Below are positions 1 through 64,000 of a DNA stretch of 64,000 nucleotides, piece after piece (positions within the stretch are counted from its first letter, which is position 1; the number at the start of each line of letters is the position of its first letter). Below the pieces are notes generated by a model. That model did no database searches, was not told where the DNA came from, and saw nothing but the letters and a program-made list of their open reading frames with translations. The DNA lies in IMG/VR virus record IMGVR_UViG_3300041955_000884, positions 43,198-107,197 of that record; one strand, 5' to 3'. The DNA is from a virus. Made by a program: the position numbers and the translations under genes.

Positions 1-1410
1 GGTCGCCGTCGCCATCTCGATACGGCTGCGGGTCTGCGCAAGCTTCGACAGCGTGATCGTGCGAAGCTCCGGGTCGCCAGCAGTGCGATTCAGTACGTCC
101 TGCTCGAGCTTCGACCAATCCGGCATGTGCCAGCCGGATGGCGCGGCTTGGCCCTCGCCGCCGCCCCCAACGCGGCGCAGCACGTCACCGACATAGCTGG
201 ACGTGGACTTCCCGGTTGGGTCCTTGAGGTCCTGCTTCCACGGCGTCGGGCTGCCGGCTGGGGCCACATTGTCTGGGCCCGAGAAGTAAGCTACGGCCAC
301 GCGCGCCGGGTCGCCATCGTAGCGCTTCGTATAGTCGGCGGCAATGCGGGCGCCAACGATGGCGTTGTCCGTCGGGTCGTCGATGCGCTCGCCGGGCTTC
401 GCATATTGCTGGAACGTCGCCGGCTGGATTTGGTGGCCGCCGGTTGCTCCGGTGACGCTCGTCCGCGCCGTCGCCGCGCCGCCGCTCTCCTGGCTCCACA
501 GCGCCTTGTCCATCTGGTCGGCGGACACCGGAGGGCCGGTCCAGGTCGTGCCGCCCTCTGTGTAGCCGAGGCCCCGCATGGATTGGCCGAGGGCGGCATC
601 GCCCTCGGCATCCTTCACTGCGGGATGCAGCATTCGCGCGATGGCGTCCGCCGAATTGGCGTCGAGCTGGCCGCGAACGCTATTGTAGAGCGTCAGAGCG
701 GCCTGCGCGCCCCCGCCTTGCGCTTCCGGTGCCAGCATTTTCGCTTGGATGATCTGTGACCAATATTTGCCGAGCTCGGCAGAGACATCAGCCTGGGCCT
801 CCTCGGTTGTCTTGTTCAACCGGAGCGCGTTCATCTCGGCGTGGGCACGCACCTGTAGAGCGTTCTTAGCGAGAAGCACGCCGTCATTCTGCATGAATAC
901 GGATTGGTCGGTGATGTTCTTGTTCGCCGCAGTGTTGGTCTCAATATATGAGCGGTCGAGTTCGGTCGCCGCATGAACGCTGGCGCTCGTCTCGATACGC
1001 TGCCGCAGGAAGCGGGCGTTCTGCATGTAGGCGTTCTGCGTCGCGATGCCGCCGCCGATTTGTTTCGCGCCCGCGTCGATGGTGTCCTGCACGTCCTTGA
1101 TGAACGGGTCGTATCCCTCGTGGGCGGCTTGGCCCTTCAGCGACAGGTAGGCAGCGTACTTCTTGTCGATGGCGGGCCCGACTTGGTTGAACAGCACGCT
1201 CTGCAGGTTGCGGGTGTTGATGTCGTCCTGCATCTGCACGGCGACTTGCGCCAGTTTCCCGCCGGCTTGCTCCTCCGCGCCTCCGAGCTTCTCCTCTGCG
1301 GCGCCAATGCCGCCACCGAACATCGCCGGAGTGACGTTCTCCGAGATGTAGGGCGTCCCCTGGGTAGTCGGGGCAACGTCCGGGACGGGCGTGTACGGCG
1401 GCCGAGCCAC
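1..1410 (-). CDS. Internal virion (ejection) protein with lytic transglycosylase (SLT-like) domain; runs off the left edge
   Basis: Hand translation from GTG at 1410 (MARPPYTPVPDVAPT...) is open to position 1. SLT motifs SQESGG, GATGGHQIQPATF, AVAYFSGP. Lies downstream of the tail genes. Confidence 0.75.
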   Translation of the reverse strand, partial: MARPPYTPVPDVAPTTQGTPYISENVTPAMFGGGIGAAEEKLGGAEEQAGGKLAQVAVQMQDDINTRNLQSVLFNQVGPAIDKKYAAYLSLKGQAAHEGYDPFIKDVQDTIDAGAKQIGGGIATQNAYMQNARFLRQRIETSASVHAATELDRSYIETNTAANKNITDQSVFMQNDGVLLAKNALQVRAHAEMNALRLNKTTEEAQADVSAELGKYWSQIIQAKMLAPEAQGGGAQAALTLYNSVRGQLDANSADAIARMLHPAVKDAEGDAALGQSMRGLGYTEGGTTWTGPPVSADQMDKALWSQESGGAATARTSVTGATGGHQIQPATFQQYAKPGERIDDPTDNAIVGARIAADYTKRYDGDPARVAVAYFSGPDNVAPAGSPTPWKQDLKDPTGKSTSSYVGDVLRRVGGGGEGQAAPSGWHMPDWSKLEQDVLNRTAGDPELRTITLSKLAQTRSRIEMATAT

Positions 1411-2046
1411 TTACGGTGCGCCCATGATTCCAGCGCCGGAGAAGTCCTGCGCCGGACCGCCGTTAACACGTTGCCATTGGGCGTACTGAGAGCTGACGCC
1501 GGCCGCACCACTCAAGAGCGATGCCGCAGCACCAAGTGCGCCGGTCGTCGGCGCCTGTGCCGCCTCGGCCTCGTACGCCTGCTGCTGCCCGGTGAACTGA
1601 AGCTGCTGCGTCTGGTAGCCGTAGGCGGTTTTTGCCGCGTTGCTTCGGATAGTCAGCGCGTTGAGTTCACCCAGCTCGGCAGCGCTGGAACGCACATCGA
1701 GGGCCGACCCGGTGTTCACGTCGATGTTGCTGGCCGCCTGGGCGGCCTTGATGGCACCGACTTGCCCTTTCGTCTTCAAGCCAGCTTGCTCGACTTGCGC
1801 TTCCCCAGCGGCTCCCGCAAGAGCCGCGTTCTGGCTCGCGAGCGTAGCGTTCTGGGCCGCCACCTGGGCTTGGTAGCTGGCCATCGCGCCAGTGGCTGCT
1901 GCGGAGCGTTCAGCGCCGATGGCGCCGGTGACGCCGCCAAGCGCGGAGGCTGCCATTCCGACGTCAGCGAGAATGCTGGTCGCGCCAATACCGGAGCCGG
2001 CGGCCGACGCTGCGGCAAGAGCAGCGGGAATGCTAGCTGTGGCCAA
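1411..2046 (-). CDS. Small Ala/Gln-rich internal virion protein (T7 gp14-like ejection protein)
   Basis: AAQAASNIDVNTGSALDV motif; position after the tail tubular B and acetyltransferase genes; TTG start after GGGAGG. Confidence 0.65.
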   Translation of the reverse strand: MATASIPAALAAASAAGSGIGATSILADVGMAASALGGVTGAIGAERSAAATGAMASYQAQVAAQNATLASQNAALAGAAGEAQVEQAGLKTKGQVGAIKAAQAASNIDVNTGSALDVRSSAAELGELNALTIRSNAAKTAYGYQTQQLQFTGQQQAYEAEAAQAPTTGALGAAASLLSGAAGVSSQYAQWQRVNGGPAQDFSGAGIMGAP

Positions 2047-2665
2047 CGGCCGCCTCCCTGCCAATCAATCCGGCACGCGCAAGGCGCCAGAGTTCGGCCT
2101 TCGCCGCCGCCTTGAAGCGGTCAACAGCCTCCTTATGCCGCTGATAGTAAAGGATGAACGATGTGATGTCCTTCTGGACATTGCGCTGCCGCATGTTCTC
2201 CCAGCGGTCCTTCGGCAGCTTGAGCGGCAAGCAGTGCTCAAAAACGGCGGCGCAGGCATCCCTGCGGTCGAGGTCGGCGTAGTCCACCACGAGCACGCCC
2301 GGCTGCACGGCGAGTTCGTCCAGCGCGCGGCGCTGGCGCTGCATCAGCGCTCGCAGCGTCGGTTCATCGTACGTCGCCACGCCACGGAGGTCGGCGCGCA
2401 TCATCGAAGCCACGACGTCGTCCACGGGCCGGCGAACCACCACGCGCTGCAGCTCAGGGACGTGGTAGCCGAACAGCCGCCAGCCCAGCGCGCACGCGGT
2501 TTCCGCCACGCCGGTCCGCGGCAGCCGCAGGAACCACGCCATCTGCTCGATGGAGCGTGCCCGAATGGCCGTCTCGTGGTGGCACTGCCAGCCGCCGTAC
2601 GTCAGGAAGGCCGACAGCCAAGCCGTCCGGGAACGCGGCAGGGCGAATATCATGAACGGCGCCAT
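2033..2665 (-). CDS. Sulfotransferase-like/P-loop-like phage protein
   Basis: N-terminal IFALPRSRTAWL and VVRRP motifs; overlaps both neighbouring genes. Confidence 0.5.
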   Translation of the reverse strand: MAPFMIFALPRSRTAWLSAFLTYGGWQCHHETAIRARSIEQMAWFLRLPRTGVAETACALGWRLFGYHVPELQRVVVRRPVDDVVASMMRADLRGVATYDEPTLRALMQRQRRALDELAVQPGVLVVDYADLDRRDACAAVFEHCLPLKLPKDRWENMRQRNVQKDITSFILYYQRHKEAVDRFKAAAKAELWRLARAGLIGREAAVGHS

Positions 2666-3123
2666 CAGTGCCTTACCATTCGATATTCCCGGAATAACGT
2701 GCGACTCGGACCGAATGCAAATGGTTCGCCAACCGTGAAGCCGAGCACCTCCAGGAGGCGGACGGCCTTGTGGTAGTCTGCCGAGACGCGGCCGCGAAGT
2801 TCGGGGAAGATCGTCAGCATCACCCGCACCGCGCTGCGGGCCTCGGCCAGGAAGGCGATCTTCGCCCGCTCAATCGGTGGAGCGGTGAGCAGCCAAAGCT
2901 CGCCGACGCGGCCGAGCGGGCAGCCGCCAACGCCGCCGACCGCCGCGATCTCGCCATCCACCACCATCGTGCTGGCCAGCACCGAGTTCCGCCAGGAGCG
3001 CCACAGCGCCCGCCGTGGGCTGATGCCAGCCGCCTCTATCTCCGCAGCGTCGCCGACACGGAGGCGGTCGGCGAGGGCCGAGATGTCGCAGGCGAGCGTG
3101 GGGCGGATGGCGTAGGAAGCCAT
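2665..3123 (-). CDS. GNAT-like protein (T7 gp13-like virion assembly acetyltransferase)
   Basis: LRxxDxxEI motif and C-terminal AVRLLEVLGF; typical position after the nozzle gene. Confidence 0.65.
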   Translation of the reverse strand: MASYAIRPTLACDISALADRLRVGDAAEIEAAGISPRRALWRSWRNSVLASTMVVDGEIAAVGGVGGCPLGRVGELWLLTAPPIERAKIAFLAEARSAVRVMLTIFPELRGRVSADYHKAVRLLEVLGFTVGEPFAFGPSRTLFREYRMVRH

Positions 3124-3815
3124 CAATCGGCTGCCAGTTTCAAGACCGCAGCCCCTTGCCTGTCTCTCCTGTCGAGGACGCGCCGGAACACATCGAGGAC
3201 GAGGTCGTCCCCGTAGTTCGCGAGCGCTCTGTTCAGAATCCAAATGACCAGGCGGCAGTTGCTCTGCGTGTACGGACCGCCGGGATTGATGCGGTCGATT
3301 GAGGGAGAGAACGGCGACCACCGGCCTTCTCGGCGGAATTCGAGGCCAGACATTTCACAGGTCCCACGCGCAAGACGTTCGTTCATCCACGCTTCGGTGA
3401 GGTCACAGTCTATTCCGGCCTTCCGCGAGCGCTTCTGGACAGCGCGTAGGATATTCCTGCCCCAGTGACGGCTGTAGCTGCGGTTGCAGATGCGCTTGAA
3501 AAAATCTGGATCCTCGGCCAGCTTCTTGGCCTCGTACGCCTCCCGCTTAGCCTTTCCTTCTGGTGATGCGTTCCGGGCGCGCGCGTACTCTGCTCGCTCT
3601 TCCTTGTGCTGGGCCGCCCACTTTCGATTCCTCTCTCGAATCGCATCTGCATTCTTCTCGCGGCTTCGCTTGCTGTACTCCCGCGTCCTCTCGGGACGCT
3701 CGCGCGCCCAGCGGGCGTTTGACTCGCGGCGCTTGTTCCCAGGCTCATGATAAAGCTCGCGGCGGCGCGCTTTCTGAGCTTCCGTGCGCGGTCGGCTAAT
3801 TCGCGGAGTCGCCAT
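3123..3815 (-). CDS. HNH-like homing endonuclease
   Basis: CEMSG...SPSIDRINPGGPYTQSNCRLV; basic helical N-terminus. Confidence 0.75.
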   Translation of the reverse strand: MATPRISRPRTEAQKARRRELYHEPGNKRRESNARWARERPERTREYSKRSREKNADAIRERNRKWAAQHKEERAEYARARNASPEGKAKREAYEAKKLAEDPDFFKRICNRSYSRHWGRNILRAVQKRSRKAGIDCDLTEAWMNERLARGTCEMSGLEFRREGRWSPFSPSIDRINPGGPYTQSNCRLVIWILNRALANYGDDLVLDVFRRVLDRRDRQGAAVLKLAAD

Positions 3816-3819
3816 TCTG

Positions 3820-6800
3820 TTACTCGCTGTCAACGTCGTCCCCGAGCCTAATCGAGGTCACAATCGAAAGCAAGTTCAAGGGGATAGGGGCGGTCTGTTG
3901 GACGGCGATCTGACCACCCGGCTGATTCCAGGCATCAACGACATCACTAAAAACGTCTCCGCTAAAAAGTTCGAAGGGTTGCTGCGGGCTGAGGCTGTTC
4001 GGCGGCTGCTGGAGGCCGGAGAGGTTGGTCCAGGGCACGTTCACTTGGCCCGGCTGCGTCGCGGCATCTGGCTGGTTGGCGCCAATCTCGAACGGGAAGC
4101 CGCTGCCGGCCAGCCGCACCACGGCGCTGTCGATGAGCTTGCGGCGCCCCTGGACGGTCGCCGGGCCTGGGATGTCGAGATAGAGCGTCTGGAGCTGGCA
4201 GGTGAAGCCGAGGCCGACGACAACCTGCGAGGCTGGCTGCGGCAGACTCACAGTGCCGTTCACCACCTTCTGCGGCGCTACCACTACGCCATCAGCAAGG
4301 ATGGAGACCTGATTTCCCTCGAGGTGATTGAGGCCATAGACCGTCAGCACCGGGGCAGTGATGGTCCAGCCGCCAGCTCCTACGGGCACGGCGGTGTTCA
4401 GCGGGTCGTTCGGGATGGACGGCGCGGCGTCGCGCGTCACCTCGGCGATGAGGGTGGTCGAGTTCACGAACTGCTGCACGGTCATCGTCCGGCCGTTCAT
4501 GCGGATGACATCGCCCGGTTCGCCCTGGCCTGGGGCGTTGGCGAAGACGGGCGCGGAGGCGGTCACTGTCGTCAACGGCACCGAGTAGATTTCCACCGCG
4601 GCGTTCCCGCCCGCCCCCGTCGGGTCGATGATGTTGAACGCCGGGGTCGAGTAGCCGTTGATGTTCCCCCCGATGGCCGCCGTGGTGACGATTCCGCCGC
4701 TCACGGTCACGGCCGCGATGCACCCGGAGCCAGTGCCGCTGGTGTCCAGCACTTCCGCGTAGGTTCCGGCCGAGTAGTTGGATCCTCCGTAAAGCACATG
4801 CCCAGGCTGGCCGCCCAACTGAAGCGTGAGAACGCCGGAAGCCGAGGACACCGTGAGCGTGGCATTCGGCGAGTTCTGCGGCAGCGACAGCCCGGCGTCC
4901 ACGCACCATGCGTCCTCCTGGTCGAGCCAAAGGCGGTTGTCCATGCGCTCCTGGAAGTAAGCCCACACCGGGTTGCCGTTGTTCTGGATGAGCCGCTGGA
5001 CGATGAAGTAAGGGGCGTTCACCGGCGGCTCGGACACCACGGCAACGGACTGGAACAACCCGTTGGTGTCATGGCGCGTCCAGGCATAAACGTCCTGTTC
5101 CTTGAGGTACGTCAGGCAGAGCAGGGTGCCGTCGTTTCTGACAGCCCAGATGAGCTTGTTCGGCTCCTCCGCCCAGCCCCACTGCACGATGGTGAAGCCG
5201 TCGAACAGATGGTTCGACAGCACCGTCATGTCCGTGCCGGTGTAGATGTTGACGAAGAAGTTGTAGCTCAAGTCTCTGACGATGCTGCCCTTTTCCTGGA
5301 CGTAGATGATGTCGTAGTTGATGGGAATCGGGGGCACCGTCGGCGAGCAGCCGTTGTACGCCTGCGGGTTCGCCACCTGGTCGGCCGGGGTAATCGCAGC
5401 AGAGGTCGCCAACCCGGAGCCGGCGCCGGACACCTGCCACGCGCCGAGGCCAGTGAAGATGACGAGGCCGCCCGGCATGTTCAGCATCCACAACACGCCG
5501 TTGACCTGCTGGCTCCAGGGCGTGCCGATGATGGCGTCGGAATCCACCACGGGGTCCGACACGTCCATGTTCGTGAACGCGCCCGGCTGGCTCATGTAGT
5601 AGGTTTCGGGGTTGTTCAGCGTGGCGGCATAGACGCGCCGCTGCTGGAAATAGGAGACGACGGACGGGAACGTGCCCGTCGCCGGCCCAATGCTGGTCGT
5701 CGCCGAGGCCCCGCTTCCCGAGCCGGTCCCGTCGCTGATGACGACGGCCTCGCCGCCCGTGTAGCCGGCGCCTGCGGTGTCAACGACAATCCACGCAATC
5801 TCACCGAACAGCGCGCCCCCGACGCCGATCACAACGGGCGTGAGGGCGGCATTCTGGCCGATGGGGCTTGTCACTGTTGCTGTCGTCGCCGTGATGCTGT
5901 AGCTCGCATTGCCCGTTGAGGTCACCGCCACCGCCGTCACCGAGGACGTGGCGAATGGGTTGCTGTGCAGCGGCGGTCCCGTCGAGAAGTCCGGCGTCAC
6001 GTTGGTGTCGGCGAAGGAAGGCCCGAAGGCGGTCCCGATGTAACCGAACAGGATGCCGGCCGACGGCGGCGCACCGTAGGTCGCCGGCCCACCATAGAAG
6101 TTGTAGGAACCGGCATTCGCCACCGTGGCGAGGTTCACCGTGATGGTGCCGGCCTGCGTCGAGATGTCCACCGACGCCGCGATGGCCACCGGGGAGGCAA
6201 TGCTTTCCTCCCCCGTCGAGGCATCAATCGCCGTGCCGCAGAAGGAGTAGTAGAAACTCGGCGTCCCCGCCGACGTGTTCACCACGTAGCTGATGGAGGC
6301 CGGCGGCCCGATGGAGGCCACGAACGAAGTCGTCGTCAGCGTCCAGTTCGAGTCCGTGATGCGGGCGAGGTCCATCGGCGGGTATTCGGCCTGCGTCGCC
6401 TGGTTAACGCACGTCAGGGACATTACGTCCGCAGACTGAGCCCACTTCAGGTCGGGAAGGTCCGCAGCCGCGTAGGGCGTGGCGAGCGTGTAGATGCGCT
6501 CGGCTGTCCCGCCCGAGGTGTATGGGCCTTGACCGAGCGTGCTCACCGTCGTCCCGTCGAGCACGTCAACGAGGGTGAACGTGTTCGTCGTCGTGTTCGA
6601 CACCTCGAAGGAGCGGTTGTTGAGCTGCGGAATCCCGCCGATGCCCTGAAGGAACACCTCGTCGCCATTCACGTAGCCGTGGGCAACGTCGGTCACCACC
6701 GACGGGCTGGCCGACGTCACGTTGGTGATGGTCGAAGCGCTCTCGGTGACATAGCCGCCGTTGATGACGAAGCGGAAATAGTTGTCGCCGGCCTCGATGA

Positions 6801-7056
6801 CGATGCCCTGAGTAACACTGAAGTTGAAACTGATGTCGCGCGGCGGCGCAACAGTCAAGGCCGCGCCTTTATTGCCCTGCTTACACTGGCCGACGTAGAG
6901 TGTTCCTGCGCGAGACAGGGCGCCGCCGCGATATGACGCGAAAAAATTTCGCAGCGTGGAACAACCATGAGCGTACTTGGCAAGGTCCGTGCGCCCGTAG
7001 AGCTGGGGCGAGAGCTCGCCGGCATTCAGCGCAGAGCGGAGAGTGGGGAGGCTCAC
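3820..7056 (-). CDS. Tail tubular protein B (nozzle)
   Basis: 1078 aa; AGELSPQLYGRTDL N-terminus, WAQSADVM, FPSVVSYFQQR and AWTRHDTNG motifs. Confidence 0.9.
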   Translation of the reverse strand: MSLPTLRSALNAGELSPQLYGRTDLAKYAHGCSTLRNFFASYRGGALSRAGTLYVGQCKQGNKGAALTVAPPRDISFNFSVTQGIVIEAGDNYFRFVINGGYVTESASTITNVTSASPSVVTDVAHGYVNGDEVFLQGIGGIPQLNNRSFEVSNTTTNTFTLVDVLDGTTVSTLGQGPYTSGGTAERIYTLATPYAAADLPDLKWAQSADVMSLTCVNQATQAEYPPMDLARITDSNWTLTTTSFVASIGPPASISYVVNTSAGTPSFYYSFCGTAIDASTGEESIASPVAIAASVDISTQAGTITVNLATVANAGSYNFYGGPATYGAPPSAGILFGYIGTAFGPSFADTNVTPDFSTGPPLHSNPFATSSVTAVAVTSTGNASYSITATTATVTSPIGQNAALTPVVIGVGGALFGEIAWIVVDTAGAGYTGGEAVVISDGTGSGSGASATTSIGPATGTFPSVVSYFQQRRVYAATLNNPETYYMSQPGAFTNMDVSDPVVDSDAIIGTPWSQQVNGVLWMLNMPGGLVIFTGLGAWQVSGAGSGLATSAAITPADQVANPQAYNGCSPTVPPIPINYDIIYVQEKGSIVRDLSYNFFVNIYTGTDMTVLSNHLFDGFTIVQWGWAEEPNKLIWAVRNDGTLLCLTYLKEQDVYAWTRHDTNGLFQSVAVVSEPPVNAPYFIVQRLIQNNGNPVWAYFQERMDNRLWLDQEDAWCVDAGLSLPQNSPNATLTVSSASGVLTLQLGGQPGHVLYGGSNYSAGTYAEVLDTSGTGSGCIAAVTVSGGIVTTAAIGGNINGYSTPAFNIIDPTGAGGNAAVEIYSVPLTTVTASAPVFANAPGQGEPGDVIRMNGRTMTVQQFVNSTTLIAEVTRDAAPSIPNDPLNTAVPVGAGGWTITAPVLTVYGLNHLEGNQVSILADGVVVAPQKVVNGTVSLPQPASQVVVGLGFTCQLQTLYLDIPGPATVQGRRKLIDSAVVRLAGSGFPFEIGANQPDAATQPGQVNVPWTNLSGLQQPPNSLSPQQPFELFSGDVFSDVVDAWNQPGGQIAVQQTAPIPLNLLSIVTSIRLGDDVDSE

Positions 7057-7061
7057 GCCGC

Positions 7062-7090
7062 TTGCCTCATCGTCGCGCTTCCGGCATAAA
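7062..7090 (+). promoter_or_regulatory. Sigma70-like promoter for the methyltransferase (leaderless)
   Basis: TTGCCT-N17-CATAAA, 7 nt before the ATG at 7098, no SD. Confidence 0.45.
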
Positions 7091-7097
7091 TCGCCGC

Positions 7098-8570
7098 ATG
7101 GCCGCTATCGAAATCATCCACGGCGATTGCCTCGCCATCCTGCCGACGCTGCCGGCGGACAGCTTCCACGCCATCGTGACCGACCCTCCCTACGGCTTGG
7201 AGTTTATGGGCCGGGCTTGGGATTCGTTCTCTGACGCGCCGCGCGCCGTGCCTGGAACCGGCGGCCGACAGGCGCCGTTTGCCGTCCACTCGACCGCGAA
7301 CTGGCAGACAGGCGCTGGCTTCTCCAAACCGGGCATCGGTGAGCGCGAGACGCCCTGGCCGTCCTTCACTGGCAGCAACGATGAGTTCGGTGGCGCAAAC
7401 CCGACATGCGCCACCTGCGGCGGCCGAGCGAGGGGCAAGCGGAAGTGTGCTTGTGCCGAACCTGATTGGCGCGTGAAGGGCGCGGCTCCCGACCGCAACT
7501 ACGGGCGACAGCGCCAGATGCAGAATTTCCAGGCGTTCAACGAGGCGTGGGCACGCGAAGGTCTGCGCGTCCTCAAGCCCGGCGCCCACATGCTCGCCTT
7601 CGGCGGCACGCGCACCTATCACCGGCTCGCCTGCGCCATCGAGGACGCCGGGTTCGAGATACGTGACGCGATCATGTGGCACTACGGCTCGGGCTTCCCG
7701 AAATCGCATGATGTCGAACGGTCGATTGCGAAATGCACATGCCAGATGCCGGGCCGGCATTTTGGTCGCGGTTTGCCGCCGCCAGATGAGCGGCAGCCCG
7801 AGGACCACATCTGCCATGTGACTCCGGAGTCGGAGCCGTGGGGCGCCTTCGGCACTGCGCTCAAGCCGGCGACCGAGATTATCTGCGTGGCGCGCAAGCC
7901 GCTCGTCGGCACAGTCGCGGCGAACGTGCTGGCGCACGGATGCGGGGCGTTGAATGTTGACGGGTGCCGCGTGCCAATCGACGCCGACGCCGACGCGTCG
8001 CAGCTCAGGACGATGCAGCGTGGCCAGCGCATTGACGATACCAACGGCCAGACGTGGGGCCTGTCGAAGCTCGCCGCCGACGAGCCGCAAGTGGTGCGCC
8101 CAGATGGCCGCTGGCCCGCCAACCTCATCCACGATGGCAGCGATGAAGTGCTGGCGCTGTTCCCCGAGAGCGACGGTTGCCAGCCGCACGCTGTGAACTC
8201 GCGGAACGAGCAATACGACGGCTGGGGCACAATCACCAACAAGCACGGCGAGACAATCGGATACGAGGGCGCCGGCTCCGCAGCGCGGTTCTTCTATACT
8301 GCCAAGGCCGACAAGCAGGACCGCCTCGGCTCGAAGCATCCCACCGTCAAGCCCGTGGACCTGATGCGCTACCTCGTCCGTCTCATCACGCCGCCCGGCG
8401 GCCGCGTCCTGGACCCATTTGCTGGCAGCGGCACCACTGGCATGGCCGCGCTCGCGGAGGGATTCGACTGCACGCTCATCGAGCGCGAGGCCGAGGCCGT
8501 CGCGGATTGCCGCCGCCGGGTCGCCCACGTTCGCGGGGATGACACGCCGCTGTTCGCTGGGCCGGAGTGA
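7098..8570 (+). CDS. DNA methyltransferase (N6-A/N4-C, beta class)
   Basis: IVTDPPY near the N-terminus; HPTVKP and LDPFAGSGTTG near the C-terminus. Confidence 0.9.
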   Translation: MAAIEIIHGDCLAILPTLPADSFHAIVTDPPYGLEFMGRAWDSFSDAPRAVPGTGGRQAPFAVHSTANWQTGAGFSKPGIGERETPWPSFTGSNDEFGGANPTCATCGGRARGKRKCACAEPDWRVKGAAPDRNYGRQRQMQNFQAFNEAWAREGLRVLKPGAHMLAFGGTRTYHRLACAIEDAGFEIRDAIMWHYGSGFPKSHDVERSIAKCTCQMPGRHFGRGLPPPDERQPEDHICHVTPESEPWGAFGTALKPATEIICVARKPLVGTVAANVLAHGCGALNVDGCRVPIDADADASQLRTMQRGQRIDDTNGQTWGLSKLAADEPQVVRPDGRWPANLIHDGSDEVLALFPESDGCQPHAVNSRNEQYDGWGTITNKHGETIGYEGAGSAARFFYTAKADKQDRLGSKHPTVKPVDLMRYLVRLITPPGGRVLDPFAGSGTTGMAALAEGFDCTLIEREAEAVADCRRRVAHVRGDDTPLFAGPE

Positions 8571-8578
8571 ATCTTTCA

Positions 8579-9373
8579 TCAGTACCGCAGACCGCAGGGA
8601 TACGTGACGCTGTCCCAGCCGCCGTAGCCGCCATATTGGCCCACCGGCCCGGCATTCCAGGCGTTGTTGTATCCGCTCGTGAAGCGCGCGCGCAGCCAGT
8701 CCGGCGAGTGGTCGATCGACGGAATCCCTTCCGCCCCGTTGGCGACGCGGGCTTGGTCGAGGATGGAGGAGCAGGTGGCGACTTGGGCGTTGTATTGGGC
8801 CTGGTTTCTGGCCAGCGCGTTGATGAAATAGGCAGCCAGGTAGGCGGTCTCGGCGTCGAGGAACAGTTTGTCCCAGGTATCTGGAATCATCGAAAGGTCG
8901 CGGGTATAGACGAGCTGAGCATTCGGTAGGTTGCACAGCAGCACGCGAATCGGATTATTGTTTGCATCTACGTCCGTCCCCGGAATGAACGGAATGCCAG
9001 TCGGCACCGGGGGCACGCGAGCGATGTTCGTCGGCGTGGTCGTCAGCGGAGTGCCTGGCGGTGCCACAGGGATGGTCGGCAGCACGAAGCGGGCCTTCAG
9101 ACAATCTGGTGGATACAAATAACTGAAGAGCCAAGGCTGTGGCGGCGGATTGCTGCTGGCGACGCCGTTGGTGATGGCCTCTTTCCAGACGGTGAGCGTG
9201 ATCTGCGCTCGTGCGAAGTCCCAATTAGCCGCCCTCAAAAGCGCTTGGGTTTTTGGCAAGTAGAACGTGCGGGCAATGATGGCCTGCGCGCTCGTGTCAT
9301 TCGTCAGGCTATTCACGAAAACGCGACTGCCTTGTTCCGCGAGCGCGACGTTTATTACGTCCGTTGGAGTCAC
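8579..9373 (-). CDS. Tail tubular protein A (head-tail adaptor)
   Basis: DVINVAL...LRAANWDFA...YLYPPDCLKAR motifs; position upstream of tubular B. Confidence 0.85.
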   Translation of the reverse strand: MTPTDVINVALAEQGSRVFVNSLTNDTSAQAIIARTFYLPKTQALLRAANWDFARAQITLTVWKEAITNGVASSNPPPQPWLFSYLYPPDCLKARFVLPTIPVAPPGTPLTTTPTNIARVPPVPTGIPFIPGTDVDANNNPIRVLLCNLPNAQLVYTRDLSMIPDTWDKLFLDAETAYLAAYFINALARNQAQYNAQVATCSSILDQARVANGAEGIPSIDHSPDWLRARFTSGYNNAWNAGPVGQYGGYGGWDSVTYPCGLRY

Positions 9374-10050
9374 GCAGCATTCTCCTTTCGCTTAGCGCGG
9401 TCGAGATACGCTGCCGCAGCACGCAGCAACTCGGCGTCATCGCGAAGAAGTCCGATTCCCGTGTTGCAGCCGCTGCACAGAATTCCTCTGTTCGCACCAG
9501 TCATGTGGTCGTGGTCAACGTGACACTGGCGAGTAGCGACCGAAAGCGGCTGCTGGCAAATCGCGCAGCAGCCCCCTTGTTCGGCGAGCCACGCCGCGAT
9601 TTCGTGCACGCTCATGCCGTACCTGCGCTTACGCGCTGAATCAACCGAGCGCTTGCTCGCCAAGGCGCGGTTGTCGCCCTTATCGCGCCAGCGTGTCATC
9701 GCCTCTCTGTTGCAATCCTTGCAGCGATAGGCGTAGCCAGTCGGAGACTCGGTCAGGCGAGGGAAATCTGACAAGGCCTTCTCGACACGACATACGGTGC
9801 AGACCCGCCGTCCTGTGCGAAAGAGCGCGTGGGCGGCGGCCCTTTTTGCTACGTTCTCCGGCTTTGCTCGGCTTATTCGAGGCTGCCCAGCGCGCCACAT
9901 GCGCATGCACTCGGCTACGCATGCCTTGCACCGCGACGAGTGCCCGAGCGCGCCGTCCTTGGCCGGCGAAAATTCTGTCAACGATCTCCAGACACCGCAG
10001 CGCGAGCAGGCGCGCTTGCCGTCAACGAGAACGACGAATGGCCTCGCCAT
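9370..10050 (-). CDS. Endonuclease VII-domain homing endonuclease
   Basis: QGGCCAIC...HVDHDHMTGANRGILCSGCNTGIG; two CxxC repeat domains. Confidence 0.85.
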   Translation of the reverse strand: MARPFVVLVDGKRACSRCGVWRSLTEFSPAKDGALGHSSRCKACVAECMRMWRAGQPRISRAKPENVAKRAAAHALFRTGRRVCTVCRVEKALSDFPRLTESPTGYAYRCKDCNREAMTRWRDKGDNRALASKRSVDSARKRRYGMSVHEIAAWLAEQGGCCAICQQPLSVATRQCHVDHDHMTGANRGILCSGCNTGIGLLRDDAELLRAAAAYLDRAKRKENAA

Positions 10051-10166
10051 GGTCGGACGCTCCGAGATGAATGTGAGCGTCATTATAGCGCACAAGCCAT
10101 TGAAACGCCATCGCTTTCAGCCCTGCGCGGGCGCTGGACCGCTGCCGGTATCTGTCCGCAGCGCCA

Positions 10167-10715
10167 TCATGAGGCCCCCGTGAGCGCGAAGATGGAGAAG
10201 TTGGCGTTGTAGACCGTGACCTGGCTCCCGCCCTGCGTGGTGTCCTCGACGCGGAGGTCGTACCTGTCGCCGACAACGGCGCCATCTATGCCCACGATCG
10301 TGCTGGAGACGGCCTTGTTGGCCGTCAGGACATCCGTGGCCACGATGTGGTCCGGGATGGGGCTGTTGTTCTTGAAGATGCCGAACCGGATGCCGTCGGT
10401 GTTGTTGCAGGACCAATTCACCATGCACAGCGTCACGAAGGTGCCGGCGATGTTGACGAGAACGGAACCCGTGGCGAGGCTCGTCACCGCGTTGACCGGC
10501 GCCTGGTCCTGCGTCCAGCCGGCCGTCCATTGGTAATACGCGCTCGCCGTGGTCATCGTCAGCGAAGCGGTGTTCCCGTTGACGGTGATTTCGGCGAAGG
10601 CGAGCGTACCGGCGAGCTTGCCGGCCGTCGCCTGCACTGTGGTCGCGGAAGGCTCGCCAGCCGCTGAAACCGGCACGATGGTGATCAGGTCCTGCGGCTG
10701 CACATCGTACGCCAT
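10167..10715 (-). CDS. Probable structural protein (beta-rich)
   Basis: Thr/Val/Ala-rich ORF in the virion operon. Confidence 0.5.
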   Translation of the reverse strand: MAYDVQPQDLITIVPVSAAGEPSATTVQATAGKLAGTLAFAEITVNGNTASLTMTTASAYYQWTAGWTQDQAPVNAVTSLATGSVLVNIAGTFVTLCMVNWSCNNTDGIRFGIFKNNSPIPDHIVATDVLTANKAVSSTIVGIDGAVVGDRYDLRVEDTTQGGSQVTVYNANFSIFALTGAS

Positions 10716-10717
10716 GG

Positions 10718-11215
10718 CTACCGCCCATCGGTTTCCATGGTTGGGCGCGCCTCTGCGACGTACTGCGCGAGACCGGCGTCCCAGACGAGGACGGTCCCGT
10801 CGGGCGCGGTGATGCGGAGCAGGTTGCCCGTTGGCTCGGGGCCAAGCGGGATCTCCGGTTCCGTCGCCGGCACGGGCGCGGCCTTATCGAACGCGAAGTA
10901 GACGACGTTGGATGGCTCGTCTGGTTTCGGCTCTGCGGCAGCGCGCTGCGGACGCAGGCTTTCCTCCTCGAGGGCGCGAATCTGCGCCTCGGAACTCTTT
11001 ACGTACTGCGTGACGAAGCTCGGCGTGTTACGGAGCGTCTCGTCGCGGGCCGGTTGCGCTGCGGCGAGCACGGCAGGCGCCGCGGCCTCATCCTCGGCCC
11101 AGACATCGACCATGTGCGCGCCAGGAACGACCTTGTCGCTGCACAGCACCTCGTCGCCGGCCTCGATGAGGCGGCCGTCGTGGAAGCCGCGCTTCGTCCA
11201 GCGGTAGAGCCTCAC
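10718..11215 (-). CDS. Hypothetical protein in the head operon
   Basis: Coupled to neighbouring genes; shares a peptide motif with 14364..15035. Confidence 0.6.
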   Translation of the reverse strand: MRLYRWTKRGFHDGRLIEAGDEVLCSDKVVPGAHMVDVWAEDEAAAPAVLAAAQPARDETLRNTPSFVTQYVKSSEAQIRALEEESLRPQRAAAEPKPDEPSNVVYFAFDKAAPVPATEPEIPLGPEPTGNLLRITAPDGTVLVWDAGLAQYVAEARPTMETDGR

Positions 11216-11463
11216 TGGCCGGTCTCCATCATCGCTCGGACGTGCCCGACCGGAGACAAAACGAAACCGCCGAGGCGCTCGGCGCCGTACCCAGCCGCGA
11301 TTAGCTCGGCCTTCATCTCGGCTGTCATTACCGGCTGAAGCAGCTTGTTCACACCCATCTGACGCAGCGCGGCGGTCGTGGCGTCGGAAAGCGGCGTCTG
11401 GAGCTTCTGGCGGCTCGCCGGGGCGAGGCGGTCAACGATGAGGGCCGACAGCGCGGAAGGCAT
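11212..11463 (-). CDS. Hypothetical protein
   Basis: Stop/start overlaps on both sides. Confidence 0.55.
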   Translation of the reverse strand: MPSALSALIVDRLAPASRQKLQTPLSDATTAALRQMGVNKLLQPVMTAEMKAELIAAGYGAERLGGFVLSPVGHVRAMMETGQ

Positions 11464-11801
11464 TACTCCTCCTCGCCGTCGGGCGCTTCCTCAGTGGTCT
11501 CGTCCTCGATACTCAGGTCCGTGATTGCGAGTTCCAGGCATTCCTCGCGGCCGGCACCCGTCGCGTTCTGCTTGATGCCCGTCACTTTGGCGAGGCCGGA
11601 GATATGGATGGTGTCGCCGATGGCCACGTCCTCGTCGAGCTCGATGTTGAGCTTGTCGAGCTCCGTTTCGGTAAGCCGGATGCAGAGGCCGTAGGGGACG
11701 TCAGGCATGGACGAGAGGGCCGGGGGCATCTCGTTTTTCAGCCGCTCCTGCGCCTTCTCGGCGTCAGAACGCTCCATCGAAACCATTTTCCTAAAGGACA
11801 T
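11463..11801 (-). CDS. Capsid staple-like small virion protein
   Basis: PYGLCIRLTETELDKL...IGDTIHISGLAKV motif. Confidence 0.6.
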   Translation of the reverse strand: MSFRKMVSMERSDAEKAQERLKNEMPPALSSMPDVPYGLCIRLTETELDKLNIELDEDVAIGDTIHISGLAKVTGIKQNATGAGREECLELAITDLSIEDETTEEAPDGEEE

Positions 11802-12448
11802 CAGCTCACCCCGTCGTGCGAAATGAGATAGGCCTTCGCCGCGTCAAGGAGCGCGACGCTGTCCTGAAGTGCACCGAGGCCGGAGTTGCACTGGCGACAA
11901 AGGATGCCGCGGACCTTTCCCGTCCGGTGGCTGTGATCAACGCATGTGTGGCGCGAGGAGCGCTCAAGGTTGCCTTTGCATACCGCGCATCTGCCGCCCT
12001 GGGCATCAAACAGGGCATGGAAGGCATCTGGCGTAATGCCGTACTTCGCTGTGCGGCGCTTCAACTGGTTGCGTTCAGCATTCTGCTCATTAGCTTCTGC
12101 CGTCCGCGCGGCCGCACAAGGCTTGCATACGTTCAGCCTGCCGAACTTGAAGCCCGCTGACTTGTGATAGTCGGTGAGCGGCTTTTCGATGCGGCACCGG
12201 GTGCAAACCCTGGCTAGCCCGGCAATCTCCGGGGCCTCATCGTCGTGCGTCTCGTACCGGTTGTAACCAGGCCGCGCGGCTCGGCGGTCTTTGCCATATT
12301 TCGCCTCGCACAATCGGCACCACGAACGTAGTCCGCTCTTCGTCCCGGAGGAGCGCGCGAATACCGCGACCGGTAACTCGACGCGGCAATGGCCGCAGAC
12401 CTTCGTCTGCGCGGGGAATTCCAGGACCTGGGCGGTAGCTTGCGACAT
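11801..12448 (-). CDS. Endonuclease VII-domain homing endonuclease
   Basis: QGGRCAVC...VDHSHRTGKVRGILCRQCNSGLG; leaderless promoter TTGACG-N17-TAGTTT just upstream. Confidence 0.85.
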   Translation of the reverse strand: MSQATAQVLEFPAQTKVCGHCRVELPVAVFARSSGTKSGLRSWCRLCEAKYGKDRRAARPGYNRYETHDDEAPEIAGLARVCTRCRIEKPLTDYHKSAGFKFGRLNVCKPCAAARTAEANEQNAERNQLKRRTAKYGITPDAFHALFDAQGGRCAVCKGNLERSSRHTCVDHSHRTGKVRGILCRQCNSGLGALQDSVALLDAAKAYLISHDGVS

Positions 12449-12496
12449 GCGCGAAACTATCCTAATTTGGCAAGGACGTCAACGCCTTAGCTGGCG

Positions 12497-13021
12497 TCAG
12501 CCGTTCTTCTCGCGCGGTGGCTCGGTGCCGCCCTTGCCCTCGGGCTTCTCGGTGATGCCTCCGGTCGGGCCCGTGCCGCTCTCGCCGCCGAAGTGGCGCT
12601 CGTGCATTTCGCGATGCTCGCCCTCGTGACGGGTGTGCATCCGCTGCAGCTCCTTGTGGTGGCGCTCGGCCATCGCCTGGTGCGTCTCGTGGTGGTGGCC
12701 AGCCTCGCGCATGGAATGCTCGTGCTGGTGGCGCACGTGCATTTCGTGCCGCTCGTGCGCATGACGGGCGTGCATCTGGTTGCGCTCGTGGGCGTGGTGG
12801 TGGGTCTCAACCCCAGCGGTTCCGGCCATCACATCTCCTTTGGCGTTGCCGCCTTCCTTCATGGTTCCTTCGGCCCGCGGCGGCTTCGCGGCAGCGGCCG
12901 CGGCCTCAGCCTCGTGGCCGGACTTGTTGGTGTCGCCCTCGCCAGCGACGGCCTTTTCCTTGATGCGCGGCGACTTGCCGTAGAGCTTGCCGGCGCCCTT
13001 CTTCGTCTTCTCTTCGGCCAT
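12497..13021 (-). CDS. Histidine-rich protein
   Basis: Repeated MHxRH/HxHE units; ATG at 13021 overlaps the upstream stop. Confidence 0.7.
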   Translation of the reverse strand: MAEEKTKKGAGKLYGKSPRIKEKAVAGEGDTNKSGHEAEAAAAAAKPPRAEGTMKEGGNAKGDVMAGTAGVETHHHAHERNQMHARHAHERHEMHVRHQHEHSMREAGHHHETHQAMAERHHKELQRMHTRHEGEHREMHERHFGGESGTGPTGGITEKPEGKGGTEPPREKNG

Positions 13022-13362
13022 CAGTCCCTCCCAACCGTCTTCGGACGGTAGAGCTTCGAGGCCCGCGACTTCTCTTTGCTGCCGCCGATGGGCGGCTCCC
13101 CGAGCTCTTTCGCGCGCTTGTTGATCCACGCGCGGGCGGGCCCGGGATTCTTGGCGCGCCCGATATCGTGCTTGGCATTCGCGAGGTCGGAGGCGTTCCT
13201 GATGGGGAAGCGGCCGCCAGGCATCGACTCGCCCTTGGACTCCGCCTCGCGACGGGCATTCGCGCTCACGCTGCCGGATTCGGTCCGGAAGGAGTGCGTG
13301 CCCTCACCCAGACCGTGGGAGTGCTTCTTCACGACGGTGCTCAGCTTGCGCTTCTCAGCCAC
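13021..13362 (-). CDS. Small basic head-operon protein (DUF6582-like)
   Basis: GGRFPIRNASDLANA motif. Confidence 0.6.
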   Translation of the reverse strand: MAEKRKLSTVVKKHSHGLGEGTHSFRTESGSVSANARREAESKGESMPGGRFPIRNASDLANAKHDIGRAKNPGPARAWINKRAKELGEPPIGGSKEKSRASKLYRPKTVGRD

Positions 13363-13552
13363 GGGCGATGCCTTTCGCCTTGTAGAGACGCGATGCGCGG
13401 GACTTCGCTGGCTTCGGCGCCTTGGCCGGCAGCTTGCCGCCCTGGTCCGCGGCCATGAACTCCTTGCCGACGGACGGCGGGATTCCGAGCTTGGACTTCC
13501 CTTCCATCGCGCTGGCCATCGCGGCTCGCTGTGCGGTTGACACCGGAGGCAT
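13355..13552 (-). CDS. Small basic head-operon protein
   Basis: MPPVSTAQRAAM...LGIPPSVGKEF; ATG overlaps the upstream stop. Confidence 0.65.
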   Translation of the reverse strand: MPPVSTAQRAAMASAMEGKSKLGIPPSVGKEFMAADQGGKLPAKAPKPAKSRASRLYKAKGIARG

Positions 13553-14352
13553 CAGTTCATCGCATCCACGGTCATGAGGTTGAACGTGCTCGAGGTCGTC
13601 GCCGCCGTGTTGTTGCACGTCACGGAGATGTACAGGGCCGACGTGGTCGTGCCCGTCGTGACGGACGGCGCCGTCATGCCGGAATGCGCCGATCCGGCGA
13701 TGGCGCCGTTCGACGTGACGATCTGCCCCGGGCCGCCCGTGTTGAAGACGTTCCCGGACACGTACCAGCCGCCGCTGTTGCTCGTTGTCGTTCCGGTGTC
13801 GGCCATGACGGTGCCGCCGGAGATGGTGGCCCCGGCGGTCTGTGCATTCGGCGAGAAGAACATCTTCACGCGCTTCGCGGTCGCGTCGGCCGAAAAGCTG
13901 CCCCAAGCCTGGGCCGTGATCATCCGGTTCGTGATATCCAGCGAGTTGGCGGGGATGACGTAGACGGCCACCACGATATCGGCGCCGATGAAGGCGGGAT
14001 TGATGCCCGTAGTGCCCTGGCGGAAGATGTTGCCCGCAGCGCTGGCGACAGCGGCGCCGGAGCCGAACTGCGCGCCCTCCGTGTTCGGGTTCGTGCCGCC
14101 GTTGGCGTAGTCGGCCCCGGTGAATACCCACTTTGCGGCCCCGACGGCATTGTCGTGGCATGTCCACCAGCGCAGCGCGCCGGCAGACGTATTGCACCAC
14201 TGGGAGCCGACCTGGTAGTTCTGGGTGCTGTCGTTGGCGGTCGTCGGGTCCGTCGTCTGGTTAAAGGTGTCCAGGACGAGAACCTCAGCCGCGGTGGGCT
14301 GCGTGCCCGCCGACTGCGGATAGACGATCCTTGCCTGGCCGAGAAGCGCCAT
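13552..14352 (-). CDS. Probable virion structural protein
   Basis: Thr/Gly/Ala-rich; DPTTANDSTQNYQVGSQW motif; in the head operon. Confidence 0.6.
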   Translation of the reverse strand: MALLGQARIVYPQSAGTQPTAAEVLVLDTFNQTTDPTTANDSTQNYQVGSQWCNTSAGALRWWTCHDNAVGAAKWVFTGADYANGGTNPNTEGAQFGSGAAVASAAGNIFRQGTTGINPAFIGADIVVAVYVIPANSLDITNRMITAQAWGSFSADATAKRVKMFFSPNAQTAGATISGGTVMADTGTTTSNSGGWYVSGNVFNTGGPGQIVTSNGAIAGSAHSGMTAPSVTTGTTTSALYISVTCNNTAATTSSTFNLMTVDAMN

Positions 14353-14363
14353 TCAATCCGTCC

Positions 14364-15035
14364 TCAGGCCACCCGGCGCTCGCCGGCGGATGGCGACAGC
14401 TCGCCTTCACGCGGTGCGCGCGGTGCGGCGGTCGGCCGGTTTGCTTCGGGCCCAGTCTGCGGTGCGGCAGGCACGGCCATGGCCTTGCGCTGCTTCGGCT
14501 GGCCGCGGCGCTCGGCGGCTTGCGCCTCCGGCAGGTGCGGCATCGCCGGCACGTTGTTCAGTGGCACCGGCATCTTGATTTCCTGCGGGGCCGCATTGGC
14601 CAGCGCCTTGGCGTCTTCCAGAGCGCGGTCGAGAAGCACGCCGCGGTCGGTCATCAGGCCGAGGAATTCGCGGCCGCGAAGGGCGGCGACGTTGCGGGCG
14701 CCGATGGAGAGGCGCTGGAGATGAACCCCCATGGCGCGCTTCGCCGGCTCGTTCTGCGGCACCATCGACGTGTCAGGCTCCTCGGTGTAGTCGAGGGTCA
14801 TGCCGGCCGGGAAGTAGGTGTTGTCGAGGAAAACCGGCTCGTTGAGGAAGTAACGCGGGAGTTCGCCCTGAGGAACGGCGGCAGTGCGCTGCTCCAGCGC
14901 GGCGAGGCGCTGGCGGAGATCCTCGTTCTCGCGAGCGAGGAGTTGCGTCTCGGTGTCCTTCGAGTGCTGCGTCACAAAGCTCGGCGTGTTGCGGGCCGTC
15001 TCGTCGCGCTGGTCTGCGGTCATGTTCAAGGCCAT
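14364..15035 (-). CDS. Hypothetical head-operon protein
   Basis: Clean ORF between the cement gene and the next structural gene. Confidence 0.65.
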   Translation of the reverse strand: MALNMTADQRDETARNTPSFVTQHSKDTETQLLARENEDLRQRLAALEQRTAAVPQGELPRYFLNEPVFLDNTYFPAGMTLDYTEEPDTSMVPQNEPAKRAMGVHLQRLSIGARNVAALRGREFLGLMTDRGVLLDRALEDAKALANAAPQEIKMPVPLNNVPAMPHLPEAQAAERRGQPKQRKAMAVPAAPQTGPEANRPTAAPRAPREGELSPSAGERRVA

Positions 15036-15047
15036 GGGTCAGATACC

Positions 15048-15584
15048 TCAGGAGACCGAGAACCCGGCCGCGTATTGGCCGAGTGTGCCAGCGCTTTCCT
15101 CGGCGGCAAGGACGATGCCGGCCAGGACGGTGCCCGTTGACAGGCCGGCCGTGCCCGCGTTCGCCGAGAGAACCATGTTGAGCTGATAGTAGAGCGGAAG
15201 CGCCACGAGCTGCGCCGAGCTCGATGCCGAGCTTACGGGCCGCGACGGGACATCGAAGGTGTACTGCGTGCCCGCTCCCCAGCTCGCCGTGGTGGACGCC
15301 CCGGTCTCGTAGTAGGTCGTCCAGTGGCTGGAGTCCGTCGAGCCCTGGAACTGGACGTTGACGGCGAGGGTAGCCGACGAGGACGTGAACGCAGTCCCGA
15401 CGACCATCCGAACCTGCGGGATTTCCTGGCCCGGGCCGATGCCGAGGTCGCGGGCATTGCCAAGGTTGATGACAGTGCTCGCCGAGCTCGTGGCGAGGCC
15501 CACCATCGTGGCGAACTCGCCCGACGTGAAGGCATAGGTGCCGCTATTGTGCCAGAAGAGCAGCGTGCTGTCGAAAAGTGCCAT
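15048..15584 (-). CDS. Capsid cement/decoration protein (Bbp16-like)
   Basis: STVINLGNARDLGIG...LAVNVQFQGSTD; directly after the capsid gene. Confidence 0.75.
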   Translation of the reverse strand: MALFDSTLLFWHNSGTYAFTSGEFATMVGLATSSASTVINLGNARDLGIGPGQEIPQVRMVVGTAFTSSSATLAVNVQFQGSTDSSHWTTYYETGASTTASWGAGTQYTFDVPSRPVSSASSSAQLVALPLYYQLNMVLSANAGTAGLSTGTVLAGIVLAAEESAGTLGQYAAGFSVS

Positions 15585-15611
15585 GGGGTGTTCTCTCTCG
15601 CTACTCGGCGT

Positions 15612-16655
15612 TCAGGACAGGGTGCTCTCGGTGGTGAGCAGGGCGTCAACCACGCGGATGGGAATGCCGCGGAATTCCACGACAGGCTGGCCGGCGTACT
15701 CGGTCGGCCGCAGCAGCACGTTCTTGTCACGAATCGCTTGGATATCGAGCGATTCGCGCACGGTGCGGTTGCAGTAGAAGGCCGGATTGATGCCCGGAGC
15801 CGGCTCGTCCGGTGCGTCCGTCTCGATGATGCCGGAGGCCCGCTTCGTCAGTGTCGGGAAGCGGATGACAGCCTTCGACATGAGCAGGAACAGGTCCGGC
15901 GGCGTCGTGCCGAACAGGCCGACTGCAGCCGTGGTCGTGTCGATGTTCGCGATGCGGACGGCGAAGCGCCAGTCCTTCGTCACCAGGCCGGCGTTCCATT
16001 CGAAGTAGCTGGTGTACGCCGGGAACGGGTTGTTGGAAACATCGTAGCCCGGGACGATGTCGCCACGGTCCTCGAAGACGAGGCCTGCCTTCGTGCCCTT
16101 CGGGTAGATGCCGAAGTTGGTTAAGTCGCCCCAGCCGACCATCCAGAGGCTGGCGTTGGACGAGGCCGTGCCACCGGCGTTGATGGTGTTCTGGGCGTTC
16201 GTCGCGTTCGCGGTGCTGATGGTGTTGTAGCGCGGCGAGAAGCCGGTGAACTGGCTCGGCGTGGTGGCTGCGTTGCCGTACCAGAAGGTAGTCGCCATCT
16301 GCTGGCTCATGCCTTCCAGGAAGGCCGAGTCCTCGGTGAGCCGGATCTGCGCCACCTTGCCGCCTAGCTCGGCGACGCGCTTGTCAAGTTGGCTGTAGGC
16401 GGCCAGGAAGCCCAGCGTGTCCACGACCTGCGCGGTGGTCGAACGGGCGTACGGCACGCCAGCGTAGGCGACGCGCCAAGTGCCAGACGGCAGCCCGGTG
16501 CGGACCGTGCTCTTGTGGCCGGTGTCGAGGTTCGACTCTGCCCAGGTCATGTCCTGGAAGAACTCGTTCGCCTGGCTGAGGAGCTCGGCGATGGTGTCGA
16601 TCTCACCGTCGGGGTCGAGCCGGCGTGCGGCGTCCATGAGGGAGAGGAATGCCAT
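15612..16655 (-). CDS. Major capsid protein (BPP-1 Bbp17-like)
   Basis: VRTGLPSGTWR, AFLEGMSQQMA, WRFAVRIANID, FRGIPIRVVDAL. Confidence 0.92.
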   Translation of the reverse strand: MAFLSLMDAARRLDPDGEIDTIAELLSQANEFFQDMTWAESNLDTGHKSTVRTGLPSGTWRVAYAGVPYARSTTAQVVDTLGFLAAYSQLDKRVAELGGKVAQIRLTEDSAFLEGMSQQMATTFWYGNAATTPSQFTGFSPRYNTISTANATNAQNTINAGGTASSNASLWMVGWGDLTNFGIYPKGTKAGLVFEDRGDIVPGYDVSNNPFPAYTSYFEWNAGLVTKDWRFAVRIANIDTTTAAVGLFGTTPPDLFLLMSKAVIRFPTLTKRASGIIETDAPDEPAPGINPAFYCNRTVRESLDIQAIRDKNVLLRPTEYAGQPVVEFRGIPIRVVDALLTTESTLS

Positions 16656-17554
16656 CAGGCAGCTCCTTGATTCGTGCCAGTGTTGCGGTAGAGACGCGCG
16701 GCCCTGCTGGCGCCAGGCACGGGCGCGCGCGGCATCATCGGCGTGACGACGCGGGCGGTTTCGGTCAGGCGGCTCGCGGCCCAGTTGACGAAGCGGAGGA
16801 CCTCGAGGTGGTTGCCGGCGCCCGTCATCGTGAAGACATCACGGAGGGCGGAAAGGCGGTCGGGGCCGACCTGGGAACCGTAGAGGTCCATCAGGCCGCC
16901 CATACGGGTGAGGGTGGTCTCTTGGCGGTTGCGGCCGAGCTGCGGGTCGTTGCGGAAGGCTGTCTGCCATTCCTCCTGCGTCCGCTCCCACGTCTCCTTC
17001 TGGAGGCGAGTGAAGCGGTCGGCGTCCTCGCGGGCCTGGGTGACGTAGAGGTCGGCGAGCTTCTGGCGAAGGTCCGCGAAGGCGGCGTGCATCTCGGCCG
17101 GATTGCTGAGGGCGCGAAGCTCCTGCTCAGCCACGAGGTCATCGAAGGCCGTCACCTTCGCGTCGTCGAACTTCACGCCGTCGGGGAGCTTGAGGGCCTC
17201 ATAGACGGGCTTCGCCGGAGGTTCGGGCTTGGCGGCTTCCGCGGGCTTCTCGGCTTCGGCTGGCTTGGCGTCGGCGACTGGCTCCGCAGGCTTCTCGGCG
17301 GCGGGAGCCTCGGCGGGCGCTGGCTCGGCTGGCTTCTCGCCCTGGGCGCCGCTCAGTATGCTCTGTGGCGCCTCAGCGGCCGGCGCGGCTTCAGAAGAAG
17401 CCGCCGGCGCCGCGTCAGCCGCAGGCGCCGGCGCAGGTGCGTCCGCCGTAGGTCCCAGCACAGTGGCAGCGGACGGGGAGGATGGAGCGGCGGCTGGCGC
17501 GGCAGCAGCCGGAGCTACGGGGGCGGCGGAAGCCGCAGCGACTTCGTCAGTCAC
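16655..17554 (-). CDS. Scaffolding protein
   Basis: Ala/Pro/Glu-rich N-terminus; TGAGNHLEVLRF motif; immediately upstream of the capsid gene. Confidence 0.8.
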   Translation of the reverse strand: MTDEVAAASAAPVAPAAAAPAAAPSSPSAATVLGPTADAPAPAPAADAAPAASSEAAPAAEAPQSILSGAQGEKPAEPAPAEAPAAEKPAEPVADAKPAEAEKPAEAAKPEPPAKPVYEALKLPDGVKFDDAKVTAFDDLVAEQELRALSNPAEMHAAFADLRQKLADLYVTQAREDADRFTRLQKETWERTQEEWQTAFRNDPQLGRNRQETTLTRMGGLMDLYGSQVGPDRLSALRDVFTMTGAGNHLEVLRFVNWAASRLTETARVVTPMMPRAPVPGASRAARLYRNTGTNQGAA

Positions 17555-17885
17555 GGTCGTTCTCGCGAACCATGCGGCCGAAATCCTCCGGGTTCACCTT
17601 GGCGAAGCGGCGCATGGCCTGGAGGCCCGCTTCACGCTCGCCAGCGAAAAATCCGTTCTCGTAGTCGGAACCCGACATAGCCACCCGTTGTTCGAAGACA
17701 TGCAGCCGCTGAAGAAAGCCCCAAAGCCATTCACGTCCTCCGGGGGTCCCGAGAAGCGCCTCTTCAACCTGGCGCAGCCGGTCCTCACGAAGGCTGGCTT
17801 CCGCTTTCCGCTTCCGCTCGCCCTCAGGATCGGCGTGGTCGTAATCGCCGGGTTCGGGAGCGCTTGGCAGCGTTGGCTCGGCCAT
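17547..17885 (-). CDS. Bbp19-like head protein
   Basis: LLGTPGGREWLW...FFAGEREAGL motif. Confidence 0.7.
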   Translation of the reverse strand: MAEPTLPSAPEPGDYDHADPEGERKRKAEASLREDRLRQVEEALLGTPGGREWLWGFLQRLHVFEQRVAMSGSDYENGFFAGEREAGLQAMRRFAKVNPEDFGRMVRENDRD

Positions 17886-17992
17886 GGCTGGTAAAAATGT
17901 CCGGCAAATGCCGCAAGAACAAGGATAACCGCGAGTTTCTTGCATTTCTTCGCCCACTTGCGCACGACGGATGAACGCGGCATACTGCGCGC

Positions 17993-18181
17993 ATGAGTTC
18001 AACCGCATCTCTCGTGTCGAATCGGCTGACGGTGTGCGTGAGCAGCCGACACCGCGAGTTCATCCTGGCCGGAGTTCAGCGCTATCGGCTGAACACGTCG
18101 GAGTACGTCCGGCGGCTACTCGACATCGTCATGGACGAGGTGGAGCGGAACCATGGGCATCTGCCGCAGGTGCCGCGGTGA
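17993..18181 (+). CDS. Small ribbon-helix-helix-like DNA-binding protein
   Basis: RLTVCVS...NTSEYVRRLLD; leaderless promoter TTGCGC-N17-CATACT at 17958..17986. Confidence 0.55.
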   Translation: MSSTASLVSNRLTVCVSSRHREFILAGVQRYRLNTSEYVRRLLDIVMDEVERNHGHLPQVPR

Positions 18182-18675
18182 GCGAGCCGACGGATATGGA
18201 ATTTCGGGCGAGCGGCTACACTGCCGCTGCGAGGCAGTTCCCGCTTTCCGACGCGGCGAAGGAATGGCTGGCGCGCTTTAACGGCGTCGCTGTCGAGCGG
18301 ATGCCAGCGGCATGGCACTACGCACCGAACGAATACATGCGAGCAGAAATGGAATCGCGAGCCGCGGCCCTTGACGAGCGGAATAATCCACGCTATCGGA
18401 CGAGGACAGCACAGAGGATGATGGAAATGCCGCACCTGTTCGCCGGAGAACCGGACGACCGCCAGTCGGAGAGCGCCGAGGCCTCGATGAGCCGTTTCCG
18501 ACCGCGCTACCGCAAACTGACTGACGCGGAAGTCGTGCTCCACGATGAGCTGAAGACGAAGGCGACCGAGCTCGAGGCGCTGTTCGACAAGGTCGCGCCG
18601 GGGCGCTATCGCTCGTTGGCCTACACGGCCCTGGAAGAAGCGATCATGTGGGCCGTGAAGCAGTTGACGGCCTGA
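18178..18675 (+). CDS. Protein with a C-terminal Acb2/Tad1-like helical hairpin (anti-defence nucleotide sponge); may start at 18418-18427
   Basis: YRKLTDAE...LKTKATELEALF...GRYRSLAYTALEEAIMWAVK. Confidence 0.6.
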   Translation: MSEPTDMEFRASGYTAAARQFPLSDAAKEWLARFNGVAVERMPAAWHYAPNEYMRAEMESRAAALDERNNPRYRTRTAQRMMEMPHLFAGEPDDRQSESAEASMSRFRPRYRKLTDAEVVLHDELKTKATELEALFDKVAPGRYRSLAYTALEEAIMWAVKQLTA

Positions 18676-18941
18676 TGAGCGATGACTCAGACTACACCGA
18701 CGCCGACCGCAAGCGCGACAATGCCATCGCGGAGAAGGCCTTCGACGCCGCCATCGACGGCGCCGAGGACGAAATCGGCGTCATCTACGCGCTGTTCCAC
18801 TGCTGCCTGGCAGCGCTGACGGAGTGCGAGTGGCCGCTGGACCAGTTGATGCGGGATATCGTGTACCATGCGGATGTCGCCGAGGAGGACCGGGAGGAGC
18901 AAGCGGCGCCGGTCAGCCACCACGAACCGGGGCACGCGTGA
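18675..18941 (+). CDS. Hypothetical acidic protein
   Basis: TGATG coupling on both sides. Confidence 0.55.
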   Translation: MSDDSDYTDADRKRDNAIAEKAFDAAIDGAEDEIGVIYALFHCCLAALTECEWPLDQLMRDIVYHADVAEEDREEQAAPVSHHEPGHA

Positions 18942-19306
18942 TGGGCGATCTCCTCTTGAAGGCCATCGCGGCGTGGAACGACGAATACTTTCGCTGGGAT
19001 TGGGAGTTCAACCAAGGTCGTTCCACATCTGTAGCGATGCGTTTCGATCGACGGGGGAATTATCTCCCCGTGCGTGTCGAGCCTCTGCCGGTTGCGGAAA
19101 ATCAGGACGAAGACGATGCCTTTGCGATCTTCCGCGATGCCAAGGCCGCACGCGCGTTCTTGGCGGCTCTTCGGGAGCCGACTCAGGCGATGCTCGATTC
19201 CTGCTATGGCGTCACGCGCGCGCCGGACGGCAGCGTCGCCGAACTTCTTCCCGAGGCGCTGGTCGCGCAGATATGGCGCGCGATGATTGACAAGGCGCTG
19301 GAATGA
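18941..19306 (+). CDS. Hypothetical protein
   Basis: TGATG coupling; ALREPTQAML...WRAMIDKAL motif also seen in 60193..60459. Confidence 0.6.
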   Translation: MGDLLLKAIAAWNDEYFRWDWEFNQGRSTSVAMRFDRRGNYLPVRVEPLPVAENQDEDDAFAIFRDAKAARAFLAALREPTQAMLDSCYGVTRAPDGSVAELLPEALVAQIWRAMIDKALE

Positions 19307-19344
19307 ACGCCGCCTGAAAAACCAACAAATCCAAGGAGATCCCA

Positions 19345-19581
19345 GTGAAACTGCAATCGGTTAAGGACGTCGCCGAGGTGAAGCTCGAAGGCATCGGGAT
19401 CACCGCGATGTACGAGGACAATACCCTCAAGGAGCTTCGGCTCCGCGATGCGAAGGGTGTCTTCATCATCATCAAGCCTGGCGAGAGCTACAGCCAATGC
19501 CTTCGGGTATTCGTCCCGCAGCCGCCGGAGAAGCTCGCCGACGCGCCCGCGGCAGCCATCCCAGACGAGATGCCGTTCTGA
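19345..19581 (+). CDS. Hypothetical protein
   Basis: AAGGAG SD upstream; ends DEMPF. Confidence 0.55.
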   Translation: MKLQSVKDVAEVKLEGIGITAMYEDNTLKELRLRDAKGVFIIIKPGESYSQCLRVFVPQPPEKLADAPAAAIPDEMPF

Positions 19582-20483
19582 TGAGCGCCGCCCTCAGAAC
19601 CGGGAACGGGAAGGGAACCCAGCCAATGGCCCCAGCGCAGTTGAAGGCCGTCCCGACCGCCGCAAAGCCGCCGGCTGGTGGCATGATAACGGCCGTGGAA
19701 CTCATCACGCCGGCCCAAGCCGCCGAGTTCCTGAAACTCAACCGCACCAACCGGCCACTGCGGCAGTCGTGGATTCGCGCCCTCGCCGACATCATCGCCC
19801 GCGGTGAATGGAGGGTGACGCACCAGGGCGTGGCCATCACCAAGGAGAACGAACTCCTGGACGGCCAGCACAGGCTTAACGCGATCGTCCTCTGCGGCGT
19901 CTCGGTCGAGATGAACGTGTCCTACGACTGCGACCCAGCGACCTTCCAGGTCATCGATTCGGGCATCAAGCGGACGAGCGCGGATCACCTGCGCGTTTCG
20001 CCGATGACGGCTGCCGTCGCACGTCTGCTGTGGCGGCTGCCGGCGCCGCGGCTTGGCCGGAGCGCGACATCCCAGCAGTTGGCAGAAGTCCTGACATGGG
20101 CGCAGCCGCTCGTCATCGAGCTGCAGGAGATCGCCAGGACAAAGACGACGCGCACGGGGGCGAACGTCCAAATGCCTTTGGCTGTGCACCTCATGGCTGG
20201 CCGCCGGGAGGTCGTCCCGAAGTTCGCTGCCTTCGTGGCGATGGACAAGGACAACATGCCGCCGAGCATCTGGTCCCTGGTCCAGCAGATGACGGACAAG
20301 AAGGCGTCGGCGTCGCGGGACCAATGGGACTTCGCTTGCCGGGTATGGCGAGCGTTCGACCCCACGAACTGGGACCAGAAGCGCGTCATCCTGAAGTCCA
20401 CCGACGTGGCGCTGGACGAGATGAACCGCGTCGTCGAGGCCTATAAGCGGGCGGTGGCGAGCGGGAAGGCGGTGAGGGCGTGA
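19581..20483 (+). CDS. ParB-like/DGQHR-motif protein
   Basis: ITPAQAAEFL...NRPL...LLDGQHRLNAIV. Confidence 0.7.
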   Translation: MSAALRTGNGKGTQPMAPAQLKAVPTAAKPPAGGMITAVELITPAQAAEFLKLNRTNRPLRQSWIRALADIIARGEWRVTHQGVAITKENELLDGQHRLNAIVLCGVSVEMNVSYDCDPATFQVIDSGIKRTSADHLRVSPMTAAVARLLWRLPAPRLGRSATSQQLAEVLTWAQPLVIELQEIARTKTTRTGANVQMPLAVHLMAGRREVVPKFAAFVAMDKDNMPPSIWSLVQQMTDKKASASRDQWDFACRVWRAFDPTNWDQKRVILKSTDVALDEMNRVVEAYKRAVASGKAVRA

Positions 20484-20755
20484 GCATGGAAGCAGTTTCG
20501 CCGAACGTCGTCATCCTGACGCGACAGGAACTTCGCGAGATTGAGGACGCGGCGTTTAAGCGTGGTGTCGAGCGCGGTATATTCGAGGCGGCAACGCCTC
20601 ACGTCCGCGTCGCCGGCAACTGCGCGAACTGGAGCAATGGCCTCTGCGAGGCCTGTGGCGTTGCCTGGCAATCGTACGAAGTGGCTGCCGACTTCCGTTG
20701 CACCCGGTTCTTGCCGCGTCCGGCGGTGGCGAGCGGGAAGGCGGGGAGGGCGTGA
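20480..20755 (+). CDS. Hypothetical Cys-containing protein
   Basis: Overlapping stop/start coupling. Confidence 0.5.
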   Translation: MSMEAVSPNVVILTRQELREIEDAAFKRGVERGIFEAATPHVRVAGNCANWSNGLCEACGVAWQSYEVAADFRCTRFLPRPAVASGKAGRA

Positions 20756-21045
20756 TGGGCGAAGGACTGAAGCGCGCTCGGGCAGCGGCTCGAGCGAGCC
20801 GGAAGGGGCCGAAGCTAACCGCGCCAGAGGACATAGCGGCGCACTTCGGAGCACAAGCTCCGGTCGGCACGCCGTGCCGATACTATCCGGTCCGTCCATG
20901 CCGGGGCGACAACTTCGTCGAAACGCGTATCCGCTCCGCGCCGTGGATCCTGGGGGATGGTTGCGTCGTCGTCGCGGTCGAGGGCTTGACCGGCGGCAAG
21001 AGCATCGAGCACGTCGTTCTTCTGCCGCCGAAGGCGACCACCTGA
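20755..21045 (+). CDS. Hypothetical protein
   Basis: TGATG coupling on both sides. Confidence 0.55.
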   Translation: MGEGLKRARAAARASRKGPKLTAPEDIAAHFGAQAPVGTPCRYYPVRPCRGDNFVETRIRSAPWILGDGCVVVAVEGLTGGKSIEHVVLLPPKATT

Positions 21046-21590
21046 TGGCCGCAAAAGTCCGCCCCGTCCGTGCCGCGACGCCGCCGCCTGGGAACCTCAT
21101 CAGGACCGGCGCCGGCGACACGGGCTACAAGTTCATGGCTGGCTCCATGGGGGCGGCGGCGACAATCGAGGTGCCCCCGACCAAGTTCGAGGCCGCACCG
21201 GAACTGACAGCGGAGCAGATTGCGGAGCGCGAGCGGGCAGCGGGGATTGAGCCGGAAGGCGTGCCGCCGGCGGCAGGCTACGCTCCGCTAGGAAGACCTA
21301 TCGAGGGTCCAGCCAACTGGAACGCTCTCCAGCCGGGGCCAGTCCAGTTTGTCTCATCGCCGCGGCGCGAGGCTGTCACCGACCTTTCCGGCCTGCCGCA
21401 ACGGTTCACCCTCGATGTGGAGTGCAAGGAGAACGGCTGGTGGGTTGTGCGCTCCCCGGCGCTCCATGCCGGCATTTTCGTCGCGCGTGAGGACATCTGC
21501 GATGCCCTCGCTGAAGCTCCCGGAATAATCGCCGAAATTCTGCGCCTGGACGGCGAGCAGCCGGCGAAGCGGCGGAGGGCGAAGAAATGA
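21045..21590 (+). CDS. Hypothetical protein with a HicB-like C-terminal fold
   Basis: ENGWWVVRSPAL...DICDALAEAPGIIAEIL. Confidence 0.45.
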   Translation: MAAKVRPVRAATPPPGNLIRTGAGDTGYKFMAGSMGAAATIEVPPTKFEAAPELTAEQIAERERAAGIEPEGVPPAAGYAPLGRPIEGPANWNALQPGPVQFVSSPRREAVTDLSGLPQRFTLDVECKENGWWVVRSPALHAGIFVAREDICDALAEAPGIIAEILRLDGEQPAKRRRAKK

Positions 21591-21762
21591 TCGCGGCGGG
21601 TGTTCTCTTGACGAGCCTCGCCACTGCGTGCCTGACCAACTGCGCCTGGGGCGCGATCATGGCGGCAGAACGTAAGTCCGAGGGCCTCGCTTGGTTCGCT
21701 GGTGTCAGCGCAGTCGCGGCGGCTGCTTTGGCCATCGGAGCCGCCACTACGCTGGGGCACGC

Positions 21763-22539
21763 ATGAGCGGCCACGTCATCCTCATCCTCGGCTGCCACAG
21801 ATCGGGCACCAGCTTAGTGGCGCGTTCGATGCGCTGCCTTGGAGGCGACTATGGACGGCGTGCGCTGTGGGCGGCGCCGGATAATCCGGTCGGCTTTTTT
21901 GAAGATCAGGGCGTCCTTAACTTGGACGAGCAAATGCTGCTGGCGCTCGGCTCGCGGTGGGATGACCCAGCGCCGCTGCGTGCCGACTTCGAGAAGACAT
22001 GGCCGTTCCGGTACGCCTTTTTCCCGGACGGCTTGGCGCTTCTGCGGTCGCGGCTCGTCGGCTGCCCGATATTTGTTCTGAAGGAGCCGAGGCTGTGCCG
22101 GCTGCTGCCGTTCTGGCGCGGCGTCCTGGCCGAAGTCGGCTGCCGCGTGTCCGTCGTCCACGTCGTCCGGCATCCCATGGCCGTGATGTCCTCCCTCATG
22201 AGGCGGAACGGCATGCCGCCTGGGAAGGCTTTTATGCTTTGGCTGGCGTACACGAACGAAGCGCGCGCCAACGTCGATCCGGCGTGGGCCTCGGTTTCCG
22301 TCCTCTACGACTACATGGTGCTTTTCCCCAGGTCCATCGTCGAGGACATCGGTGCTGCGCTGGGGCTTGAACCGGACCCGGCAGAGACCAAGCGCTTCGC
22401 CACTGAGTTCGTGGACGATGCGCTGTGGCATGAGGACGCTGACGATGACGACAACCTGCCGCTGGAGGTGCGCGTCGTGTGGGAAAAAGAGCGTGCTGCG
22501 GCCATGCGACCTCTATGCAATAATCCGCAGGCGTGCTAA
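21763..22539 (+). CDS. Sulfotransferase family protein
   Basis: LGCHRSGTS PAPS-binding loop, NPVGFFE, LKEPR, VRHP. Confidence 0.85.
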   Translation: MSGHVILILGCHRSGTSLVARSMRCLGGDYGRRALWAAPDNPVGFFEDQGVLNLDEQMLLALGSRWDDPAPLRADFEKTWPFRYAFFPDGLALLRSRLVGCPIFVLKEPRLCRLLPFWRGVLAEVGCRVSVVHVVRHPMAVMSSLMRRNGMPPGKAFMLWLAYTNEARANVDPAWASVSVLYDYMVLFPRSIVEDIGAALGLEPDPAETKRFATEFVDDALWHEDADDDDNLPLEVRVVWEKERAAAMRPLCNNPQAC

Positions 22540-22578
22540 GGGGCGCTGAACCTCAACCCAGCATCGGAAGGCCACGGC

Positions 22579-23019
22579 ATGGGCCACATGACGCCGAAAA
22601 AGAGAGCGGCTCCAGAAACTGCGCACGTGAAGTGCGCAGCTCCAGATGGAGCAGCGGAAACACCACAGGTCGCCACACAAGGAGCGCCGCGCGCTCTCGA
22701 GGAATTCGCTGCGTTCTTTCTCGGCCAAGTGCGGGCCGTCGTCGAATCGGAAAAGCGTGCTGTCAATGCCGAGGCCGAGCTCAACGCGCTGCGCTTGGCA
22801 ATCCGCCATGAACATGACCGCGACTCGGCGGAGGCGTCGGCTGAAGCGACGAGGGCCGCCGACAGCGAATCACGCTGGACGCGCGAGAACAACGCCGTTC
22901 GCCGCGAAATCGACCGTTGGCGCTCCGGCGCGATCACAGCGCAAGAGGCCGTCGAGAAAATCGCCGGCTTTCTCAACGTGCAGGCGACGGTGCCGACGGC
23001 AGCGAGCGCCAAGCAATGA
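22579..23019 (+). CDS. Hypothetical coiled-coil protein
   Basis: ORF in the plus-strand operon. Confidence 0.5.
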   Translation: MGHMTPKKRAAPETAHVKCAAPDGAAETPQVATQGAPRALEEFAAFFLGQVRAVVESEKRAVNAEAELNALRLAIRHEHDRDSAEASAEATRAADSESRWTRENNAVRREIDRWRSGAITAQEAVEKIAGFLNVQATVPTAASAKQ

Positions 23020-23219
23020 GCGGTGTCCTCAACGGGCTGCGCTTCGCCACGCCCGACAACGCGGTCGCGCTGAGCGTAGACCGCCTGCTGGATGAGCCCG
23101 GTTACCTGCAGTTCAGCCTGTCCGCCGCCTGCGGTATCTGTACAATGGGTATTGATCTTGATGTAGAGGAGGCTCGGCAGCTTCGCGACCTCCTGACTGC
23201 GTTCATCCAGGCGCCATGA
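23016..23219 (+). CDS. Hypothetical protein
   Basis: ATGA overlaps on both sides. Confidence 0.5.
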   Translation: MSGVLNGLRFATPDNAVALSVDRLLDEPGYLQFSLSAACGICTMGIDLDVEEARQLRDLLTAFIQAP

Positions 23220-24154
23220 ATCTCGAGGTCCGAGTCGCGATGAGCGCGACGCCGAGCTTCGTCAACCGCACGCGGCTGCTGGCGGCGTCGGTACGGGAGT
23301 TCTACCCAGATGCGCTCGTGCGGGCGTTCGTGGGCGCGCGCGCGGAGCGTCCTGCCGAAAAGCTGATGCTTGAGCTTGATGGCGATGACATCCAGGTAGA
23401 GTGGGTCGGCGGCCAGCGATTCGATGCCTGGAGGGGGACGAGGAACGAATACGTCGGCACGATGGCGGCGCGTTACGAACCGATGTTCGAGGCCGACTAC
23501 GTCCTGATGCTGGATGCAGATGTAATCTGCCTCAAGCCATTCGATGAGCTGCTCGACGCGAAGGCGCTGTCCGGCGTCCAGGCTCACATCCCGCCGTTCT
23601 CCAACGATGTCTGGGAGCGGCTTCTCGTGGAAAGCGGGTTGCGGCCATTCTGGGCCAAGGAGCATCAGCACACGGGTTGGCAGGCAATGTTTACCGACCC
23701 GGCGATGCGCTTCGGTCCGCCTTACGCAAACACTGGCGTCTTGTTCGGCCCCGCGACGCTGTTTGAGCGCCTGTGGCCAGCCTACGACGCGGCCCTGACG
23801 CGGCTGCGGTCCCAGATGGACACCTACTTCTTCGAGCAGATTGCGCTCACGCTGGCGGCTGCCGAGGCCGGTGTTCCCCTCAACATCGTCCCGCTCCGCT
23901 ACAATTTCCCGAACCAAGCCGAGTTCGACCGGCTCCATCCCGAGGAATTGGCCGACTGCCGGTTCCTGCACTACCTGCGGACGGATACGGTGGACCGGGA
24001 GTGGGATTTCGAGAGCAGGGCGGCGATGGCGCGGCTCGTGGCGCGGCCAGGGCTGACGGGAAGCAACCTTTTGCTCCAGCGGCGCGTCGGGGAGCTGCTG
24101 GGCCGGGTCTGGCCAGCCGATGGATACACGGCGGAGGACGCGCCTTATGCCTAG
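23216..24154 (+). CDS. Glycosyltransferase (GT-A fold, GT8-like)
   Basis: LMLDADV DxD motif, YANTGV, FEQIAL, LRYNF. Confidence 0.75.
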   Translation: MNLEVRVAMSATPSFVNRTRLLAASVREFYPDALVRAFVGARAERPAEKLMLELDGDDIQVEWVGGQRFDAWRGTRNEYVGTMAARYEPMFEADYVLMLDADVICLKPFDELLDAKALSGVQAHIPPFSNDVWERLLVESGLRPFWAKEHQHTGWQAMFTDPAMRFGPPYANTGVLFGPATLFERLWPAYDAALTRLRSQMDTYFFEQIALTLAAAEAGVPLNIVPLRYNFPNQAEFDRLHPEELADCRFLHYLRTDTVDREWDFESRAAMARLVARPGLTGSNLLLQRRVGELLGRVWPADGYTAEDAPYA

Positions 24155-24421
24155 CAACACGGTGGCGCCGGTCCAGCGCGATGTGTTGGCGCCGGCTATC
24201 GCCAGGGCGGCCTGCCGTGGCTGAGGCGCCGTTCAGCCTCCCGACGTGGGAAGCCGTGGACAGCAAGCGAGCGGCCGGCGAGAAGCTGTCGCTTCTGGAG
24301 CAGTTCATCTACGGCAACGAGCCGGCCGGCACGCGCGAGAGCGTTGACGAGTGGCGCGAATCGTTGCGGCTTCTCTTAGAGTGGAACGCCGCAGGGCATC
24401 TGGCGAAGGTCATGCATCGCG

Positions 24422-24661
24422 ATGCCTGACGTCCCGTTCTGTCGCGACTGTCGGCACGTCCGAGTACGCGGTTTCTCCCACAAGGACTGGTGCTTTGCAA
24501 AATGCGCCGTCGCGCCGCTGGATCCACCAGCAATCGATATTGTGAGCGGAGAGGTAACGGCGCCACTGCTCCGATATTGCGACTTCGCGAGAAGCGATGT
24601 CGACTCGTGCGGGCCGACTGGCCGCTTTTTCGAACCGCGCCAGAAGCCGGCCGATGCCTGA
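24422..24661 (+). CDS. Small Cys-rich hypothetical protein
   Basis: FCRDCRH...CGPTGRFFEPR. Confidence 0.55.
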   Translation: MPDVPFCRDCRHVRVRGFSHKDWCFAKCAVAPLDPPAIDIVSGEVTAPLLRYCDFARSDVDSCGPTGRFFEPRQKPADA

Positions 24662-26003
24662 CGTTTCGGTCTGGAGCGAGCGGGCGAAGCGCTGGGGCTG
24701 CGGCTGCGTTGACCTGCGGCTGACGCCGGACAGGTTCGATGCTGGCACCAAGATCGAGTGGGATGGCCTCAGCCAGGGGCTTGACCGCGTCGTACCGAGT
24801 GACTTCCACAGCGACAGGCGGCGTATCCTCGATTTCGGCTGTGGCGCTGGGCGGTTCTGCGGCTTCCTCGCGAGCGGCGGCCACCATGATGTCGTCGGAT
24901 ACGATCCCTGCGCCGAACTCATCGCGCTGGCGGAGCCGACGCCGGGCGTGGAGTTTACGACGGAGATGCCGGCTGGGGAATTTGCTCTGGTATGGTGCTT
25001 CGCCGTCCTCGGCGGCCTGACGGATGCGCAGCTCCCCGAGGCGGCCAGCCAAATCGCGGGGGCGCTGGCGCCGAACGGCACGCTGTTCCTGGCAGAGAAT
25101 ACCGACACGACGGCCTATCAGCGCGGGATATGGCGCATCCGGCCAGATGCGCAGTACGCGGAGTGCTTCAAGGCGGTCGGCGTCGGGCTGGCGGCCATCG
25201 GCGTGCACAGCTCCGGCGGCGCCGACACGACGATGTTCTGCGGGAAGCGTACCACGGGGACGATGGAAATCACCATTGACAATCGTGGGGTCAAGCGGCC
25301 GTTTTTCTGCCGCTGCGGGACATCGGACCAGAACGTGATGAACCAGGTGCTTAGATCGCGGGATCTGGACCTGGAGACGCTGAAGCGCTGGCCGGACATC
25401 GAGCGGTGGCTACAGGCGCATCCGAAGCCCCTCATCGTAGATGCCGGGGCGAACGTCGGGGCGGCATCGGTGTGGTTCGCGCTGAAGTACCCGCAGGCGC
25501 GGATTGTCGCCATTGAACCGGAGCCGTCGAACTTCGCCATGTTGGTGAGGAACGTCATGGGCCTCCGGGTCGAAGTATTCGAAACCGCGCTCCAGGGGCG
25601 CCCTGGATACGTCTCGCTGTTTCACCCGACGGGCGATCCCGTCGATGGCATGGGCCACGCCGCCTTCAGGACGCGCCCGGCGGATTCGTCGTTTGATCCG
25701 CGACGCGTCGGCGGTTCCGTCGCGGGAATTACGATGGAGTGGCCGCTTGTGCTTCCTGGCGTGACGCCCTTCATCGCCAAGCTCGACATCGAGGGCGCCG
25801 AGTCGGACGTGTTCTCCGGCGACACCTCGTGGATCAGCCGCTTCCCGGTGCTCATCGTCGAACTGCACGACGGCATCTATCCAGGGGAGCGGCTATCGCA
25901 GTCCTTCCTCAAGGCCGTGGCGCCCCTGGACAGGGACTTCGTGGTGAGGGGGGAACGGGTGTTCTCGATCGCCAATTGGCTGGGGAGAGAGCCGTGCCGA
26001 TAG
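24654..26003 (+). CDS. Two-domain SAM methyltransferase (class I + FkbM family)
   Basis: ILDFGCGAG in the N-domain; IVDAGANVG, AIEP and KLDIEGAE in the C-domain. Confidence 0.85.
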   Translation: MPDVSVWSERAKRWGCGCVDLRLTPDRFDAGTKIEWDGLSQGLDRVVPSDFHSDRRRILDFGCGAGRFCGFLASGGHHDVVGYDPCAELIALAEPTPGVEFTTEMPAGEFALVWCFAVLGGLTDAQLPEAASQIAGALAPNGTLFLAENTDTTAYQRGIWRIRPDAQYAECFKAVGVGLAAIGVHSSGGADTTMFCGKRTTGTMEITIDNRGVKRPFFCRCGTSDQNVMNQVLRSRDLDLETLKRWPDIERWLQAHPKPLIVDAGANVGAASVWFALKYPQARIVAIEPEPSNFAMLVRNVMGLRVEVFETALQGRPGYVSLFHPTGDPVDGMGHAAFRTRPADSSFDPRRVGGSVAGITMEWPLVLPGVTPFIAKLDIEGAESDVFSGDTSWISRFPVLIVELHDGIYPGERLSQSFLKAVAPLDRDFVVRGERVFSIANWLGREPCR

Positions 26004-27118
26004 ACCCAGCCAGGATGCTCCGCAGTCTCTGCGAGGTCCTGAATAGTGACGTCTGGATCGGCGACGGGCCGATGGCGAAGCGCTGCGAGGCGCTCATCCG
26101 CGAGCAGATCGGCGTCCCGCATGCGTACCTGACGCCGTCGTGCACATCGGCGCTGGAGATGGCCTGCGTCCTGGCCGGCATCGGCCACGGCGACGAGGTC
26201 ATCATGCCGAGCTTCGGGTTCTCGTCGGCTGGAAACGCAGTGGTGCTGCGCGGCGGCGTGCCAGTATTCGTGGACGTGAGGCCGGACACGCTGAACATCG
26301 ACGAAACGCTGGTCGAGGGGGCGATCACGCGGAAGACGAAGGCGATTATCGTGGTGCACTACGCCGGGGTCATGTGCGAAATGCCGGCGATCTACGGCGT
26401 CGTTGGTCCGCAGGTGCTCATCATCGAGGATGCTGCGCAGGCCTATCTGTCGCGCTACCAAAACCTTGCCGCTGGCACATGGGGCGACATCAGCGCATTC
26501 AGCTTCCACCAGACGAAGAACATCCGCTGCGGCGAGGGCGGTGCGTTGACGCTTCCAGAGGGAGGGATTGGCGACGAATTCGCAACACGCGCCGAAGTCC
26601 TCCGCGAGAAGGGCACCGACCGCGCCGCCTTCCTCCGCGGCGAGGTCCAGCGCTACACCTGGACGGACGTCGGCTTCTCCGGGGTCGTCAGCGAGTTCCA
26701 GGCGGCGGTGCTGCTGGCGCAGCTCGAGCGGGCGAAGGAAATCACGGAGCGGCGGCTGGCGCTGTGGGACCGCTATCACCACGCCATGACCAACCTCGAC
26801 TACTGGGGCAAGGTGAGGCGCCCAACGGTCCCTCCGCACTGCCAGCACAACGGCCATATCTACCGCATTCTGCTGCCCACGCAAGCCGAGCGCGACCGCA
26901 TTCTCGCTGCACTGAATGCCGACGGGGTGAAGGCAAGTTTCCACTTTCAGGCATTGCACTCCGCTCCCGCAGGATTGCGCTACGGACGCGTTTCTGGTTC
27001 AATGGCCGTCACGGACTCGGTTTGCGGCCGGCTGCTGCGCATGCCGCTTAGCCATGCCACGACGGAGGAAGACGTCGACAGGGCAGTGGACAGGCTGGAG
27101 AAGGCGCTGCGGGGATGA
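25994..27118 (+). CDS. DegT/DnrJ/EryC1/StrS sugar aminotransferase (WecE/RffA-like)
   Basis: TPSCTSALEMA, VVHYAG, IEDAAQ, SFHQTKNIRCGEGG (PLP lysine). Confidence 0.92.
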   Translation: MPIDPARMLRSLCEVLNSDVWIGDGPMAKRCEALIREQIGVPHAYLTPSCTSALEMACVLAGIGHGDEVIMPSFGFSSAGNAVVLRGGVPVFVDVRPDTLNIDETLVEGAITRKTKAIIVVHYAGVMCEMPAIYGVVGPQVLIIEDAAQAYLSRYQNLAAGTWGDISAFSFHQTKNIRCGEGGALTLPEGGIGDEFATRAEVLREKGTDRAAFLRGEVQRYTWTDVGFSGVVSEFQAAVLLAQLERAKEITERRLALWDRYHHAMTNLDYWGKVRRPTVPPHCQHNGHIYRILLPTQAERDRILAALNADGVKASFHFQALHSAPAGLRYGRVSGSMAVTDSVCGRLLRMPLSHATTEEDVDRAVDRLEKALRG

Positions 27119-27642
27119 CACTCTCGGTCCAGCACCAGGCGCTCACTATGGCCGTGACGCAGGACGCGCTCCGGCAGGCGCAGGCCATTTTGGAGCGCGC
27201 TGGTCTGTCGGTCGAGGGCGCCTTCTTCGCCCTGGTCGTCGTGCCGAAGGACGGCGCCATCTTCGAGACGGTCTACTCCTGCATTTGGCCGGACGGACTC
27301 GGCGAGACAGTTGATGCAGCGATAGCGGAGATTATCGCGACGAAGCCAGTTGCGGCCGCAGATGCAAGGAACGCCGCGCAGTGGGCGAGCGCCAGGGCGG
27401 CCGGATGGAAACCTAGCGCCCCGGTACGGCCCGCAGCACCAGAACCAACCGGCACCGAACCGCGAAAAGGCACCGCCGAGGAATTCAGCTTCACGGTGCC
27501 GCCAGCGGCCGCGCCGCAGCCATCGGCCGCTTGGTACTGGCGCCTGCCGTGGTGGGCCGCATCCGCGCTGCTCGGGCTTTTCCTCTTGGCTGGAATTGGC
27601 GTTGCGGCGCTCATCGCTGCGGTCGTTCAGGAGATACCATGA
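27115..27642 (+). CDS. Hypothetical membrane-anchored protein
   Basis: C-terminal hydrophobic helix. Confidence 0.55.
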   Translation: MTLSVQHQALTMAVTQDALRQAQAILERAGLSVEGAFFALVVVPKDGAIFETVYSCIWPDGLGETVDAAIAEIIATKPVAAADARNAAQWASARAAGWKPSAPVRPAAPEPTGTEPRKGTAEEFSFTVPPAAAPQPSAAWYWRLPWWAASALLGLFLLAGIGVAALIAAVVQEIP

Positions 27643-27911
27643 TAACCATGCCGGAACGTGGCCCAGTCAGCGATGTACTCGCGGAGGTGGGCGGCGAAGT
27701 CGTGGACGCCGAGAAGATGTGGCCGCCAATGAACAGCGCGCACGAAGCCTACGCCGTTCTTCTCGAGGAGGTGGACGAACTAAAGGCCCACGTCTGGATG
27801 CACCAGCGGCATCGAGACATGCCAGGCATGCGGAAGGAGGCCATTCAGGTGGCGGCGATGGCCGTCCGCTTCATCCGCGACGTCTGCGACCTGCACCAGG
27901 GCCGGAAATGA
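27639..27911 (+). CDS. MazG-like nucleotide pyrophosphohydrolase
   Basis: LLEEVDEL...KEAIQVAAMA. Confidence 0.65.
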   Translation: MITMPERGPVSDVLAEVGGEVVDAEKMWPPMNSAHEAYAVLLEEVDELKAHVWMHQRHRDMPGMRKEAIQVAAMAVRFIRDVCDLHQGRK

Positions 27912-28141
27912 GCGACACCGCCAGCACCGTCGCCATCGTGCCCGGGCGCCCGATACCCTGGGAGCTAAAGCAAGCCGCCTACGAGGAAGGACGCCGCGCC
28001 CGTACCGAGAAAATCGGCCCCATTATCAAGGCCTTCCACACCCGCCAGCGCAAGAAGCTCGAAGCCGCCGGCGTGGATATGATGGACCCAGACGCGATTG
28101 CCGAGGCCATGCGGAACATGGTAGAGGACGAGCCGGATTGA
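27908..28141 (+). CDS. Hypothetical protein
   Basis: ATGA coupling. Confidence 0.5.
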   Translation: MSDTASTVAIVPGRPIPWELKQAAYEEGRRARTEKIGPIIKAFHTRQRKKLEAAGVDMMDPDAIAEAMRNMVEDEPD

Positions 28142-28575
28142 GCGACACGAAGCCAATGAATCCCAAGGACATCATCGGCAGCGACAAGCTCCCGCTACAT
28201 CTCTGGCCGACCACGGCAACGGCGCTCGGCTGCCTCGCCTTCCTGGATGGCGCCCTCAAGTACGGCCGCAGCAACTTCCGCGTCGTCGGTGTCGGGGCGT
28301 CTATCTACTATGACGCCGCAAAGCGCCATCTCGATGCCTGGTTCGAAGGCGAGGAGGAAGACCCGCAAAGCGGCCTGCCGCACCTCGCCCATGCGTTGGC
28401 CTGTATCGCCATCATGGTTGACGCCGCCGCCGCCGGGAAGCTCAACGATGACCGCATGGCGCCCGGTGGCTACCGTGCCCAGGTCGAGGCGCTGACGCCG
28501 CATGTGGCGCGGCTGAAGGCGCTTCACGCCGGTCATGCGCCGCAACACTACACGATCAAACAGGGGCCGACATGA
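28138..28575 (+). CDS. dATP/dGTP diphosphohydrolase domain protein (DUF5664-like)
   Basis: NPKD...GALKYGRSNFR...RHLDAWFEGEEEDPQSGLPHLAHA. Confidence 0.85.
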   Translation: MSDTKPMNPKDIIGSDKLPLHLWPTTATALGCLAFLDGALKYGRSNFRVVGVGASIYYDAAKRHLDAWFEGEEEDPQSGLPHLAHALACIAIMVDAAAAGKLNDDRMAPGGYRAQVEALTPHVARLKALHAGHAPQHYTIKQGPT

Positions 28576-29036
28576 AGCCGAGCGTCTATCTCGCAGGACC
28601 GATTGCCGGGCTGCATTACGATGCCGCGCAGGACTGGCGCAGCGCAGTGCGTGATGCCCTGGCGCCAGAAATTGACGCCTTTTCACCCCTGCGGTCGAAA
28701 GAGTATCTGCGGAAAGAGGGCGTCCTTCGCGACCAATACGCCTATGCGCCGCTTTCCAGCGACCGCGGCATCACGACGCGCGACCATTTCGACTGCCAGC
28801 GGTGCGACATCATCTTCTGCAATCTTCTCGGCGCCAATTCCGTGAGCATCGGGACGGTCATGGAAATCGCGTGGTCCTACTCCTATAGCAAGCCCCTCGT
28901 GCTTCTGATGGAGCCGAGCGGAAACATCCACGACCATCCGATGGTTCGCGAGGCCACAGGCTTCCGCGTCGAGAGCCTTGAACAAGGTGTCGAAATCGCG
29001 CGCGCCGTGCTTCTGCCGCGCCGTCCGGGGGCCTAA
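28572..29036 (+). CDS. Nucleoside 2-deoxyribosyltransferase-like protein
   Basis: VYLAGPI, RDHFD, SIGTVMEIAW. Confidence 0.8.
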   Translation: MKPSVYLAGPIAGLHYDAAQDWRSAVRDALAPEIDAFSPLRSKEYLRKEGVLRDQYAYAPLSSDRGITTRDHFDCQRCDIIFCNLLGANSVSIGTVMEIAWSYSYSKPLVLLMEPSGNIHDHPMVREATGFRVESLEQGVEIARAVLLPRRPGA

Positions 29037-29142
29037 CGGCTCGCTTCCTCTGGATGCCCGTAGACGGGAGGGCCGGTATCGAAGCCGTCTCCGTCCTCGA
29101 CGCGCTTCCGATGCCGAGGCGGCGGCTTCCAGAACCAAGCCG

Positions 29143-29520
29143 TCAGAAGCCGCGGCCGAGCGACGCGCAGAGGACACGGTTTCCATACCAACAAGCCCAC
29201 GAAACGCCGGTGGGATTATCCTCCGATGTCCGCGAGAAAGCCGTCACCGGCGCCGGCTCCCAGGCGTCCGGCGCCGTCGGGCCGTAGATGTCTTTGCTGA
29301 TCCACGCCTCGTAACCCGAAGGCGACGTGTCGCTGGGGCGGACGATCGTTGGACGGCAATCGCTTTCGATCCCGCAGCAGGGGAAGCCGGTCGTGTCATG
29401 CCAGGAATGCACCCAGTCGGCGATGGGGCCTGTCGGGCTGACGCCAGGCGGCGGCGCTGCGAAGGCGGGATCTCCGCAGGCGCGGAGCAGGAACAGCAGC
29501 GGCAGCAGCCAGCGCGTCAT
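29143..29520 (-). CDS. Secreted Cys-rich hypothetical protein
   Basis: Signal-peptide-like N-terminus; CCGIESDC. Confidence 0.6.
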   Translation of the reverse strand: MTRWLLPLLFLLRACGDPAFAAPPPGVSPTGPIADWVHSWHDTTGFPCCGIESDCRPTIVRPSDTSPSGYEAWISKDIYGPTAPDAWEPAPVTAFSRTSEDNPTGVSWACWYGNRVLCASLGRGF

Positions 29521-29674
29521 GGTTTTCCCCCGGTGGGTGCCGGCCAGCTACAGCGCCAGTCACGGCGGTTGCGGAACAGCTTCCAGACTTCAAGCACAAG
29601 GCGCGTCAGGGAGCAACAGAGAATCGGCAGGCAGACGAACAACGCAACGCCGTCGGCCACGCGCTCGCCGACGG

Positions 29675-29950
29675 TCACTCGTCCTCGTCCGCTCGCTTGA
29701 GAAACACGTCGGACAGCTTCAGCGCGCAACCGCGCTGGAAGTTCACGCTGTCGTCCGGCACTGAGGAGTACTCGAGCTCCTTGTGCGGCGTCTCATAGAC
29801 GAACATGATCTGGGTGGCGCCATCCTTGAGCACCTTCTCGAGGTGGACGCGGGCCTGGACCTCGAACGGGGTCGGCTTCGGGGCACGCTTCGCCCGCGGC
29901 TTCTTCAGCGGCACCACGTTGTCCACGGCGAGCTTCGGACGGTCGTTCAC
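29675..29950 (-). CDS. Hypothetical protein
   Basis: GTG start after GGGG; DNVVPLK motif. Confidence 0.5.
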   Translation of the reverse strand: MNDRPKLAVDNVVPLKKPRAKRAPKPTPFEVQARVHLEKVLKDGATQIMFVYETPHKELEYSSVPDDSVNFQRGCALKLSDVFLKRADEDE

Positions 29951-30155
29951 GGCTGTTCGCCCCTGTCCTGCATGGCATAGGCCGACGGGCAAGCATCGCA
30001 CCGCAGGCCGCCAGGCAGCGTCCCATAGCTACCATTGCAGCAGTTGTTCCCGCACTTGCCGCAGATGACGACGCGGCCCTGGCAGACGCCGCACCAGTCC
30101 CAATAGTGCGACTGCTCCGGCCGCGTGTCCTGCGGCACGCCATTGCGGAGCCAGG

Positions 30156-30809
30156 TCACGTCACCCACTCCGCTGGCGCGATAATCTGCACCCGATGCCG
30201 CCCTACCTCGCCGTGTTCCTTGTGCCAAGTGATGGCCAGTTCCTCGTCAAGTGTCGCGTTCTTGCGGCGGTTTTCGATAGCGGGGATGATGCGCAAGTTC
30301 CAGGGAACGTGCAATCCGCAGACCGAACGACCGCGAAGCGGCACGATATGATCGACATCGTGCGGAACACCGCTTTCGGCGGTGACGCGGACGGCGTCCG
30401 CGTAAACCGCAGCGACGCTTCGACGGTCCGCCCATGGCGGCGTGGCGCGCGTCTTCTCGGCATACCGGCGAGCGCAGGCAGCGCGCGAATGTGCTGGATG
30501 GGCCTTTGCCCATGCCCGGTTCTGCGCCCGGTGCCTCTCCGGATCCAGTGCGCGCCGACGCCGAACAGCAGCACGATGCCGCTCAGGGTTCCGCGCCTGC
30601 CATTCTTTCGTCCGCTTGCGATTTGGCCCTGGGTCCGCCGTGCGGCGCGCCAGTTCCTTCAGGTCTGCGCATGCCATGCACGTCCAGTTTGAGACCTGTC
30701 GCTCGGCAATATGACCGTGCTTGCATGGCCTTCCTGTGAAGTACCTCAGCAAGCCAGCAGCCAGGGCATCTTTTCGCGTGACGATCGGGCCGGAGTATTC
30801 GTGCGTCAC
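30156..30809 (-). CDS. HNH homing endonuclease
   Basis: YFTGRPCKHGH; HDVDHIVPLRGRSVCGLHVPWNL. Confidence 0.85.
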   Translation of the reverse strand: MTHEYSGPIVTRKDALAAGLLRYFTGRPCKHGHIAERQVSNWTCMACADLKELARRTADPGPNRKRTKEWQARNPERHRAAVRRRRALDPERHRAQNRAWAKAHPAHSRAACARRYAEKTRATPPWADRRSVAAVYADAVRVTAESGVPHDVDHIVPLRGRSVCGLHVPWNLRIIPAIENRRKNATLDEELAITWHKEHGEVGRHRVQIIAPAEWVT

Positions 30810-32059
30810 GACGCCCTCGGCGTTGTAATGTTCACCCGATGGCGCCCGATCTCGCCGTGTTCCCGGTGAAAGGTGATGGCCGACATTGCCCGGCCTGGTC
30901 GAAAGCGTGCGGCGTTCCAAGCATCTCGCGCGGCCGGCGTCGAAAAGCTCTCGACCCTGACGCCGCCGATCTCATTCGCCGTTTCGTGATGAACATGGCC
31001 GTACAGAAAGTGCCTATGCTCGGTCATGCCCCAGTCCTCTGGGCGATCTGCCGCGAGCATAATGGCCATCTGCGCCGGACGAATCGTGTGCCCGTGAGTG
31101 GCGCCAAGGAGAACACGACCGAATCGATGGTACCACGCGATTCCAGGCTCCTGATGCACGGTAATCCGTTCATTCGAGCTGTAGAATAGGGCCAAGGCCA
31201 CGGTGAGGCTCATGGCGGAGTCAGGATCATGGTTTCCGGGAAGAAATGCAACCTCTACTTCCGCATGCTTCCTGGCTACCATGTCAACAAGAGCAACTGC
31301 CAGCTTTGCGCCAGCGGCGAAGACCCTAGCCCACCTGCCGTCGACGTCAAGGGCATTCCCAGATTGCGGCGTGATGGCCTTCGCATCATTCGCGTGCCAG
31401 TAGTCGCCTAGGCCCAGGATTATTGCCTTCCGACTCGGCCTGGACTGCGCGACAAGGGCGCCTACGCTGTCGACCGCCAAGGCCGCCGCGATCTTCGTGT
31501 CGTAGTCAGCCCCAGTCTCGCGGCCCCACGCAAGCATCCCGAAATGCAGGTCCGGCAGCGGATAGACCGTCAGCAAATCGTCATCCGATTCGTCCGGCGC
31601 TGGGGCGACCGGGGCTTTTCCGTCGAACTCAGCAAAGGCTGCTTTCAGTCCCGCGATGAGCCCGTCGCCGGCGCCTTCGCGGGTCTTGACCCATTTCGCC
31701 AACACGCGGCCATCGGCATCGAGCAGCGCGCTTTCGCCCTTCACTACGTGGCCAGCCGGAGCCTCGTATTCGTCGCCAGCCGCGCGCCGCGATTGGATGA
31801 ACTGCCGCGTCAGCTTCCCGAGGTCGTCGTATTGCCCACTGTTGCGGACAATCTCGAACCCTTCAGGGGGCACCGCAATCTCGGGAATGGGCGGGCCGCC
31901 GACCTCGCCACGATAGGCGTTCAGCCTAGCCCGCCGGCATCGCCTCAGAACGCACGAGCGAGTGACCCCCAGCGCCTCGCCAGCCTTCGCATAGGACCCG
32001 TATTCGCGATATGCCGCCACGGCGGCGGCGTTGTCTGCGTCTGACGAACGTGCCGTCAC
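30806..32059 (-). CDS. Calcineurin-like metallophosphoesterase with N-terminal HTH
   Basis: DLHFG, LGD, GNHD, THGH and GHVHH motifs. Confidence 0.85.
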   Translation of the reverse strand: MTARSSDADNAAAVAAYREYGSYAKAGEALGVTRSCVLRRCRRARLNAYRGEVGGPPIPEIAVPPEGFEIVRNSGQYDDLGKLTRQFIQSRRAAGDEYEAPAGHVVKGESALLDADGRVLAKWVKTREGAGDGLIAGLKAAFAEFDGKAPVAPAPDESDDDLLTVYPLPDLHFGMLAWGRETGADYDTKIAAALAVDSVGALVAQSRPSRKAIILGLGDYWHANDAKAITPQSGNALDVDGRWARVFAAGAKLAVALVDMVARKHAEVEVAFLPGNHDPDSAMSLTVALALFYSSNERITVHQEPGIAWYHRFGRVLLGATHGHTIRPAQMAIMLAADRPEDWGMTEHRHFLYGHVHHETANEIGGVRVESFSTPAARDAWNAARFRPGRAMSAITFHREHGEIGRHRVNITTPRAS

Positions 32060-32097
32060 CGGCGCCCCCAGGCAGTTGCGGGCGAGAGTTATTCACA

Positions 32098-32344
32098 GGG
32101 ACGCGATTCGTTGCAAGTGCCCATTGTGTGACGGCGGAGGGGAGTGCCGGGCTTCCACCGGCCGCCAGCCTTCCGGGCTGTCTGCGACTGCGTGGGACGA
32201 CCACGCTCACAAGGCCATCGCGGCCTGCTTGCCTGCCCACGGGACAAGACCGCCCAGGTTCCGCTCCGGTCTACCCACCGGCCGCTTCATCGGGACGCTC
32301 TTCTGGTCCCCCCACGGTCGGCCTCTCGGCCATCGACGCGTCCC
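32098..32344 (-). ncRNA. Candidate ~250-nt structured non-coding RNA
   Basis: Ends pair (GGGACGCG/CGCGTCCC) around several hairpins; promoter-like TTGCGC-N17-CATTCT upstream; no credible ORF. Confidence 0.4.
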
Positions 32345-32410
32345 CCGGCTCGGGGAATCGGCAGCGGAAGAATGCCTATAAACGTCGGCTAGCGCAAGCC
32401 CGCAGCGGCT

Positions 32411-33376
32411 TCACGGTGCTCCCGTAACACTAACCGCCTTCGTGCCGAGGAGGCGCCAAGCGCCCTGCCAGAAGGCGCAGAGCTCGAGCAGGTAGTCTCC
32501 CGCTGGCAGCGCGAACACAGCCTCGCCAGCCGTGCCGTACGCCGCGGCGTAGCTGATGCCGCTCACCGGCCTTCCGTTCCAGTAGCCCTTCCCGGCGGCG
32601 TCGAGCACGTTGACGCATGACCAGTCCCCGCCGGTGTCCGTCCAGACGAGCATCAACAGGCCGAGGATAGCGGAGCCGACGGTTATGGTTCCGGTCGGGT
32701 AGCCGAGCGCGGCCCCCACGATGGGATCCAGCGTGGCGAACATCGCCTGAGCCATCAGGTCGTAGCCGGATTGATTCGGATGGATGCCACTCCAGACGTT
32801 GAACATCTCAGAGTAGGACAGATCGGCGTGCCATGCGGCGCCCATCGCCTCCGTCTCGGCGTTGAAGTCAACGAGCGAAAGGCCAGCCGCCTGAGCGGCG
32901 CCGCGAACCATGGCCGCTTTGTCGTCGATGACGGCCGAGGCCCACGACGCATCGACCGCGTTCGGCGTCTCCAGCACGAGGCGCTTGCCAGCGGCCTGCG
33001 TGAGACGGACGATCTCGGCCAGCGGCGCCTGTACAGCCGCCGGCTCGTCGTTCATGCCGAGCGACAGCAGGACGACCGAGGCTGGAGTCGCGGCGACATA
33101 TGCCAGCCAGGAGTTCGCCACGCCGCCGGTGCCATCGAGCCAGTTCTGGAAAGTCGTTCCCGATACCCCGTTGTTGTTGACGACCACCAGCGGCCCGTAT
33201 TTCGCCTGGAGAAGCGCCCCAAGACCAGCCGGTGCTGGCGTCGCCACGACCGAGGAAACCGTGCCGTCGGCGCCGGGGGCCGGACCCGTGCTGGCGCCGT
33301 CGAACGTCAGCCCGAAAACCGTGCTGTCGCCATTGACGTCAACGACGAGGGGACTCGATGCGCTAGATTCGGTCAC
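32411..33376 (-). CDS. SGNH/GDSL hydrolase
   Basis: GDST, GVSG, GMND and GIHPNQSGY blocks. Confidence 0.8.
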   Translation of the reverse strand: MTESSASSPLVVDVNGDSTVFGLTFDGASTGPAPGADGTVSSVVATPAPAGLGALLQAKYGPLVVVNNNGVSGTTFQNWLDGTGGVANSWLAYVAATPASVVLLSLGMNDEPAAVQAPLAEIVRLTQAAGKRLVLETPNAVDASWASAVIDDKAAMVRGAAQAAGLSLVDFNAETEAMGAAWHADLSYSEMFNVWSGIHPNQSGYDLMAQAMFATLDPIVGAALGYPTGTITVGSAILGLLMLVWTDTGGDWSCVNVLDAAGKGYWNGRPVSGISYAAAYGTAGEAVFALPAGDYLLELCAFWQGAWRLLGTKAVSVTGAP

Positions 33377-33978
33377 GGAGCCAACTCCACGTTGTGATAC
33401 AGCCACGAAGCAAAATCCGCGCGTGTCTCGCTGTCAAGGAACTCCAGCCCGGCCCTGAGCAGCTCCGCCGTCGTCGGCTGCCGCGGCGGCTTCAGCGGCC
33501 GCAGGGGGGTGCCCTTCTTGCCGGAGTAGTTCGCTGGCCGGTCACGCTTCTCGACGTTGCACCTCACGCAGCAGCTCAGGATGTTGTCCCACACCGTCTG
33601 GCCGCCAGCCGCCCGCGGGATAACGTGGTCAAACGTCAGATCCTCGCTCTGGAACCGCTCGCCGCAGTACTGGCAGCGGTAGCGGTCCCGGAGGAGGATG
33701 GAGCGGCGACAGAACTTCGGCGCCGCATTGATTGGCGCGTACGACCGGAGCGCCACCACCTTCGGCACATGAATCGTGGTCGACGGCGAGCGGAACACCT
33801 CCGGCCACTCGTCCACGACGGTCACCGTCTCCTTGAAGACGGCGCGGATGGCTTCCTCGGGGCCGATAAGCGAGAGCGGCCAGGTACTTAACGGCCGAAA
33901 GTCGCTGTTCAGCACGAGACAGCGGCGCGCGTGGCGGTCGCGTCTATCAGGCTCAGCAGTGGCGACGGCGGTGCTCAT
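33373..33978 (-). CDS. HNH endonuclease (McrA-like) directly after the tRNA array
   Basis: LVLNSDFRPL, RDRYRCQYCG, LTFDHVIPRAAGG, CVRCNVEK. Confidence 0.9.
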   Translation of the reverse strand: MSTAVATAEPDRRDRHARRCLVLNSDFRPLSTWPLSLIGPEEAIRAVFKETVTVVDEWPEVFRSPSTTIHVPKVVALRSYAPINAAPKFCRRSILLRDRYRCQYCGERFQSEDLTFDHVIPRAAGGQTVWDNILSCCVRCNVEKRDRPANYSGKKGTPLRPLKPPRQPTTAELLRAGLEFLDSETRADFASWLYHNVELAP

Positions 33979-33989
33979 GCGCGGCCTCA

Positions 33990-34006
33990 GCGGCGAATAC
34001 GTCCAC
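33990..34006. repeat. Downstream arm of the inverted repeat bracketing the tRNA array
   Basis: GCGGCGAATACGTCCAC, complementary to 39644..39660 (12-bp perfect core). Confidence 0.75.
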
Positions 34007-34018
34007 TATCGCACGGAA

Positions 34019-34093
34019 TGGTGCTCTCGGGCAAGAATCGAACTGCCGTTTACCGCTTACGAGGCGGTAGTCCTGCCACTGAACGACGAGAGC
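34019..34093 (-). tRNA. tRNA-Thr(CGT)
   Basis: Acceptor GCTCTCG/CGAGAGC, loop CTCGTAA, encoded CCA. Confidence 0.92.
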
Positions 34094-34096
34094 GTA

Positions 34097-34125
34097 TTGA
34101 GCCGGTTAACTGGCTGCGTTATACT
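34097..34125 (+). promoter_or_regulatory. Sigma70-like promoter for the antisense HNH gene (leaderless)
   Basis: TTGAGC-N17-TATACT, 6 nt before the ATG at 34132. Confidence 0.6.
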
Positions 34126-34131
34126 GCGCCT

Positions 34132-34575
34132 ATGCCCCACCGCACCAAAGAAGAAAATGTCGCTGGCGTCCTAGCATGGCGGCGCCGCGCGAAGCTGCGA
34201 CTTATCGAGGCGTTCGGTGGCGGCTGCGGCATATGCGGATATAACCGCTGCGCCGCTAACATGGCGTTCCATCATCTTGATCCGTCTCAGAAGGGCGTCG
34301 GATTTGGAAGCGCTCAGTCTCGCTCCTGGGCGAAAGTGATACACGAGGTCAGAAAGTGCGTGATGCTGTGCCACAACTGCCACGGCGAATATCATGCCGG
34401 CCTTATCACTGACCTTTCCGCTTGCCCGCGCTTCGATGAAACGTGCGCCACCTACAGCACCCGACCAACGAAAGGGAAGACGCGGAGAACTGGAGGATTG
34501 GGAGGGAATCGAACCCGTCCTATGACGCAGATTAAGAGCCTGCCGGCCTCACCAGAGTGCCAACCAATCCGCTAG
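34132..34575 (+). CDS. HNH endonuclease inserted antisense in the tRNA array
   Basis: GGGCGICGY...FHHLDP...CVMLCHNCHGEYH. Confidence 0.85.
   Translation: MPHRTKEENVAGVLAWRRRAKLRLIEAFGGGCGICGYNRCAANMAFHHLDPSQKGVGFGSAQSRSWAKVIHEVRKCVMLCHNCHGEYHAGLITDLSACPRFDETCATYSTRPTKGKTRRTGGLGGNRTRPMTQIKSLPASPECQPIR
34491..34570 (-). tRNA. tRNA-Lys(CTT)
   Basis: GGATTGG/CCAATCC, loop CTCTTAA, U73, CCA. Confidence 0.85.
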
Positions 34576-34652
34576 TGGTGCATGTCCCGAGATTCGAACT
34601 CGGCCTGTGCGGGATTTGAAGCCGCCGCCTCCTGCCTCTGGGCTAGACATGC
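34576..34652 (-). tRNA. tRNA-Leu(CAA), short variable loop
   Basis: GCATGTC/GACATGC, stem GCGGC/CCCGC, loop TTCAAAT, A73, CCA. Confidence 0.7.
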
Positions 34653-34656
34653 GAAC

Positions 34657-34728
34657 TGGCCTCGCCGCCCGGATTCGAACCGGGAAGCCCAACCTTCGGA
34701 GGGTCGGGTGCAGTCCATTGCCGGCGAG
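34657..34728 (-). tRNA. tRNA-Arg(CCG), atypical compact fold
   Basis: CTCGCCG/CGGCGAG, 7-bp anticodon stem, loop CTCCGAA, CCA. Confidence 0.8.
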
Positions 34729-34732
34729 AAAC

Positions 34733-34803
34733 TGGTGCCCCGTGCAGGGATTCAACCTGCCGTCTTTGGCTTAGAACGCCTAGGCCGTCGCAGCGGACGG
34801 GGC
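34733..34803 (-). tRNA. tRNA-Arg(TCT), atypical compact fold
   Basis: GCCCCGT/ACGGGGC, loop GTTCTAA, CCA. Confidence 0.75.
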
Positions 34804-34808
34804 GAGCA

Positions 34809-34881
34809 TGGACCTCCCGGGACGAATCGGACGCCCTCATCGAGTTTCGTAGACTCAAGTCCGCAATCCAGCGGCGGGAGG
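34809..34881 (-). tRNA. tRNA-Arg(ACG), atypical compact fold
   Basis: CCTCCCG/CGGGAGG, 6-bp anticodon stem, loop CTACGAA, CCA. Confidence 0.8.
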
Positions 34882-34885
34882 AATT

Positions 34886-34960
34886 TGGGGGCGCGTGCGG
34901 GGGTCGAACCCGCCTCTCTCGGGTGAAGGCCGAGGCATCTCGCCGGAAATGTAACGCGCC
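34886..34960 (-). tRNA. tRNA-Glu(TTC), C33
   Basis: GGCGCGT/ACGCGCC, loop CCTTCAC, CCA. Confidence 0.85.
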
Positions 34961-34965
34961 GAAGT

Positions 34966-35040
34966 TGGTGGAGCTGACCGAAGTCGAATCGGTGTTACGA
35001 GACTGCCAGCCTCGCGTCCTTGCCACTGAACGACAGCCCC
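34966..35040 (-). tRNA. tRNA-Ala(GGC)
   Basis: G3:U70 present, loop CTGGCAG, CCA. Confidence 0.92.
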
Positions 35041-35115
35041 GAAGCTGTGGTCGGCGTTTGATGCCTATATCCGCCGACACGCCCCATACATGGCAAGGGC
35101 GGCGCCTCGTCAAAC

Positions 35116-35190
35116 TGGTGAAGGGCGTTGGAATCGAACCAACCGTCTCCGCCATGTCAAGGCGGTGCTCATCCGATAAGCTGGCCCTCC
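35116..35190 (-). tRNA. tRNA-Val(GAC)
   Basis: GGAGGGC/GCCCTTC, loop TTGACAT, CCA. Confidence 0.92.
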
Positions 35191-35262
35191 GTACCTCGCC
35201 GTCGAATCGAACGACGGTATCCGCGGTGTGAACGCGGCGCCCTGCCATTGAGCGAGCGAGGC
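35191..35262 (-). tRNA. tRNA-Val(CAC), CCA not fully encoded
   Basis: GCCTCGC/GCGAGGT, loop TTCACAC; ends A-C and abuts the next tRNA. Confidence 0.88.
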
Positions 35263-35266
35263 AAAG

Positions 35267-35341
35267 TGGTCGGGGATGCAGGAATTGAACCTGCGTCGCC
35301 GCCTTCCAAGGGCGGAACCTGGGCCACTAGGCTAATCCCCG
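35267..35341 (-). tRNA. tRNA-Pro(TGG)
   Basis: C1:G72, A73, loop CTTGGAA, CCA. Confidence 0.9.
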
Positions 35342-35345
35342 TAGA

Positions 35346-35416
35346 TGGCGCCCCCGGCTGAAATCGAATCAGCATTCCTTGGCTTAGGAAGCCAGGGCCG
35401 CTCCATCGGCGGGGGC
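35346..35416 (-). tRNA. tRNA-Arg(CCT), atypical compact fold
   Basis: GCCCCCG/CGGGGGC, loop TTCCTAA, CCA. Confidence 0.8.
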
Positions 35417-35420
35417 AATC

Positions 35421-35498
35421 TGGTCAGCGTGCGGTGATTCGAACACCGGCTCTCGTGCGCCCGAGGCACGCGCTTTGGCCTGGCTAAGCTACACGCTG
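35421..35498 (-). tRNA. tRNA-Pro(CGG)
   Basis: CAGCGTG/CACGCTG, loop CTCGGGC, CCA. Confidence 0.92.
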
Positions 35499-35505
35499 TC
35501 GAAGC

Positions 35506-35581
35506 TGGCGCCCCAGACGGGTTCCGACCCCGCCAACATCGGCTTGACAAGCCGAGACCCCCGCCAGGGAGAATCTGGGGC
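35506..35581 (-). tRNA. tRNA-Asp(GTC)
   Basis: GCCCCAG/CTGGGGC, G73, loop TTGTCAA, T-loop GTCGGAA. Confidence 0.8.
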
Positions 35582-35585
35582 AATC

Positions 35586-35667
35586 TGGAGGACGGCGGAG
35601 GTGACGATCCCCTTGCGGCCGGATTAAAGGTCCGGTCCAGCGCCTCGCTGGTATACGCTCGCCGTCC
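35586..35667 (-). tRNA. tRNA-Lys(TTT), divergent (C33, enlarged D region)
   Basis: GGACGGC/GCCGTCC, stem CCGGA/TCCGG, loop CCTTTAA, T-loop ATCGTCA, CCA. Confidence 0.7.
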
Positions 35668-35672
35668 GAAAG

Positions 35673-35747
35673 TGGTTGCCGCACGCGGTACTGCCCCGCG
35701 AGCCTCTCGCTTATCGGGCGAGCGCACGACTTTCATGCTCTACGGCA
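35673..35747 (-). tRNA. tRNA-Ile(GAT), C33
   Basis: TGCCGTA/TGCGGCA, loop CCGATAA, T-loop GGCAGTA, CCA. Confidence 0.82.
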
Positions 35748-35748
35748 A

Positions 35749-35833
35749 TGGTGAGTTGGTGTGGTGCTGCCCCACGCGCCCGAAGGCGAAGGATTTACAG
35801 TCCTCCTGCCGGAGCTGCCGGCTTTACCAACCC
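35749..35833 (-). tRNA. tRNA-Tyr(GTA)
   Basis: Loop CTGTAAA, variable arm GCC-TTCG-GGC, T-loop GGCAGCA, CCA. Confidence 0.85.
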
Positions 35834-35839
35834 GTGAAC

Positions 35840-35910
35840 TGGAGCCGCGTCTCGGTGTTGCGCCGAGCCTCCGTCCATACCAAGGACGGGTGCAGACTGC
35901 TGCGCGCGGC
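35840..35910 (-). tRNA. tRNA-Thr(GGT), compact fold
   Basis: 6-bp stem CCGTCC/GGACGG, loop TTGGTAT, D arm GCAG-CAGT-CTGC, CCA. Confidence 0.78.
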
Positions 35911-35913
35911 AGA

Positions 35914-36001
35914 TGGTGGAAGGCCCCGAGCACGATTCGGACACCTTTCGGTGCGCACGGTTTAGCAGACCGGCCCCGCAACCTTACGGGCTGTGCCTTC
36001 C
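35914..36001 (-). tRNA. tRNA-Ser(GCT)
   Basis: GGAAGGC/GCCTTCC, loop CTGCTAA, long variable arm, CCA. Confidence 0.85.
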
Positions 36002-36007
36002 AGAAAG

Positions 36008-36097
36008 TGGCGGACGGCGGCTAGTGCTGCCCTGCAAACCCGTTGGGGTCTCATCGGTTTTCGAGGCCGAGCCGCAGACTGCTGCGGGTCACCGTCC
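36008..36097 (-). tRNA. tRNA-Ser(CGA), 8/4 fold
   Basis: 8-bp acceptor GGACGGTG/CGCCGTCC, loop CTCGAAA, long variable arm, G73, CCA. Confidence 0.82.
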
Positions 36098-36209
36098 ATG
36101 TGCGCTCCAGCGCACTGTATCGCGGCTAATGTGCTCTTGAGAGCCGATTTTGCGGGCGCCGCATTCGCTGCGGTCGTTCAAGACTGGAGGCGGAGGCCAG
36201 CCCCCATAG

Positions 36210-36297
36210 TGGCGGAGAGCGGGCGCGCACGATGCCCATGCCTTGCGGCACCAGCCGGGTTCAAACCGGCGGTCGGAACCTTCCGACTTCACTCTCC
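36210..36297 (-). tRNA. tRNA-Ser(TGA), 8/4 fold
   Basis: 8-bp acceptor GGAGAGTG/CGCTCTCC, loop TTTGAAC, long variable arm, G73, CCA. Confidence 0.85.
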
Positions 36298-36301
36298 GTA
36301 A

Positions 36302-36389
36302 TGGCGGGCGGCGGGCGCAGTCGAAGCCCTGGCCTTTCGGCCTCATCGCGCTTCCAACGCGAGCCGGCGACCCCGCCGGTTCACCGCCC
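36302..36389 (-). tRNA. tRNA-Ser(GGA), 8/4 fold
   Basis: 8-bp acceptor GGGCGGTG/CGCCGCCC, loop TTGGAAG, long variable arm, G73, CCA. Confidence 0.85.
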
Positions 36390-36393
36390 AAAC

Positions 36394-36478
36394 TGGTAGC
36401 CCACGAAGGAGTTGCACCCTCACGCCGCGATGGCACGAGTTCCTAAGACTCGCGTGTCTGCTGTTCCACCAGTGGGCC
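36394..36478 (-). tRNA. tRNA-Leu(TAG)
   Basis: Loop CTTAGGA, long variable arm, A73, CCA. Confidence 0.9.
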
Positions 36479-36483
36479 TAACT

Positions 36484-36567
36484 TGGTACGCCCGGGGAGA
36501 GTTGCACTCCCACGTCATGCGACACAACGCCCTCAACGTTGCGCGTCTGCTGTTCCGCCACGGGCGC
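36484..36567 (-). tRNA. tRNA-Leu(GAG)
   Basis: Loop TTGAGGG, long variable arm, A73, CCA. Confidence 0.9.
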
Positions 36568-36568
36568 T

Positions 36569-37078
36569 CTATTTCGGTGCTGGCCAAATGTCGGCCAGGG
36601 TCGGACGACGCTCGCCGAGGACGAGCGACAGCCTGGATTTCGAGTGCGCTGGCGCTAGGCGGTCGAGCCGTTGCGCAGGCTGGGGCACATTGGCCAACGT
36701 CGCCTCCGAGATCGGCTCGGCATATTGGCCAATCTTGTGCAGGCCCCAGGACGCCGCGACGTGGAATTCGGGCTTGCGGGAGCCAGACGGACCCGGCTTC
36801 GCCACTGCTCTGACGCACGCCACCGCGCCCCAGCAGTGGCCGCAGGCGGCGCGGAGGTTGTTGCAGTGCCCGCAGACGAGGTGGTGCATTCTCGTGCCCG
36901 TGGGATACTCGTAGCGCCTCGTGCGCGGCAGGATGTGGTCCCGCGTGGCGCTCCGCTTGGCGTGGCCCTCGGGCAGCATCGGGTCGCCGCACTGGGGGCA
37001 GCAGACGGTCTCGCCCATCGCCTTCGCGAGGTCGAACAGGAGCAGCTTCCTCTTCGTGAAGCCCTGCGGCGCGCTCAT
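36569..37078 (-). CDS. HNH-like endonuclease within the tRNA array
   Basis: CPQCG...ATRDHILPR...VCGHCNNLR; leaderless promoter TTGCCT-N16-TAGGCT upstream. Confidence 0.75.
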   Translation of the reverse strand: MSAPQGFTKRKLLLFDLAKAMGETVCCPQCGDPMLPEGHAKRSATRDHILPRTRRYEYPTGTRMHHLVCGHCNNLRAACGHCWGAVACVRAVAKPGPSGSRKPEFHVAASWGLHKIGQYAEPISEATLANVPQPAQRLDRLAPAHSKSRLSLVLGERRPTLADIWPAPK

Positions 37079-37116
37079 GGCGGAAGCCTACCACGCTCGG
37101 CGCCGGAGGCAAGATG

Positions 37117-37200
37117 TGGTGCCGGCGGCAGGCATCGAACCTGCACGCTGCGCGCGGCCCGGTTTAAGCGGGCTGGGTCTACCGATTCCCCCACGCCGGC
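37117..37200 (-). tRNA. tRNA-Leu(TAA)
   Basis: GCCGGCG/CGCCGGC, loop CTTAAAC, long variable arm, CCA. Confidence 0.9.
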
Positions 37201-37203
37201 GAT

Positions 37204-37278
37204 TGGTGGCGCTAGGGGGATTTGAACCCGCCCTTTCCCGGTTGAGAGCCGAGCGGCCTGCCAATAGCCGATAGCGCC
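37204..37278 (-). tRNA. tRNA-Glu(CTC)
   Basis: GGCGCTA/TAGCGCC, loop CTCTCAA, CCA. Confidence 0.9.
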
Positions 37279-37282
37279 GAAA

Positions 37283-37357
37283 TGGAAGCGGGTGCCCGAC
37301 TCGAACGAGCGTGAAGGAGGTCAAAGCTCCCCGTCCTGGCCGCTGAACGAACCCGCC
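37283..37357 (-). tRNA. tRNA-Gln(TTG)
   Basis: G1:U72 weak first pair, loop CTTTGAC, CCA. Confidence 0.88.
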
Positions 37358-37362
37358 GCGAT

Positions 37363-37467
37363 TGGTAGGCGATGACGGTGCCGACCCGTCTCGAACGCCG
37401 CCAGTGCGTAAGGGACCGTCGCCCCCTGGGCCGTCGCCCGCGTTCTGCCCAGCCGGGGCAATCGCCT
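37363..37467 (-). ncRNA. tRNA-like RNA with the anticodon loop replaced by a 41-nt branched domain
   Basis: Acceptor AGGCGAT/ATCGCCT-A-CCA, D arm and T arm intact, stem GAACGC/GCGTTC closing three hairpins. Confidence 0.75.
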
Positions 37468-37505
37468 GCCGAGTTTCTAGCACGTCACATCCGATACCGC
37501 AATAG

Positions 37506-37579
37506 TGGAAGCCGACCAAGGTGTCGAGCCTTGCCCGACGAGCTTCAGAGGCTCGCGTGCCCAGCCGGGGCGATCGGCC
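37506..37579 (-). tRNA. tRNA-Gln(CTG), compact fold
   Basis: GGCCGAT/GTCGGCT, 1-nt linker, loop CTCTGAA, CCA. Confidence 0.8.
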
Positions 37580-37582
37580 GAA

Positions 37583-37661
37583 TGGTGCTCCTGGCCGCGA
37601 TTCGAACGGGCGACCCCCGGGATACAAAGCCGGTGCTCTGGCCAGACTGAGCTACAGGAGC
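37583..37661 (-). tRNA. tRNA-Thr(TGT)
   Basis: GCTCCTG/CAGGAGC, canonical D arm, loop TTTGTAT, CCA. Confidence 0.9.
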
Positions 37662-37662
37662 T

Positions 37663-37739
37663 TGGGGTGACATGCCGGTACCGCCCCGGCCCAAACTGGG
37701 CTCACAACCCAGCGCAATCGCTTGCCTGCCCATGTCACC
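37663..37739 (-). tRNA. tRNA-His(GTG) with G-1:C73
   Basis: G-GTGACAT/ATGTCAC-C-CCA, loop TTGTGAG. Confidence 0.88.
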
Positions 37740-37751
37740 ATACGCAATCCA

Positions 37752-38130
37752 TCCCGTCGCATCTATGCTCGCCTCGGTGTTACCCGTGGCTAGCCGTATC
37801 GCACGGCGAACGGGAGCCGGGGCTACCGTCTGTTTCAACGGTGTCGCCGGAGAGGTTTCGAGCCGGCATCGCTATGCTACGGCGGCATCGAAGACGGCTT
37901 GCCGCCGGCGGAGGGGTTAATCCCGCGCATCACCACCCTGGGTCGGGCTCCGCAATCCCCTGATGACTTAGCCGCTTCGCCGCCGGTTCCATGCCCAGCG
38001 CCGCTCGAAAGCTCCCTGCGGGCTAGCCTCGGCGCGCATCCGAAGCCAAGCTGGGCCAGCCTTAGAACCACCGCAGCGCTGGCCCGTCGCCCGCGTGGAA
38101 GGCTTCGCGTCTGTCCGCGATGCCGCAGGA
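37752..38130 (-). ncRNA. Candidate ~380-nt structured RNA between tRNA-Cys and tRNA-His
   Basis: Ends pair (TCCTG-CG-GCATC / GATGC-GA-CGGGA); many hairpins; no credible ORF. Confidence 0.55.
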
Positions 38131-38133
38131 AGG

Positions 38134-38209
38134 TGGAGAAGCGCCACAGAGTCGAACTGCGTGATGCGGGGTTGCAATCCGCCACCCAAGGCCGTCGGGT
38201 TCGCGCTTC
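38134..38209 (-). tRNA. tRNA-Cys(GCA)
   Basis: U73, loop TTGCAAC, CCA. Confidence 0.88.
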
Positions 38210-38214
38210 AATCT

Positions 38215-38288
38215 TGGCAGGGGCGTGAGGAATTGGACCCCATCTAGCTGGGTTGGAGCCAGCCGTGCTGCCGTAACACTTCGCCCCC
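38215..38288 (-). tRNA. tRNA-Trp(CCA)
   Basis: G73, loop CTCCAAC, CCA. Confidence 0.88.
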
Positions 38289-38292
38289 AAGT

Positions 38293-38367
38293 TGGCTCCA
38301 GAGGCAGGACTTGAACCTGCAACCTCACGGTTAACGGCCGTTTGCTCAGCCATTGAGCTACTCTGGA
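38293..38367 (-). tRNA. tRNA-Asn(GTT), C33
   Basis: TCCAGAG/CTCTGGA, G73, loop CCGTTAA, CCA. Confidence 0.92.
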
Positions 38368-38486
38368 AAACTCGTCTGGCGCTCGGCCCTCTCGGGCCAG
38401 ACTTTCCGGGCTACCCACCAGCGCGTTGCCATGGCTCGCTGGCCTCTATCCGTTATGGACTCGGGGTGACCGAGTCACGCCATGCT

Positions 38487-38562
38487 TGGAGCGGGATGCC
38501 GGGGACGATCCGAGCTTCACTGGTTTGGAAGACCAGCACAGTTACCGAACTGCAAATCCCGC
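38487..38562 (-). tRNA. tRNA-Gly(TCC)
   Basis: GCGGGAT/ATCCCGC, U73, loop CTTCCAA, CCA. Confidence 0.87.
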
Positions 38563-39137
38563 GAAATGGTGCCAGCGCCTGGTTTCGCGCCAGGGTCTTC
38601 GCTTTTTCGGAGCGACGCTTCCACTAGGTTAGCTTCGCTGGCCATTGGCAGGGAAGTCCACGCCTTGCCGAGCTTGATGCGGCTTATCATGTCCTCCGTC
38701 ACGCGAAAACTTGTTGCTATCGAACGGCCAGTTCGGCCAGATGCCAGGAAGCGGCGAATCTCATGCACATCACGCTCCGACAGCTTAGCGTTTCCATTTG
38801 ACGCCCCCACGGAGGGCGGCAGGTTGCCCTTCGGGCGACGCCCCTTCCTGGCACTGTCCCGCATATTTTCGGCGTTCGTTCCGAGCCACAGGTGACGCGG
38901 ATTGCAGCAGGGCGGGTTGTCGCAAGAATGGCAGACGCAAAGGCCGCAGGTCGGTCCCTTCGCTATCTCGTAAGCGACGGCATGTGCCCGCCGAGAGCGG
39001 AGCGTTGGCCTGCTTTGCTTGAACCGACCGTACCCGTCATCGTCAATCTGGCGAGTCCACGGCCAGCACTCGTCAGGCCCGCGGATGTCAACCTTTGACC
39101 AAAAGCGCGCAATCGCCTTATCGTCGTGAATAGCCAT
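38517..39137 (-). CDS. HNH homing endonuclease with C-terminal HTH; the frame runs through tRNA-Phe
   Basis: RFWSKVD...ECWPW...CHSCDNPPCCNPRHLWLGTNAENMRD; SD GAGGAG. Confidence 0.88.
   Translation of the reverse strand: MAIHDDKAIARFWSKVDIRGPDECWPWTRQIDDDGYGRFKQSRPTLRSRRAHAVAYEIAKGPTCGLCVCHSCDNPPCCNPRHLWLGTNAENMRDSARKGRRPKGNLPPSVGASNGNAKLSERDVHEIRRFLASGRTGRSIATSFRVTEDMISRIKLGKAWTSLPMASEANLVEASLRKSEDPGAKPGAGTISRDLQFGNCAGLPNQ
38567..38642 (-). tRNA. tRNA-Phe(GAA), C33
   Basis: GCCAGCG/CGCTGGC, loop CCGAAAA, T-loop CGCGAAA, CCA. Confidence 0.87.
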
Positions 39138-39235
39138 ATCGGCCGTCTCCTCGGCTGGCGTGGTCAGGACCGCCGGGGCGTTCACAGCGCTCCGGCGGCC
39201 CGAGATTTCTAGTCGAAATGTCCAGCCGAAGCAAT

Positions 39236-39307
39236 TGGTTGCAGGGGAGCGAGTCGCACGCTCTGTGGAAAATTTATGAGACTTTCTGGCCTCTGAGGCT
39301 CCCTGCA
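39236..39307 (-). tRNA. tRNA-Met(CAT), compact fold
   Basis: TGCAGGG/CCCTGCA, 1-nt linker, 6-bp anticodon stem, loop CTCATAA, CCA. Confidence 0.75.
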
Positions 39308-39312
39308 ATAAC

Positions 39313-39386
39313 TGGTGGGCGCGCGACGAATCGGACGCCGGTCAAGCCTTTATGAGAGGCTCGCTCTTCCATTGAGCTACACGCCC
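39313..39386 (-). tRNA. tRNA with CAT anticodon (probably Ile2/lysidine; Met not excluded)
   Basis: GGGCGTG/CGCGCCC, loop CTCATAA, no initiator features, CCA. Confidence 0.82.
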
Positions 39387-39399
39387 GTCGCGTGGAATT

Positions 39400-39474
39400 T
39401 GGAGCTGACGCCCGGTACCGCCCCGGGTGATACTGATTGGCAACCAGTCCCGCAACCTTTCGCGGACCGCCAGC
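39400..39474 (-). tRNA. tRNA-Gly(GCC)
   Basis: U73, loop TTGCCAA, T-loop GGCGGTA, CCA. Confidence 0.83.
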
Positions 39475-39485
39475 TAAGACATGAA

Positions 39486-39531
39486 CGAATCTCGCCCGAC
39501 CTGGCGACGACACGGCCAGGTCGGGCATTCG
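39486..39531. other. Strong hairpin spacer between tRNA-Ala and tRNA-Gly
   Basis: Perfect 12-bp stem GCCCGACCTGGC/GCCAGGTCGGGC plus CGAAT/ATTCG. Confidence 0.6.
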
Positions 39532-39536
39532 TGAAA

Positions 39537-39611
39537 TGGTGGAGGCGCGGATAGTCGAAATCCGAGACAGCAATCTTGCAAGGATAGCCCGCTGGTCCGC
39601 AGCTCGCCCCC
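39537..39611 (-). tRNA. tRNA-Ala(TGC), compact fold; first tRNA of the array
   Basis: G3:U70, 1-nt linker, loop CTTGCAA, CCA. Confidence 0.83.
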
Positions 39612-39643
39612 GTCGGGCCGCTTGGCAGGCGGCCCGTAGTCAT

Positions 39644-39660
39644 GTGGACGTATTCACAGC
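39644..39660. repeat. Upstream arm of the inverted repeat bracketing the tRNA array
   Basis: GTGGACGTATTCACAGC, complementary to 33990..34006. Confidence 0.75.
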
Positions 39661-39663
39661 CTC

Positions 39664-39701
39664 AAAGAACAAAAGCCCCCGAGAGTTTCCTCCGGGGGCT
39701 T
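39664..39701 (-). terminator. Intrinsic terminator (attenuator) in front of the tRNA array
   Basis: AAGCCCCCG-GAG-GAAA-CTC-T-CGGGGGCTT followed by TTGTTCTTT. Confidence 0.88.
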
Positions 39702-39757
39702 GGTCGTGTACGCTTCCACAGTCAAAGCCAGAAGCGGTTACAAGGCCAAGCCCTCGG
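39692..39757 (-). promoter_or_regulatory. Antiterminator hairpin, mutually exclusive with the terminator
   Basis: CCGAGGGCTTGG (39757..39746) pairs 11/12 with CCAAGCCCCCGG (39703..39692); inner TGTA/TACA and CGCTTC/GAAGCG. Confidence 0.75.
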
Positions 39758-39860
39758 CGTTCGGCTGATGCGTCGCGGACTTCCCGCCCAAGCTACGCCG
39801 CACGGTGGGTTTTATGCCGCGTCGTTCGGCGTAGCCAGGAAAGGAGGTCCAGAGTGACAT
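39738..39860 (-). CDS. Putative 40-aa codon-sampling leader peptide MSLWTSFPGYAERRGIKPTVRRSLGGKSATHQPNAEGLAL
   Basis: ATG 7 nt after the -10 box; 31 distinct codons in 40; stop lies inside the antiterminator 5' arm. Confidence 0.75.
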   Translation of the reverse strand: MSLWTSFPGYAERRGIKPTVRRSLGGKSATHQPNAEGLAL

Positions 39861-39867
39861 CGCTGCC

Positions 39868-39897
39868 CTTATGCGGGCGGCGGCGGGGGCGTGTCAA
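39868..39897 (-). promoter_or_regulatory. Sigma70-like promoter of the tRNA operon
   Basis: TTGACA-N18-CATAAG. Confidence 0.65.
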
Positions 39898-40342
39898 GCC
39901 CTGAATCGCACCGGAGCGGCGCGTTCGCGATTTCGAGGAGGACGGTGGCGTGGCATGCTTGGTCCAGGCGGCACCAGCAGGCGAGGTCCTTGCCGCGAAG
40001 TTCGCGGCGCACATCATCAATGGTTGTCGCGTCCATGCTGGGAATTTTTCCTTTTGGCCATGGGAGCGCAACAGGAATCCACGCGCCTTCCTTGGCGAGC
40101 ATCGAGCGGAACGCAGCAACCGCCAGTTGGGCGTCCATTGGAAAGCGCTGCCCATTCTGCATGCGATCAGAATGAACGACGAACGGATTGCCCCACTTCG
40201 ATCCGCGTCCGACGTAGACGGCTCCCTCTGGCATCCGCCAGCCCTTCGTCCGGCGCCGCTGGATTCGCCGTGGAGCGAAGGCGCAGACGCGGGCCTCACG
40301 GCAGCGCGCTGGCCCTGGGCAGTAGTCGCATGCCTCGGTCAT
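39869..40342 (-). CDS. DUF4326-like protein
   Basis: RIQRRRTKGWRMPEGAVYVGRGSKWGNPF...LRGKDLACWC...CHA. Confidence 0.8.
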   Translation of the reverse strand: MTEACDYCPGPARCREARVCAFAPRRIQRRRTKGWRMPEGAVYVGRGSKWGNPFVVHSDRMQNGQRFPMDAQLAVAAFRSMLAKEGAWIPVALPWPKGKIPSMDATTIDDVRRELRGKDLACWCRLDQACHATVLLEIANAPLRCDSGLDTPPPPPA

Positions 40343-40941
40343 CAATCCGCCGCCTGGGCGAACAGCGGCGCGTCGCGACGCCGGAACACCGTGACGACCC
40401 GGAAGCGGTGGTTCGTGCTCTTCACCATGCCGATGACGGCTTCCATCTCGAAGGCGTCCTTGCGATACATCGGTAGCACTTGGTCGAGCCAGACGATGTG
40501 CGTTCCTGGCGCCAGCCGCCCCAAGGCGCTCATCACCGCATTTCGCTTCACCATCGTCGTCCGGTAGCGCTCGGCGTCCTCGACGGAGTAGGGCGGGTCG
40601 GCCAGAACAAGGTCGTAGCGCTCCAGTGGCACGCGCTCCAGCGTCTGGGCGTCGTCCACGAACGTCGGCGCCAGCTCCGCGTTCACGTCCACGGTATCGC
40701 CGGGCATCGCGGCAAGGTCCACGCGGCCAGAGAACAGGTGCAGGAGGCGCTCCTTGTCGGGGAACAGAGCCTTGATTCGTCGAAGATATCCGGCCGGATA
40801 GCCGCCGTAATAGGCCGACTTCACGCGGTAGTCGTTCCCCATAATCCAGGTGCCGACGACGCGGCCGTCCTCGCCGATAAACAGGCTCCGCGGAAAGCCC
40901 GTGGCGCGGACGTAGTTGTCGATGCGCTCCTGCCAGTTCAT
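40342..40941 (-). CDS. Adenine methyltransferase-like protein
   Basis: YYGGYP, LHLFSG, VLADPPY. Confidence 0.7.
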   Translation of the reverse strand: MNWQERIDNYVRATGFPRSLFIGEDGRVVGTWIMGNDYRVKSAYYGGYPAGYLRRIKALFPDKERLLHLFSGRVDLAAMPGDTVDVNAELAPTFVDDAQTLERVPLERYDLVLADPPYSVEDAERYRTTMVKRNAVMSALGRLAPGTHIVWLDQVLPMYRKDAFEMEAVIGMVKSTNHRFRVVTVFRRRDAPLFAQAAD

Positions 40942-40987
40942 GGCAGCACCGCCCTGCCAATGGTCTCCGAACGCGCCATGGGCGGCG

Positions 40988-41212
40988 TCAGCGCGGCCAG
41001 AGGCGGATTTGGTGTGGCGGGGCGTAGCATTCGCCGCCGACATCCAGCCTTACGCGCCAGCGCCTCCAGCCGAGGCCATATTCCTCGAAGGCGATGATCT
41101 CGCCGGCTTCGCCTGTCCACGGATGGGCGCCGACGATACAGACACGGTCGCCGGCCTTCATCCGGTTCTGCGGCGGGATGGCGACGAAATCGTTGGGCTT
41201 CTTCACGCTCAT
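40988..41212 (-). CDS. Small KOW/SH3-like protein
   Basis: GDRVCIVGAHPWTGEAGEI; leaderless promoter TTGCGC-N17-CAGGAT. Confidence 0.5.
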   Translation of the reverse strand: MSVKKPNDFVAIPPQNRMKAGDRVCIVGAHPWTGEAGEIIAFEEYGLGWRRWRVRLDVGGECYAPPHQIRLWPR

Positions 41213-41553
41213 GCCGCCATCCTGCCGCAACCGCGCCGCTGGCGCAATAGTCACCAGCCGCGAATCCAGCCCCGCACGGCGTCCACGACCCGCCCCAGCC
41301 GGCAGGACAACCTCCACGGGCATGGCCCCGCCGGCATGGCGTGCTCGACCTGCTCCGCCCAGGCGCCGATGCGGGCCGCGAGTTCGGACGCCGCCGCCGC
41401 CTGCTTCATCAGCCGCTGCTCCCGGAAGGCCACTGCCAGCGCACGCTGCTTCCCCACCTCGATTCGCATCTGGGCGGCGAGTTCGCGCGCGAGCCTGGGC
41501 TGCAATCCAAGCACGGGCCGAGTGTGCCCGAGCCGCCGCCGCCGCGCAACCGC

Positions 41554-42207
41554 TCAGTCGGCCGCGAGCTTCAGCGGGAGCTGGGCGGCGGCTTCGGCAA
41601 CCTTCCTTGCGGCCGTCTTCGCGCGCCTGCCGGCGAGCAGCGCCGCGTGCTGGCGCGCGCGCTTCTCCGGCGGGGACGCGGCCCACCTCGCCGTCTGCGC
41701 GGCGCTGCGTTTGGCCCTGAGCGCCGGGTCGGCGGAGGCGGCTCGCATATTGGCCCGCACCTGGTCGCTTACGGGACCCCGTTTTCCGCGCTTCCCGCGC
41801 ATTGCGGCCCTGTGTTTCTCGGTCTTCGGCTTGCCGGTGAGGGCAGCGCGAATCCTCTCCTTTCCGGCCTCCGGCATCTTAAAATCCAGAAGGCTTCCGG
41901 CCTTCGGCGCAAGATTGTAGCCGCGGTCGCGGTCGGCGGCACCGAGACGGTCAATCCATATCTGCTCGCGTTCCCTGAGCGTCGCCTTATCCTCGACGAC
42001 CTCTAGGATTTCCCAGATGAATGCCTCGGGGCCGTACATGTTCCAGGCGCTCTGGAGATGTACGTTGTGGTGTCGGCCGGCCTCGAGGTCCTTTCGGTGC
42101 TTCGACCTACGCACCGAATAGTTCACTCCGGAGCCGACGTAGAGCCGCCCCGTGACGACGTTCCTGATGACATAGACGGCGGGGACGCATACTCTCTGCT
42201 TAGCCAC
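41554..42207 (-). CDS. GIY-YIG homing endonuclease
   Basis: AVYVIRN...LYVGS...R...HLQSAWNMYG...EILE...REQIWI...GYNL; GTG start after GAGGAG. Confidence 0.88.
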   Translation of the reverse strand: MAKQRVCVPAVYVIRNVVTGRLYVGSGVNYSVRRSKHRKDLEAGRHHNVHLQSAWNMYGPEAFIWEILEVVEDKATLREREQIWIDRLGAADRDRGYNLAPKAGSLLDFKMPEAGKERIRAALTGKPKTEKHRAAMRGKRGKRGPVSDQVRANMRAASADPALRAKRSAAQTARWAASPPEKRARQHAALLAGRRAKTAARKVAEAAAQLPLKLAAD

Positions 42208-42281
42208 GGCAATTTCTCCTCGGTTGCCGGAGGTCAGGAGCGCGACGCCGCTGGAACGGCGTCGCGTTCCGCTTTTGTACC

Positions 42282-43988
42282 CTAGCTCGGCGGCGCTGGC
42301 AATCCAGAAGATGGCGCGAAAGGCGTCGCTGGCATTTCGACATTTGCCGCCGTCGGCCGATCGCAGGTTACCTCCATGACGCCAAGATGAGTCGTGGCAT
42401 ACGTAACGTCGAGGTCGCACCATGCAGTGAACCCCGCCTCCCTGGCCTTGACAATCATGAACAGGTCTTCGGAAAAGTAGCGCTCAGGGCTGCCGGAGTC
42501 GACCGCGACCTCGTAATTATCCATCAACCAAGCACCGAACGGCGTGGCGTCAATCGAGGCGAGCACGTCATCTGGTGGGACCTTCGTGAAATACTCCCGC
42601 ATCTGGTTTTTGAACGCGTCGAGGTTGTCTTTCCCAGCCCAGCGGTAGCATTCCGCGTACCATGGCCATCCGAGCCGACGATATATATCGGCCCTGACGA
42701 GCAGTACGCCTCCCGGCAAAAGCTCGGCTTCAACGAGGCCACCCTTCGCCAACTCCTCCGGCGGCGGCGGAGGTCCCTTGAGCCGGCCGAGCGTGGAGTA
42801 CGGCTTCGTTCTCCGATTGTACGTGGCGCCGACAATATCTTTGTTGTGCCGCAGAAACTTGACAATAGTGTCTGGCGGCACGACCATGTCGCTGTCCAAC
42901 CAGAAAACATAGTCGCAGTTCTGCTCAAGGGCTATCTGCACGATACTGTTCCTACCGTGCGTGACAGACGAAGTCTGAACGTTGAGTAGCGTGCAATCCA
43001 GGCCTGCAAGTGATGTATAGCTGGCCAGCGCCGCGATGCAGTTGGCGGTGGTCGCCTCGTACGTTCTACCACTTGGGGTTGCAATGGCAACCCGCAACTT
43101 CCTCGGCTGCTGTTTGGCGAGGTCGGCCATCATCTTCACGGCGTGGGCCTTGACCTCAGCATACGCGGCGTAGGGCGGCTCGGCGCCAGCGGGGGCGGCC
43201 CAGCGCTCCAGGAAGGCGGGGTGCTTGAGGTGCGCGATGCGGGCTGCGGCGATTTGCTGGCGGCGCGGCAGATCGGCCAGGGCGCGCTTGCCTTCATCGC
43301 CCTCCTTCCCCCAGGCAGCCTCGATGAGTTGGATGCCCTCCTTCAGCCGGACGGGATTGAGGGCGTGGAAGAAGTCGCACCAGAAGGGAAGCTCGTAGCG
43401 ACCGCCGGTGGTGTCGCCCTGGCCATCGGGGGCGCCGAGCTTCACGTCAATCTCGAAGCGGACGCCGAGGAGAACGCCGAGCTGGTCCCAATGGGTGTCG
43501 ATGAACCAATAGGGGTAGCAGGGCGGCATCACGAAGCCGACGGCGCGCTCCATCTGGCGGGTGATGATGGGGAAGGCGGCGTGGTCGGGATGGAAGTCGT
43601 CCTTGGGGTAAGCGACGCCGATGCCGTTCGGGAGCTTCGCGACGGCCTCGCGGAACTTCGCCGGCCAGCCATCGGTCTCCATGACGCGGTCGTTGGCGCA
43701 GAACCAGAGGATGTCGCCCTTGGCCTCGAGGGCGAGCTGGTTGATCTTCTGCCCGAGCGTGAGCGGGCGTGGCCAGCGGAACACGTGGACATTGTGGCGG
43801 AAGGGCGGCTCGTCGGCCGAATGCGTCTCATCGTCCTCGTCTATGGCGATGCACGCTTCCCACCGCTGGTCATCGCCTGCGGTGTCAACGAGTGAGTAGA
43901 TAAGGCGCCGCAGCCCGTCCGGTCGCCCTCTCTCGGGGATGAGGACGGAAATCATCGGCTTCTCGCGGCGCAGTCTGGCCTCGCCCAT
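42282..43988 (-). CDS. Two-domain glycosyltransferase (GT2-like)
   Basis: ISVLIPERGRP...NDR...WFIDTH; second domain IATP...RNSIV...FWLDSDM...SEDLF. Confidence 0.8.
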   Translation of the reverse strand: MGEARLRREKPMISVLIPERGRPDGLRRLIYSLVDTAGDDQRWEACIAIDEDDETHSADEPPFRHNVHVFRWPRPLTLGQKINQLALEAKGDILWFCANDRVMETDGWPAKFREAVAKLPNGIGVAYPKDDFHPDHAAFPIITRQMERAVGFVMPPCYPYWFIDTHWDQLGVLLGVRFEIDVKLGAPDGQGDTTGGRYELPFWCDFFHALNPVRLKEGIQLIEAAWGKEGDEGKRALADLPRRQQIAAARIAHLKHPAFLERWAAPAGAEPPYAAYAEVKAHAVKMMADLAKQQPRKLRVAIATPSGRTYEATTANCIAALASYTSLAGLDCTLLNVQTSSVTHGRNSIVQIALEQNCDYVFWLDSDMVVPPDTIVKFLRHNKDIVGATYNRRTKPYSTLGRLKGPPPPPEELAKGGLVEAELLPGGVLLVRADIYRRLGWPWYAECYRWAGKDNLDAFKNQMREYFTKVPPDDVLASIDATPFGAWLMDNYEVAVDSGSPERYFSEDLFMIVKAREAGFTAWCDLDVTYATTHLGVMEVTCDRPTAANVEMPATPFAPSSGLPAPPS

Positions 43989-44191
43989 CAGGCGGCTTCC
44001 TTCTTCGTCATCAATTCCTCAAGGCGGCGGAGGACGCGGAGCTTGTCCCGCTTCGGCAGCCGGAGCATCGCCTGGAGGGCGGCGGTGGCCTGCCATGAGC
44101 TGAGCTTGTTCGCGGCGTTGCTCTCGCAGTCCGGCGTGCACTGGCGGTAGAGGCCGCACGGGCAACCGCCGCCGTGGTCGAACATCGCCAT
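43988..44191 (-). CDS. Hypothetical protein
   Basis: TGATG coupling. Confidence 0.5.
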   Translation of the reverse strand: MAMFDHGGGCPCGLYRQCTPDCESNAANKLSSWQATAALQAMLRLPKRDKLRVLRRLEELMTKKEAA

Positions 44192-44430
44192 CAGCCGAAC
44201 TCCAGCAGTTTGTCGGGGTGCGTGGCCTCGACGTGCGCAGCAAGCTCGGCATCGAGTTTCTCAATGACCGCTTCCAGCTCGGCAGACACGAAATTGGCGC
44301 GGCCATGCCGGCAGGCACGGATGAGCGCCCATGGCATCACCTCGTGGATGTCCACGACAGCATCGCAATAGGGGCACGACCAGGTGATGTGCGCCCTGGC
44401 GTCGCCACGCTCCGGCGGGAACGTCGCCAT
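44191..44430 (-). CDS. Hypothetical protein
   Basis: TGATG coupling; CPYC. Confidence 0.5.
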   Translation of the reverse strand: MATFPPERGDARAHITWSCPYCDAVVDIHEVMPWALIRACRHGRANFVSAELEAVIEKLDAELAAHVEATHPDKLLEFG

Positions 44431-44825
44431 CAGGAGCCGCCCGGCTTCGCCTCGTACGGCGCCGCCTCGAACAGCGCGCCGATGGCGGCCTCCGCTTCCT
44501 TGATCCAGCCGCGCCAGAATGGGGCACCATCAAGAGGATTCGGGTCGTCCGGTGAAAACCTGTAATATCTGCATTGCGGTGTCGCCGCGCAGATCGCCCT
44601 CGCCGTCGTCTCCACGGCTGGCGTGACTGGTGACGTGTCCGGTTCCAACTGAGGGTCGGCACGCAGCCATGCTGTAATCGCGGCTTTCGCGGCGTCCTCC
44701 AGCGAGCGATAGTCGGCCTCGAAGAGGTGCGGCAAATCATCGCCGTACACGACAGCACCGATGGCAGCGGCCACCTGATTCAGTCTCTTCGTGGGATCAC
44801 CGTTCCCGTGAGGATCACGCAACAT
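44430..44825 (-). CDS. Hypothetical protein
   Basis: AAGGAG SD; TGATG coupling. Confidence 0.55.
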   Translation of the reverse strand: MLRDPHGNGDPTKRLNQVAAAIGAVVYGDDLPHLFEADYRSLEDAAKAAITAWLRADPQLEPDTSPVTPAVETTARAICAATPQCRYYRFSPDDPNPLDGAPFWRGWIKEAEAAIGALFEAAPYEAKPGGS

Positions 44826-44840
44826 GCTCAGTTTCTCTCC

Positions 44841-45269
44841 TTAATGCCACGTCGCCCGTGGCATGATGAGCAGCGGCGCGGCAGCGCGGTCGAACAGCGC
44901 CGTAACGCGGTGCTCCATCTCGTCGAGCAGGAGGCAGCGCTGCTGCCAGCGGGCGGTGCGCTGGGCGACGGCAGAGCCGCCGCGGCCAGCAGCGCGGTAT
45001 TCCTTGTCAAGTTCGGTTTCGAGGCGCTCGGCGACGCGAACCGGGAACAACCAGCGCATGTCTCCACGCAGGAGCGCAAGACCGCGGAAGGCATCGCGGA
45101 GGCCGTGGACGCTCACCTTCGCCTCCAACGGTGTCCGCGCCGTCGAGCGCCGGGCAGCGAAGGCCGAGAAGCATTCCTTGAGCTTGCGGATGTGGCCGAC
45201 GCCCTCGCGCAAGCATTCACGCTCCGTGAGCGCGCGGCCTTCGCGGAGCTGGCCGTCGATTTCAGGCAT
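44841..45269 (-). CDS. Hypothetical protein
   Basis: Overlaps the upstream stop. Confidence 0.5.
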   Translation of the reverse strand: MPEIDGQLREGRALTERECLREGVGHIRKLKECFSAFAARRSTARTPLEAKVSVHGLRDAFRGLALLRGDMRWLFPVRVAERLETELDKEYRAAGRGGSAVAQRTARWQQRCLLLDEMEHRVTALFDRAAAPLLIMPRATWH

Positions 45270-45576
45270 TCGGGAAGTCCATGTCGAGCGGCTCGCCGGC
45301 CTTATCTTTGATGCTGTCTGGATTGTAACCGGCGGCACGGATCGCCTTGCTGTCCTCCTCCCATCGCACACGCGCTTTCGCGGTGCTGGAGCCAGCCACA
45401 GCCGCCCACTCGGTCTGCACGTAGAGCGGCTTGCCATCGAGTTCCATGTACACAGTGTACGCCCTGAATGGCCTCCCATCAGCATCGTAGCCCGGCACGA
45501 TGTCACCGCGATCCTCGAACAGGAACGGGACGCGCTCGTCCGGCGCGTCAGCGCGCGCTATTGTCCACTCGGTCAT
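45262..45576 (-). CDS. Small protein carrying a major-capsid-like segment
   Basis: FEDRGDIVPGYD is identical to the capsid protein; AAAGGA SD. Confidence 0.65.
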   Translation of the reverse strand: MTEWTIARADAPDERVPFLFEDRGDIVPGYDADGRPFRAYTVYMELDGKPLYVQTEWAAVAGSSTAKARVRWEEDSKAIRAAGYNPDSIKDKAGEPLDMDFPNA

Positions 45577-45745
45577 TTTCTTTCCTTTACCTTGGCCCGT
45601 TCGAAGAGTCGGCACCAGGCATTCGGTTGTATCGGCCCGACAACCAACTCGCAGGACCGCGGTGGCCGCCAGTGCTGGCAGACGGAGCAGTGGCGCACGG
45701 GCGAGCCTCGTCCGTAGTGTACTTGGGACTTTCGGAGCTTCTTGG

Positions 45746-46561
45746 TCATCCGAAGAACGTCACGCCAAGCGGGACGACGACCAGCGGCGACCGGCGACGG
45801 GCCAGCTCCGCGCGCAACTCCGATTCCGAGAAGCCGCCGACGTATGTCCGCTTGCGCTGATTTGCGGCTTGTTCCCTAGCCGTTGCCCAACGCACATTGT
45901 GAGGCTCATAGTTGCCGTCAACGTCGATCCGATCAAGCGAATGACGCTTGCTGGGACGGGGACCAGTATCCGAGAGAAAAGCCTCGAAGTCGTTTTCCCA
46001 CCTGTCGCAGACCTGGATACCACGGCCGCCGTAGTTGACGTACTCCTTTGTCTTTGGGTTCCGACACCGGCTGAGCATCGTCCGCCAGATGCCGTACTCG
46101 CTCATCGAGGACTTGCCGTGCGTGCGCCGCAAGGCGCCAATCTTTTCGACGTTAAGGCAGCCACAAGATCGCGTCGTGCCTGCCCGAAGGTTCATTTGCG
46201 CGACCTGCTTTTCCGCTCCACAATCGCAGCGGACGCCCCACGACCTCTGCGGTCCGACGCCAGAAGGACCGTTCACAACCATAAGGCGACCGAAGCGATC
46301 TCCGATGTGCACGACCGGGCAACGCTGGAGAGCCGTAAATTCCGCCTTGCGGCAACCGCACGACTTCGACCTGCCGCTCTGCAGGACCCCGATTTCGACG
46401 GAGCGCTCCTTCCCGCACACGCAGCGAACGGAGCACGCGGGCGCTGCGTCTCCATAGGGATTCGGCGCGTCCTCCAGAATGACCGTCCAGTAACCGAAAG
46501 CGTCACCGACCGCTGGCCGTGGACGACTCGACTTAGACCAGCCTTTGACGCCCTTTGGCAT
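45746..46561 (-). CDS. HNH-like homing endonuclease with repeated CxCG domains
   Basis: CVCG/CDCG...SCGC repeats; [12 protein letters not shown]; [20 protein letters not shown]. Confidence 0.88.
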
Positions 46562-46843
46562 CAGCCGCCGCCCTCAATGCGCTCCGGGCCCCCCGTTTCC
46601 TGGAACACTTCCGTCGCCACATGGCGGCTTAGGTTGTCCTGGACGAACGTCGGCATCAGCGAACGGCCAACTGGCCCGAATTGCGTCAGGTACGCAGTCA
46701 CAGCATCGCCGCGTTCATTCCAGGTCACCAAGGCGAACCCGGCAAGTCGCTCGTCGTGCTGCTCGATCCCGTACTTCACGCTTCGGCCAAGACACCGCCG
46801 CACCTGGGCCAGCCGCTCCTTCGCCGGCTTAATCTCCCGGATT

Positions 46844-47308
46844 TCAGCCACTGTCGCAGAGTTCCGGCTGGCGGCGGCGTAGGATGACCCAACGCTGCTC
46901 GTCAAGATGAACCGCTGGCTCGGCCACTGCCGCGTCGAAGACATCACGCTCCGCGATCTCGTCTTCCGGTTCGCAAGGCCGCGACGCCAGGATGAGGGCC
47001 GTTCCGCCGCCGGGTTCGCCCCAAGCGTAATCCAGCCACGTCATCGGCGGCACGTAGAGCGCCTCGCCAGGAATGAAGCTGAACCTGTCGCGGCGACCGC
47101 CGGTGTCGCAGTTCACGAGCAGGGCGTTGACGGCGGGCACGAGCAACAGGTGGCAGAGGCGGTAGGCGCGGGCACCAGCCCAGATGTAGGCCCGCGGCGC
47201 GCTCACGGTGAGGCAGCGCACGGCCTCGAACGGGATCGGGTCTAGCGTCGCCAGCGTGGTGCAGCCGTCCAGCTTACGCTCTGGAACGAATTTCAGGAGG
47301 CGGGTCAT
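46844..47308 (-). CDS. FdtA/QdtA (WxcM-like) cupin, sugar 3,4-ketoisomerase-like (degenerate)
   Basis: IPFEAVR...DTG...ALYVPPMTW...LILAS; the usual catalytic His residues are not evident. Confidence 0.6.
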   Translation of the reverse strand: MTRLLKFVPERKLDGCTTLATLDPIPFEAVRCLTVSAPRAYIWAGARAYRLCHLLLVPAVNALLVNCDTGGRRDRFSFIPGEALYVPPMTWLDYAWGEPGGGTALILASRPCEPEDEIAERDVFDAAVAEPAVHLDEQRWVILRRRQPELCDSG

Positions 47309-47637
47309 ACGCCGGGCTCCGCGTTGCATGTAACGGCGCCGCTACCGTCGGGCACATTGATAGTCGCCATTTCGGCGAGATAGCGGTCTACCGCTGTCCG
47401 CAACGCATTGAGGTACTCGCCACACGGCGCCAGATCGCCATCGAACTCGGCCGCGCACTTGCTGTAGGCCACGGCGCTGCCGACGACGGGGACCATCGCA
47501 TTGAAAATGCGGCCCTTTCGCTTCAGATCGGCGTTCTCCTGGCGCAGCCGTTTGGCGTCGGACGCCTGGATGCCCCACGCCTCGCGCAGGTGCGCGACGT
47601 CACGGAAGCCAGCGAGTGGGTTCGGGATGTCGGTCAT
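47305..47637 (-). CDS. Hypothetical protein
   Basis: ATGA overlap with the portal stop. Confidence 0.55.
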   Translation of the reverse strand: MTDIPNPLAGFRDVAHLREAWGIQASDAKRLRQENADLKRKGRIFNAMVPVVGSAVAYSKCAAEFDGDLAPCGEYLNALRTAVDRYLAEMATINVPDGSGAVTCNAEPGV

Positions 47638-49538
47638 GAAGCACCCGCTGGTTGCGCGCCACCACCGACGGTCGAGCCGAACCCTGTTAGAGCAGAAAGG
47701 GCACTCTGGCCACCCCCGATGTCTGCCTGCCCCAGCGTCTGCGCCGTATTCGCGGCGTGCTGGGCGGCGATCATCGCCTGGGCGGCCTGCTGCTGCTTTG
47801 CCCTGGCGGCGGCGAGTGCCTTGACCTGGTCTGGGCTGCGGATGATTTTCTTCGGGATGAACAGCACATCGGACATCTCGCGACCCCATTCGACGACGTC
47901 CCAGAGGTCAGCAATTTCCGCATGGAGCTGTTGCTGCGCATTCATCTGGTTCGCGAACTCGGTGAGCGATGCCGACATCGAGGCCTTCGAGGCCAGCGCG
48001 AGAACGCCGACGTACTCGACCCCGAGGGGGACGCCGATAAGCGAGCGCGGCAGCGGCGGCAGGAGGTTTTTCCGGTTCGCAATGGAGAACACACGGCGGA
48101 TGGCCGGACCGAGGCCCTCATTCTGGAGGCGCTCGACGACGGGACCGAGGATTTGCAGCTTCTCCTGGTTCCTAGCCGCCACCTCGTAGGCGGTCATGTC
48201 CTTCTTCGTTTGCTCCAACATAGCGAAGAGGTCGTTAAAGAATCCCTCCCTGGTCCGGTTCTGGATCATCAGGATGGTGTCGGCGAACTCCCTGATTTCC
48301 GGGTTCACGGTATAGGCTGGCCGCATGCCGACGTCAGCGGAGAGCTTCGGAACGTAGGTCAGCTTGCCCGGCAGCACGCTCGCCGGCTCGTTCTTCATCT
48401 CGATGCTAGCCAGCATCGGCGGCCGGACCATCTTCTCCTGGGCCTCGGCCATGCGGCTCGTCATCACCTGGAGCTGCAGGATGTCCGGCAGCACGTCCAT
48501 GCCGACGCTGCGGCCATAGGCGTCATTGGACGTGACGGACCAGCGGGGGCAGATGAAGGGCGGCTCATGGAAGCCGGAGAGGGCCAGCGGCCACTCGTTG
48601 GAGGCGCCCCAGACCCAGTAGGCCTCCCGCCAAGCGAAGCCGCCTGGGACGACGCCCTCGGCATCGTCCATGCCGGGGGCATTGATGGGGCTGTTCGGCT
48701 CAATGATGTGCGCCACCAGCCGCTCGACCTCGAGGGCGCCGCCTTTCTGGCGCCACATCGCCTGGACCTCGGGCGGGCAGTTCTCCAGTTCGAACATCTC
48801 CACCATGGCCGCGATGGTCATGACGAAGAGCCGGCTGAAGACGCCGACGCGGTTGCCGGATGACGAGGACAGCAGATACTCCCCGCAGCACGGGGTATAA
48901 CAGCGGATGAGGTCCTGGGCGTCCTCGTAGATGAGCATCGGCCCCGTGCCGAAGATGACCAAATCCTCAAACATCTGAGCGGCTTCGTCGTAGAAGTTCG
49001 AGCGCGCCATGATGGTATGCAACCGGTCCTCGACCTCTTCGAACCACTCGATGGCGTCCGGCGGGGCTTCGGAGCGGTCGGCCAGGGCGGGCTTGAGCTT
49101 GAACCATTGCCGCGACGGCGACATTTCGTTCGACATGATGCCAGCGGCGCAACGCCGGGCAGCGTAGGTTCCTGTCGGGTCGACGATATTCTGGTTGATC
49201 GGCATGCCGCGGATCATGGTGTTGGGCGTCGGCATGGCGGTGTTGATGAAGATACCGCGACGGGGCTGGATGTAGGCCTCAAGAAGCTGGTAGTGCATCA
49301 TCCAGGACTGGCGCCACGAGCGTTGTAAATTCACCCGCGCTTCTGAGTGATGCCGGATGACGGCCCAGTTGCTATTCGTCCCTTGGGGAGCGCGTTTTTG
49401 CTTTGGTTCCGCTGGCGTCGCCGCAAGCCGAGCGGCACTTGCACCCGCGTAAGAAAGACTCGGCCGCTTGCGTTCGGCCCGTTTTGGGCCAGGGGCCTGC
49501 GCGCGTGCCGCGCCATAGCCGACATTCGTGTCGGACAT
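47634..49538 (-). CDS. Portal (head-to-tail connector) protein, Bbp21/T7 gp8-like
   Basis: SPSRQWFKL, SNFY, DLVIFGTG, PRW...YGRS, MTAYEV...EKLQILGPVVERL. Confidence 0.93.
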   Translation of the reverse strand: MSDTNVGYGAARAQAPGPKRAERKRPSLSYAGASAARLAATPAEPKQKRAPQGTNSNWAVIRHHSEARVNLQRSWRQSWMMHYQLLEAYIQPRRGIFINTAMPTPNTMIRGMPINQNIVDPTGTYAARRCAAGIMSNEMSPSRQWFKLKPALADRSEAPPDAIEWFEEVEDRLHTIMARSNFYDEAAQMFEDLVIFGTGPMLIYEDAQDLIRCYTPCCGEYLLSSSSGNRVGVFSRLFVMTIAAMVEMFELENCPPEVQAMWRQKGGALEVERLVAHIIEPNSPINAPGMDDAEGVVPGGFAWREAYWVWGASNEWPLALSGFHEPPFICPRWSVTSNDAYGRSVGMDVLPDILQLQVMTSRMAEAQEKMVRPPMLASIEMKNEPASVLPGKLTYVPKLSADVGMRPAYTVNPEIREFADTILMIQNRTREGFFNDLFAMLEQTKKDMTAYEVAARNQEKLQILGPVVERLQNEGLGPAIRRVFSIANRKNLLPPLPRSLIGVPLGVEYVGVLALASKASMSASLTEFANQMNAQQQLHAEIADLWDVVEWGREMSDVLFIPKKIIRSPDQVKALAAARAKQQQAAQAMIAAQHAANTAQTLGQADIGGGQSALSALTGFGSTVGGGAQPAGAS

Positions 49539-50185
49539 CAGCAGGCCCCCCAGAACATCTCAATCGGGAAGTGCGGTTCGTTCCACGGCTTTGCGGGAGC
49601 TTCCCATCGCCGCTTTGCGGTCGCGGTCGCTGCGGCGCGGCGGGAGTTTTCCGCTTGCGTGATCCACTCGCAGTTGCCAGGTTCGTAATTGCCCCAGGCA
49701 TTGCGGCGTTCGATGCTCAAGTCGTCAGCATAACCATGCGAAAGCGCCCACGCCCGAAAAGTGAGGAAATCGCGCCATTCCTCGCAAACGCTGATTCCTT
49801 TCGTCCGATAGCAGGCCATCGGGTCGCCCGCTGGGCCGCAGCGCTCGCGGATAGACGCCCATATACGCCAGAGCCTGTTCTTCGAGCCTCGCTCGACGCC
49901 AACAAAGTCGCCATGCGTGGTCTTCGCCCTCGCTTGTCTCGCACCGGAGCAGGCGCGGCACCCGGGCGTCTTTGTCTGCTTTAGCCGATACGTCGCGAGG
50001 GTGACTTCCCCGCCGCAGTCGCAGGCACAGCGCCACTTCGTCGTTTGGCGCGGCTCGGCGATGCGCTCCTGAATGACAAGACGCCCGAAGCGCGCCCCGA
50101 CCTCGACGCCCAATTCGGCTATAATCGGCGCCGGCAGATCGCGGCGCTGGCGTGCGACGCCGTAGCCGACGTTGGTGTCGCTCAT
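49538..50185 (-). CDS. HNH-like homing endonuclease
   Basis: RFGRLVI...WRCACDCG...GISVCEEW...SIERRNAWGNYEPGNCEWIT. Confidence 0.85.
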   Translation of the reverse strand: MSDTNVGYGVARQRRDLPAPIIAELGVEVGARFGRLVIQERIAEPRQTTKWRCACDCGGEVTLATYRLKQTKTPGCRACSGARQARAKTTHGDFVGVERGSKNRLWRIWASIRERCGPAGDPMACYRTKGISVCEEWRDFLTFRAWALSHGYADDLSIERRNAWGNYEPGNCEWITQAENSRRAAATATAKRRWEAPAKPWNEPHFPIEMFWGAC

Positions 50186-50448
50186 GCGGCTGGTTTCCTT
50201 TCCACGACGCGGAGGGGCGCCGGCTCCTTGGGGCCGAACGGCTTCTTCGTCATCAGGCTGCCCTGGGCGATGTAGGACTCGAAAAACACGCAGAGCGAGA
50301 ACAGGTGCGGAATGGGCTGCAGCTCCGGCCTCGCGGCGATAACCTTTGCGGCGCACTCGCACGCGGTGGTCCTGGCGGCGAACGCATCCCCTTCGGTGGC
50401 CCACTCATCGTGCGCGCGGCGCTTCCGGCGCACTACCCGCTCGCTCAT
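50182..50448 (-). CDS. Hypothetical protein
   Basis: ATGA coupling. Confidence 0.5.
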   Translation of the reverse strand: MSERVVRRKRRAHDEWATEGDAFAARTTACECAAKVIAARPELQPIPHLFSLCVFFESYIAQGSLMTKKPFGPKEPAPLRVVERKPAA

Positions 50449-50681
50449 GCTGCGGCTCCGTCGAATGCGAGAAGGGGCATTCCCACGAAGCGCAGCATCA
50501 GCGCGTCGCCCACGCGCGGAAGCGGCCCGGCTCGCTGTGGCAGCCGACGCTAAGGGCGAGCGCAGAAACGGAGCTGAGAAGGCGGCGGCGGTAGGACATG
50601 GAGGCGGCGCAATCCTGGCGTCAGGTTGCGCGGCCGGGTCCTCCGTGCCGCAGTGGGGCGGAGAGTAGGCGGAACGATGGG

Positions 50682-51017
50682 CTAAATCAAGCGGGCGTTC
50701 CAGTCCGGCGGCGGCATCCAGTGCGTGACCGGCCGAAGTTCGTCGGCGCACCAGCCGGCATCAGGGTGCCAGGAGCATGCGGTCTGGAAGGACGGCAGAC
50801 CTTCGTACTCGGCCACGTAGACCCAGACCGGGCGATCGAGCGGGGCTGTGTCGATTGGCCGCCAAGTCCAATCCTGCCGTGCGCCATCCAGGCCGTGAAA
50901 CGCCTTAAACTCGCGTAGGGTGGCGCCGACGGATAGGACCGGAGGCGCCATGACAGCCGGAGCACAGAGGGCGGCGGCGAGGCCAGCGAGAAGGCCGCGG
51001 CGGTTAAGCATCGACAC
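50682..51017 (-). CDS. Hypothetical protein (DUF551-like C-terminus)
   Basis: WRPIDTAP...VTHWMP. Confidence 0.55.
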   Translation of the reverse strand: MSMLNRRGLLAGLAAALCAPAVMAPPVLSVGATLREFKAFHGLDGARQDWTWRPIDTAPLDRPVWVYVAEYEGLPSFQTACSWHPDAGWCADELRPVTHWMPPPDWNARLI

Positions 51018-51402
51018 GGTTTCCTGGGGCGCCCCTGGCGGAAAAGCGCGCGTGGGAAGCGCGAAGCGCGGAGTCTCGGACGTATTCCTCTGCGTTCCCG
51101 AAGCGAAGGCCGGGTTGCCTGCTGCTGTTGTCGTACCAGCCGCCGGCCGTAAGCCATTCGTACTGGACGCTCATCGAAGTATCATAAAAGGGATCGCCGC
51201 CGTCCCAATAGCGGTAAAGCCTACTGACAACGCCAAGTTGAACGCCGGTATCCAGGTCGAAAAGCTCATCGCCGACCCTGTACCTCGCGTAGTCGGCCAT
51301 GTGAGCGTCCATCCAGGCCTTGCGCTTCGTGAGCGCGGCCCCTACGTCGGCGTTGAGCGCGGCGAGTTCTGCGGAAAGCTGCTCAAGGTCGACCATCGGC
51401 AT
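51004..51402 (-). CDS. Hypothetical protein
   Basis: GAAGG SD; protein-like composition. Confidence 0.5.
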   Translation of the reverse strand: MPMVDLEQLSAELAALNADVGAALTKRKAWMDAHMADYARYRVGDELFDLDTGVQLGVVSRLYRYWDGGDPFYDTSMSVQYEWLTAGGWYDNSSRQPGLRFGNAEEYVRDSALRASHARFSARGAPGNRVDA

Positions 51403-51898
51403 CCTTCGGCGCGAACTCTGCGCGCCACGCTTCGAGGGACCGGCGCCAAGCGTCGCAGTCGGCAAGCCAGCGCTCTAGCGCCGCGTCGGCGATGGCGTCC
51501 GCCAGCCATGCCCGCTTGGCGGCGCGGTCGCGAGCGCGGGCGGCTATCGTGCGGCGGGGCATCAGCGCACCAGCGCATGGGTTGCCACGAAGGCCTGGGC
51601 ATGGACGAGCGCCGTCCTGGCCTCGTCGACGAGGTCGGTCGGACGCGTCCCGGTCCAGCGATGAACAGCGGCGGCGGCCTTGACGCGGCGGACGGCGACG
51701 CGGCGGTCAGCTCGGCCGGCTGCGCGCCGCGTGTGAGCTGGCTCCCGCTTGAGCCTGGCCAGCCGCCGCGCTTCCCGCGCAATCCGCCGCTTCCGGTTCT
51801 TCTCGCGCTGGCCGCGGTCGCGGTAGGCTTTGCACCGCGCGCTGTTCCGGCCGAGCTTGCGGCCCTTGGCCTTCGCTTTCTTCGGGCCGGCGATGGCC

Positions 51899-52246
51899 TC
51901 AGCCACGGCGCGGCTCCCTGCCTTCCAGCTCAGCGATGCGGTCGTAGCAGCGCTCAAGCTCGCCCTGGAAGGAGCGGCGCTCGTGGTAAGCGGCGTTGGC
52001 CTCGTGGGCGCGGCAATAGGCGGCGACGCGGGCAGCGAATGCAGCCTCCATGTGCTCCCAGAGGTCGAGCGATAGCTTCGGCGGCTGCCCGCTCCGCACC
52101 TCGGCCTCCAGCAGCCTCGCAAGCTGGCGGAAGAGCAGCCGGAACTCCAACCGCATGCGGTCCTCGCCGGGCAGGCGCTCCATCATCTCGCAGGCTGTCT
52201 CGCGGGGACGTGGCGTCGGCAATGGAGGCGCGAGGCCGACTGTCAT
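51899..52246 (-). CDS. Hypothetical protein
   Basis: ATGA coupling; GAGGAGG SD. Confidence 0.5.
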   Translation of the reverse strand: MTVGLAPPLPTPRPRETACEMMERLPGEDRMRLEFRLLFRQLARLLEAEVRSGQPPKLSLDLWEHMEAAFAARVAAYCRAHEANAAYHERRSFQGELERCYDRIAELEGREPRRG

Positions 52247-52483
52247 CGCTTCGCCTCCTCGTCGTCGGTGAATGTCTGGGCGAGTTCGACCATCCGCGCC
52301 TTCCCAGCCCGGTAGCGGTAGACGACAGTGCCGTAGAACTCCGGCGGCATCGCAGGGGCCTGGCGCAGCATGTCGCGCGGTCGAGTCGCGATGGCGCGAT
52401 GGACGGCGTCGGGAGCAGGAAGCGTGGAGCGAGGCTGAACGAGGTCGGGCACGGCGCGCGGTTCCTCCGCTATGCGAATCGGC

Positions 52484-52726
52484 TCAGCCGAGAAGGCTGC
52501 GCGCCGCTGTAGTCGGTTGGTTCGCTCCGGTCAAGCCGCTGGGGCCGCCGACATTCGTAAGCGTCCCGCCCATGGCAGCGCCGGCGGCAGCGGCGGCCAT
52601 CGCACGCTGGTTGTTCCCGGCCATCGAGACAGCGGGGTTTGCCATCGTCGGAGGCGTCGCGGCTGGCGGCGCGGGCGGAATCGCAGGCGTTGCGGGAATG
52701 CTTGGACTGCTAAATAATGCCCCGAT
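52484..52726 (-). CDS. Small Pro/Ala-rich virion protein of the type found upstream of portal genes; ATC start
   Basis: AGGAGG-N6-ATC then GALFSSPSIPATPAIPPAPPAA...ARSLLG; absent from the ORF track. Confidence 0.65.
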   Translation of the reverse strand: MGALFSSPSIPATPAIPPAPPAATPPTMANPAVSMAGNNQRAMAAAAAGAAMGGTLTNVGGPSGLTGANQPTTAARSLLG

Positions 52727-52765
52727 GTCACACCTCCTGATACCGAGTATCGTTTTTAGAGACTA

Positions 52766-53431
52766 TCACAGAAGCAACTCCAGCCGTTTACCTTTTACGA
52801 TATTCTGCTTTGCAGGTAGCGGCCTCAGATTCGGAAGCCCCCAGCACGCTTTGAACTCGTCGCTCTCGGCGCTATCGAACGAGAAAGATGCTACCGGCCT
52901 GATATGGTCAACATGCCAGAATTTCCCGTAGTTGTGCCACGTCATTTTTCCAACGAACTGGCGCTCAAGGTGCCGGCGAAGATCGCCAATGTCGTAGCCG
53001 GTAAGCGTCTTCCATGCTCTACCGTTCTTCGTGCCGCACAGGAGCTGGTTGATGTAGCCAGAGATCGCACGGTTCAGGCGAAACATCGGGTCTTGCCGAC
53101 GCCGCTCACGCTGGTATTGGTTGCGTGCTACCTTGCGCTCCGGCCGTTCACGGTATTCCTTGCACTGCACAAGGATTTCAGGCTTCTTCGCTTCGTAGCG
53201 CGCTTTAGATGCCGCTATCCGGCTTTCGCGATGGTCGGCGTAGTACTGCTTTGCAGCGGCGATCTGCTTGCCCTTCGTGCGCTGGTACCGGCACTTCCGG
53301 CAGACGCCGCGCAGCAGCCCGGTTGGGCGTTTCTCGAAGAAACGGACTGTACAGGGCTTAACCTGGCCGCAAGCTGAGCTCGCCTTCGTGGTGCCTGGAT
53401 GGATATCTCTGGGGAGGAAAGGCCGAGACAG
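52766..53431 (-). CDS. HNH-like endonuclease; probable CTG start
   Basis: HLERQF...MTWHNYG...WHVDHIRPVASF...NLRPL; frame is open back to AGGAGG-N5-CTG at 53431. Confidence 0.75.
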   Translation of the reverse strand: MSRPFLPRDIHPGTTKASSACGQVKPCTVRFFEKRPTGLLRGVCRKCRYQRTKGKQIAAAKQYYADHRESRIAASKARYEAKKPEILVQCKEYRERPERKVARNQYQRERRRQDPMFRLNRAISGYINQLLCGTKNGRAWKTLTGYDIGDLRRHLERQFVGKMTWHNYGKFWHVDHIRPVASFSFDSAESDEFKACWGLPNLRPLPAKQNIVKGKRLELLL

Positions 53432-54399
53432 CTTAGCCTCCTATCCCGAAAATGAAGCAGAGTACAGCGAAGCCGACGACGATGAGAACAGCGCGCCCAT
53501 CAGACGGTACTCCACGGAGTTGGCCGCGCCCATGGCCGAGCGACGACCGAATCGCCGGTGACGCCGTGCGCGCGGTAGCCGAGGCGCCACACCCACGGGC
53601 CGGTTGAAAGACCGAGCGCGATGCCCAGGAGACAGCAGAGCAGATCCACGAGCACGGTCAGTCTCCGAGGCCGAAGATCAGGCAGAGGACGGCAAAGGCA
53701 ACGACGGTGATGGCAGCGTAGACCGGCGCCTCGGCGGCGTAGTCCCGCCAGTGACATGCCAATCCTCGCTCCTCGCGCGCAAGAATGGCCGCGATGAACG
53801 CGCGCAGGTCGTGGAGCAGAACAGCCTCGGGTTTGGCTCCGTCTCGTACCAGAACGTCACCTTCGTCAGCTTTCCCCCGCATACGCAGAACTCCTGCAGC
53901 GGCGCCTCGGCAGGCTGGCGCCGGCTCTCCTCATACCACGCCTTGCACGCCGCCGAACAGAACCATTCTGCGCCGTCACCGTGGATGGGCAGCAGGGCAC
54001 GCGCGTAGCTCGCGACGCCGCAGTGGCAGTACGTATTCACGTCGTGGAGGGGTCCACCGGGGCCGGCGGGCGGGCATTGTCGAGCAGCCATCGCGCAAGT
54101 TCACGCGCCTTATCGAAGGGTACGTGCACCAGGCGGGCACCCGCCGAAATGACGAGTGGCCCGGTGCCAGCGCTGTAGATGCGGGCGCTGATGGCGCCCC
54201 CCTTCTCATCAACGTGGGTCCAGTCCGGGACCATCATGCGCCTTCGCCGCATTCGTGGTGGAAGGGCACCAAGGCCCCCGCAAAGCTGACGACGCCGCAA
54301 TGGCTGTGGGTGTTCACGGCCAGAGATAGGCGCAAAGGAACAGGCAGAAGCCGACGCCGCTAGCAACCATCACCCAGAACCAAATGTCGTCCATCGCCG

Positions 54400-54705
54400 T
54401 CAGTCGTCGCCCTGCGGCTCAGGCTCTACATCGCAGGGGGCCTCGGGCGGCAATGGGATGCCAGAGCGCGGCTCGATGCGCTGGGGCCGCATGGCGCCAG
54501 CAGCGGCAGGCATGATGGTGGCCAGACGCTTGGCGCCGGGCGGCACGATGGCCGTTCGCATCGGCGCGCGGACGACTGGAACTGGCTCAATGACGCCGTA
54601 GTTTACCACCATCGGCGGGTGCGCGAGCACCAGCTCGATGGCCAACAGCCGCCTGTCGATGCTCGTCAGCAGGGAGATAACCTGCTGCGCTTCGTCGGAG
54701 TTCAT
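54400..54705 (-). CDS. Hypothetical protein
   Basis: ATGA coupling. Confidence 0.45.
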   Translation of the reverse strand: MNSDEAQQVISLLTSIDRRLLAIELVLAHPPMVVNYGVIEPVPVVRAPMRTAIVPPGAKRLATIMPAAAGAMRPQRIEPRSGIPLPPEAPCDVEPEPQGDD

Positions 54706-55316
54706 CGCAGCCTCGTGATGTCAATGAGCGGGTGGCCAGCGGACGCCACGCGGCGAAGTTCCGCGATGGCGTTCTTCGTCTGCTCACACGCGGACCGCGC
54801 ACTGGCCGCTTCCAGCGCGTTGAGCCGGTCGTCGAAGCGCGGATGCTGCGCCTGCTGGCACGCCTCAAGCTCGGCGATGCGCCGCTCCAGACCCCGCGCG
54901 TAGGCCAGAAGTTCGGCGATGGCCACGACGGCATCGAGCAGATGCGCTCGGCCTGGCGTGCCGTCAGCGACGACCCGGGCGATGCGCTTCGACGTGGAGC
55001 CAACAGGCTCGGCGCTCATGGCTGCACAATGCGCTCTAGTCTTGCCATCCGCTCCTCCAGCGCCCGCACCGCAAGCAGCAGCTCCGCGATGGCCGAGAGG
55101 CGGTCGAAGCGGTCCGGGAACCTGTCCGTGGTGCCCCCGCTCGACCATGCCACCGCAGCCTCGGCGTTCGGGCAGGGGAACTCGGCGACCGTCACGGCCA
55201 TCCCTCCCAGTCGTCGTCAATGGCGTCGGAGCCGATGAACGACAGACCGCCGAAGAGACAGCCGAGCGCGACGGCGCCGACAGCGCCGACGAGCACGAAT
55301 TGGAGCCAGATCGGCA

Positions 55317-55586
55317 TCAGATCAGCGACTCGATTTCGTCCATCGCCTCGCGGGCACGCGTAAGGCCGGTATTGGTATGCTGGAATGCCGACTCGAGCGT
55401 GTCCGGCGCTGGACCAATCTTCCTGTCTTCGACGGCGCGCGGCGGCGTCTGGCGCAGGCGGTCGAGCAGAGCATCCAATCTCGCGGCCAAGCGGTGAGCA
55501 TCCGACGCGATTTCACGAGCAACGAACTGTAGGCGCGGTTCCTGCGAGTCGCTCTTCGCGGCGCCGGCTTGTCCTTCGTAGGCCAT
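55317..55586 (-). CDS. Hypothetical protein
   Basis: AAGGAG SD. Confidence 0.55.
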   Translation of the reverse strand: MAYEGQAGAAKSDSQEPRLQFVAREIASDAHRLAARLDALLDRLRQTPPRAVEDRKIGPAPDTLESAFQHTNTGLTRAREAMDEIESLI

Positions 55587-55605
55587 TCTCGTTCTCCTTG
55601 CTGGG

Positions 55606-56004
55606 TTAGGTCTGGCCGCCGGGCGGAGCGGCGATGAACTCGGACGTGGTCACCAGGAACAGGTCAGCCGGCGCGCCCTCGACCCTGATGCGGATGACAC
55701 GCCATTCGCGGTGCTCGGGGTCGCGTTTCGTGCTGCCAACCGCTTCGACGGGGGTGAACATCGTGTCCTCGGCGACGCCGCAGGTGTTGTTCTGGGCCTG
55801 CATGTAGGCGTTGATCTCGGCCCTGTCGCCGGCCGCCGCGAGGTCGCGGAGATGCCCAGCGTCCGCTTGGGCAGCGCATGCCACGACGGTGCCGTGGTAG
55901 CTCTTGCCAGCCTCCAGCGGTGTACCGGCGGCGTGGGCGACGGCAAGCGCCAGGGCGAAGATGAGCGCGGCGATACCCGCGACGAGCAACAGCGGCTGGC
56001 GCAC
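55606..56004 (-). CDS. Secreted/periplasmic hypothetical protein
   Basis: Signal peptide (LLLVAGIAALIFALALAVAHA). Confidence 0.55.
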   Translation of the reverse strand: MRQPLLLVAGIAALIFALALAVAHAAGTPLEAGKSYHGTVVACAAQADAGHLRDLAAAGDRAEINAYMQAQNNTCGVAEDTMFTPVEAVGSTKRDPEHREWRVIRIRVEGAPADLFLVTTSEFIAAPPGGQT

Positions 56005-56005
56005 G

Positions 56006-56563
56006 TCAGGCCACCATACGCTGAGCGAGCTCAGCGCCCTTCTGGGTGAGGTTGATGAAGACGCTGCGGCCATCATGGGGGTCGGGCGTGCGCTGAGCGA
56101 ACGCGTCGGCAACGAGCCGGTCCACGCCGCGCACGACGCTTGACGCCGGCACGCCAAGGAAGCCAGCCAAGCCGCGAATCGTCCGCGGCGGCGTGCCGTG
56201 CCCGCAATGCACGGCGATGAGCAGCCGCCCGAAGCGGTGCGCAGTCTCATCAAGGCCGATGCTGGCCAGATAGTCGAGAACGTCCGGGTACGCGGCCACA
56301 GGCGGCTCCTCGTGTTTCTGTGGAGGCAGCGGCCAGCGCGTTCCCCGATCAGCCGCGCTGTGTTGCACAACCAGCGCCGACCGCCGCTCCAATTCGCCGC
56401 ATACGGCAATGCTGGGCGAGTCGCAAGCGGATTGTTGCGCGGTGTCAGCGCCCAAGGAATGGCGACGGGCGTCCTGGAAACCATCCTTGCTGCCCTTGGC
56501 CGCCGACCTTGAGACCGCCGGCGACGGCCCTCGCCGCCGCGAACGGATCGTATTCGCTTTCAA
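56006..56563 (-). CDS. MarR-like winged-HTH protein (true start uncertain, probably downstream)
   Basis: TIRGLAGFLGVPASSVVRGVDRL...DPHDGRSVFINLTQKG. Confidence 0.7.
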   Translation of the reverse strand: MKANTIRSRRRGPSPAVSRSAAKGSKDGFQDARRHSLGADTAQQSACDSPSIAVCGELERRSALVVQHSAADRGTRWPLPPQKHEEPPVAAYPDVLDYLASIGLDETAHRFGRLLIAVHCGHGTPPRTIRGLAGFLGVPASSVVRGVDRLVADAFAQRTPDPHDGRSVFINLTQKGAELAQRMVA

Positions 56564-57962
56564 GCGTGCCGCGCTTGACCCCGAACGAGGCCAGGGCGGC
56601 GTCCGGCCGGCGCGCGACGGGCTGAGCGAACGTCAGCATTAGCGCGTCGAAGTGGTCCGGCGAGTAGCCCAGCCGCTGCTTCAGCAGCTTCTTCGGCTCA
56701 ATGAGGAACTTGTCACCCTTGAAGCTGTAGGTCGTCTGCGACATGGCCGCCAGCAGCTCCGGCACATCGGGGATACGGCCGCCGCGCTTGACCCACTGCA
56801 CACACTCGAAGGCCATCTCGGCGCGCTTGTTCTCGTAGCGCTGGTCCGCGGCTGCCTCGGCGAAGCCGACGCCGATGGGCGTGTGGCCGAGGCGGATGAG
56901 ATTGTCTATCCACGACGCGCCGTAACCGCCTGTATTGTCCACGAAAACGCCGTCAACGTCCCAGTCAACCCACTTGCGTGCGACCAGTCCGGCGCCCTGG
57001 GTGCCGTCGATGTTGCGGTGCTGCGTCGGGTCGAACGCGACAAGCCCTTGGCGCGGGAAGATGACCGACGAATCGTCGCCCTCGCGCGCCACGTCCACAC
57101 CGAGGACGCGGGCGGCATGGGCGTAGTCGCCTTCGCGGTAGATGCGCGTTGTGGCGTCCCGCAGCTCGTCAATGCCGATGAGCGCGTTCAGCGATGCCGG
57201 CGGGAAGCGGCCGAATACGTTGACCAGCACCCACGGGTTGTCCTTGCCCCACGTGCGGATCTGCTGCCGCGCCCAGTCAATGGACACGCGCGGCGAACGC
57301 TTCGGGTCGTCTGGGTCGCCGTTGACCTCAGACACGTACCAGTCCGCCCGGTCGGTGGTGCAAGCCCGCCACAGCGGCCCATCAAGCCGGGTCGGGTTGC
57401 CGGCCTGGACGATGTGCGCCTCGATGCCGCTGGCGAGTGCCGCCTCCGCAGAGGCCATCACCGCATCGGGTATGTCCCCGCTCTCGTCGAGCAGGAACAG
57501 GATGTAATCGGCGTGCAACCCGGCCAAGGTGGCGCTTTGCTGCGTTCGGTCCGCCGTCTTCGACCAGCTACGGGCGGCCATCCACCACGTCTCAGGATGG
57601 TCGCGGGCCTCGATTCGCGTCTTTTTCCACTCGAACGCGCGCAGCAGGAGTGGCGACTTTCCCTGCCACAATGACATTTCCGTCCACAGGTTGTCCGCAA
57701 GGTTGTCCGCCGAGACCGAGGTAGCAGCGATCTTCGGGTAGGGGCGCGTCAGCAGGAAGTTCCAGCCGAGCCACGCCAGCACCGTGGTCTTGCCGGGCCC
57801 CTTCGATGCCCGCATTGCGATGCGCTGGTGCCGCGGGAATGCCTCCAGCACGTCGTCCTGCCACGTGTCTGGCGTGGCGCCGAACACCTCGCGCACGAAC
57901 TGGCTGGGGTGCTCGCGCCAGCGCGCCAGGGCTTCTACGGCGGCGGTGTCAATGGCCATCAC
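56445..57962 (-). CDS. terL: Terminase large subunit
   Basis: Walker A ASKGPGKT, Walker B LLDES, GNPT, nuclease LGVDVAREGDD, SPDHFDAL. Confidence 0.95.
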   Translation of the reverse strand: MMAIDTAAVEALARWREHPSQFVREVFGATPDTWQDDVLEAFPRHQRIAMRASKGPGKTTVLAWLGWNFLLTRPYPKIAATSVSADNLADNLWTEMSLWQGKSPLLLRAFEWKKTRIEARDHPETWWMAARSWSKTADRTQQSATLAGLHADYILFLLDESGDIPDAVMASAEAALASGIEAHIVQAGNPTRLDGPLWRACTTDRADWYVSEVNGDPDDPKRSPRVSIDWARQQIRTWGKDNPWVLVNVFGRFPPASLNALIGIDELRDATTRIYREGDYAHAARVLGVDVAREGDDSSVIFPRQGLVAFDPTQHRNIDGTQGAGLVARKWVDWDVDGVFVDNTGGYGASWIDNLIRLGHTPIGVGFAEAAADQRYENKRAEMAFECVQWVKRGGRIPDVPELLAAMSQTTYSFKGDKFLIEPKKLLKQRLGYSPDHFDALMLTFAQPVARRPDAALASFGVKRGTLESEYDPFAAARAVAGGLKVGGQGQQGWFPGRPSPFLGR

Positions 57963-58006
57963 CCGCCACTAAGCCGCAGAATCAGCGGCTTGTCCAGCCC
58001 GAGCGT
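57962..58006 (-). repeat. Dispersed ~45-bp promoter/operator-like repeat, copy 1 (upstream of terL)
   Basis: cccgccactaagccgcagaatcagcggcttgtccagcccgagcgt. Confidence 0.75.
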
Positions 58007-58233
58007 CGGCGGCGAACAAATCGCTTGCGCCGACTCGCGGTGGTGCAGGAAGTGTGGGGCGTTGCCGGGGCAGGCTGGGAAGCCTGCCCCGGCGGTGAAC
58101 GCTCAGTGAACGCTGGCGCGCACCAGAGGACCTTGCGGGCCGTCCCCGTGGCTTATATGCCACAGGCGGAACCGTGAGCATCCCGAGGAGTCAATCAGGA
58201 AGTCTACGAAGCGGCTACGCGGCAAGCAGCGGC

Positions 58234-58641
58234 CTAAGACTCCGGTATAGCCGCCCGAGTTGTCGGGCTGGCTGGCGCCGGGTCCGCCATCGCAGCCGCC
58301 TTCGGAGCCTCAGCCAGCACGCGCGGGGCTTCTGGGGCAGCGGGAGGCCGCCCCCGCAGCCATTCGCACGCCAACTTGTAGGTCTCCCTCGCGTGCTGGC
58401 TCATCGCGCCGACGCGCCCGGCGGCGAGGTCGTCCAGCCATTGCGCGGACGGCAGCCTCGCCAGCAACTCCGCCGGCACGCACGGGGCCGGGCGAAGGCG
58501 GCCGGCGATGAGGGCGGCGGCGGCTTGATCCTCGGCGTCGAGTGCGGCCCGGATGCGGCCAGCGTCGGCGTCGTGCATACGGCCACCCTCGTGCAGAACG
58601 AGCAGCGCCTTGGCGACGGCGATGGAGAGCGGGGATGTCAT
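58234..58641 (-). CDS. Hypothetical protein
   Basis: AGGAG SD. Confidence 0.5.
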   Translation of the reverse strand: MTSPLSIAVAKALLVLHEGGRMHDADAGRIRAALDAEDQAAAALIAGRLRPAPCVPAELLARLPSAQWLDDLAAGRVGAMSQHARETYKLACEWLRGRPPAAPEAPRVLAEAPKAAAMADPAPASPTTRAAIPES

Positions 58642-59474
58642 GGGGTTACTCCTAAGACGGTTGGAAATTCATGCCATTCGCGGCGATGGGCAGTCCTCGC
58701 AAACATCAAGCATCGCAAATCCGGCGGCTCGCGCACCCGCACCGCTCCGACGGCGTCGAATACCAGCCGATCTTGTCACACCACCAGCAATGATCGCACA
58801 ATTCATCGCCCGGCACCACGTCGTCGCACTCGGAGCACCATACGGAATCTTGTTCGATACCATGCTCTTCGAGCCAGTCCAACAGATCAACCGCACCATC
58901 GAGTGACCACGGAATCGCGCGCAATCGGCGCGTCTTGTTCAGCCGCCGGATGAGCCGCGTGCGTTTGCCGCGCCATGGCGGCTTGTCCTTGGGATCGACC
59001 AAGCGGCAGGGATGCTCCTTTATGCGGACATCACCGCAGGCATAGTAGATGCCCTCGACCGGGACCGGACTGTTGCCGCCGCCGCTTCCGCTCTTATCGA
59101 AGAGGTAACCATACTTCCGGCTCAGATCGACATCGTAGATGTCGCGCTGGATGCCCGGCTTGCCGCCGAACAGCGTGCATGGCGTGATAACTGTCAGGCT
59201 GAACAATTCCAGCCGACGGCCAGGCATCTTGTGGAACAGGGCGACGATAGCGCGCGCGTTCACGCCCCGGCCTCCCGGGCGCCCATGCCCCGCCTCACCA
59301 TCAAGCGTCACTTTCTCGGCGTGCACGTCCACCGCCAGTTCGAGTAGGCCATTCCATAGCCAAGGAGGGCAAACGCGACGTCTGGCGAGTGATGAGAGAG
59401 GACAATGAACGCCGCCGCAGTGGCAGCTCCTATCACCGTCCCGCACAGCTCTCGCTTGACGTCGCTCATTCCGC

Positions 59475-59681
59475 TCATTTCGCTCCCCCTTCATGAATCG
59501 GCGGAGGGTCGAGCCGCGCGGCTATCGCACGGCGCTGCAGCCACTCCTCGATGTCCAGCGGCATCTCCGCGCCAGCGAACCAGCGCCGCACCGTCCGGTC
59601 GTCGGCGCAGAGCTGCCGCGCCAGGCCGCGCTGCGTCCAGCCCAGGGATGTGAGACAGTCGCGGCGCTGGGCGGCGGTCAT
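59475..59681 (-). CDS. Small HTH DNA-binding protein
   Basis: LGWTQRGLARQLCADDRTVRRW. Confidence 0.7.
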   Translation of the reverse strand: MTAAQRRDCLTSLGWTQRGLARQLCADDRTVRRWFAGAEMPLDIEEWLQRRAIAARLDPPPIHEGGAK

Positions 59682-59718
59682 CGCAACGCCATTTGTTCGG
59701 CGCGATGCTTAAGCAGCC

Positions 59719-60135
59719 CTATGGTCGGCCAGCGGCGCAGACCAGGACCGTCTGGCCAGCCAGCGGAGCCGGGCCTATCGGACGCCATGCCAGCACCGGC
59801 CGTGCGGCAGCGACAGCGGCCTCGGCGGCAAGCACCAGCCGCGCATCGTACAGCGCCCTTTGCAGGCTTTCCGTCGGGCCGCCGACAGCGTGGATTGTCG
59901 CGCGGCCGCCTAGCTGGGCGTCAATTGCGTCGGCCACACCCTCGGTGATTGCATCCATGCCCGTTGCTTCTTTCCGCTCACGTTCCTCGGCCGCCGCGAT
60001 CAGCTCGAACCAGCACACGCTGCGGCGGCCGAGGAGCGGCACCTCGACGGCTGGATATTCCTGCGCCGCCCATACCCGCAGGATGTTCGACCGCGTCGTG
60101 GTGCACCAAAGCGGCAGGTCTGTGGTGTCAAGCAT
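59719..60135 (-). CDS. Hypothetical protein
   Basis: ATG immediately after repeat copy 2. Confidence 0.45.
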   Translation of the reverse strand: MLDTTDLPLWCTTTRSNILRVWAAQEYPAVEVPLLGRRSVCWFELIAAAEERERKEATGMDAITEGVADAIDAQLGGRATIHAVGGPTESLQRALYDARLVLAAEAAVAAARPVLAWRPIGPAPLAGQTVLVCAAGRP

Positions 60136-60136
60136 G

Positions 60137-60181
60137 CCCGCCACTAAGCCCCACAATCAGCGGCTTGTCCAGCCCGAGCGT
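60137..60181 (-). repeat. Dispersed repeat, copy 2
   Basis: cccgccactaagccccacaatcagcggcttgtccagcccgagcgt. Confidence 0.75.
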
Positions 60182-60192
60182 GGGCGCGGCGG

Positions 60193-60459
60193 TCATGGCT
60201 TGAGGGCCGCGTCGACCATGGCCTGCCAGCAGCCGGTGGCCTGGTCGTTGCCGACGCCACGGCCGTTTTTGTTGATTGACCAGTCGCGTGCGCCGTCAAG
60301 CATCGCCTCGGTCGGCTCACGCAGTTCAGCGAGGGCGGCCCGCGCGGCGTCATAGCAGCAGCAATCCGCTGGTAACGAATATCCGCGGTTGGTGCTGCAC
60401 CATTCGCACAAATGCTTGCCCCGAATCGCCCGCGCCACTCGCTCGATGATCTCGTTCAT
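60193..60459 (-). CDS. Hypothetical protein
   Basis: IERVARAI...ELREPTEAML...WQAMVDAAL; GGAGG SD. Confidence 0.6.
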   Translation of the reverse strand: MNEIIERVARAIRGKHLCEWCSTNRGYSLPADCCCYDAARAALAELREPTEAMLDGARDWSINKNGRGVGNDQATGCWQAMVDAALKP

Positions 60460-60477
60460 TCCGGTCAACCTCCAACT

Positions 60478-60512
60478 CCCGCACTAAGCCGCGAATCGAC
60501 GGCTTGTCCAGC
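60478..60512 (-). repeat. Dispersed repeat, copy 3 (diverged)
   Basis: cccgcactaagccgcgaatcgacggcttgtccagc. Confidence 0.65.
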
Positions 60513-60700
60513 GCTGCCCGAGCTCCGATCTCGACCAAGCGAATCTGCCGGAAGTCAAGTGAATTGCGGGCTGTACAGAATGCTCGCCACGTCCTCAAAC
60601 GATCGTTTTGTCATACTTGGTGAGATTGGACAGCGCCCCGCGCATAGCTTCGCAACTTTCTCTAATCCCGCCGACGAGCGCGCGAAAGAAAATTGCGCGC

Positions 60701-61231
60701 TTAGCCGCCTGGCTTCCGCACAATCGCCGCAGTGACCAAGTCGCCAAGGCTCACGGTGGCGTTCACGTCCTGCTGGATGCGCTCGCCGTACACCTTGGGC
60801 TTGAGCTTGGCCGCGACCCACTTCCGCGCGTCGACCCGGTTCTTGACGGCATTGTAGTTCTCGGGCGTCGAGGTGTCCGCTAACTCAATGATTTCGCCAG
60901 CCAATTTGTCCGCACTGGCCTCACGCGCACGAACGTACCTATCGCGAAATGCGTCGCCATTTGCGTCGCGTTTTGCAAGCCACCGCATCACTGTCGCGTA
61001 GTCAGGAAGGCCGTCGCTGTCGCAGATTGTGACAAGGCTCTCGCCAAGGCCGAGGCGAAAGCAGATTTCTGTGACGACCTCCTCGCAGTAGATACTCGGG
61101 CGCCCCACGCAGCGCTTCGGGGTTGGCGCAGGAAGCGCGCGCACTTCCGTGAACTCTTTTGGCGTGGCAAAGCCGTCAAGTATCTCCTTGACTTTCCTCG
61201 CATCTCTCGGCGTCGGGCGTCGCTTTGCCAT
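60701..61231 (-). CDS. terS: Terminase small subunit (Sf6 gp1-like)
   Basis: GRPSIY...ICFRLGLGESL...PDYATVMRWL...RVDARKWVAAKLKPKVYG. Confidence 0.88.
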   Translation of the reverse strand: MAKRRPTPRDARKVKEILDGFATPKEFTEVRALPAPTPKRCVGRPSIYCEEVVTEICFRLGLGESLVTICDSDGLPDYATVMRWLAKRDANGDAFRDRYVRAREASADKLAGEIIELADTSTPENYNAVKNRVDARKWVAAKLKPKVYGERIQQDVNATVSLGDLVTAAIVRKPGG

Positions 61232-61285
61232 GGCACTGAGAGTAAGGAAGAACGTCGAGTCGCGCAAGGCCGAAGAAGATTGAGC

Positions 61286-61315
61286 TTGACAACCGCTCCG
61301 CTCGCGGCTTAATAT
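61286..61315 (+). promoter_or_regulatory. Sigma70-like promoter of the rightward gene cluster
   Basis: TTGACA-N18-TAATAT in the divergent gap next to terS. Confidence 0.55.
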
Positions 61316-61380
61316 AACTGTCGCGCGGGTAATCCGCGCCGCTGCGTCCTCGGGCGATATCAGGGGCCAGGAGATTGAAC

Positions 61381-61596
61381 ATGCCGGAGTTGTTCACGAC
61401 CATTGTCCGCCACGAATGGCCGGATCGGATGGTCTCCGTCTATCGAGGGCGCGTGCACCACGGGCTGGTGCTGCCGGTGTTATCCGGGGGTGGCTTCGAC
61501 GCCCTGCCATCGGCACCGCTGTGGCCTCGAGTGCCGAACCGGCGCTTCCCGAGCGAATCGACGGCAATCGCTTATCTGGCGGAGGCGACATCATGA
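61381..61596 (+). CDS. Hypothetical protein
   Basis: AGGAG SD. Confidence 0.5.
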   Translation: MPELFTTIVRHEWPDRMVSVYRGRVHHGLVLPVLSGGGFDALPSAPLWPRVPNRRFPSESTAIAYLAEATS

Positions 61597-61892
61597 GTGC
61601 CCCGCAAATGCTCGGGAACGGCGAGTCCGTGGGCAATCATCCGAGCCGCCTTAGTCCTCAGCAGAAGGAAATGCTTTTGTCGCTGCCGCGCCTCGGCAGG
61701 GAATGGTTGTGCGTTGACCTATGGTCTTCGACAAGCATCGACCGGCTGAAAAGGCTGCGCAACAAGGGACTCGTCGACATCTGGATTGAACATATCGCAT
61801 TCGACGGCATGCACGCTCGGTTGACCGTGGACGGCGATCGGCTGGTGCGCGAAATAGCGCAAGCATGCGAGACCGCGCCAGGGGAGGGCTGA
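61593..61892 (+). CDS. Hypothetical wHTH-like protein
   Basis: RLSPQQKEMLL...LKRLRNKGLV...RLTVDG. Confidence 0.5.
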   Translation: MSAPQMLGNGESVGNHPSRLSPQQKEMLLSLPRLGREWLCVDLWSSTSIDRLKRLRNKGLVDIWIEHIAFDGMHARLTVDGDRLVREIAQACETAPGEG

Positions 61893-61895
61893 GCC

Positions 61896-62207
61896 ATGGC
61901 AACCCTTCAGACCCCCTGGGGCGCGGCTGAGACCGTCGAGGAAGTCGCGCCGGGCATTATCTTCGTGAGCACATGCTCGCACGGCGGCTATCACTTGACG
62001 CGGGAGCTGAACGAGCGCGTCCCGCCGGCTTGGCGGCTGGCCTCGTTCAATCACCGCGCCTTGCAGGGCTGGTACGAGGAGGACGTTGACGCCTGCATGG
62101 TGCCGCTCGCATTCCCCGAGCATTTTCCAGCCCCAGCGCTGCCGAGGGCACAGGCGTGCTTCGACCGCTGCATTGCGCCCAAGCTGGCGAAGGCGAGGGC
62201 GGTGTAA
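61896..62207 (+). CDS. Hypothetical phage protein (DUF7007-like)
   Basis: TPWG...GIIFVSTCSHGG...WYEED. Confidence 0.65.
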   Translation: MATLQTPWGAAETVEEVAPGIIFVSTCSHGGYHLTRELNERVPPAWRLASFNHRALQGWYEEDVDACMVPLAFPEHFPAPALPRAQACFDRCIAPKLAKARAV

Positions 62208-62545
62208 TGGCCCACGACCAACAGGTGGCTCAGACCATCCTCCAGCAGCTCGGCGGCCGGCGATTCATCGCCATGACCGGGGCCAGCAGCTTCAGCAGCG
62301 GACCGGATTCGCTCGGCTTTCGCGTGCCAACCCGGCTGGCGGGCGGGATCGGCGGCATCGTCATCACGCTCACGCAGATGGACGATTACCGCATCGAGAG
62401 CGTGCGGATGCGCGGCTCAATCGCCAAGGGCGACCTGCGGGCCGAGCGCAAGGTCGAGGCTGAGGGCGTCTACTGCGACAACCTGCAGGAGGCGTTCACC
62501 CGCATCACAGGGTTGGCTACCAGCTTGGGGAGCATGGGACGATGA
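62207..62545 (+). CDS. Hypothetical phage protein
   Basis: AQTILQQLGGRRFIAMTGA...VYCDNLQEAFTRITGLATSL. Confidence 0.7.
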   Translation: MAHDQQVAQTILQQLGGRRFIAMTGASSFSSGPDSLGFRVPTRLAGGIGGIVITLTQMDDYRIESVRMRGSIAKGDLRAERKVEAEGVYCDNLQEAFTRITGLATSLGSMGR

Positions 62546-62994
62546 GCACGACATTGCCGACCTTCCGCCTGCGGTCATGGGCCGAGCAGACGCTCTACGA
62601 CGCGCGGGACTATCTCGTGGTGGCCGAGAGCCTTGAGGCGGCCATCGAGAAGCTTGCGGCTGCGGAGCAAGCGGTGGCCGAGGACGGCGGCACGCCGCGG
62701 CGGTTCGGCGGCATTGCCGGGATCGACAGATGGATGAGCGACGACGTCGTGCCGCTTGATCCCGGGGAAATCGTGGGCGGTGAGCACGACATCTGCCAGA
62801 TCGACGAAGCCGGCGATCCTATCCGGCCGCCGCCTGCCCGCCGGCGAGACATGGCTGCGGCCATCCGTTTCGCGTTGGACTGCCTCGACTTCGCCTGCGA
62901 CAGCGACGACAGCTCGGGCGCGCGGGACGAGGCCGTGGAGGATGCCCGGCGGCGGCTGGCCGCTGTGGCTGCGAAGCTGGAGGGACGGTCGTGA
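62542..62994 (+). CDS. Hypothetical protein
   Basis: ATGA coupling. Confidence 0.5.
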   Translation: MSTTLPTFRLRSWAEQTLYDARDYLVVAESLEAAIEKLAAAEQAVAEDGGTPRRFGGIAGIDRWMSDDVVPLDPGEIVGGEHDICQIDEAGDPIRPPPARRRDMAAAIRFALDCLDFACDSDDSSGARDEAVEDARRRLAAVAAKLEGRS

Positions 62995-63419
62995 GCGACA
63001 TTCATGGACTCATGGGCTGGTGGTACACGACTGGCCCAGGCGCACTTCACCAGGTCGTCGCGTGCCCGCAAGACACTCCATCATGCGTGCTGGTGGAGAA
63101 CGCCGCAGGCCAGCGCTTCTGGGCGCCAACCGAACTGGTCAAGGGAATCGCCACGGCGCCTGAGTCTCGCCTGTTCATCGGTGTCTTCCCTGGCGGCATC
63201 GTCTACGCCGACAGGGCACGCGAGACGTTCGGGGATTACGAGCGGCTGGCGTTCCTGCCATTCGGCACGTTGGAGTTCCAGTGGAGCAAGAACCCATGCC
63301 CGGCTAGCCTCCGCGCGCTGGTCGTGGCCGACGCTGCTGGCGTCCAGGCCCGGCGCGGCGAGGACTTCCAGGTGTCTACCTCCGGGCAGACAGTCAGGCT
63401 TGGGGAGATGGCGGCATGA
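62991..63419 (+). CDS. Hypothetical protein
   Basis: GTGA coupling. Confidence 0.55.
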   Translation: MSDIHGLMGWWYTTGPGALHQVVACPQDTPSCVLVENAAGQRFWAPTELVKGIATAPESRLFIGVFPGGIVYADRARETFGDYERLAFLPFGTLEFQWSKNPCPASLRALVVADAAGVQARRGEDFQVSTSGQTVRLGEMAA

Positions 63420-64000
63420 GCAAGATTTCTGGTTCTCAAAGCCCCGGCACCGCTGGCGGCTCAACGGGCACCGTACTGGCTTGGCACTTCGTCGGCCCCA
63501 TCTTACGGGATGGCCGAGCCGTGCCGGAGGACGGCGTCCTACTGCGTCATCGCGGCAGACTGGTGATGTGCGGAGCCGGCTTACACGCGTCCGAGCGCAT
63601 CATTGACGCTCTTCGCTACGCGCCGGGCGAGACAATCTGCCGTGTGAACTGCGGCGGGCGGATCGAGCGTGACAGGGATAAGCTTGTCTGTAGCGAACGC
63701 ACGATCCTGTGGCGCGTCGATGGGTCGGCGCTGCTTCGCAGATTCGCCTGTTTGTGCGCATTGGATGTGATTCACCTTTCGTCGCCGCCGGCCATAGTCA
63801 GGCGCTACCTCGAAACGCAGGACGAGTCGCTTAGGGAGGCGGCGTGGGAGGCGGCGTGGGCTGCGTCGGAGGCTGCGTCGACTGTGGCGCGGAAGGCGGG
63901 ATGGTATGCGGCGTGGGCTGCGTCGGAGGCTGCGTCGACTGTGGCGCGGAAGGCGGGATGGTATGCGGCGTGGGCTGCGTCGGAGGCAGCGTGGGCTGCG
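63416..64000 (+). CDS. Phage protein with AAWAA-type low-complexity tail; runs off the right edge
   Basis: Hand translation: LAWHF...MCGAGLHAS...DALRYA...DKLVC...REAAWEAAWAA. Confidence 0.7.
   Translation, partial: MSKISGSQSPGTAGGSTGTVLAWHFVGPILRDGRAVPEDGVLLRHRGRLVMCGAGLHASERIIDALRYAPGETICRVNCGGRIERDRDKLVCSERTILWRVDGSALLRRFACLCALDVIHLSSPPAIVRRYLETQDESLREAAWEAAWAASEAASTVARKAGWYAAWAASEAASTVARKAGWYAAWAASEAAWAA
63851..63987 (+). repeat. 57-bp tandem repeat, about 2.4 copies, in frame
   Basis: Identical units 63851..63907 and 63908..63964 encoding AAWAASEAASTVARKAGWY. Confidence 0.9.

Follow-up and report, generated by a model that had tools for sequence, protein, structure and literature searches.

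Complementary arms enclose a phage tRNA array

Large tRNA arrays are common in phages, and they raise the question of how kilobases of untranslated RNA escape Rho and become matured. We considered this question for an array from an uncultured wetland phage, working within a 64,000-nt stretch (the window, whose coordinates are used throughout) of its 107,197-base record. The array lies on the minus strand (34019..39611), forming a 5.6-kb block that begins with a tRNA-Ala (39611..39537) and ends with a tRNA-Thr (34093..34019). It holds 25 tRNAs by ARAGORN and more by Rfam, together with scattered small ORFs and one HNH_3 gene. A sigma-70-type promoter (39868..39897, minus strand; -35 TTGACA at 39897..39892, 18-nt spacer, -10 CATAAG at 39873..39868) is the region's sole strong promoter-like site on this strand. 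From this promoter onwards, the order of elements is hairpin, boxA, 5′ arm, tRNAs, 3′ arm.

The two arms are 17-mers whose complementarity in the minus-strand transcript was first proposed in a first-pass annotation and is confirmed on the sequence. The 5′ (leader) arm (39644..39660, minus strand) follows boxA without a gap and lies 33 nt ahead of the first tRNA, and the 3′ (trailer) arm (33990..34006, minus strand) lies 12 nt past the last tRNA. Pairing 39660..39644 with 34006..33990 gives 15 Watson-Crick pairs, one G-U pair and one U-C mismatch (16 of 17 positions paired), including a perfect 12-bp core (39655..39644 with 34006..33995) whose 12-mer is found at only these two sites in the whole record. 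Both arms are unpaired in local folds. When the real leader and trailer are cofolded, the helix forms while both local hairpins are retained, one of them an 8-bp GC stem (39614..39636, minus strand) between the 5′ arm and the first tRNA. The cofold gain is -19.3 kcal/mol, compared with -6.9 ± 2.9 for 200 shuffled trailers, none of which (0/200) is as good.

The same annotation had suggested extending the helix through UACGG/CCGUG. This extension competes with the strong local hairpin at 39636..39614 and is absent from the cofold, and possible extensions in general compete with local hairpins in both the local folds and the cofold. Leader-trailer helices of rRNA span 25-40 bp (PMC10250234); the phage helix, in which 16 of 17 positions pair around a perfect core of 12 bp, is short by this measure, and short also for a stem that RNase III would cut well.

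To gauge how often such complementarity arises by chance, we drew 20,000 pairs of 59-nt windows, spaced as the two flanks are, from the same genome. A perfect run of at least 12 was found in 0.075% of these random pairs, and a 17-position helix with at most one mismatch in 0.135%. For this spacer size and spacing, the complementarity thus has a chance probability of about 1 in 1000, which is not decisive alone, since the whole window was screened for anything notable. More permissive measures are unexceptional: the duplex energy is equalled by 39% of random pairs and the 200-nt local DNA alignment score by 8%. Furthermore, the 7.5-kb region contains 57 inverted pairs of at least 12 nt, including a perfect 14-mer without obvious role.

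An rrn-type boxA adjoins the leader arm

Directly abutting the 5′ arm is an rrn-type boxA, the 11-mer TGTTCTTTGAG (39661..39671, minus strand; core 39670..39662), and the first tRNA begins 50 nt after it. Neither the 11-mer nor its 9-mer core has a second copy in the 107-kb genome. We compared this element with the consensus G[TC]TCTTTGA[CA]A, derived from 16S leaders of the probable host order, and with the gamma-proteobacterial GYTCTTTAANA (PMC5725501). Its first 10 nt equal the boxA of 16S leaders in three genomes of the probable host order; positions 10-11 are GG in the phage, in contrast to CA or AA in the host-order consensus. For the 9-mer G[TC]TCTTTGA, roughly one occurrence per genome is expected with both strands counted, and simple arithmetic from this frequency places it in this 59-nt spacer on the correct strand with a chance of about 3 in 10,000.

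Upstream of boxA, ending 2 nt before it, both minimum free energy and centroid folds predict a GC-rich hairpin (39673..39701, minus strand), and the 94-nt leader fold has a z-score of -4.4. This hairpin had been labeled an attenuator terminator. It is a strong hairpin; four U alone follow it before boxA starts, and the supposed U tract is largely boxA itself; a consensus terminator scan does not call the hairpin, and an RNA-library contig reads through it. The hairpin more likely holds the boxB position than serves as an attenuator. Taken together, the genome-unique boxA adjoining the 5′ arm, with the hairpin upstream, provides strong, independent and deciding support for an rrn-like reading.

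The leader resembles those of 16S genes in the likely hosts

Portal relatives of this phage are found in Beijerinckiaceae, Stellaceae, Micropepsaceae and Rhizobiales MAGs, pointing to Alphaproteobacteria as the likely hosts. Among 19 host-order 16S leaders, 15 carry the identical boxA core, 157-257 nt ahead of 16S, and in 13 of these 15 a hairpin ends no more than 4 nt from boxA. The 5′ helix strand of host-order leaders lies within ~10 nt after boxA, with its partner 94-162 nt past 16S. Beyond boxA, the phage array has no sequence similarity to the leaders or trailers in this host-order comparison.

Related elements in other phages

In G001, the closest relative (portal 89% identical), a single tRNA-Met stands directly behind the same promoter type, and boxA and both arms are absent. 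A search of portal relatives (80 from IMG/VR and 80 from metagenomes) and of GenBank phages turned up no homologous array, and population data contain zero variants at the arms. Five arrays of cultured phages served as controls (phiCbK, Atu_ph07, RHph_TM30, Phosso and Bxz1): the best runs between their flanks are 5-8 nt, and the 800 nt upstream of the first tRNA contain no boxA in any of the five.

We also examined 108 viral contigs picked solely by the boxA core followed by TGAATA. In 15 of them, the 51 nt that follow boxA have a perfect complement of at least 13 nt, compared with 3 for a control arm, and 12 of these 15 arms start 9-16 nt from the start of the boxA core, the same as in this array. 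In one contig, L373, the boxA-adjacent helix encloses tRNA-Ala and tRNA-Cys within a phage tRNA/tmRNA cluster. The majority of the other helices surround a single ORF rather than tRNAs, and the class may therefore work differently. Within IMG/VR the motif is not recurrent, and our literature search found no description of a boxA, or of leader-trailer pairing, spanning a whole phage tRNA cluster.

Alternative explanations for the paired arms

The two 17-mers could be complementary by coincidence, with boxA either acting alone in antitermination or being the U-rich tail of a terminator. This is unlikely in our judgment, though several observations lend it weight: a 12-bp perfect match is modest beside the many inverted pairs of the region, the permissive measures and the breadth of the screen described above point the same way, the bracket is missing from the five control arrays, and the searches of relatives gave no sign of conservation. 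Coincidence would nonetheless have to place two independent rarities, the flank complement (~1e-3) and boxA (~3e-4), immediately next to each other, ordered and spaced as in an rrn leader; it would also have to account for a cofold gain above all 200 shuffles and for the same arm offset after boxA in other viral contigs.

A different role for the pairing is suggested by the gene just outside the helix, an HNH endonuclease gene (33373..33988, minus strand; Pfam HNH_5 1.5e-15, HNH 1.9e-13) with its Shine-Dalgarno GAGG at 33988..33985 and its ATG at 33978. Free-standing phage homing endonuclease genes are often silenced by RNA structure over their ribosome-binding sites, and the nearest phage homologues of this gene (39% identity) are free-standing HNH genes located away from tRNAs. 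A leader piece freed by RNase P, carrying boxA, the 5′ arm and the hairpin, might pair in cis or in trans with positions -12 to -28 of the HNH message and block or license endonuclease translation, or trigger cleavage, in which case enclosure of the array would be incidental. Consistent with this, a single nucleotide separates the 3′ arm from the Shine-Dalgarno region, the interval from the last tRNA to the HNH gene has neither promoter nor terminator, both arms are locally single-stranded, and loops formed by Nus factors on boxA are able to repress downstream translation (PMC5725501). We nevertheless consider such control improbable as the main function. The helix had been thought to sit on the HNH translation start, and it does come close, the arm ending 1 nt before the Shine-Dalgarno and 11 nt before the ATG, but both the Shine-Dalgarno and the start codon stay outside it. 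Moreover, the genome's other endonuclease genes lack a complement to the leader, the 12-mer occurring only twice, and the arm abuts boxA as the leader-trailer strand of an rrn operon does.

At the DNA level, the arms might be protein binding sites, crossover sites for inversion or, if the tRNA cassette were mobile, its terminal inverted repeats. Their inverted orientation at both array ends, the restriction of the 12-mer to these two sites, and a TGAG outside each arm that would be a target duplication could be read in this way, and in mycobacteria, tRNA array units that carry an HNH gene within them are reported at unrelated genomic sites (PMC12803027). This reading, which had been raised along with a check for inversion or excision, gains no support, and we regard it as very improbable. 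The 107-kb genome yielded no serine or tyrosine recombinase, and the array ORFs tested have no transposase domain. As DNA, 15 of 17 positions match, with the inner 12 bp matching best and the outermost bases worst, contrary to what a transposon-like cassette would present at its tips; of the two TGAG copies, one is the end of boxA and the other part of the HNH ribosome-binding site. An array ORF (36569-37078) is syntenic in the array-less G001, and the array is therefore not one clean insertion. With no resolvase or integrase and no empty site either, we disfavor a transposon-like cassette. An invertible segment is likewise disfavored: alongside the missing recombinase, arm-crossing contigs from four runs are all in the reference orientation over both arms with no joint at the arms, although rare forms could be missed. 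Finally, as noted above, the motif does not recur in IMG/VR.

A model for transcription and closure of the array

Since the promoter, hairpin, boxA and arms stand in rrn order and spacing, we favor an rrn-like layout: this tRNA array is probably built, transcribed and closed like an rRNA precursor operon. The long-range stem of the rRNA type anticipated in the first-pass annotation thus stands in part, with boxA abutting the upstream arm and a hairpin before it, but with a helix shorter than the 25-40 bp of its models. To the elements, order, spacing, uniqueness, rarity and match to host-order rrn leaders reported above, the model adds the binding of Nus factors, pairing of the arms in vivo, cleavage of the helix and an effect on HNH translation, all of which we infer.

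Transcription would start at the sigma-70-type promoter (39897), and the nascent leader would fold the GC hairpin and then expose boxA. By analogy with rrn operons, host NusB-NusE would bind boxA, and NusA, NusG and SuhB would join them to form a Rho-resistant antitermination complex fit for 5.6 kb of untranslated RNA. In Enterobacteriaceae, boxC is part of the leader-trailer helix on its 5′ side and follows boxA by 18-19 nt; in the published model, boxA-NusB holds boxC at the polymerase up to the point where the trailer appears (PMC10250234). Nus factors loop the stretch of RNA that separates boxA from the polymerase (PMC5725501). In the phage, the 5′ arm, comprising the 17 nt after boxA, would similarly be kept near the RNA exit channel because boxA remains bound to the moving polymerase, and the tRNAs would loop out. 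Once the 3′ arm emerges 12 nt past the last tRNA, the arms would pair and the helix would close the array, probably marking its ends for a double-strand RNase (RNase III) and separating it from the downstream HNH message. Arm pairing depends on this presumed tethering, because RNase P, by cutting at the first tRNA, would detach the leader well ahead of trailer synthesis. RNA-library contigs are unbroken over both arms (39400-39847 and 33952-34163), indicating that uncut precursor, or carried-over DNA, exists.

An rrn-style boxA with a closing helix would offer a concrete, testable answer to both Rho escape and maturation of long untranslated RNA, in which the phage borrows the complex that transcribes and chaperones rRNA in its host. 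At more than three times the length of 16S rRNA, the array would also be a natural, non-ribosomal case on which to test the rrnTAC looping model, and the design would couple tRNA supply to control of the adjacent homing endonuclease. It also recasts the nearby 'attenuator' hairpin of this genome. The elements are short and defined, and reporter or mutational tests would therefore be simple. More speculatively, phages may hijack rrn antitermination as an RNA looping device: boxA would hold the leader on the polymerase for 5.6 kb, the helix would close the array as a unit, and a double-strand RNase would free it with a cut that also sets HNH expression. The locus would then belong to a wider, undescribed family of boxA-adjacent long-range helices in phage genomes. 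Other members of such a family would be L373, with its small tRNA group, and L297, L307, L337, L340, L357 and others, with single genes.

Comparison with known systems

Phage use of host RNA-processing and antitermination machinery has several precedents. Host RNases mature the polycistronic phage RNAs of the T4 tRNA cluster and the T7 early region, where the RNase III sites of T7 are local intergenic stems; the processing stems in these systems are local hairpins, in contrast to the array-spanning pairing here. At lambda nut sites, boxA in a phage transcript recruits host Nus factors and changes the polymerase, a process that requires the N protein. The lambda boxA precedes boxB, whereas in the phage array the hairpin comes before boxA, as in rrn leaders, and lambda is not known to have a long-range closing helix. 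In gene content, the array resembles the tRNA array units of mycobacteria and of their plasmids and phages, which likewise cover nearly all amino acids, carry an internal HNH gene and are of mosaic origin (PMC12803027); that work covers gene content and location rather than leader signals or flank complementarity, and the Bxz1 array has neither boxA nor bracket.

The closest parallel is the E. coli rrn operon, whose 16S leader-trailer helix is cut by RNase III and which is transcribed by a Nus-factor antitermination complex (PMC10250234, PMC4807359, PMC5725501). Some features differ: an rrn helix of 25-40 bp encloses one rRNA and serves ribosome assembly, while the 16-17 bp phage helix encloses at least 25 tRNAs and small ORFs over 5.6 kb, without such an assembly. 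In both, however, the helix surrounds highly structured RNA that is not translated. The E. coli leader (boxB-boxA-boxC) shares with the phage array a promoter, a hairpin, a boxA and a helix strand within ~20 nt, and in both the partner strand stands just past the last structured RNA gene.

Complementary arms bracket the tRNA array

The window makes up the final 64 kb of an IMG/VR virus record. Its tRNA array comprises 25 genes called by ARAGORN on the minus strand, from 39611 to 34019, together with further tRNA genes found by Rfam. Two complementary 17-mers flank it (pair I12 among the inverted repeats of the region), an upstream arm at 39660..39644 and a downstream arm at 34006..33990 (minus strand). 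They lie exactly at the positions given by the first-pass annotation and form 15 Watson-Crick pairs, one G-U pair and a U-C mismatch. The perfect core is 12 bp long, and its sequence is present at only two places in the 107,197-base record, the arms themselves. The upstream arm lies in a single-stranded stretch flanked by two strong hairpins, 33 nt 5′ of the first tRNA, and the downstream arm lies 12 nt 3′ of the last tRNA. No known RNA family of the Rfam type was found at the arms. Matches to the 12-mer with two mismatches are in excess (11 in the window vs. 2.7 expected), are scattered, and include none in the array; we set them aside, codon structure being their probable source. Elsewhere in the region, a perfect 14-nt inverted repeat (33863-33876 and 35704-35717), longer than the 12-bp core and with no apparent role, has one arm inside the HNH endonuclease gene downstream of the array and the other in an ORF region of the array.

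Using random pairs of 59-nt windows from the same genome at equal spacing, we found a perfect run of at least 12 in 0.075% of pairs and a helix as good as that of the 17-mers in 0.135%. Cofolding of leader and trailer produces the helix without loss of either local hairpin, and the gain of -19.3 kcal/mol was reached by none of 200 shuffled trailers. Arm complementarity alone is a 1-in-1000 coincidence found by reading the whole window, which is suggestive but not decisive.

A boxA sequence abuts the upstream arm

The 11 bases immediately 5′ of the upstream arm (39671..39661, minus strand) are TGTTCTTTGAG, which resembles boxA, the antitermination signal of rrn operons. Both this 11-mer and its 9-base core occur once in the genome. 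With both strands counted, about one occurrence of the core is expected per genome; by our arithmetic, its chance of falling in the 59-nt spacer on the correct strand is ~3 in 10,000. A leader hairpin (39701..39673, minus strand) stops 2 nt 5′ of boxA. This hairpin, in the stretch 39673-39860 (minus strand), has elsewhere been read as an attenuator terminator, and its "U tract" is largely boxA; a 40-codon ORF (39860..39738) lies upstream of it. As far as we searched, the literature on phage tRNA arrays describes neither a boxA nor a leader-trailer helix, and the boxA letters as a string appeared in papers only within primers.

Relatives of the portal protein occur in MAGs of Beijerinckiaceae, Stellaceae, Micropepsaceae and other Alphaproteobacteria, which are the likely hosts. 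As a host reference for boxA, we used 19 16S genes with their flanks (L257-L275) from the order to which the Beijerinckiaceae MAG belongs. The phage boxA core is found 157-257 nt upstream of 16S in 15 of these 19 loci, three leaders carry the first 10 bases of the phage boxA identically, and a hairpin ends at most 4 nt from boxA in 13 of the 15. A conserved helix in this order has its 5′ strand from ~10 nt past boxA and its partner 94-162 nt past 16S. These leaders run in the order hairpin, boxA, ~10 nt often with TGAATA, and a purine-rich 5′ strand of ~25 nt, and the 19 loci offer a ready reference set for alphaproteobacterial leader-trailer helices. Beyond boxA, the phage leader shows no resemblance to them. 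Capture of a host leader was accordingly ruled out, with the 10-nt boxA alone in common: because the rest of the phage leader is unlike host leaders, the motif is shared rather than a captured host fragment.

boxA-adjacent helices occur in other viral contigs

We compared the array with those of five cultured phages (phiCbK, Atu_ph07, RHph_TM30, Phosso and Bxz1). The best flank complement in these controls was 5-8 nt, and no boxA was found within 800 nt upstream of the first tRNA in any of them. Since none of the five shows either feature, neither a flank complement nor a boxA is general to tRNA arrays.

An IMG/VR scan for the boxA core followed by TGAATA, a combination present in the hosts and in this phage, did not require a complement and returned at least 120 stretches, 108 of them testable. 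Among the matches listed, a perfect downstream complement of 13-18 nt to the 51 nt past boxA was present in 15 of 108, and a control arm had one in 3 of 108; the arm starts 9-16 nt past the boxA core start in 12 of the 15, as in the phage here, and arm sequences vary from locus to locus. One such locus (L373, 4434-5092 on the reverse strand; 7122-7780 in reversed orientation) is on a phage contig that carries at least 10 tRNAs as well as a tmRNA of the permuted, alphaproteobacterial type, and its boxA lies inside the cluster. The 16-nt arm after this boxA has its complement 625 nt downstream; the helix, 15 Watson-Crick pairs and one G-U from 18 nt past the boxA start, encloses tRNA-Ala and tRNA-Cys. 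Most of the remaining loci, among the matches listed, enclose one ORF. Judged by sequence, boxA-adjacent helices appear to form a class wider than tRNA arrays.

Nine AT-rich viral contigs (L297, L307, L337, L340, L344, L346, L357, L378 and L384) carry an rrn-type boxA with a helix around a single ORF of 67-271 aa. The 5′ side of each helix comes from the bases that follow boxA and often takes in boxA itself; its partner lies 0.3-2 kb downstream, the pairing covers 15-30 bp, and no Rfam family is enclosed. These loci look like a class of single-gene cassettes, led by boxA and bracketed by a helix, that has not been described.

Relatives, populations and transcription

No homologous array suitable for covariation was found among GenBank phages, IMG/VR, or metagenome and genome portal loci. 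Searches of GenBank phages by megablast and blastn matched only a DUF4326 domain, and the flanking proteins had zero matches in IMG/VR. The gene that precedes the array promoter (39869-40960, minus strand) ends in this domain, which shares 77-80% DNA identity with genes of many Mycobacterium and Gordonia phages, although the likely host here is an alphaproteobacterium. In a portal alignment of 80 IMG/VR, 80 metagenome and 24 genome loci, drawn from hundreds of relatives, the complete relatives (including G003-G005) are 60-64 kb and carry no tRNAs; this phage is 107 kb. The closest among the matches listed, G001, whose portal is 89% identical, matches the window in gene order and has a single tRNA-Met at the place of the array, directly behind a similar promoter, with neither boxA nor either arm. 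It also shares the array-internal 169-aa ORF (55% identity); the array therefore expanded on site, around genes that were there before it, rather than by one clean insertion. Other homologues of this ORF were found on short contigs only. The interval between the shared genes is 13.9 kb in the window and 7 kb in G001. A different tRNA cluster, partly cut and on the opposite strand, is present at another locus (L137).

Public sequencing runs of peat, wetland, lake and soil samples contain the phage nearly unchanged, with no sequence variants seen at the arms. Over tRNA-Trp, Asn and Gly (38126-38537), depth rises 10- to 40-fold in all four runs with many variant letters, probably from tRNAs of other organisms placed on the phage genes. 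Contigs from RNA libraries are continuous over both arms, which points to the presence of uncut RNA, or of DNA carried over, and to nothing more. Between 33800 and 39950, contigs from a wetland metatranscriptome (X11) extend over the leader and the tRNA-rich segments but not over the ORF-rich stretches 34212-34623, 35654-36271 and 38538-39155. In the DNA runs, almost all of these empty bins have cover (one lacks it at 38538-38743), and we did not count the gaps as evidence. The pattern hints at real transcription of the array, which contig data cannot prove. Inside the array, GGCTTGACA (35541-35565), a promoter-like box on the plus strand, mirrors the array promoter at its -35 region (39876-39900; pair I4) and could be an antisense promoter.

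Alternative explanations for the arms

Coincidence is possible. By permissive measures the arms are unremarkable, with duplex energy matched by 39% of random pairs and the 200-nt local DNA alignment score by 8%, and there are 57 inverted pairs of at least 12 nt in the region; a coincidence must, however, cover two rare features that meet base to base and in rrn order. The data also fit a role for the arms that centres on the HNH gene, which may account for part of their function: the downstream arm stops 1 nt short of the Shine-Dalgarno region of that gene and the interval between the last tRNA and HNH has neither promoter nor terminator. HNH homologues of other phages do not lie beside tRNA arrays.

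Action of the arms at the DNA level, raised by the first-pass annotation as binding or recombination sites, found no support. Contigs across the arms showed the reference orientation only, with zero joints indicating inversion or excision; a 4047-nt skip in a single soil run, of low likeness and joining two tRNA-like places, was not counted. Neither a serine nor a tyrosine recombinase was found in the genome, the repeat is poorest at its tips, and the core with its conserved outer bases gave 48 unrelated single matches in IMG/VR rather than a recurrent motif. The flanking TGAG was rejected as a target duplication, since one copy belongs to boxA and the other to the ribosome-binding site.

Comparison with rRNA operons

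We consider the RNA-level reading, an rrn leader and closing helix on a phage tRNA array, on balance likely to be right. In rRNA operons, leader-trailer helices of 25-40 bp border the rRNAs, and boxC, part of the helix 5′ strand, lies 18-19 nt downstream of boxA; in the current model, boxA-NusB retains boxC at the RNA exit channel, ready to pair with the trailer once that has emerged (PMC10250234). The RNA between boxA and polymerase is looped by Nus factors (PMC5725501, PMC4807359). On the phage array, a boxA tether would likewise keep the 5′ arm at the polymerase until the trailer arm is made, 5.6 kb on, which would answer the chief objection to so long a stem, namely that RNase P frees the leader well before the trailer exists. 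We infer RNase III cutting, Nus binding and pairing in vivo at the array.

The earlier likening of the arms to a long-range rRNA-type stem is strengthened by boxA and weakened by the shortness of the helix. Like an rrn operon, the array has a promoter, a hairpin, boxA, an arm, structured RNAs and a complementary arm, in that order; unlike one, its helix is short of 25-40 bp and its boxA departs from the host-order consensus at positions 10-11.

What the first reader, a model, noticed from the sequence alone, without database searches (positions are those of the whole stretch)
34019..39611. 39-tRNA array covering all 20 amino acids in a podovirus-type genome
All 39 genes are co-oriented, mostly a few nucleotides apart, and 38 encode CCA. 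Identity elements are often retained (Ala G3:U70, Cys/Gly U73, His G-1:C73, Pro C1:G72, long Ser/Leu/Tyr arms). No initiator tRNA and no standard Val(TAC), Pro(GGG) or Leu(CAG) were found. Near-complete sets are typical of large myo- and siphoviruses rather than BPP-1-like podoviruses. Many of these genes may be missed or scored as pseudo by standard scanners.
Basis: seen in the sequence. Interest (0 to 1): 0.7.

Follow-up and report, generated by a model that had tools for sequence, protein, structure and literature searches.

The report
Near-complete tRNA set in large podovirus
An uncultured 107-kb phage with a podovirus-type head carries 39 transfer-RNA genes in a row, enough to read about 97% of its own codons; about a quarter of them use a conserved, non-standard tRNA shape that standard gene finders miss.

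Summary
On the minus strand of 34019-39611 there are 39 co-oriented cloverleaf genes for all 20 amino acids (38 distinct anticodons). 38 encode CCA, and 28 of 38 spacers are 10 nt or less.

Support for the count:
- ARAGORN default finds 25 and Rfam 13-15.
- A covariance model built only from other phage arrays finds 34 at E<0.01.
- The other five are long-arm Ser and Tyr genes, supported by my own cloverleaf scan and by hits below threshold to Rfam's long-arm tRNA-Sec model.

No initiator tRNA is present.

The host genome is a 107-kb phage with an epsilon15/BPP-1-type portal and capsid. Its relatives, with estimated genomes of 44-60 kb, carry 0-1 tRNA.

About 10 members have G55 T loops, usually with an A18-G19 D loop. 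Across 633 tRNAs from 49 other viral arrays, position 55 covaries with the D loop (Fisher p about 1e-108). A syntenic metagenome contig shows 25 compensatory stem changes in four orthologues. The odd genes are therefore conserved RNAs rather than decaying copies.

This scan had already noted the A18:G55 elbow on other genomes. I reached it independently here.

Best reading: a polycistronic elongator-tRNA kit that makes phage translation largely independent of the host tRNA pool. Expression and charging are untested.

The parts
39537..39611 (-). tRNA-Ala(TGC), G3:U70, A73, CCA
   Evidence: ARAGORN; R1 13.7 bits, E 0.006; arms
39400..39474 (-). tRNA-Gly(GCC), U73, T loop GGCGGTA (G55)
   Evidence: Own cloverleaf score 25.5 with no mismatch; R1 37 bits, E 1e-10; missed by ARAGORN and Rfam
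39313..39386 (-). tRNA-Met(CAT), elongator type (G1:C72)
   Evidence: ARAGORN; Rfam 56.3 bits; R1 61.3 bits
39236..39307 (-). Second CAT tRNA (Met, or Ile2 if lysidine-modified); short D arm; T loop TGCGACT
   Evidence: ARAGORN; R1 26.9 bits; U1:A72 and no GGG/CCC in the anticodon stem, so not an initiator
38567..38642 (-). tRNA-Phe(GAA), C33, T loop CGCGAAA
   Evidence: Rfam 45 bits in sensitive mode only; R1 51.4 bits; own scan; missed by ARAGORN
38487..38562 (-). tRNA-Gly(TCC), U73, T loop ATCGTCC
   Evidence: ARAGORN; R1 34.5 bits
38293..38367 (-). tRNA-Asn(GTT), G73, C33
   Evidence: ARAGORN; Rfam 59.4 bits; R1 58.2 bits
38215..38288 (-). tRNA-Trp(CCA), G73, T loop TCCAATT (C55)
   Evidence: ARAGORN; Rfam 43.3 bits; R1 48 bits
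38134..38209 (-). tRNA-Cys(GCA), U73
   Evidence: Own scan score 25; R1 33.3 bits, E 2e-9; missed by ARAGORN and Rfam
37663..37739 (-). tRNA-His(GTG) with encoded G-1 pairing C73; A18-G19 D loop; T loop GGCGGTA
   Evidence: ARAGORN; R1 35.2 bits; G-1 read
37583..37661 (-). tRNA-Thr(TGT), T stem with one bulged base
   Evidence: ARAGORN; Rfam 47.8 bits; R1 46.7 bits
37506..37579 (-). tRNA-Gln(CTG)
   Evidence: ARAGORN; R1 23 bits, E 5e-6
37363..37467 (-). 105-nt tRNA-like RNA. It has a 7-bp acceptor stem, a D-like hairpin shared with Gln(CTG), a T arm with loop GTCGGCA and an ACCA end. In place of an anticodon loop it has three small hairpins. It is not counted among the 39.
   Evidence: Fold (-55.8 kcal/mol); weak R1 hit at 37366-37439, E 0.034
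37283..37357 (-). tRNA-Gln(TTG)
   Evidence: ARAGORN; Rfam 43.1 bits; R1 46.9 bits
37204..37278 (-). tRNA-Glu(CTC)
   Evidence: ARAGORN; Rfam 51.5 bits; R1 57.6 bits
37117..37200 (-). tRNA-Leu(TAA), long variable arm, A73
   Evidence: ARAGORN; Rfam 49.3 bits; R1 29.7 bits
36569..37078 (-). 169-aa Cys/His-rich ORF inside the array, with no family match. I read it as HNH-like from its Cys/His motifs only.
   Evidence: No Pfam or PHROG hit. A 76% identical stretch lies at the matching position in the closest relative, G001.
36484..36567 (-). tRNA-Leu(GAG), long arm, A18-G19 D loop, T loop TGCAACT (G55)
   Evidence: ARAGORN; R1 31.8 bits
36394..36478 (-). tRNA-Leu(TAG), long arm, A18-G19 D loop, T loop TGCAACT (G55)
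   Evidence: ARAGORN; R1 31.6 bits
36302..36389 (-). tRNA-Ser(GGA), long arm, G73
   Evidence: Own scan score 23. The class I model R1 does not fit long-arm tRNAs (E 2.9).
36210..36297 (-). tRNA-Ser(TGA), long arm, G73
   Evidence: Own scan score 23; R1 E 0.016
36008..36097 (-). tRNA-Ser(CGA), long arm, G73, defective T stem; the weakest member
   Evidence: Rfam tRNA-Sec model 30 bits, E 0.007; R1 E 0.17; sequence and fold
35914..36001 (-). tRNA-Ser(GCT), long arm, T loop ATCGTGC
   Evidence: Rfam tRNA-Sec model 34.1 bits, E 6e-4; own scan 20.5; relaxed ARAGORN finds it but names it wrongly
35840..35910 (-). tRNA-Thr(GGT), U73, very small D arm, T loop CGCAACA
   Evidence: R1 26.6 bits, E 3e-7. 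Its syntenic counterpart in L179 is a canonical Thr(GGT).
35749..35833 (-). tRNA-Tyr(GTA), long arm, T loop GGCAGCA
   Evidence: Own scan score 21; 5 compensatory pair changes against the L179 orthologue, loops conserved
35673..35747 (-). tRNA-Ile(GAT), C32-C33, A18-G19 D loop, T loop GGCAGTA
   Evidence: Own scan 24.5; R1 52.2 bits; 7 compensatory pair changes and 0 of 18 compared unpaired positions differing against L179
35586..35667 (-). tRNA-Lys(TTT), C33, enlarged D region, T loop ATCGTCA
   Evidence: R1 18.3 bits, E 2e-4; fold; a syntenic but differently built Lys(TTT) in L179
35506..35581 (-). tRNA-Asp(GTC), G73, T loop GTCGGAA
   Evidence: Relaxed ARAGORN; R1 35.7 bits; 95% identical over 82 nt to a tRNA of an unrelated viral contig, G006
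35421..35498 (-). tRNA-Pro(CGG), C1:G72, A73
   Evidence: ARAGORN; Rfam 59.2 bits; R1 55 bits; 8 compensatory changes against L179 Pro(TGG)
35346..35416 (-). tRNA-Arg(CCT) with a 3-nt D loop
   Evidence: ARAGORN; R1 25.4 bits; 5 compensatory changes and the same mini D loop in L179
35267..35341 (-). tRNA-Pro(TGG), C1:G72, A73
   Evidence: ARAGORN; Rfam 62.1 bits; R1 56.5 bits
35191..35262 (-). tRNA-Val(CAC); the only member without an encoded CCA; abuts the next gene
   Evidence: ARAGORN; Rfam 50.9 bits; R1 62.6 bits; 3' end read
35116..35190 (-). tRNA-Val(GAC)
   Evidence: ARAGORN; Rfam 48.7 bits; R1 53.8 bits
34966..35040 (-). tRNA-Ala(GGC), G3:U70
   Evidence: ARAGORN; Rfam 51.3 bits; R1 45.9 bits
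34886..34960 (-). tRNA-Glu(TTC), C33
   Evidence: ARAGORN; R1 43.4 bits; own scan 26.5
34809..34881 (-). tRNA-Arg(ACG), small D loop, T loop TCCGATT
   Evidence: Relaxed ARAGORN; R1 15.9 bits, E 0.001
34733..34803 (-). tRNA-Arg(TCT), 3-nt D loop, G32
   Evidence: Own scan 23; R1 25.5 bits, E 8e-7
34657..34731 (-). tRNA-Arg(CCG)
   Evidence: ARAGORN; R1 25.8 bits
34576..34652 (-). tRNA-Leu(CAA) with a short (5-nt) variable region and a Leu-type 3-bp D stem with 11-nt D loop; A73
   Evidence: ARAGORN; Rfam 40.6 bits; R1 44.2 bits. The same short-arm Leu design occurs in L073 and L074.
34491..34570 (-). tRNA-Lys(CTT)
   Evidence: ARAGORN; R1 18.6 bits, E 1e-4
34019..34093 (-). tRNA-Thr(CGT), last member
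   Evidence: ARAGORN; Rfam 48.9 bits; R1 56.7 bits
38650..39137 (-). HNH homing-endonuclease gene (162 aa) inside the array
   Evidence: Pfam HNH_3, 3e-7; phrog_1872 and phrog_826, 5e-28
34132..34575 (+). HNH endonuclease gene on the opposite strand, inside the array. Its 3' end overlaps Lys(CTT) in antisense.
   Evidence: phrog_2255 and phrog_3106, 1e-21; likely start read
33373..33978 (-). HNH endonuclease gene starting 40 nt downstream of the last tRNA
   Evidence: Pfam HNH_5, 1.5e-15; phrog_16726, 2e-32
39664..39701 (-). GC-rich hairpin followed by a T tract (looks like an intrinsic terminator), about 50 nt upstream of the first tRNA
   Evidence: Fold. The consensus scan did not list it.
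39475..39536 (-). Very stable hairpin (-31 kcal/mol) between Ala(TGC) and Gly(GCC); function unknown
   Evidence: Fold
37740..38133 (-). 394-nt spacer between Cys and His with no assignable feature
   Evidence: No Rfam match; fold z-score -1.2; no convincing ORF

Best explanation
This is a phage-encoded, near-complete set of elongator tRNAs. It consists of 39 co-oriented genes embedded in a long minus-strand gene block.

Inferred mechanism, none of it shown here:
- The genes are transcribed as one or a few polycistronic precursors.
- Host RNase P cuts at each 5' end. That leaves 3-6 nt trailers, which exonucleases trim back to the encoded CCA.
- Val(CAC), which lacks an encoded CCA, would need the CCA-adding enzyme.
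- Host aminoacyl-tRNA synthetases charge the products, which the retained identity elements would allow.

Function: with 38 anticodons the set can read 57 of 61 sense codons, which is 97.5% of the phage's own codons. Only the initiator and a few decoders must come from the host. Elongation on phage mRNAs would therefore be largely independent of the host tRNA pool. The most likely benefit is to keep translation running when host tRNAs are depleted or cleaved during infection. Codon supply and host range would be secondary benefits.

About a quarter of the members use an alternative elbow, with G55 in the T loop and usually A18 in place of G18. Others carry C33 anticodon loops or 3-nt D loops. 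These features are conserved, so they belong to the design and are not decay.

The homing-endonuclease genes inside and beside the array probably help it to spread and persist.
For: - 39 cloverleafs lie on one strand and none on the other. A model built from unrelated arrays finds 34 of them at E<0.01.
- CCA is encoded in 38, and the median spacer is 4-5 nt.
- Identity elements match the anticodon for Ala, Gly, Cys, His, Pro, Asp, Asn, Trp, Leu, Tyr and most Ser.
- The set covers 97.5% of the phage's codons, including the most frequent ones.
- In four orthologue pairs against the syntenic contig L179, 25 of 84 stem pairs changed on both sides and kept pairing. Only 5 were unpaired in one copy, and only 11 of 94 compared unpaired positions differed.
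- Position 55 of the T loop covaries with the D-loop GG/AG motif in 633 tRNAs of 49 viral arrays: U55 with GG in 348 of 380, G55 with AG in 216 of 241, p about 1e-108.
- The whole record is phage: terminase, portal, capsid, tail, DnaB and RecT families. The array sits where the closest relative has a single tRNA-Met and a homologue of the 169-aa ORF.
- Published context: phage tRNAs proposed or shown to counter tRNA-targeting defences (PMC10264068, PMC11464382, PMC11555353); homing endonucleases beside tRNA arrays (PMC8421152).
Against: - There are no expression, processing or charging data.
- The host is unknown, so neither codon compensation nor a defence link can be tested.
- No sigma-70-like promoter was found on the minus strand, and a terminator-like hairpin sits just upstream.
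- Several members are irregular: Ser(CGA) in its T stem, Lys(TTT) in its D region, Thr(GGT), and the second CAT tRNA. The L179 counterpart of Thr(GGT) is canonical, so the window's copy may be decaying.
- Four spacers of 75-394 nt have no assigned function.
Confidence: 0.62

Rival explanations
1. The tRNAs are functional, but their purpose is codon supply or translation efficiency, and perhaps a wider host range. They would top up the host pool for a large GC-rich genome with many late proteins. There would be no link to defence or to loss of host tRNAs.
For: This is the classical explanation for phage tRNAs (reviewed in PMC6409571 and PMC10264068). The set includes decoders for codons that are rare in this genome, such as TTA, AGA, AAA and TCA.
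Against: The set also covers the commonest codons (GCC, GGC, CGC, CTC, GAC) and nearly the whole code, which is more than compensation needs. Conserved oddities in the anticodon loop, such as C32-C33 in Ile in both the window and L179, are not predicted by codon supply alone. The host codon usage is unknown, so this rival cannot be excluded.
Confidence: 0.22
2. The array is mostly selfish or decaying cargo. It would have been brought in and kept by homing endonucleases, with only a minority of genes still producing working tRNAs.
For: - At least three HNH genes and one HNH-like ORF lie in or beside the array.
- Standard tools reject 14-26 of the 39.
- Several members are irregular.
- The closest relative manages with one tRNA.
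- In the Anabaena L-array, 3 of 26 genes behave as pseudogenes (PMC8421152).
Against: Compensatory evolution and conserved loops in the four orthologue pairs tested, including two variant-elbow genes and one with a mini D loop. Covariation of the elbow across the other arrays. Retained CCA and identity elements. No duplicate anticodons apart from CAT.
Confidence: 0.12
3. The array is not part of this phage. It would be an assembly chimera, or a bacterial tRNA island (L-array) joined to phage DNA.
For: - The record is 2-2.5 times the estimated size of its relatives.
- The 14-kb region around the array has no counterpart in G001 apart from the 169-aa ORF and one 53-nt DNA match.
- L-arrays of similar size exist in bacteria (PMC8421152).
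Against: Phage genes flank the array on both sides on the same strand: a methyltransferase and the portal upstream, HNH, an exonuclease and the capsid downstream. Gene order matches G001 across the insertion point. GC content is uniform. The two ends of the record share a repeat unit of at least 90 nt, which fits a contig that closes on itself.
Confidence: 0.04

Closest known systems
Large tRNA gene clusters of tailed phages (e.g. mycobacteriophage cluster C1 and T5-like phages; survey by Morgado & Vicente 2019, PMC6409571)
   Same: Dense, co-oriented tRNA genes (at least 15 genes at 2/kb or more) in a dsDNA tailed phage, interspersed with homing endonucleases and covering many or all isotypes.
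   Different: In that survey clusters held 15-37 genes, only 8 had all 20 isotypes, and Podoviridae carried at most 23 tRNAs and made up about 4% of cluster-bearing genomes. Here there are 39 genes in a genome with an epsilon15/BPP-1-type head module, and about a quarter are non-canonical in conserved ways.
Bacterial L-arrays, e.g. the 26-gene trn operon of Anabaena PCC 7120 (Santamaria-Gomez et al. 2021, PMC8421152)
   Same: A long, horizontally mobile array of up to 43 tRNA genes, associated with a homing endonuclease and proposed to sustain translation under stress. Most members there are expressed and charged.
   Different: Those arrays lie on bacterial chromosomes or plasmids and are induced by translational stress. 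This one sits inside a phage gene block, and its regulation is unknown.
epsilon15 / BPP-1-like podoviruses (about 39-45 kb)
   Same: Homologous portal (about 34% identity), with matching capsid, tail and internal-virion protein families.
   Different: The genome is about 2.5 times larger. It has a giant DarB-like gene, many homing endonucleases and a 39-tRNA array. The related viral contigs examined (66-92% portal identity) carry 0-1 tRNA.
Phage tRNA sets with the A18:G55 'rewired elbow', noted earlier by this scan on other genomes (e1-5382721, e1-5801597, e1-5382747, e1-5691493, e1-5968887)
   Same: The same covarying replacement of the G18/U55 contact by A18/G55, with G19 and C56 kept. I found it independently here and confirmed it on 49 viral arrays.
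   Different: In those phages most or all tRNAs carry the swap. Here only about 10 of 39 do, alongside canonical members, in a GC-rich podovirus-type genome rather than a jumbo or T4-like phage.

Membership tests
tRNA (Rfam RF00005) | Covariance-model score at or above the gathering score of 29 bits | tested here: inconclusive
   13 of 39 pass with default filters and 15 with sensitive filters. The others fall below, mostly those with a non-canonical T loop, D loop or long arm.
tRNA (general cloverleaf definition) | 7-bp acceptor stem, D arm, 5-bp anticodon stem with a 7-nt loop, 5-bp T stem with a 7-nt loop, discriminator and CCA | tested here: met
   29 pass my scan and 25 pass ARAGORN. The union is 39, with at most 2 stem mismatches in 37 of them. 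The exceptions are Ser(CGA) and Lys(TTT).
Viral tRNA gene cluster (Morgado & Vicente 2019) | At least 15 tRNA genes at a density of at least 2 per kb in a virus genome | tested here: met
   39 genes in 5,593 nt, or 7 per kb. The record is viral throughout.
Complete isotype set | At least one tRNA for each of the 20 amino acids | tested here: met
   Anticodon list. Amino-acid identity is inferred from the anticodon only; charging was not tested.
Bacterial initiator tRNA-fMet | C1xA72 mismatch and three consecutive G:C pairs at the bottom of the anticodon stem | tested here: not met
   The CAT tRNA at 39313-39386 has G1:C72 and anticodon stem AGCCT/AGGCT. The one at 39236-39307 has U1:A72 and an A/U-rich stem.
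A18:G55 rewired-elbow tRNAs | G at T-loop position 55 together with A18-G19 (no GG) in the D loop, with C56 kept | tested here: met
   Clear in His, Ile, Leu(GAG) and Leu(TAG). Tyr fits, though its D loop also holds a GG. G55 with an ambiguous or atypical D loop occurs in Gly(GCC), Phe, the second CAT tRNA, Ser(CGA) and Thr(GGT). The covariation is confirmed on 633 tRNAs from other arrays.
epsilon15/BPP-1-like podovirus | Homologous portal, capsid and tail module, and no sheath or tape-measure gene | tested here: met
   Portal hits to epsilon15, phiV10 and other podoviruses at about 34% identity, with Bordetella phages among the hits. Families phrog_212, 376, 394, 418 and 684 match. No sheath or tape-measure family appeared among the ORFs scanned.
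epsilon15/BPP-1-like podovirus | Genome of about 39-45 kb | tested here: not met
   The record is 107,197 bp with a CheckV completeness estimate of 94%.
epsilon15/BPP-1-like podovirus | Short non-contractile tail seen on virions | not testable with these tools
   This is a metagenome-derived record with no isolate.
Bacterial L-array | Located on a bacterial chromosome or plasmid | tested here: not met
   Phage genes flank the array on both sides, and gene order matches a related viral contig.

The most novel reading that the evidence does not exclude
The array may be a decoding kit that works without most host tRNAs, with its non-standard members built that way on purpose. The A18:G55 elbow, C33 anticodon loops, 3-nt D loops and short-arm Leu would still be accepted by RNase P, the synthetases, EF-Tu and the ribosome. 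They would, however, escape host nucleases or quality-control enzymes that recognise canonical tRNA features. Because canonical and rewired tRNAs coexist in one phage, the same host machinery would have to accept both. That would make this genome a natural test bed for an apparently undescribed second tRNA architecture.
Probability: 0.3. Interest if true: 0.8.

Novelty: new variant of a known kind. Interest (0 to 1): 0.55.

Why it matters
Large tRNA clusters in phages are known, so the array as such is not new. Three things stand out.

First, the size and completeness of the set. It has 39 genes covering all 20 amino acids and 57 of 61 sense codons, in a phage with a podovirus-type head module. 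Related contigs, with estimated genomes of 44-60 kb, carry 0-1 tRNA. This shows how far a small-phage lineage can grow by taking in accessory cargo.

Second, a quarter to a third of the genes depart from the textbook tRNA consensus: G55/A18 elbows, C33, 3-nt D loops, and a Leu without a long arm. These departures are conserved and covary, so standard annotation undercounts phage tRNAs. ARAGORN finds 25 of 39 here and Rfam 13-15.

Third, if these variants work in translation, they loosen rules long treated as near-universal for tRNA. They would also offer parts for orthogonal translation systems, and a possible route by which phages evade tRNA-targeting defences.

Tried and rejected
- RNase P RNA split around the Asn-Trp-Cys genes. 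I considered this because of a GGAAAGTC-like motif at about 38400. I rejected it because the motif belongs to a local hairpin, and Rfam gives no RNase P or other hit even on the isolated region.
- A structured RNA or small gene in the 394-nt spacer at 37740-38133. There is no Rfam match, the fold z-score is -1.2 and there is no credible ORF.
- N4-like phage. I suspected this from a 3,631-aa ORF just outside the window. Pfam shows methylase and helicase domains (DarB-like) and no virion RNA polymerase family.
- Duplication of tRNA-Thr(CGT) as an attachment site. The second Thr(CGT), at genome position 27028, is only about 64% identical and lies on the other strand.
- Searches for a homologous array through neighbouring proteins. 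The methyltransferase has many relatives but no arrays nearby. The 169-aa ORF and the GDSL lipase gave no pattern matches. Portal relatives carry 0-1 tRNA. An Ile-specific DNA pattern found nothing in the viral contigs.
- Host inference through prophage relatives of the portal in bacterial genomes: no hit.
- No named phage in GenBank is close to the window or to the comparison arrays.

Full report
**1. Observation**

ARAGORN with default settings finds 25 tRNA genes in the window. All lie on the minus strand between 34019 and 39611. Rfam's tRNA model finds 13 at its gathering score. On the region alone, with sensitive filters, it finds 15, plus five matches below threshold to the long-arm tRNA-Sec model. 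Relaxed ARAGORN adds Arg(ACG) and Asp(GTC), and picks up a Ser gene under the wrong name.

I wrote a plain cloverleaf scan that looks for acceptor, D, anticodon and T stems in the standard order. It gives 29 hits on the minus strand and none on the plus strand of the same 5.9 kb. A stricter version gives 22 hits in the array and none anywhere else in the 107-kb genome on either strand.

Reading the remaining gaps by eye and re-folding them brings the total to 39. The anticodons are:
- Ala TGC, GGC
- Arg ACG, CCG, TCT, CCT
- Asn GTT; Asp GTC; Cys GCA
- Gln TTG, CTG; Glu TTC, CTC
- Gly GCC, TCC; His GTG; Ile GAT
- Leu TAA, CAA, TAG, GAG
- Lys TTT, CTT; CAT twice; Phe GAA
- Pro TGG, CGG
- Ser GGA, TGA, CGA, GCT
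- Thr TGT, CGT, GGT
- Trp CCA; Tyr GTA; Val GAC, CAC

Thirty-eight of the genes end in an encoded CCA. Val(CAC) does not, and runs straight into Val(GAC). Of the 38 spacers, 28 are 10 nt or shorter, typically 3-6 nt.

**2. Independent statistical support**

To avoid circular reasoning I built a covariance model (R1) from 140 tRNAs taken only from other viral contigs. I ran it over 33000-40500 with filters off. Thirty-four of the 39 score E<0.01, and all of these are on the minus strand.

The other five are the four Ser genes and Tyr. Their long variable arms do not fit a class I model. Four of the five reach cloverleaf scores of 20.5-23 in my scan, and Ser(GCT) and Ser(CGA) have Rfam tRNA-Sec-model hits (E 6e-4 and 0.007).

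The weakest members are these:
- Ser(CGA): its T stem pairs only if one base is bulged.
- Lys(TTT): it has an enlarged D region.
- Thr(GGT): it has a tiny D arm.
- Ala(TGC): it reaches only 13.7 bits with R1.

**3.

The arms printed confirm the following:
- G3:U70 in both Ala genes.
- U73 in Cys and both Gly genes.
- An encoded G-1 opposite C73 in His.
- C1:G72 with A73 in both Pro genes.
- G73 in Asp, Asn, Trp and three of the Ser genes.
- A73 in all four Leu genes and in Tyr, Phe, Val, Ile and Met.

Ser, Tyr and three of the Leu genes have long variable arms. Leu(CAA) has a 5-nt variable region but keeps the Leu-type 3-bp D stem and 11-nt D loop. The same short-arm Leu design recurs in other viral arrays.

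Neither CAT tRNA has the initiator hallmarks. One has G1:C72 and the other U1:A72, and neither has a GGG/CCC anticodon stem. The second CAT tRNA could be a lysidine-dependent Ile decoder, but this cannot be told from sequence. Val(TAC), Pro(GGG) and Leu(CAG) are indeed absent.

**4. Genome context**

The window is the right-hand 64 kb of a 107,197-bp IMG/VR virus record, with a CheckV completeness estimate of 94%. The two ends of the record share a tandem-repeat unit of at least 90 nt. This fits a contig that closes on itself.

The record is phage throughout:
- terminase, portal, protease, major capsid, tail and internal-virion families;
- a tailspike, a DnaB helicase and RecT;
- an SLT-domain protein and a 3,631-aa protein with methylase and helicase domains, DarB-like.

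The portal's best named relatives are epsilon15, phiV10, Cobetia and Pelagibacter podophages and similar phages, at about 34% identity. Bordetella phages are among the hits. No sheath or tape-measure family appeared among the ORFs I scanned. 'Podovirus-type' is therefore a fair inference for the head and tail module. Morphology itself cannot be tested here.

The nearest viral contigs have 89-92% portal identity. One of them, G001, is a 26-kb fragment that CheckV puts at 43% complete, which implies a genome of about 60 kb. It has the same gene order as the window from capsid to portal. In place of the array it holds a single, unrelated tRNA-Met and a 76% identical copy of the 169-aa ORF found inside the array. 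Contigs with 66-67% portal identity come from genomes estimated at about 44 kb and hold no tRNA.

The array, with about 14 kb around it, is therefore a lineage-specific gain in a variable region. Endonuclease genes are frequent in this genome. I saw HNH-family genes at three places in or next to the array, the Cys/His-rich ORF without a family match, two endonuclease VII/HNH-like genes inside the structural module, and one near the DnaB gene.

**5. Why scanners miss so many: a conserved alternative design**

Ten members have G at T-loop position 55. Their T loops are GGCGGTA, GGCAGTA, GGCAGCA, TGCAACT, TGCGACT, CGCGAAA and CGCAACA, instead of the usual TTCRANY.

I used the adjacent Tyr and Ile T arms as a two-block DNA pattern and found other viral contigs with arrays that carry the same loops. 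A more degenerate pattern returned 68 loci. Forty-nine of these hold arrays, with 633 cloverleafs in total, always on one strand only.

Across these 633 tRNAs, the results were:
- U55 goes with the canonical GG (G18-G19) in the D loop in 348 of 380 cases.
- G55 goes with AG and no GG in 216 of 241 cases.
- The Fisher test gives p of about 1e-108.
- C56 is kept in the common loop classes.
- Positions 54 and 58 appear mainly as U..A, A..U or G..G.

The search pattern biases how often G55 appears. It does not bias what the D loop looks like, and my scan does not score either loop. Related sequences are not independent, so the p value overstates the number of separate events. Even so, the swap occurs in about 40 anticodon families and in 44 of the 49 arrays.

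After I had found this, a look-up showed that this scan had already noted the same A18:G55 'rewired elbow' on several other genomes. My result agrees with those notes. It adds a GC-rich, podovirus-type case in which only a minority of members carry the swap. I found no description of it in the papers I could search. That library is incomplete.

**6. Direct evidence that the odd genes are under selection**

A 1,665-nt groundwater metagenome contig (L179, GC 0.59) has a matching gene order: Thr(GGT)-Tyr-Ile-Lys(TTT), then an HNH-type Cys/His-rich ORF (read from the sequence only), then Gly(GCC)-Pro-Arg(CCT). It is 77-79% identical to the window over the aligned segments (Tyr-Ile and Pro-Arg).

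I compared four orthologue pairs, which together have 84 stem pairs:
- 48 pairs are identical.
- 25 changed on both sides and still pair.
- 6 changed on one side and still pair.
- 5 are unpaired in one copy.
- Only 11 of 94 compared unpaired positions differ.

For Ile, 7 pairs changed in a compensatory way, while all 18 compared unpaired positions stayed identical. These include the C32-C33 anticodon loop and the GGCAGTA T loop. Arg(CCT) keeps its 3-nt D loop in both copies. This is the pattern expected of working structured RNAs, not of pseudogenes.

In contrast, L179's Thr(GGT) is canonical while the window's copy is not, so that gene may be degenerating. In addition, the window's Asp tRNA (T loop GTCGGAA) is 95% identical to one in an otherwise unrelated viral contig that has at least 22 tRNAs. 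This suggests exchange of single tRNA genes between arrays.

**7. What the set can do**

I counted codons in my own rough set of predicted phage genes of 100 aa or more (24,320 codons). Under simple wobble rules the 38 anticodons read 57 of 61 sense codons, which is 97.5% of all codons.
- ATA is missing unless the second CAT tRNA is lysidine-modified.
- GTA is missing.
- CCC and CCT are missing by simple wobble, but a modified U34 in Pro(TGG) commonly reads them.

The set includes decoders for the commonest codons as well as for the rare ones. This fits replacement of the host pool better than topping up rare codons.

Five members have C33 in place of the near-universal U33: Phe, Asn, Ile, Glu(TTC) and Lys(TTT). 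C33 also occurs in 37 of the 633 tRNAs from other arrays. Published work proposes that phage tRNAs carry anticodon-loop changes that make them insensitive to host anticodon nucleases (PMC10264068). Other papers, seen here as abstracts only, report that single phage tRNAs neutralise PARIS or retron defences (PMC11464382, PMC11555353). That link is an inference here and was not tested.

**8. Mechanism: shown and inferred**

Shown:
- the genes, their cloverleaf structures, the encoded CCA ends and the identity elements;
- selection on structure in four orthologue pairs, and the elbow covariation across other arrays;
- the phage context.

Inferred from textbook bacterial tRNA biology:
- co-transcription of the genes;
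- separation of the precursor by RNase P;
- exonucleolytic trimming to the encoded CCA;
- CCA addition for Val(CAC);
- charging by host synthetases.

No sigma-70-like promoter was found on the minus strand of the region. A hairpin followed by a T tract lies about 50 nt upstream of the first gene. Another first-reader note interprets this hairpin as an attenuator. I confirmed only that the hairpin exists.

**9. Unexplained items**

- A 105-nt tRNA-like RNA at 37363-37467. It has an acceptor stem, a T arm and an ACCA end, but three small hairpins where the anticodon loop should be. Its 5' part resembles Gln(CTG).
- Spacers of 394, 119, 112 and 75 nt with no assignable feature.
- A very stable hairpin between the first two genes.

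**10. Verdict**

As an array it is a new, unusually large and complete member of a known kind. The conserved non-canonical members make it a new variant. That aspect has already been seen by this scan on other DNA, and expression and aminoacylation remain untested.

Noticed in passing
window 37363-37467 (-): A 105-nt tRNA-like RNA. It has a 7-bp acceptor stem, a T arm and an ACCA end, but no anticodon loop; three small hairpins, two of them with GACG tetraloops, take its place. Its 5' part resembles the neighbouring Gln(CTG).
   Followed up: partly
window 39664-39701 (-): A GC-rich hairpin followed by TTTTGTTCTTT, about 50 nt upstream of the first tRNA. Another first-reader note (e1-6045351) reads it as an attenuator with a leader peptide. 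I confirmed only the hairpin.
   Followed up: partly
window 9370-10095 (-), 11801-12448 (-); genome 3555-4691 (-): Further endonuclease VII/HNH-type genes sit inside the structural module and beside the DnaB gene. The genome is heavily colonised by endonuclease genes of this kind.
   Followed up: no
genome 30893-41788 (-), just left of the window: A 3,631-aa ORF with Eco57I/N6 methylase and ResIII/helicase domains (DarB-like). It lies next to an SLT-domain protein and a phrog_684 virion protein.
   Followed up: partly
genome 27028-27101 (+), outside the window: A lone, separate tRNA-Thr(CGT), only about 64% identical to the array's Thr(CGT). Earlier notes describe tRNA-like RNAs next to it.
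   Followed up: no
genome 1-113 and 107108-107197: Both ends of the record lie in the same tandem repeat, and the last 90 nt match positions 24-113. The contig probably closes on itself, although IMG/VR lists it as linear.
   Followed up: partly
L129 and L127 (IMG/VR contigs): In these arrays almost every tRNA has a G55-type T loop (25 of 27 and 15 of 17). Several Leu tRNAs in L073, L074 and L129 lack the long variable arm.
   Followed up: partly
window 37583-37661, 36302-36389, 36210-36297, 36008-36097 (-): Thr(TGT) and three of the Ser tRNAs share a T stem that pairs fully only if one base on the 3' strand, after the second pair, is bulged. This is a recurrent feature rather than scattered damage.
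   Followed up: no
window 37740-38133 (-): A 394-nt spacer between Cys and His with no ORF, no Rfam match and no unusual folding energy.
   Followed up: yes

Follow-up and report, generated by a model that had tools for sequence, protein, structure and literature searches.

Matched substitutions across the tRNA elbow in a phage tRNA cassette, probably arising by compensatory evolution

A tRNA cassette in an uncultivated phage carries matched substitutions throughout the tRNA elbow, and we consider it probable that this mobile cassette encodes mostly functional tRNAs whose elbows have stayed intact through compensatory evolution, with no proven role in counter-defence. Within the window, the 64,000-nucleotide stretch of viral DNA analysed here (IMG/VR record IMGVR_UViG_3300041955_000884), G18·U55 appears to have been exchanged for A18·G55 in ten tRNAs, G19-C56 for C19-G56 in one, U54·A58 for A54·U58 in four and for G54·G58 in six, and U8·A14 for G8·G14 in three. 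A18·G55 is an alternative solution within the same architecture and would be isosteric with G18·U55. We infer that cassettes which evolve fast and are exchanged horizontally most likely acquired these pairs by compensatory evolution; variants would spread inside arrays by duplication or conversion, in tolerant virus–host systems. There are also implications for modification. Judging from enzyme chemistry, tRNAs with A18/G55 could receive neither pseudouridine-55 (TruB) nor Gm18 (TrmH), and those in which nucleotide 54 is not U could not receive m5U54 (TrmA).

The cassette spans positions 34019-39611 on the minus strand, extending past the interval 34733-39474 given in an earlier, sequence-only reading, and comprises 39 tRNA genes and a single tRNA-like element (40 in total; Table 1). 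All 20 amino acids are represented, CAT is the sole anticodon present twice, and CCA is encoded by nearly all of the tRNA genes. ARAGORN detected 25 tRNAs and Rfam 13-15 at gathering score, the remainder being recovered by parsing and a cloverleaf scan anchored on CCA. With few exceptions, the candidates show 7/7 acceptor pairs, 5/5 T-stem pairs and canonical anticodon loops. The T loop is consensus in 19/40 genes and non-consensus in 21/40. The phage is about 107 kb in size and comes from wetland and peat. Because independent DNA runs from wetland and peat yielded contigs that match the cassette with zero differences, its sequence is real and an assembly artefact is ruled out; the identical sequence occurs across metagenomes of different studies. 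The stretch was also found in two metatranscriptome libraries, although RNA-library contigs may derive from DNA. The reading frame of the internal HNH endonuclease ORF overlaps tRNA-Phe, and DNA similar to the 169-aa ORF sits ~1 kb from the sole tRNA-Met of a relative (G001).

Table 1 Cassette features discussed in the text, with window coordinates
Feature	Position	Strand	T loop	D loop or D arm	Other	Detection
HNH endonuclease ORF, downstream cassette edge	33373..33978	-			Pfam HNH_5 and HNH	
tRNA-Arg(TCT)	34733..34803	-	TTGAATC	CTGCGA	C19-G56	
tRNA-Arg(ACG)	34809..34881	-	TCCGATT (C55)	CCG-CTGGATTG-CGG	no 8-9 linker	
tRNA-Arg(CCT), comparator paralogue	35346..35416	-	TTCGATT	ATGGAG	G19-C56	ARAGORN, CCA-anchored scan
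tRNA-Asp(GTC)	35506..35581	-	GTCGGAA (G54/G58, U55)	with GG		
tRNA-Lys(TTT)	35586..35667	-	ATCGTCA (A54/U58)	aberrant region (6-bp hairpin)	C33	
tRNA-Ile(GAT)	35673..35747	-	GGCAGTA	GAAAGTC	G8, G14	
tRNA-Tyr(GTA)	35749..35833	-	GGCAGCA	GGCAGCTCC		
tRNA-Thr(GGT)	35840..35910	-	CGCAACA (C54 G55)	short arm with CAGTC		
tRNA-Ser(GCT)	35914..36001	-	ATCGTGC (A54/U58)			
tRNA-Ser(CGA)	36008..36097	-	motif GGCAGCA	AGCAGTCT		Rfam, parse, hand-read
tRNA-Ser(TGA)	36210..36297	-	ATCGTGC (A54/U58)		T arm irregular	
tRNA-Leu(TAG)	36394..36478	-	TGCAACT (G55)	AACAGCAG		ARAGORN, parse
tRNA-Leu(GAG)	36484..36567	-	TGCAACT (G55)	AACAGCAG (A18 G19)		ARAGORN, parse
169-aa ORF within cassette	36569..37078	-			without family match	
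tRNA-Leu(TAA), consensus-elbow comparator	37117..37200	-	TTCGATG	AATCGGTAG		ARAGORN, Rfam, parse
tRNA-like element, 108 nt	37363..37470	-	GTCGGCA (T arm GACGG-GTCGGCA-CCGTC)		7-bp acceptor-like stem, ACCA end; anticodon arm not clear	
tRNA-Gln(CTG)	37506..37579	-	CTCGACA (C54)	reduced arm		ARAGORN, parse
tRNA-His(GTG)	37663..37738	-	GGCGGTA	GCAAGCGA (A18 G19)	G8, G14	ARAGORN, parse
tRNA-Trp(CCA)	38215..38288	-	TCCAATT (C55)			ARAGORN, parse
tRNA-Gly(TCC)	38487..38562	-	ATCGTCC (A54/U58)			ARAGORN, parse
HNH endonuclease ORF within cassette	38517..39137	-			Pfam HNH_3, E = 4.7e-7	
tRNA-Phe(GAA)	38567..38642	-	CGCGAAA (C54 G55)	with CTAGTG		
Second CAT tRNA	39236..39307	-	TGCGACT (G55)	reduced arm (4-bp stem, CAG loop)	U1-A72	CCA-anchored scan, parse
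tRNA-Met(CAT)	39313..39386	-	TCCGATT (C55)	AATGGAA		ARAGORN, Rfam, parse
tRNA-Gly(GCC)	39400..39474	-	GGCGGTA (G54 G55 G58)	GAAAGGTT	G8, G14	also structure-only scan

The ten tRNAs listed with G55 in the sequence-only reading are all genuine, and in their D loops AG, with a pyrimidine after it, stands where GG is expected. In this window, GG is absent from the 18/19 slot in 8/10 G55 tRNAs versus 1/29 others (Fisher p = 6e-6), and the single exception without G55, tRNA-Arg(TCT), is compensated by G56. The D loop of tRNA-Phe, previously ambiguous, is settled by an orthologue in the syntenic array L083/L084: the L083 gene has the same CTAGTG motif, no GG and G55 (GTGCTAGTGCA with TGCGATC). The His orthologue in L083/L084 has GCCAGCA with GACCAGCGGA, the odd architecture of the second CAT tRNA is the same in L083, with compensatory stem changes, and the Leu(GAG) type is seen again in 36 other viral Leu tRNAs. 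tRNA-Leu(TAA) has a consensus elbow here, unlike its L084 orthologue, which is of the A18/G55 type.

Other elbow contacts have also changed. The proposed C19-G56 swap in tRNA-Arg(TCT) was confirmed by its paralogues Arg(CCT) and Arg(ACG), both of which retain G19-C56; an alternative 4-bp D-stem pairing for Arg(TCT) is possible but inconsistent with these paralogues. A54/U58 proved correct for Gly(TCC), Ser(GCT), Ser(TGA) and Lys(TTT), as did G54/G58 for Ile, Tyr, Ser(CGA), His, Gly(GCC) and Asp. Additional to the changes first listed are C55 in Met (39313-39386), Trp and Arg(ACG), C54 in Phe, Thr(GGT) and Gln(CTG), G8 with G14 in Gly(GCC), His and Ile, and the 108-nt tRNA-like element with its T loop GTCGGCA.

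The earlier proposal that paired changes preserve tertiary structure gains strong support from a larger alignment of 505 unique tRNAs from 28 viral arrays and from the syntenic orthologous array, in which covariation became stronger rather than being lost. D loops without GG occur in 158/185 G55 tRNAs versus 14/271 U55 tRNAs (p = 3e-75, or p = 1e-57 for the association with the anchor Leu tRNAs removed), and an alignment-free comparison of 7-nt D loops finds A at loop position 4 (nucleotide 18) in 36/37 G55 tRNAs and G in 69/72 U55 tRNAs (p = 4e-28), all of these p-values being inflated by sequence relatedness. Moreover, A54/T58 was observed 21 times versus 1.4 expected, G54/G58 10 times versus 0.4, and G8/G14 16 times versus 2.8; at the 19-56 pair, U56 accompanies A19, A56 accompanies U19 and G56 accompanies C19 or U19. 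In L083/L084, all 8/8 orthologue pairs that differ at nucleotide 55 show the matching D-loop switch, and 54/58 is swapped relative to this array in five orthologue pairs; the L084 orthologue of Gly(TCC), for example, has the T loop TTCGAGT. Covariation in the larger set, together with these orthologue switches, thus indicates that the elbow is preserved, and most cassette genes are probably functional tRNAs, as judged from their sequences.

Some members are structurally doubtful and count against this explanation, namely Ser(CGA) in its T stem, Lys(TTT) in its D region and the 108-nt element. A 5-bp T stem is impossible in Ser(CGA), which forms 2-3 pairs there and may be defective; in Ser(TGA) and Ser(GGA), the T stem is either 4 bp long, closing a 9-nt loop, or ends in a mismatched closing pair. 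If the non-consensus genes were pseudo-tRNAs gathering mutations in a redundant cassette, these three aberrant members would be expected, as would Rfam scores above threshold for just 13-15 of about 40 genes. Such decay is nevertheless very improbable: the changes come in pairs and not at random, stems are intact, orthologues carry the variants again together with compensatory changes, the cassette duplicates only one anticodon, and its sequence is unchanged between metagenomes of different studies.

A18/G55 tRNAs are found in many uncultivated phage tRNA cassettes (GC range 39-68%). In arrays fished by the A18-type Leu D arm, with detection mostly by ARAGORN, G55 occurs in 142/386 non-Leu tRNAs, versus 0/150 tRNAs in control viral arrays, frequencies that describe this sample and are not population estimates; single arrays reach 24/25 and 26/27 G55 tRNAs. 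Among cellular genomes, the sole Leu(TAA), Cys and Ile(GAT) tRNAs of an Omnitrophota metagenome-assembled genome (MAG) are all A18/G55, the Ile(GAT) gene lying between 16S and 23S rRNA, and one candidate-phyla-radiation (CPR) MAG has five such tRNAs. Sampling with the Leu D-arm pattern gave 2/61 positive CPR genomes and 1/201 Planctomycetota genomes, the latter being the centre genome, and the class-I D-arm pattern occurred in 5/61 Omnitrophota and 0/81 Acidobacteriota genomes. A literature search found no paper describing or naming an A18-G55 pair. Because it recurs in other uncultivated phage clusters and a few bacteria, the A18/G55 elbow is a variant of tRNA architecture that works. Its two-peaked distribution does not easily fit a purely neutral cause, and its concentration in some cassettes (up to 26/27) and absence from controls (0/150) mean that there may be a lineage-specific cause; sparse cellular occurrence also counts against compensatory evolution as the full explanation.

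An alternative explanation would be host matching, with variant tRNAs taken from, or adapted to, a putative host lineage that itself uses the A18/G55 elbow. Single-copy core genes of this type in Omnitrophota and CPR MAGs, an identical Leu D arm in phage and cellular versions, and strongly array-dependent usage are consistent with this idea. Yet sampled cellular genomes have at most about five such tRNAs each, whereas some phage arrays are almost all G55; the Acidobacteriota and Planctomycetota samples yielded almost no carriers; and arrays spanning 39-68% GC imply many hosts. We regard host matching as quite unlikely.

The suggestion in the sequence-only reading that these tRNAs changed in order to evade host tRNases or toxins is unsupported here. 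Against escape as a necessary explanation, single-copy cellular tRNAs, including a tRNA-Ile in a 16S-23S spacer, use the same A18/G55 elbow, and the elbow type flips between orthologues of related arrays. More broadly, an alternative elbow could resist a putative nuclease or toxin that reads the canonical T loop or elbow, whether this agent serves to defend the host or is turned by the phage on host tRNAs, so that the phage pool continues translation as the host pool is destroyed. Sequence changes do let phage tRNAs evade anticodon nucleases (PMC10264068, PMC11555353), a T-loop-cutting tRNase exists (PMC9086364), and the tRNA set of this phage serves all 20 amino acids; the concentration of the variant in some phage cassettes, its absence from control cassettes and its sporadic cellular occurrence also fit. 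Against this stand core cellular tRNAs with the same elbow, G55 in just 10/40 window genes alongside 19/40 consensus T loops, an elbow type that does not mark fixed isoacceptors, and published evasion cases confined to the anticodon loop; an eLife paper on phage tRNA evasion mentions neither T loop, D loop nor elbow. We consider this possibility unlikely, and compensatory evolution remains our preferred reading.

Cultured phages provide parallels for the cassette itself. Streptomyces phage Comrade, Arthrobacter phage Racecar, Rhodobacter phage RcXuper and bacteriophage DSS3_MAL1 likewise have large, dense one-strand tRNA arrays in which HNH homing endonuclease ORFs are interspersed, and CCA is often encoded in cultured clusters, as here. 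A few A54/U58 T loops also occur in cultured phages, such as those of Racecar Lys(TTT) and RcXuper His with ATCGTTA. By contrast, G55 is absent from tRNAs parsed out of cultured or annotated phage records, and this cassette differs from the cultured arrays in its 21/40 non-consensus T loops, 10 with A18/G55. Evasion of anticodon nucleases by phage tRNAs has been described by van den Berg et al. 2023 (PMC10264068) and Azam et al. 2024 (PMC11555353). Those tRNAs likewise depart from the host-type consensus and keep their decoding, but they either differ in the anticodon loop or provide the tRNA species under attack, and the tests involved named defence systems, whereas the change here is at the elbow and shared with cellular tRNAs. 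The CdiA-CT E479 tRNase of Burkholderia pseudomallei cleaves the T loop (reviewed in PMC9086364), showing that the conserved T-loop nucleotides altered in this cassette can be the target of a toxin, but it acts between bacteria and not as a defence against phages. Finally, eukaryotic tRNA-Ala and initiator tRNAs carry A54 (PMC7566577), and tRNA-Pyl and mitochondrial tRNAs also depart from the canonical elbow (PMC7609411, PMC2777451), so ‘invariant’ positions are likewise replaced in functional tRNAs. Those departures concern one tRNA species or organelles only and often lose D-loop/T-loop contacts. Here, by contrast, the T loop keeps its 7 nt and the 19-56 pair is retained, both partners of 18·55 change together in nearly all amino-acid families, and the setting is phages and some bacteria.

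Scanning for cloverleaves with an encoded CCA, an acceptor stem of 7 bp and a T stem of 5 bp as anchors, and parsing each candidate, gave 39 tRNA genes in the cassette together with one tRNA-like element of 108 nt. Nearly all candidates have 7/7 acceptor and 5/5 T-stem pairs together with the encoded CCA, the anticodon CAT occurs twice and every other anticodon once, and all 20 amino acids are served. By the criteria of a 7-bp acceptor stem, a directly stacked 5-bp T stem with a 7-nt loop, and a 5-bp anticodon stem with a 7-nt loop, U33 and a purine at position 37, 36-37 of the 40 candidates are proper cloverleaves. The exceptions are Ser-CGA, for which no proper T stem can be formed; Ser-GGA and Ser-TGA, with irregular T arms; Lys-TTT, with C33 and an aberrant D region; and the 108-nt element. 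Judged by their sequences, most of the genes are probably functional.

The consensus bacterial elbow has G18 and G19 in the D loop and U54 U55 C56 R57 A58 in the T loop. In the window, 21/40 candidates have a non-consensus T loop, and ten combine A18 with G55. These ten (Gly-GCC, the second CAT tRNA, Phe, His, Leu-GAG, Leu-TAG, Ser-CGA, Thr-GGT, Tyr and Ile-GAT) are the G55 tRNAs named in the sequence-only reading; their T loops are of three types (GGCRGYA, TGCRACT and CGCRAMA) and, as that reading had also claimed, their D loops read AG and then a pyrimidine at the GG slot. Within the window alone, GG is missing at the 18/19 slot in 8/10 G55 tRNAs vs 1/29 others (p = 6e-6). The sole tRNA of the latter kind is Arg-TCT, whose D loop CTGCGA and T loop TTGAATC had been taken to form C19-G56, an assignment borne out by comparison with its paralogues Arg-CCT (ATGGAG with TTCGATT) and Arg-ACG (CTGGATTG with TCCGATT). 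The proposed A54/U58 (Gly-TCC, Ser-GCT, Ser-TGA, Lys-TTT) and G54/G58 (Ile, Tyr, Ser-CGA, His, Gly-GCC, Asp) combinations were likewise found, and to these we add three C55 tRNAs, three C54 tRNAs and G8 with G14 in Gly-GCC, His and Ile.

Relatives of the phage recognized by their portal proteins (89-90% and 66-67% identity) lack the cassette, one of them, G001, having a single tRNA-Met, and related arrays were therefore sought in IMG/VR by Leu D-arm sequence alone, with the T loop left free. This search gave 68 matches, 37 of them Leu tRNAs of many anticodons, and a TGCRA T loop (G55) is present in 36 of the 37; the matched loci hold 27 further tRNA arrays of 9-39 genes each, and the gene order of the window array recurs in loci L083 and L084. 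In the pooled sample of 505 unique tRNAs from 28 arrays, the D loop lacks GG in 158/185 G55 vs 14/271 U55 tRNAs, an association (odds ratio ~107, p = 3e-75; p = 1e-57 with the Leu anchor removed) whose p values, like the others for covariation, are inflated by relatedness of the sequences. An alignment-free check, limited to D loops that measure exactly 7 nt and are flanked by 4-bp stems, with loop positions 4 and 5 taken as nt 18 and 19, found A18 in 36/37 G55 and G18 in 69/72 U55 tRNAs (p = 4e-28), with G19 in both classes alike. At 19-56 every compensated state was seen (U56 with A19, A56 with U19, G56 with C19 or U19), and observed counts exceed expectation for A/T (21 vs 1.4) and G/G (10 vs 0.4) at 54·58 and for G/G at 8·14 (16 vs 2.8).

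Contrasts between orthologues, and the range of amino-acid families involved, provide a better argument, at the level of sequence comparison, that many independent switches may have occurred. In the syntenic array, 8/8 orthologue pairs that differ at nt 55 show a matching D-loop difference and 54/58 is swapped in five pairs; each of the 20 amino-acid families sampled includes G55, with a single case each in Asp and Ser. The covariation proposed in the sequence-only reading thus persists in the larger alignment, and the 18·55, 19-56 and 54·58 tertiary pairs should be able to form, with A18·G55 and G54·G58 presumably geometrically equivalent to the pairs they replace. Decay, by which the non-consensus genes would be degenerating copies, is very improbable as their cause; we rejected tRNA pseudogenes because the stem and loop changes are compensated and recur in relatives, with Ser-CGA a possible exception.

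Use of the variant elbow is strongly array-dependent. Among viral loci fished with the consensus (GG) Leu D arm, G55 occurs in 2/269 unique tRNAs and in 0/150 within the 11 arrays of this control set, whereas arrays fished with A18-type Leu have G55 in 142/386 non-Leu tRNAs (G55 plus U55) and range from 39 to 68% GC. Some cassettes are nearly completely of the A18/G55 type: L079 (24/25; an IMG/VR contig of 172 kb) and L094 (26/27; one of 120 kb) have T loops that are mostly TGCGAAT or TGCGAGT, and L076 (17/20) and L113 (19/24) are similar. None of the sampled cellular genomes comes near this level. Among tRNAs parsed from cultured or annotated phage records there is no G55 and few have A54/U58; in blastn searches against cultured phages, the whole array matched a consensus tRNA-Asn only and the variant Leu tRNAs matched only Leu tRNAs with the consensus elbow. 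Such array dependence is not predicted by neutral drift alone. It could have arisen, with no selection for evading defences, by inheritance from a shared ancestral cassette, by conversion within arrays or through a permissive host factor.

The same elbow occurs, sparsely, in cells. Scanning one genome per prokaryotic species for the same Leu D-arm pattern showed that MAGs of Patescibacteria, Omnitrophota and others carry Leu tRNAs of the A18/G55 form. The Leu type was found in the centre genome only among 201 Planctomycetota and in 2/61 Patescibacteria, and the class-I A18 D-arm pattern in 0/81 Acidobacteriota and 5/61 Omnitrophota (once per genome). From two MAGs we extracted the tRNA sets. 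In the Omnitrophota MAG, the only Leu-TAA, Cys-GCA and Ile-GAT tRNAs present are of the A18/G55 form, and the tRNA-Ile gene lies between the 16S and 23S rRNA genes, adjoining tRNA-Ala; the CPR MAG has five A18/G55 and four C55 tRNAs. These tRNAs indicate that core cellular translation functions with the alternative elbow, and their presence in bacterial MAGs rules out a phage invention. TruB gave a mixed picture in cellular lineages with A18/G55: two MAGs have it, and it was not found in two others, both incomplete. Host matching, in which the phage elbow would follow that of a host, seems to us an improbable cause of the alternative elbow.

Standard tools recover only part of the cassette. 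ARAGORN with default settings reports 25 minus-strand tRNAs of about 40, and 13 tRNAs pass the Rfam gathering threshold in a whole-window search and 15 in a sensitive search. Among the 21 tRNAs with non-consensus T loops, RF00005 passes are limited to one Met tRNA and Trp (both C55) and to Phe (C54/G55), the last in the sensitive search only, at 45 bits; none of the other nine G55 tRNAs reaches this model. Five tRNAs score under the Sec model only, below its threshold: Gly-TCC, Ser-GCT and Ser-CGA, which are T-loop variants, and Lys-CTT and Glu-TTC, which have the consensus T loop. The alternative elbow would explain why standard tRNA finders overlook many phage tRNAs, as in this window; A18/G55 is by itself no bar to Rfam detection, because the cellular A18/G55 tRNA-Ile scores 63.6 bits.

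The window is the final 64 kb of a single virus record of 107,197 bp (65.5% GC; CheckV completeness 94%). Its products include a tail protein, a large terminase and a portal or adaptor protein, and the portal shares ~34% identity with portals of epsilon15-like phages. Metagenomes of wetland, peat, lake water and soil from ~20 studies contain DNA near-identical to the tRNA region, and two independent DNA runs yielded contigs with zero differences from it, so the unusual tRNA genes are not assembly errors. The region is also present in two metatranscriptome libraries, which may contain DNA and whose contigs span parts of the array only, with gaps and depth that are not interpretable. The cassette looks mobile: the same tRNA order sits in contigs (77-83% complete) in which the window portal was not found, and five array-bearing records (77-89% complete), those of the syntenic-array phages among them, were searched for this portal without a match. 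Where the portal is 89-90% identical, the phages carry a single tRNA-Met at the place corresponding to the cassette. HNH endonuclease ORFs lie inside and beside the array. No viral relatives were found for a 169-aa ORF inside the cassette or for the DUF4326 protein, the neighbouring-protein route to related arrays led to exonuclease relatives without tRNAs nearby, and a promoter and terminator scan of the minus strand gave nothing useful. We found no TruB or SpoU/TrmH family protein encoded in the 107-kb phage genome.

Several other tRNAs are unusual in architecture (see table). Bacterial tRNA-Leu is class II; Leu-anticodon tRNAs with a class-I body occur in the window and in L084, where Leu-GAG and Leu-CAG also have this body and a 5-nt variable loop. 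Streptomyces phage Comrade and Arthrobacter phage Racecar carry the same short CAA tRNA, which bears the annotation tRNA-Leu there. In Arg-ACG, Arg-TCT and Arg-CCT, CCG is followed by a 6-8-nt loop, CGG and then 1-2 nt up to the anticodon stem; the D arm of Arg-CCG is GCA-AUGGAC-UGC. In the syntenic array, the CAT tRNA whose D loop has 3 nt retains its architecture, with compensatory changes in all stems, and may be a special Met or Ile2-type tRNA.

Positions and character of features in the window and in related loci
Feature	Position	Strand	Description
tRNA cassette	34019-39611	minus	
tRNA with Leu anticodon	34576-34652	minus	class-I body, 5-nt variable loop, 77-79 nt
Its L084 counterpart	3917-3993		class-I body, 5-nt variable loop, 77-79 nt
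Four Arg tRNAs	34657-34881, 35346-35416	minus	71-73 nt overall; unusual core, D stem adjoins acceptor stem, 8-9 linker absent
tRNA-like element	37363-37470	minus	perfect 7-bp acceptor-like stem, ACCA end, T-arm loop GTCGGCA; D-arm-like hairpin shared with neighbouring tRNA-Gln(CTG); branched insert in place of anticodon arm
tRNA-free stretch	37739-38133	minus	~395 nt, no convincing ORF
tRNA-free stretch	38368-38486	minus	~119 nt, no convincing ORF; stable predicted fold, -47.7 kcal/mol
HNH ORF	38517-39137	minus	frame open through entire tRNA-Phe into tRNA-Gly(TCC); gene end overlaps tRNA
tRNA-Phe	38570-38642 (Rfam match)	minus	C54/G55
CAT tRNA	39236-39307	minus	U1-A72, 4-bp D stem, 3-nt CAG loop, G55
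CAT tRNA of L083	2945-3016		U1-A72, 4-bp D stem, 3-nt CAG loop, G55
tRNA-Met	39313-39386	minus	C55; passes RF00005
468-aa protein	24597-26003	plus	two methyltransferase domains (Methyltransf_23/25 and FkbM); weak PHROG match to family annotated tRNA methyltransferase (E = 4e-5)
tRNA of L136 (Terriglobia MAG, 3.3-Mb contig)	3484-3580		Leu-type A18/G55 body, 26-nt variable arm, TGG (Pro) anticodon

The cloverleaves are intact and the elbow changes paired, and the pairing rule holds across hundreds of tRNAs, cellular ones included. Thus, the part of the sequence-only reading in which paired changes preserve the elbow stands; its proposed escape from tRNases or toxins gained no support here. Compensated evolution tolerated within certain lineages is probably the cause and is the likeliest of those considered. 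That counter-defence or orthogonality drove the change is unlikely, even though T-loop positions of the genes depart from the bacterial consensus and a T-loop-cleaving tRNase, CdiA-CT E479, exists (PMC9086364): cellular tRNAs use this variant too, G55 is limited to a quarter of the window tRNAs, and the elbow type flips between orthologues. Evasion of anticodon nucleases by phage tRNAs is known and concerns the anticodon loop only (PMC10264068, PMC11555353).

We likewise consider it doubtful that the A18·G55 elbow, with or without G54·G58 or A54·U58, is a phage-selected orthogonal tRNA architecture to which some uncultivated phages have converted part or nearly all of a complete set. Were this so, the phage tRNAs would evade whatever factor recognizes the canonical elbow or T loop, such as a host tRNase or toxin, a phage-encoded nuclease that depletes host tRNA, or modification-dependent surveillance, and the phage would have a tRNA pool of its own for translation. 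The concentration of the variant in some cassettes and its absence from others makes such an architecture, directed against nucleases, testable against tolerated drift.

More broadly, A18·G55 represents a second covarying solution for the 18·55 pair, with clean compensation at 19-56, 54·58 and 8·14, and provides direct comparative evidence on allowed elbow geometries. U55 (pseudouridine-55) and G18 are regarded as near-universal in non-organellar tRNAs. These nucleotides are the targets of TruB and TrmH, and established enzyme chemistry implies no pseudouridine at G55, no Gm at A18 and no TrmA-dependent m5U where nt 54 is not U; a tRNA class that works without pseudouridine-55, Gm18 or m5U54 is thus predicted. 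Phage tRNA arrays and covariation of tertiary pairs are already known. In the searchable literature we came across no account of A18/G55, U55G/G18A or elbow changes in phage tRNA, and by that measure the systematic A18·G55 elbow, its distribution and the existence of nearly fully converted phage cassettes appear to be new.
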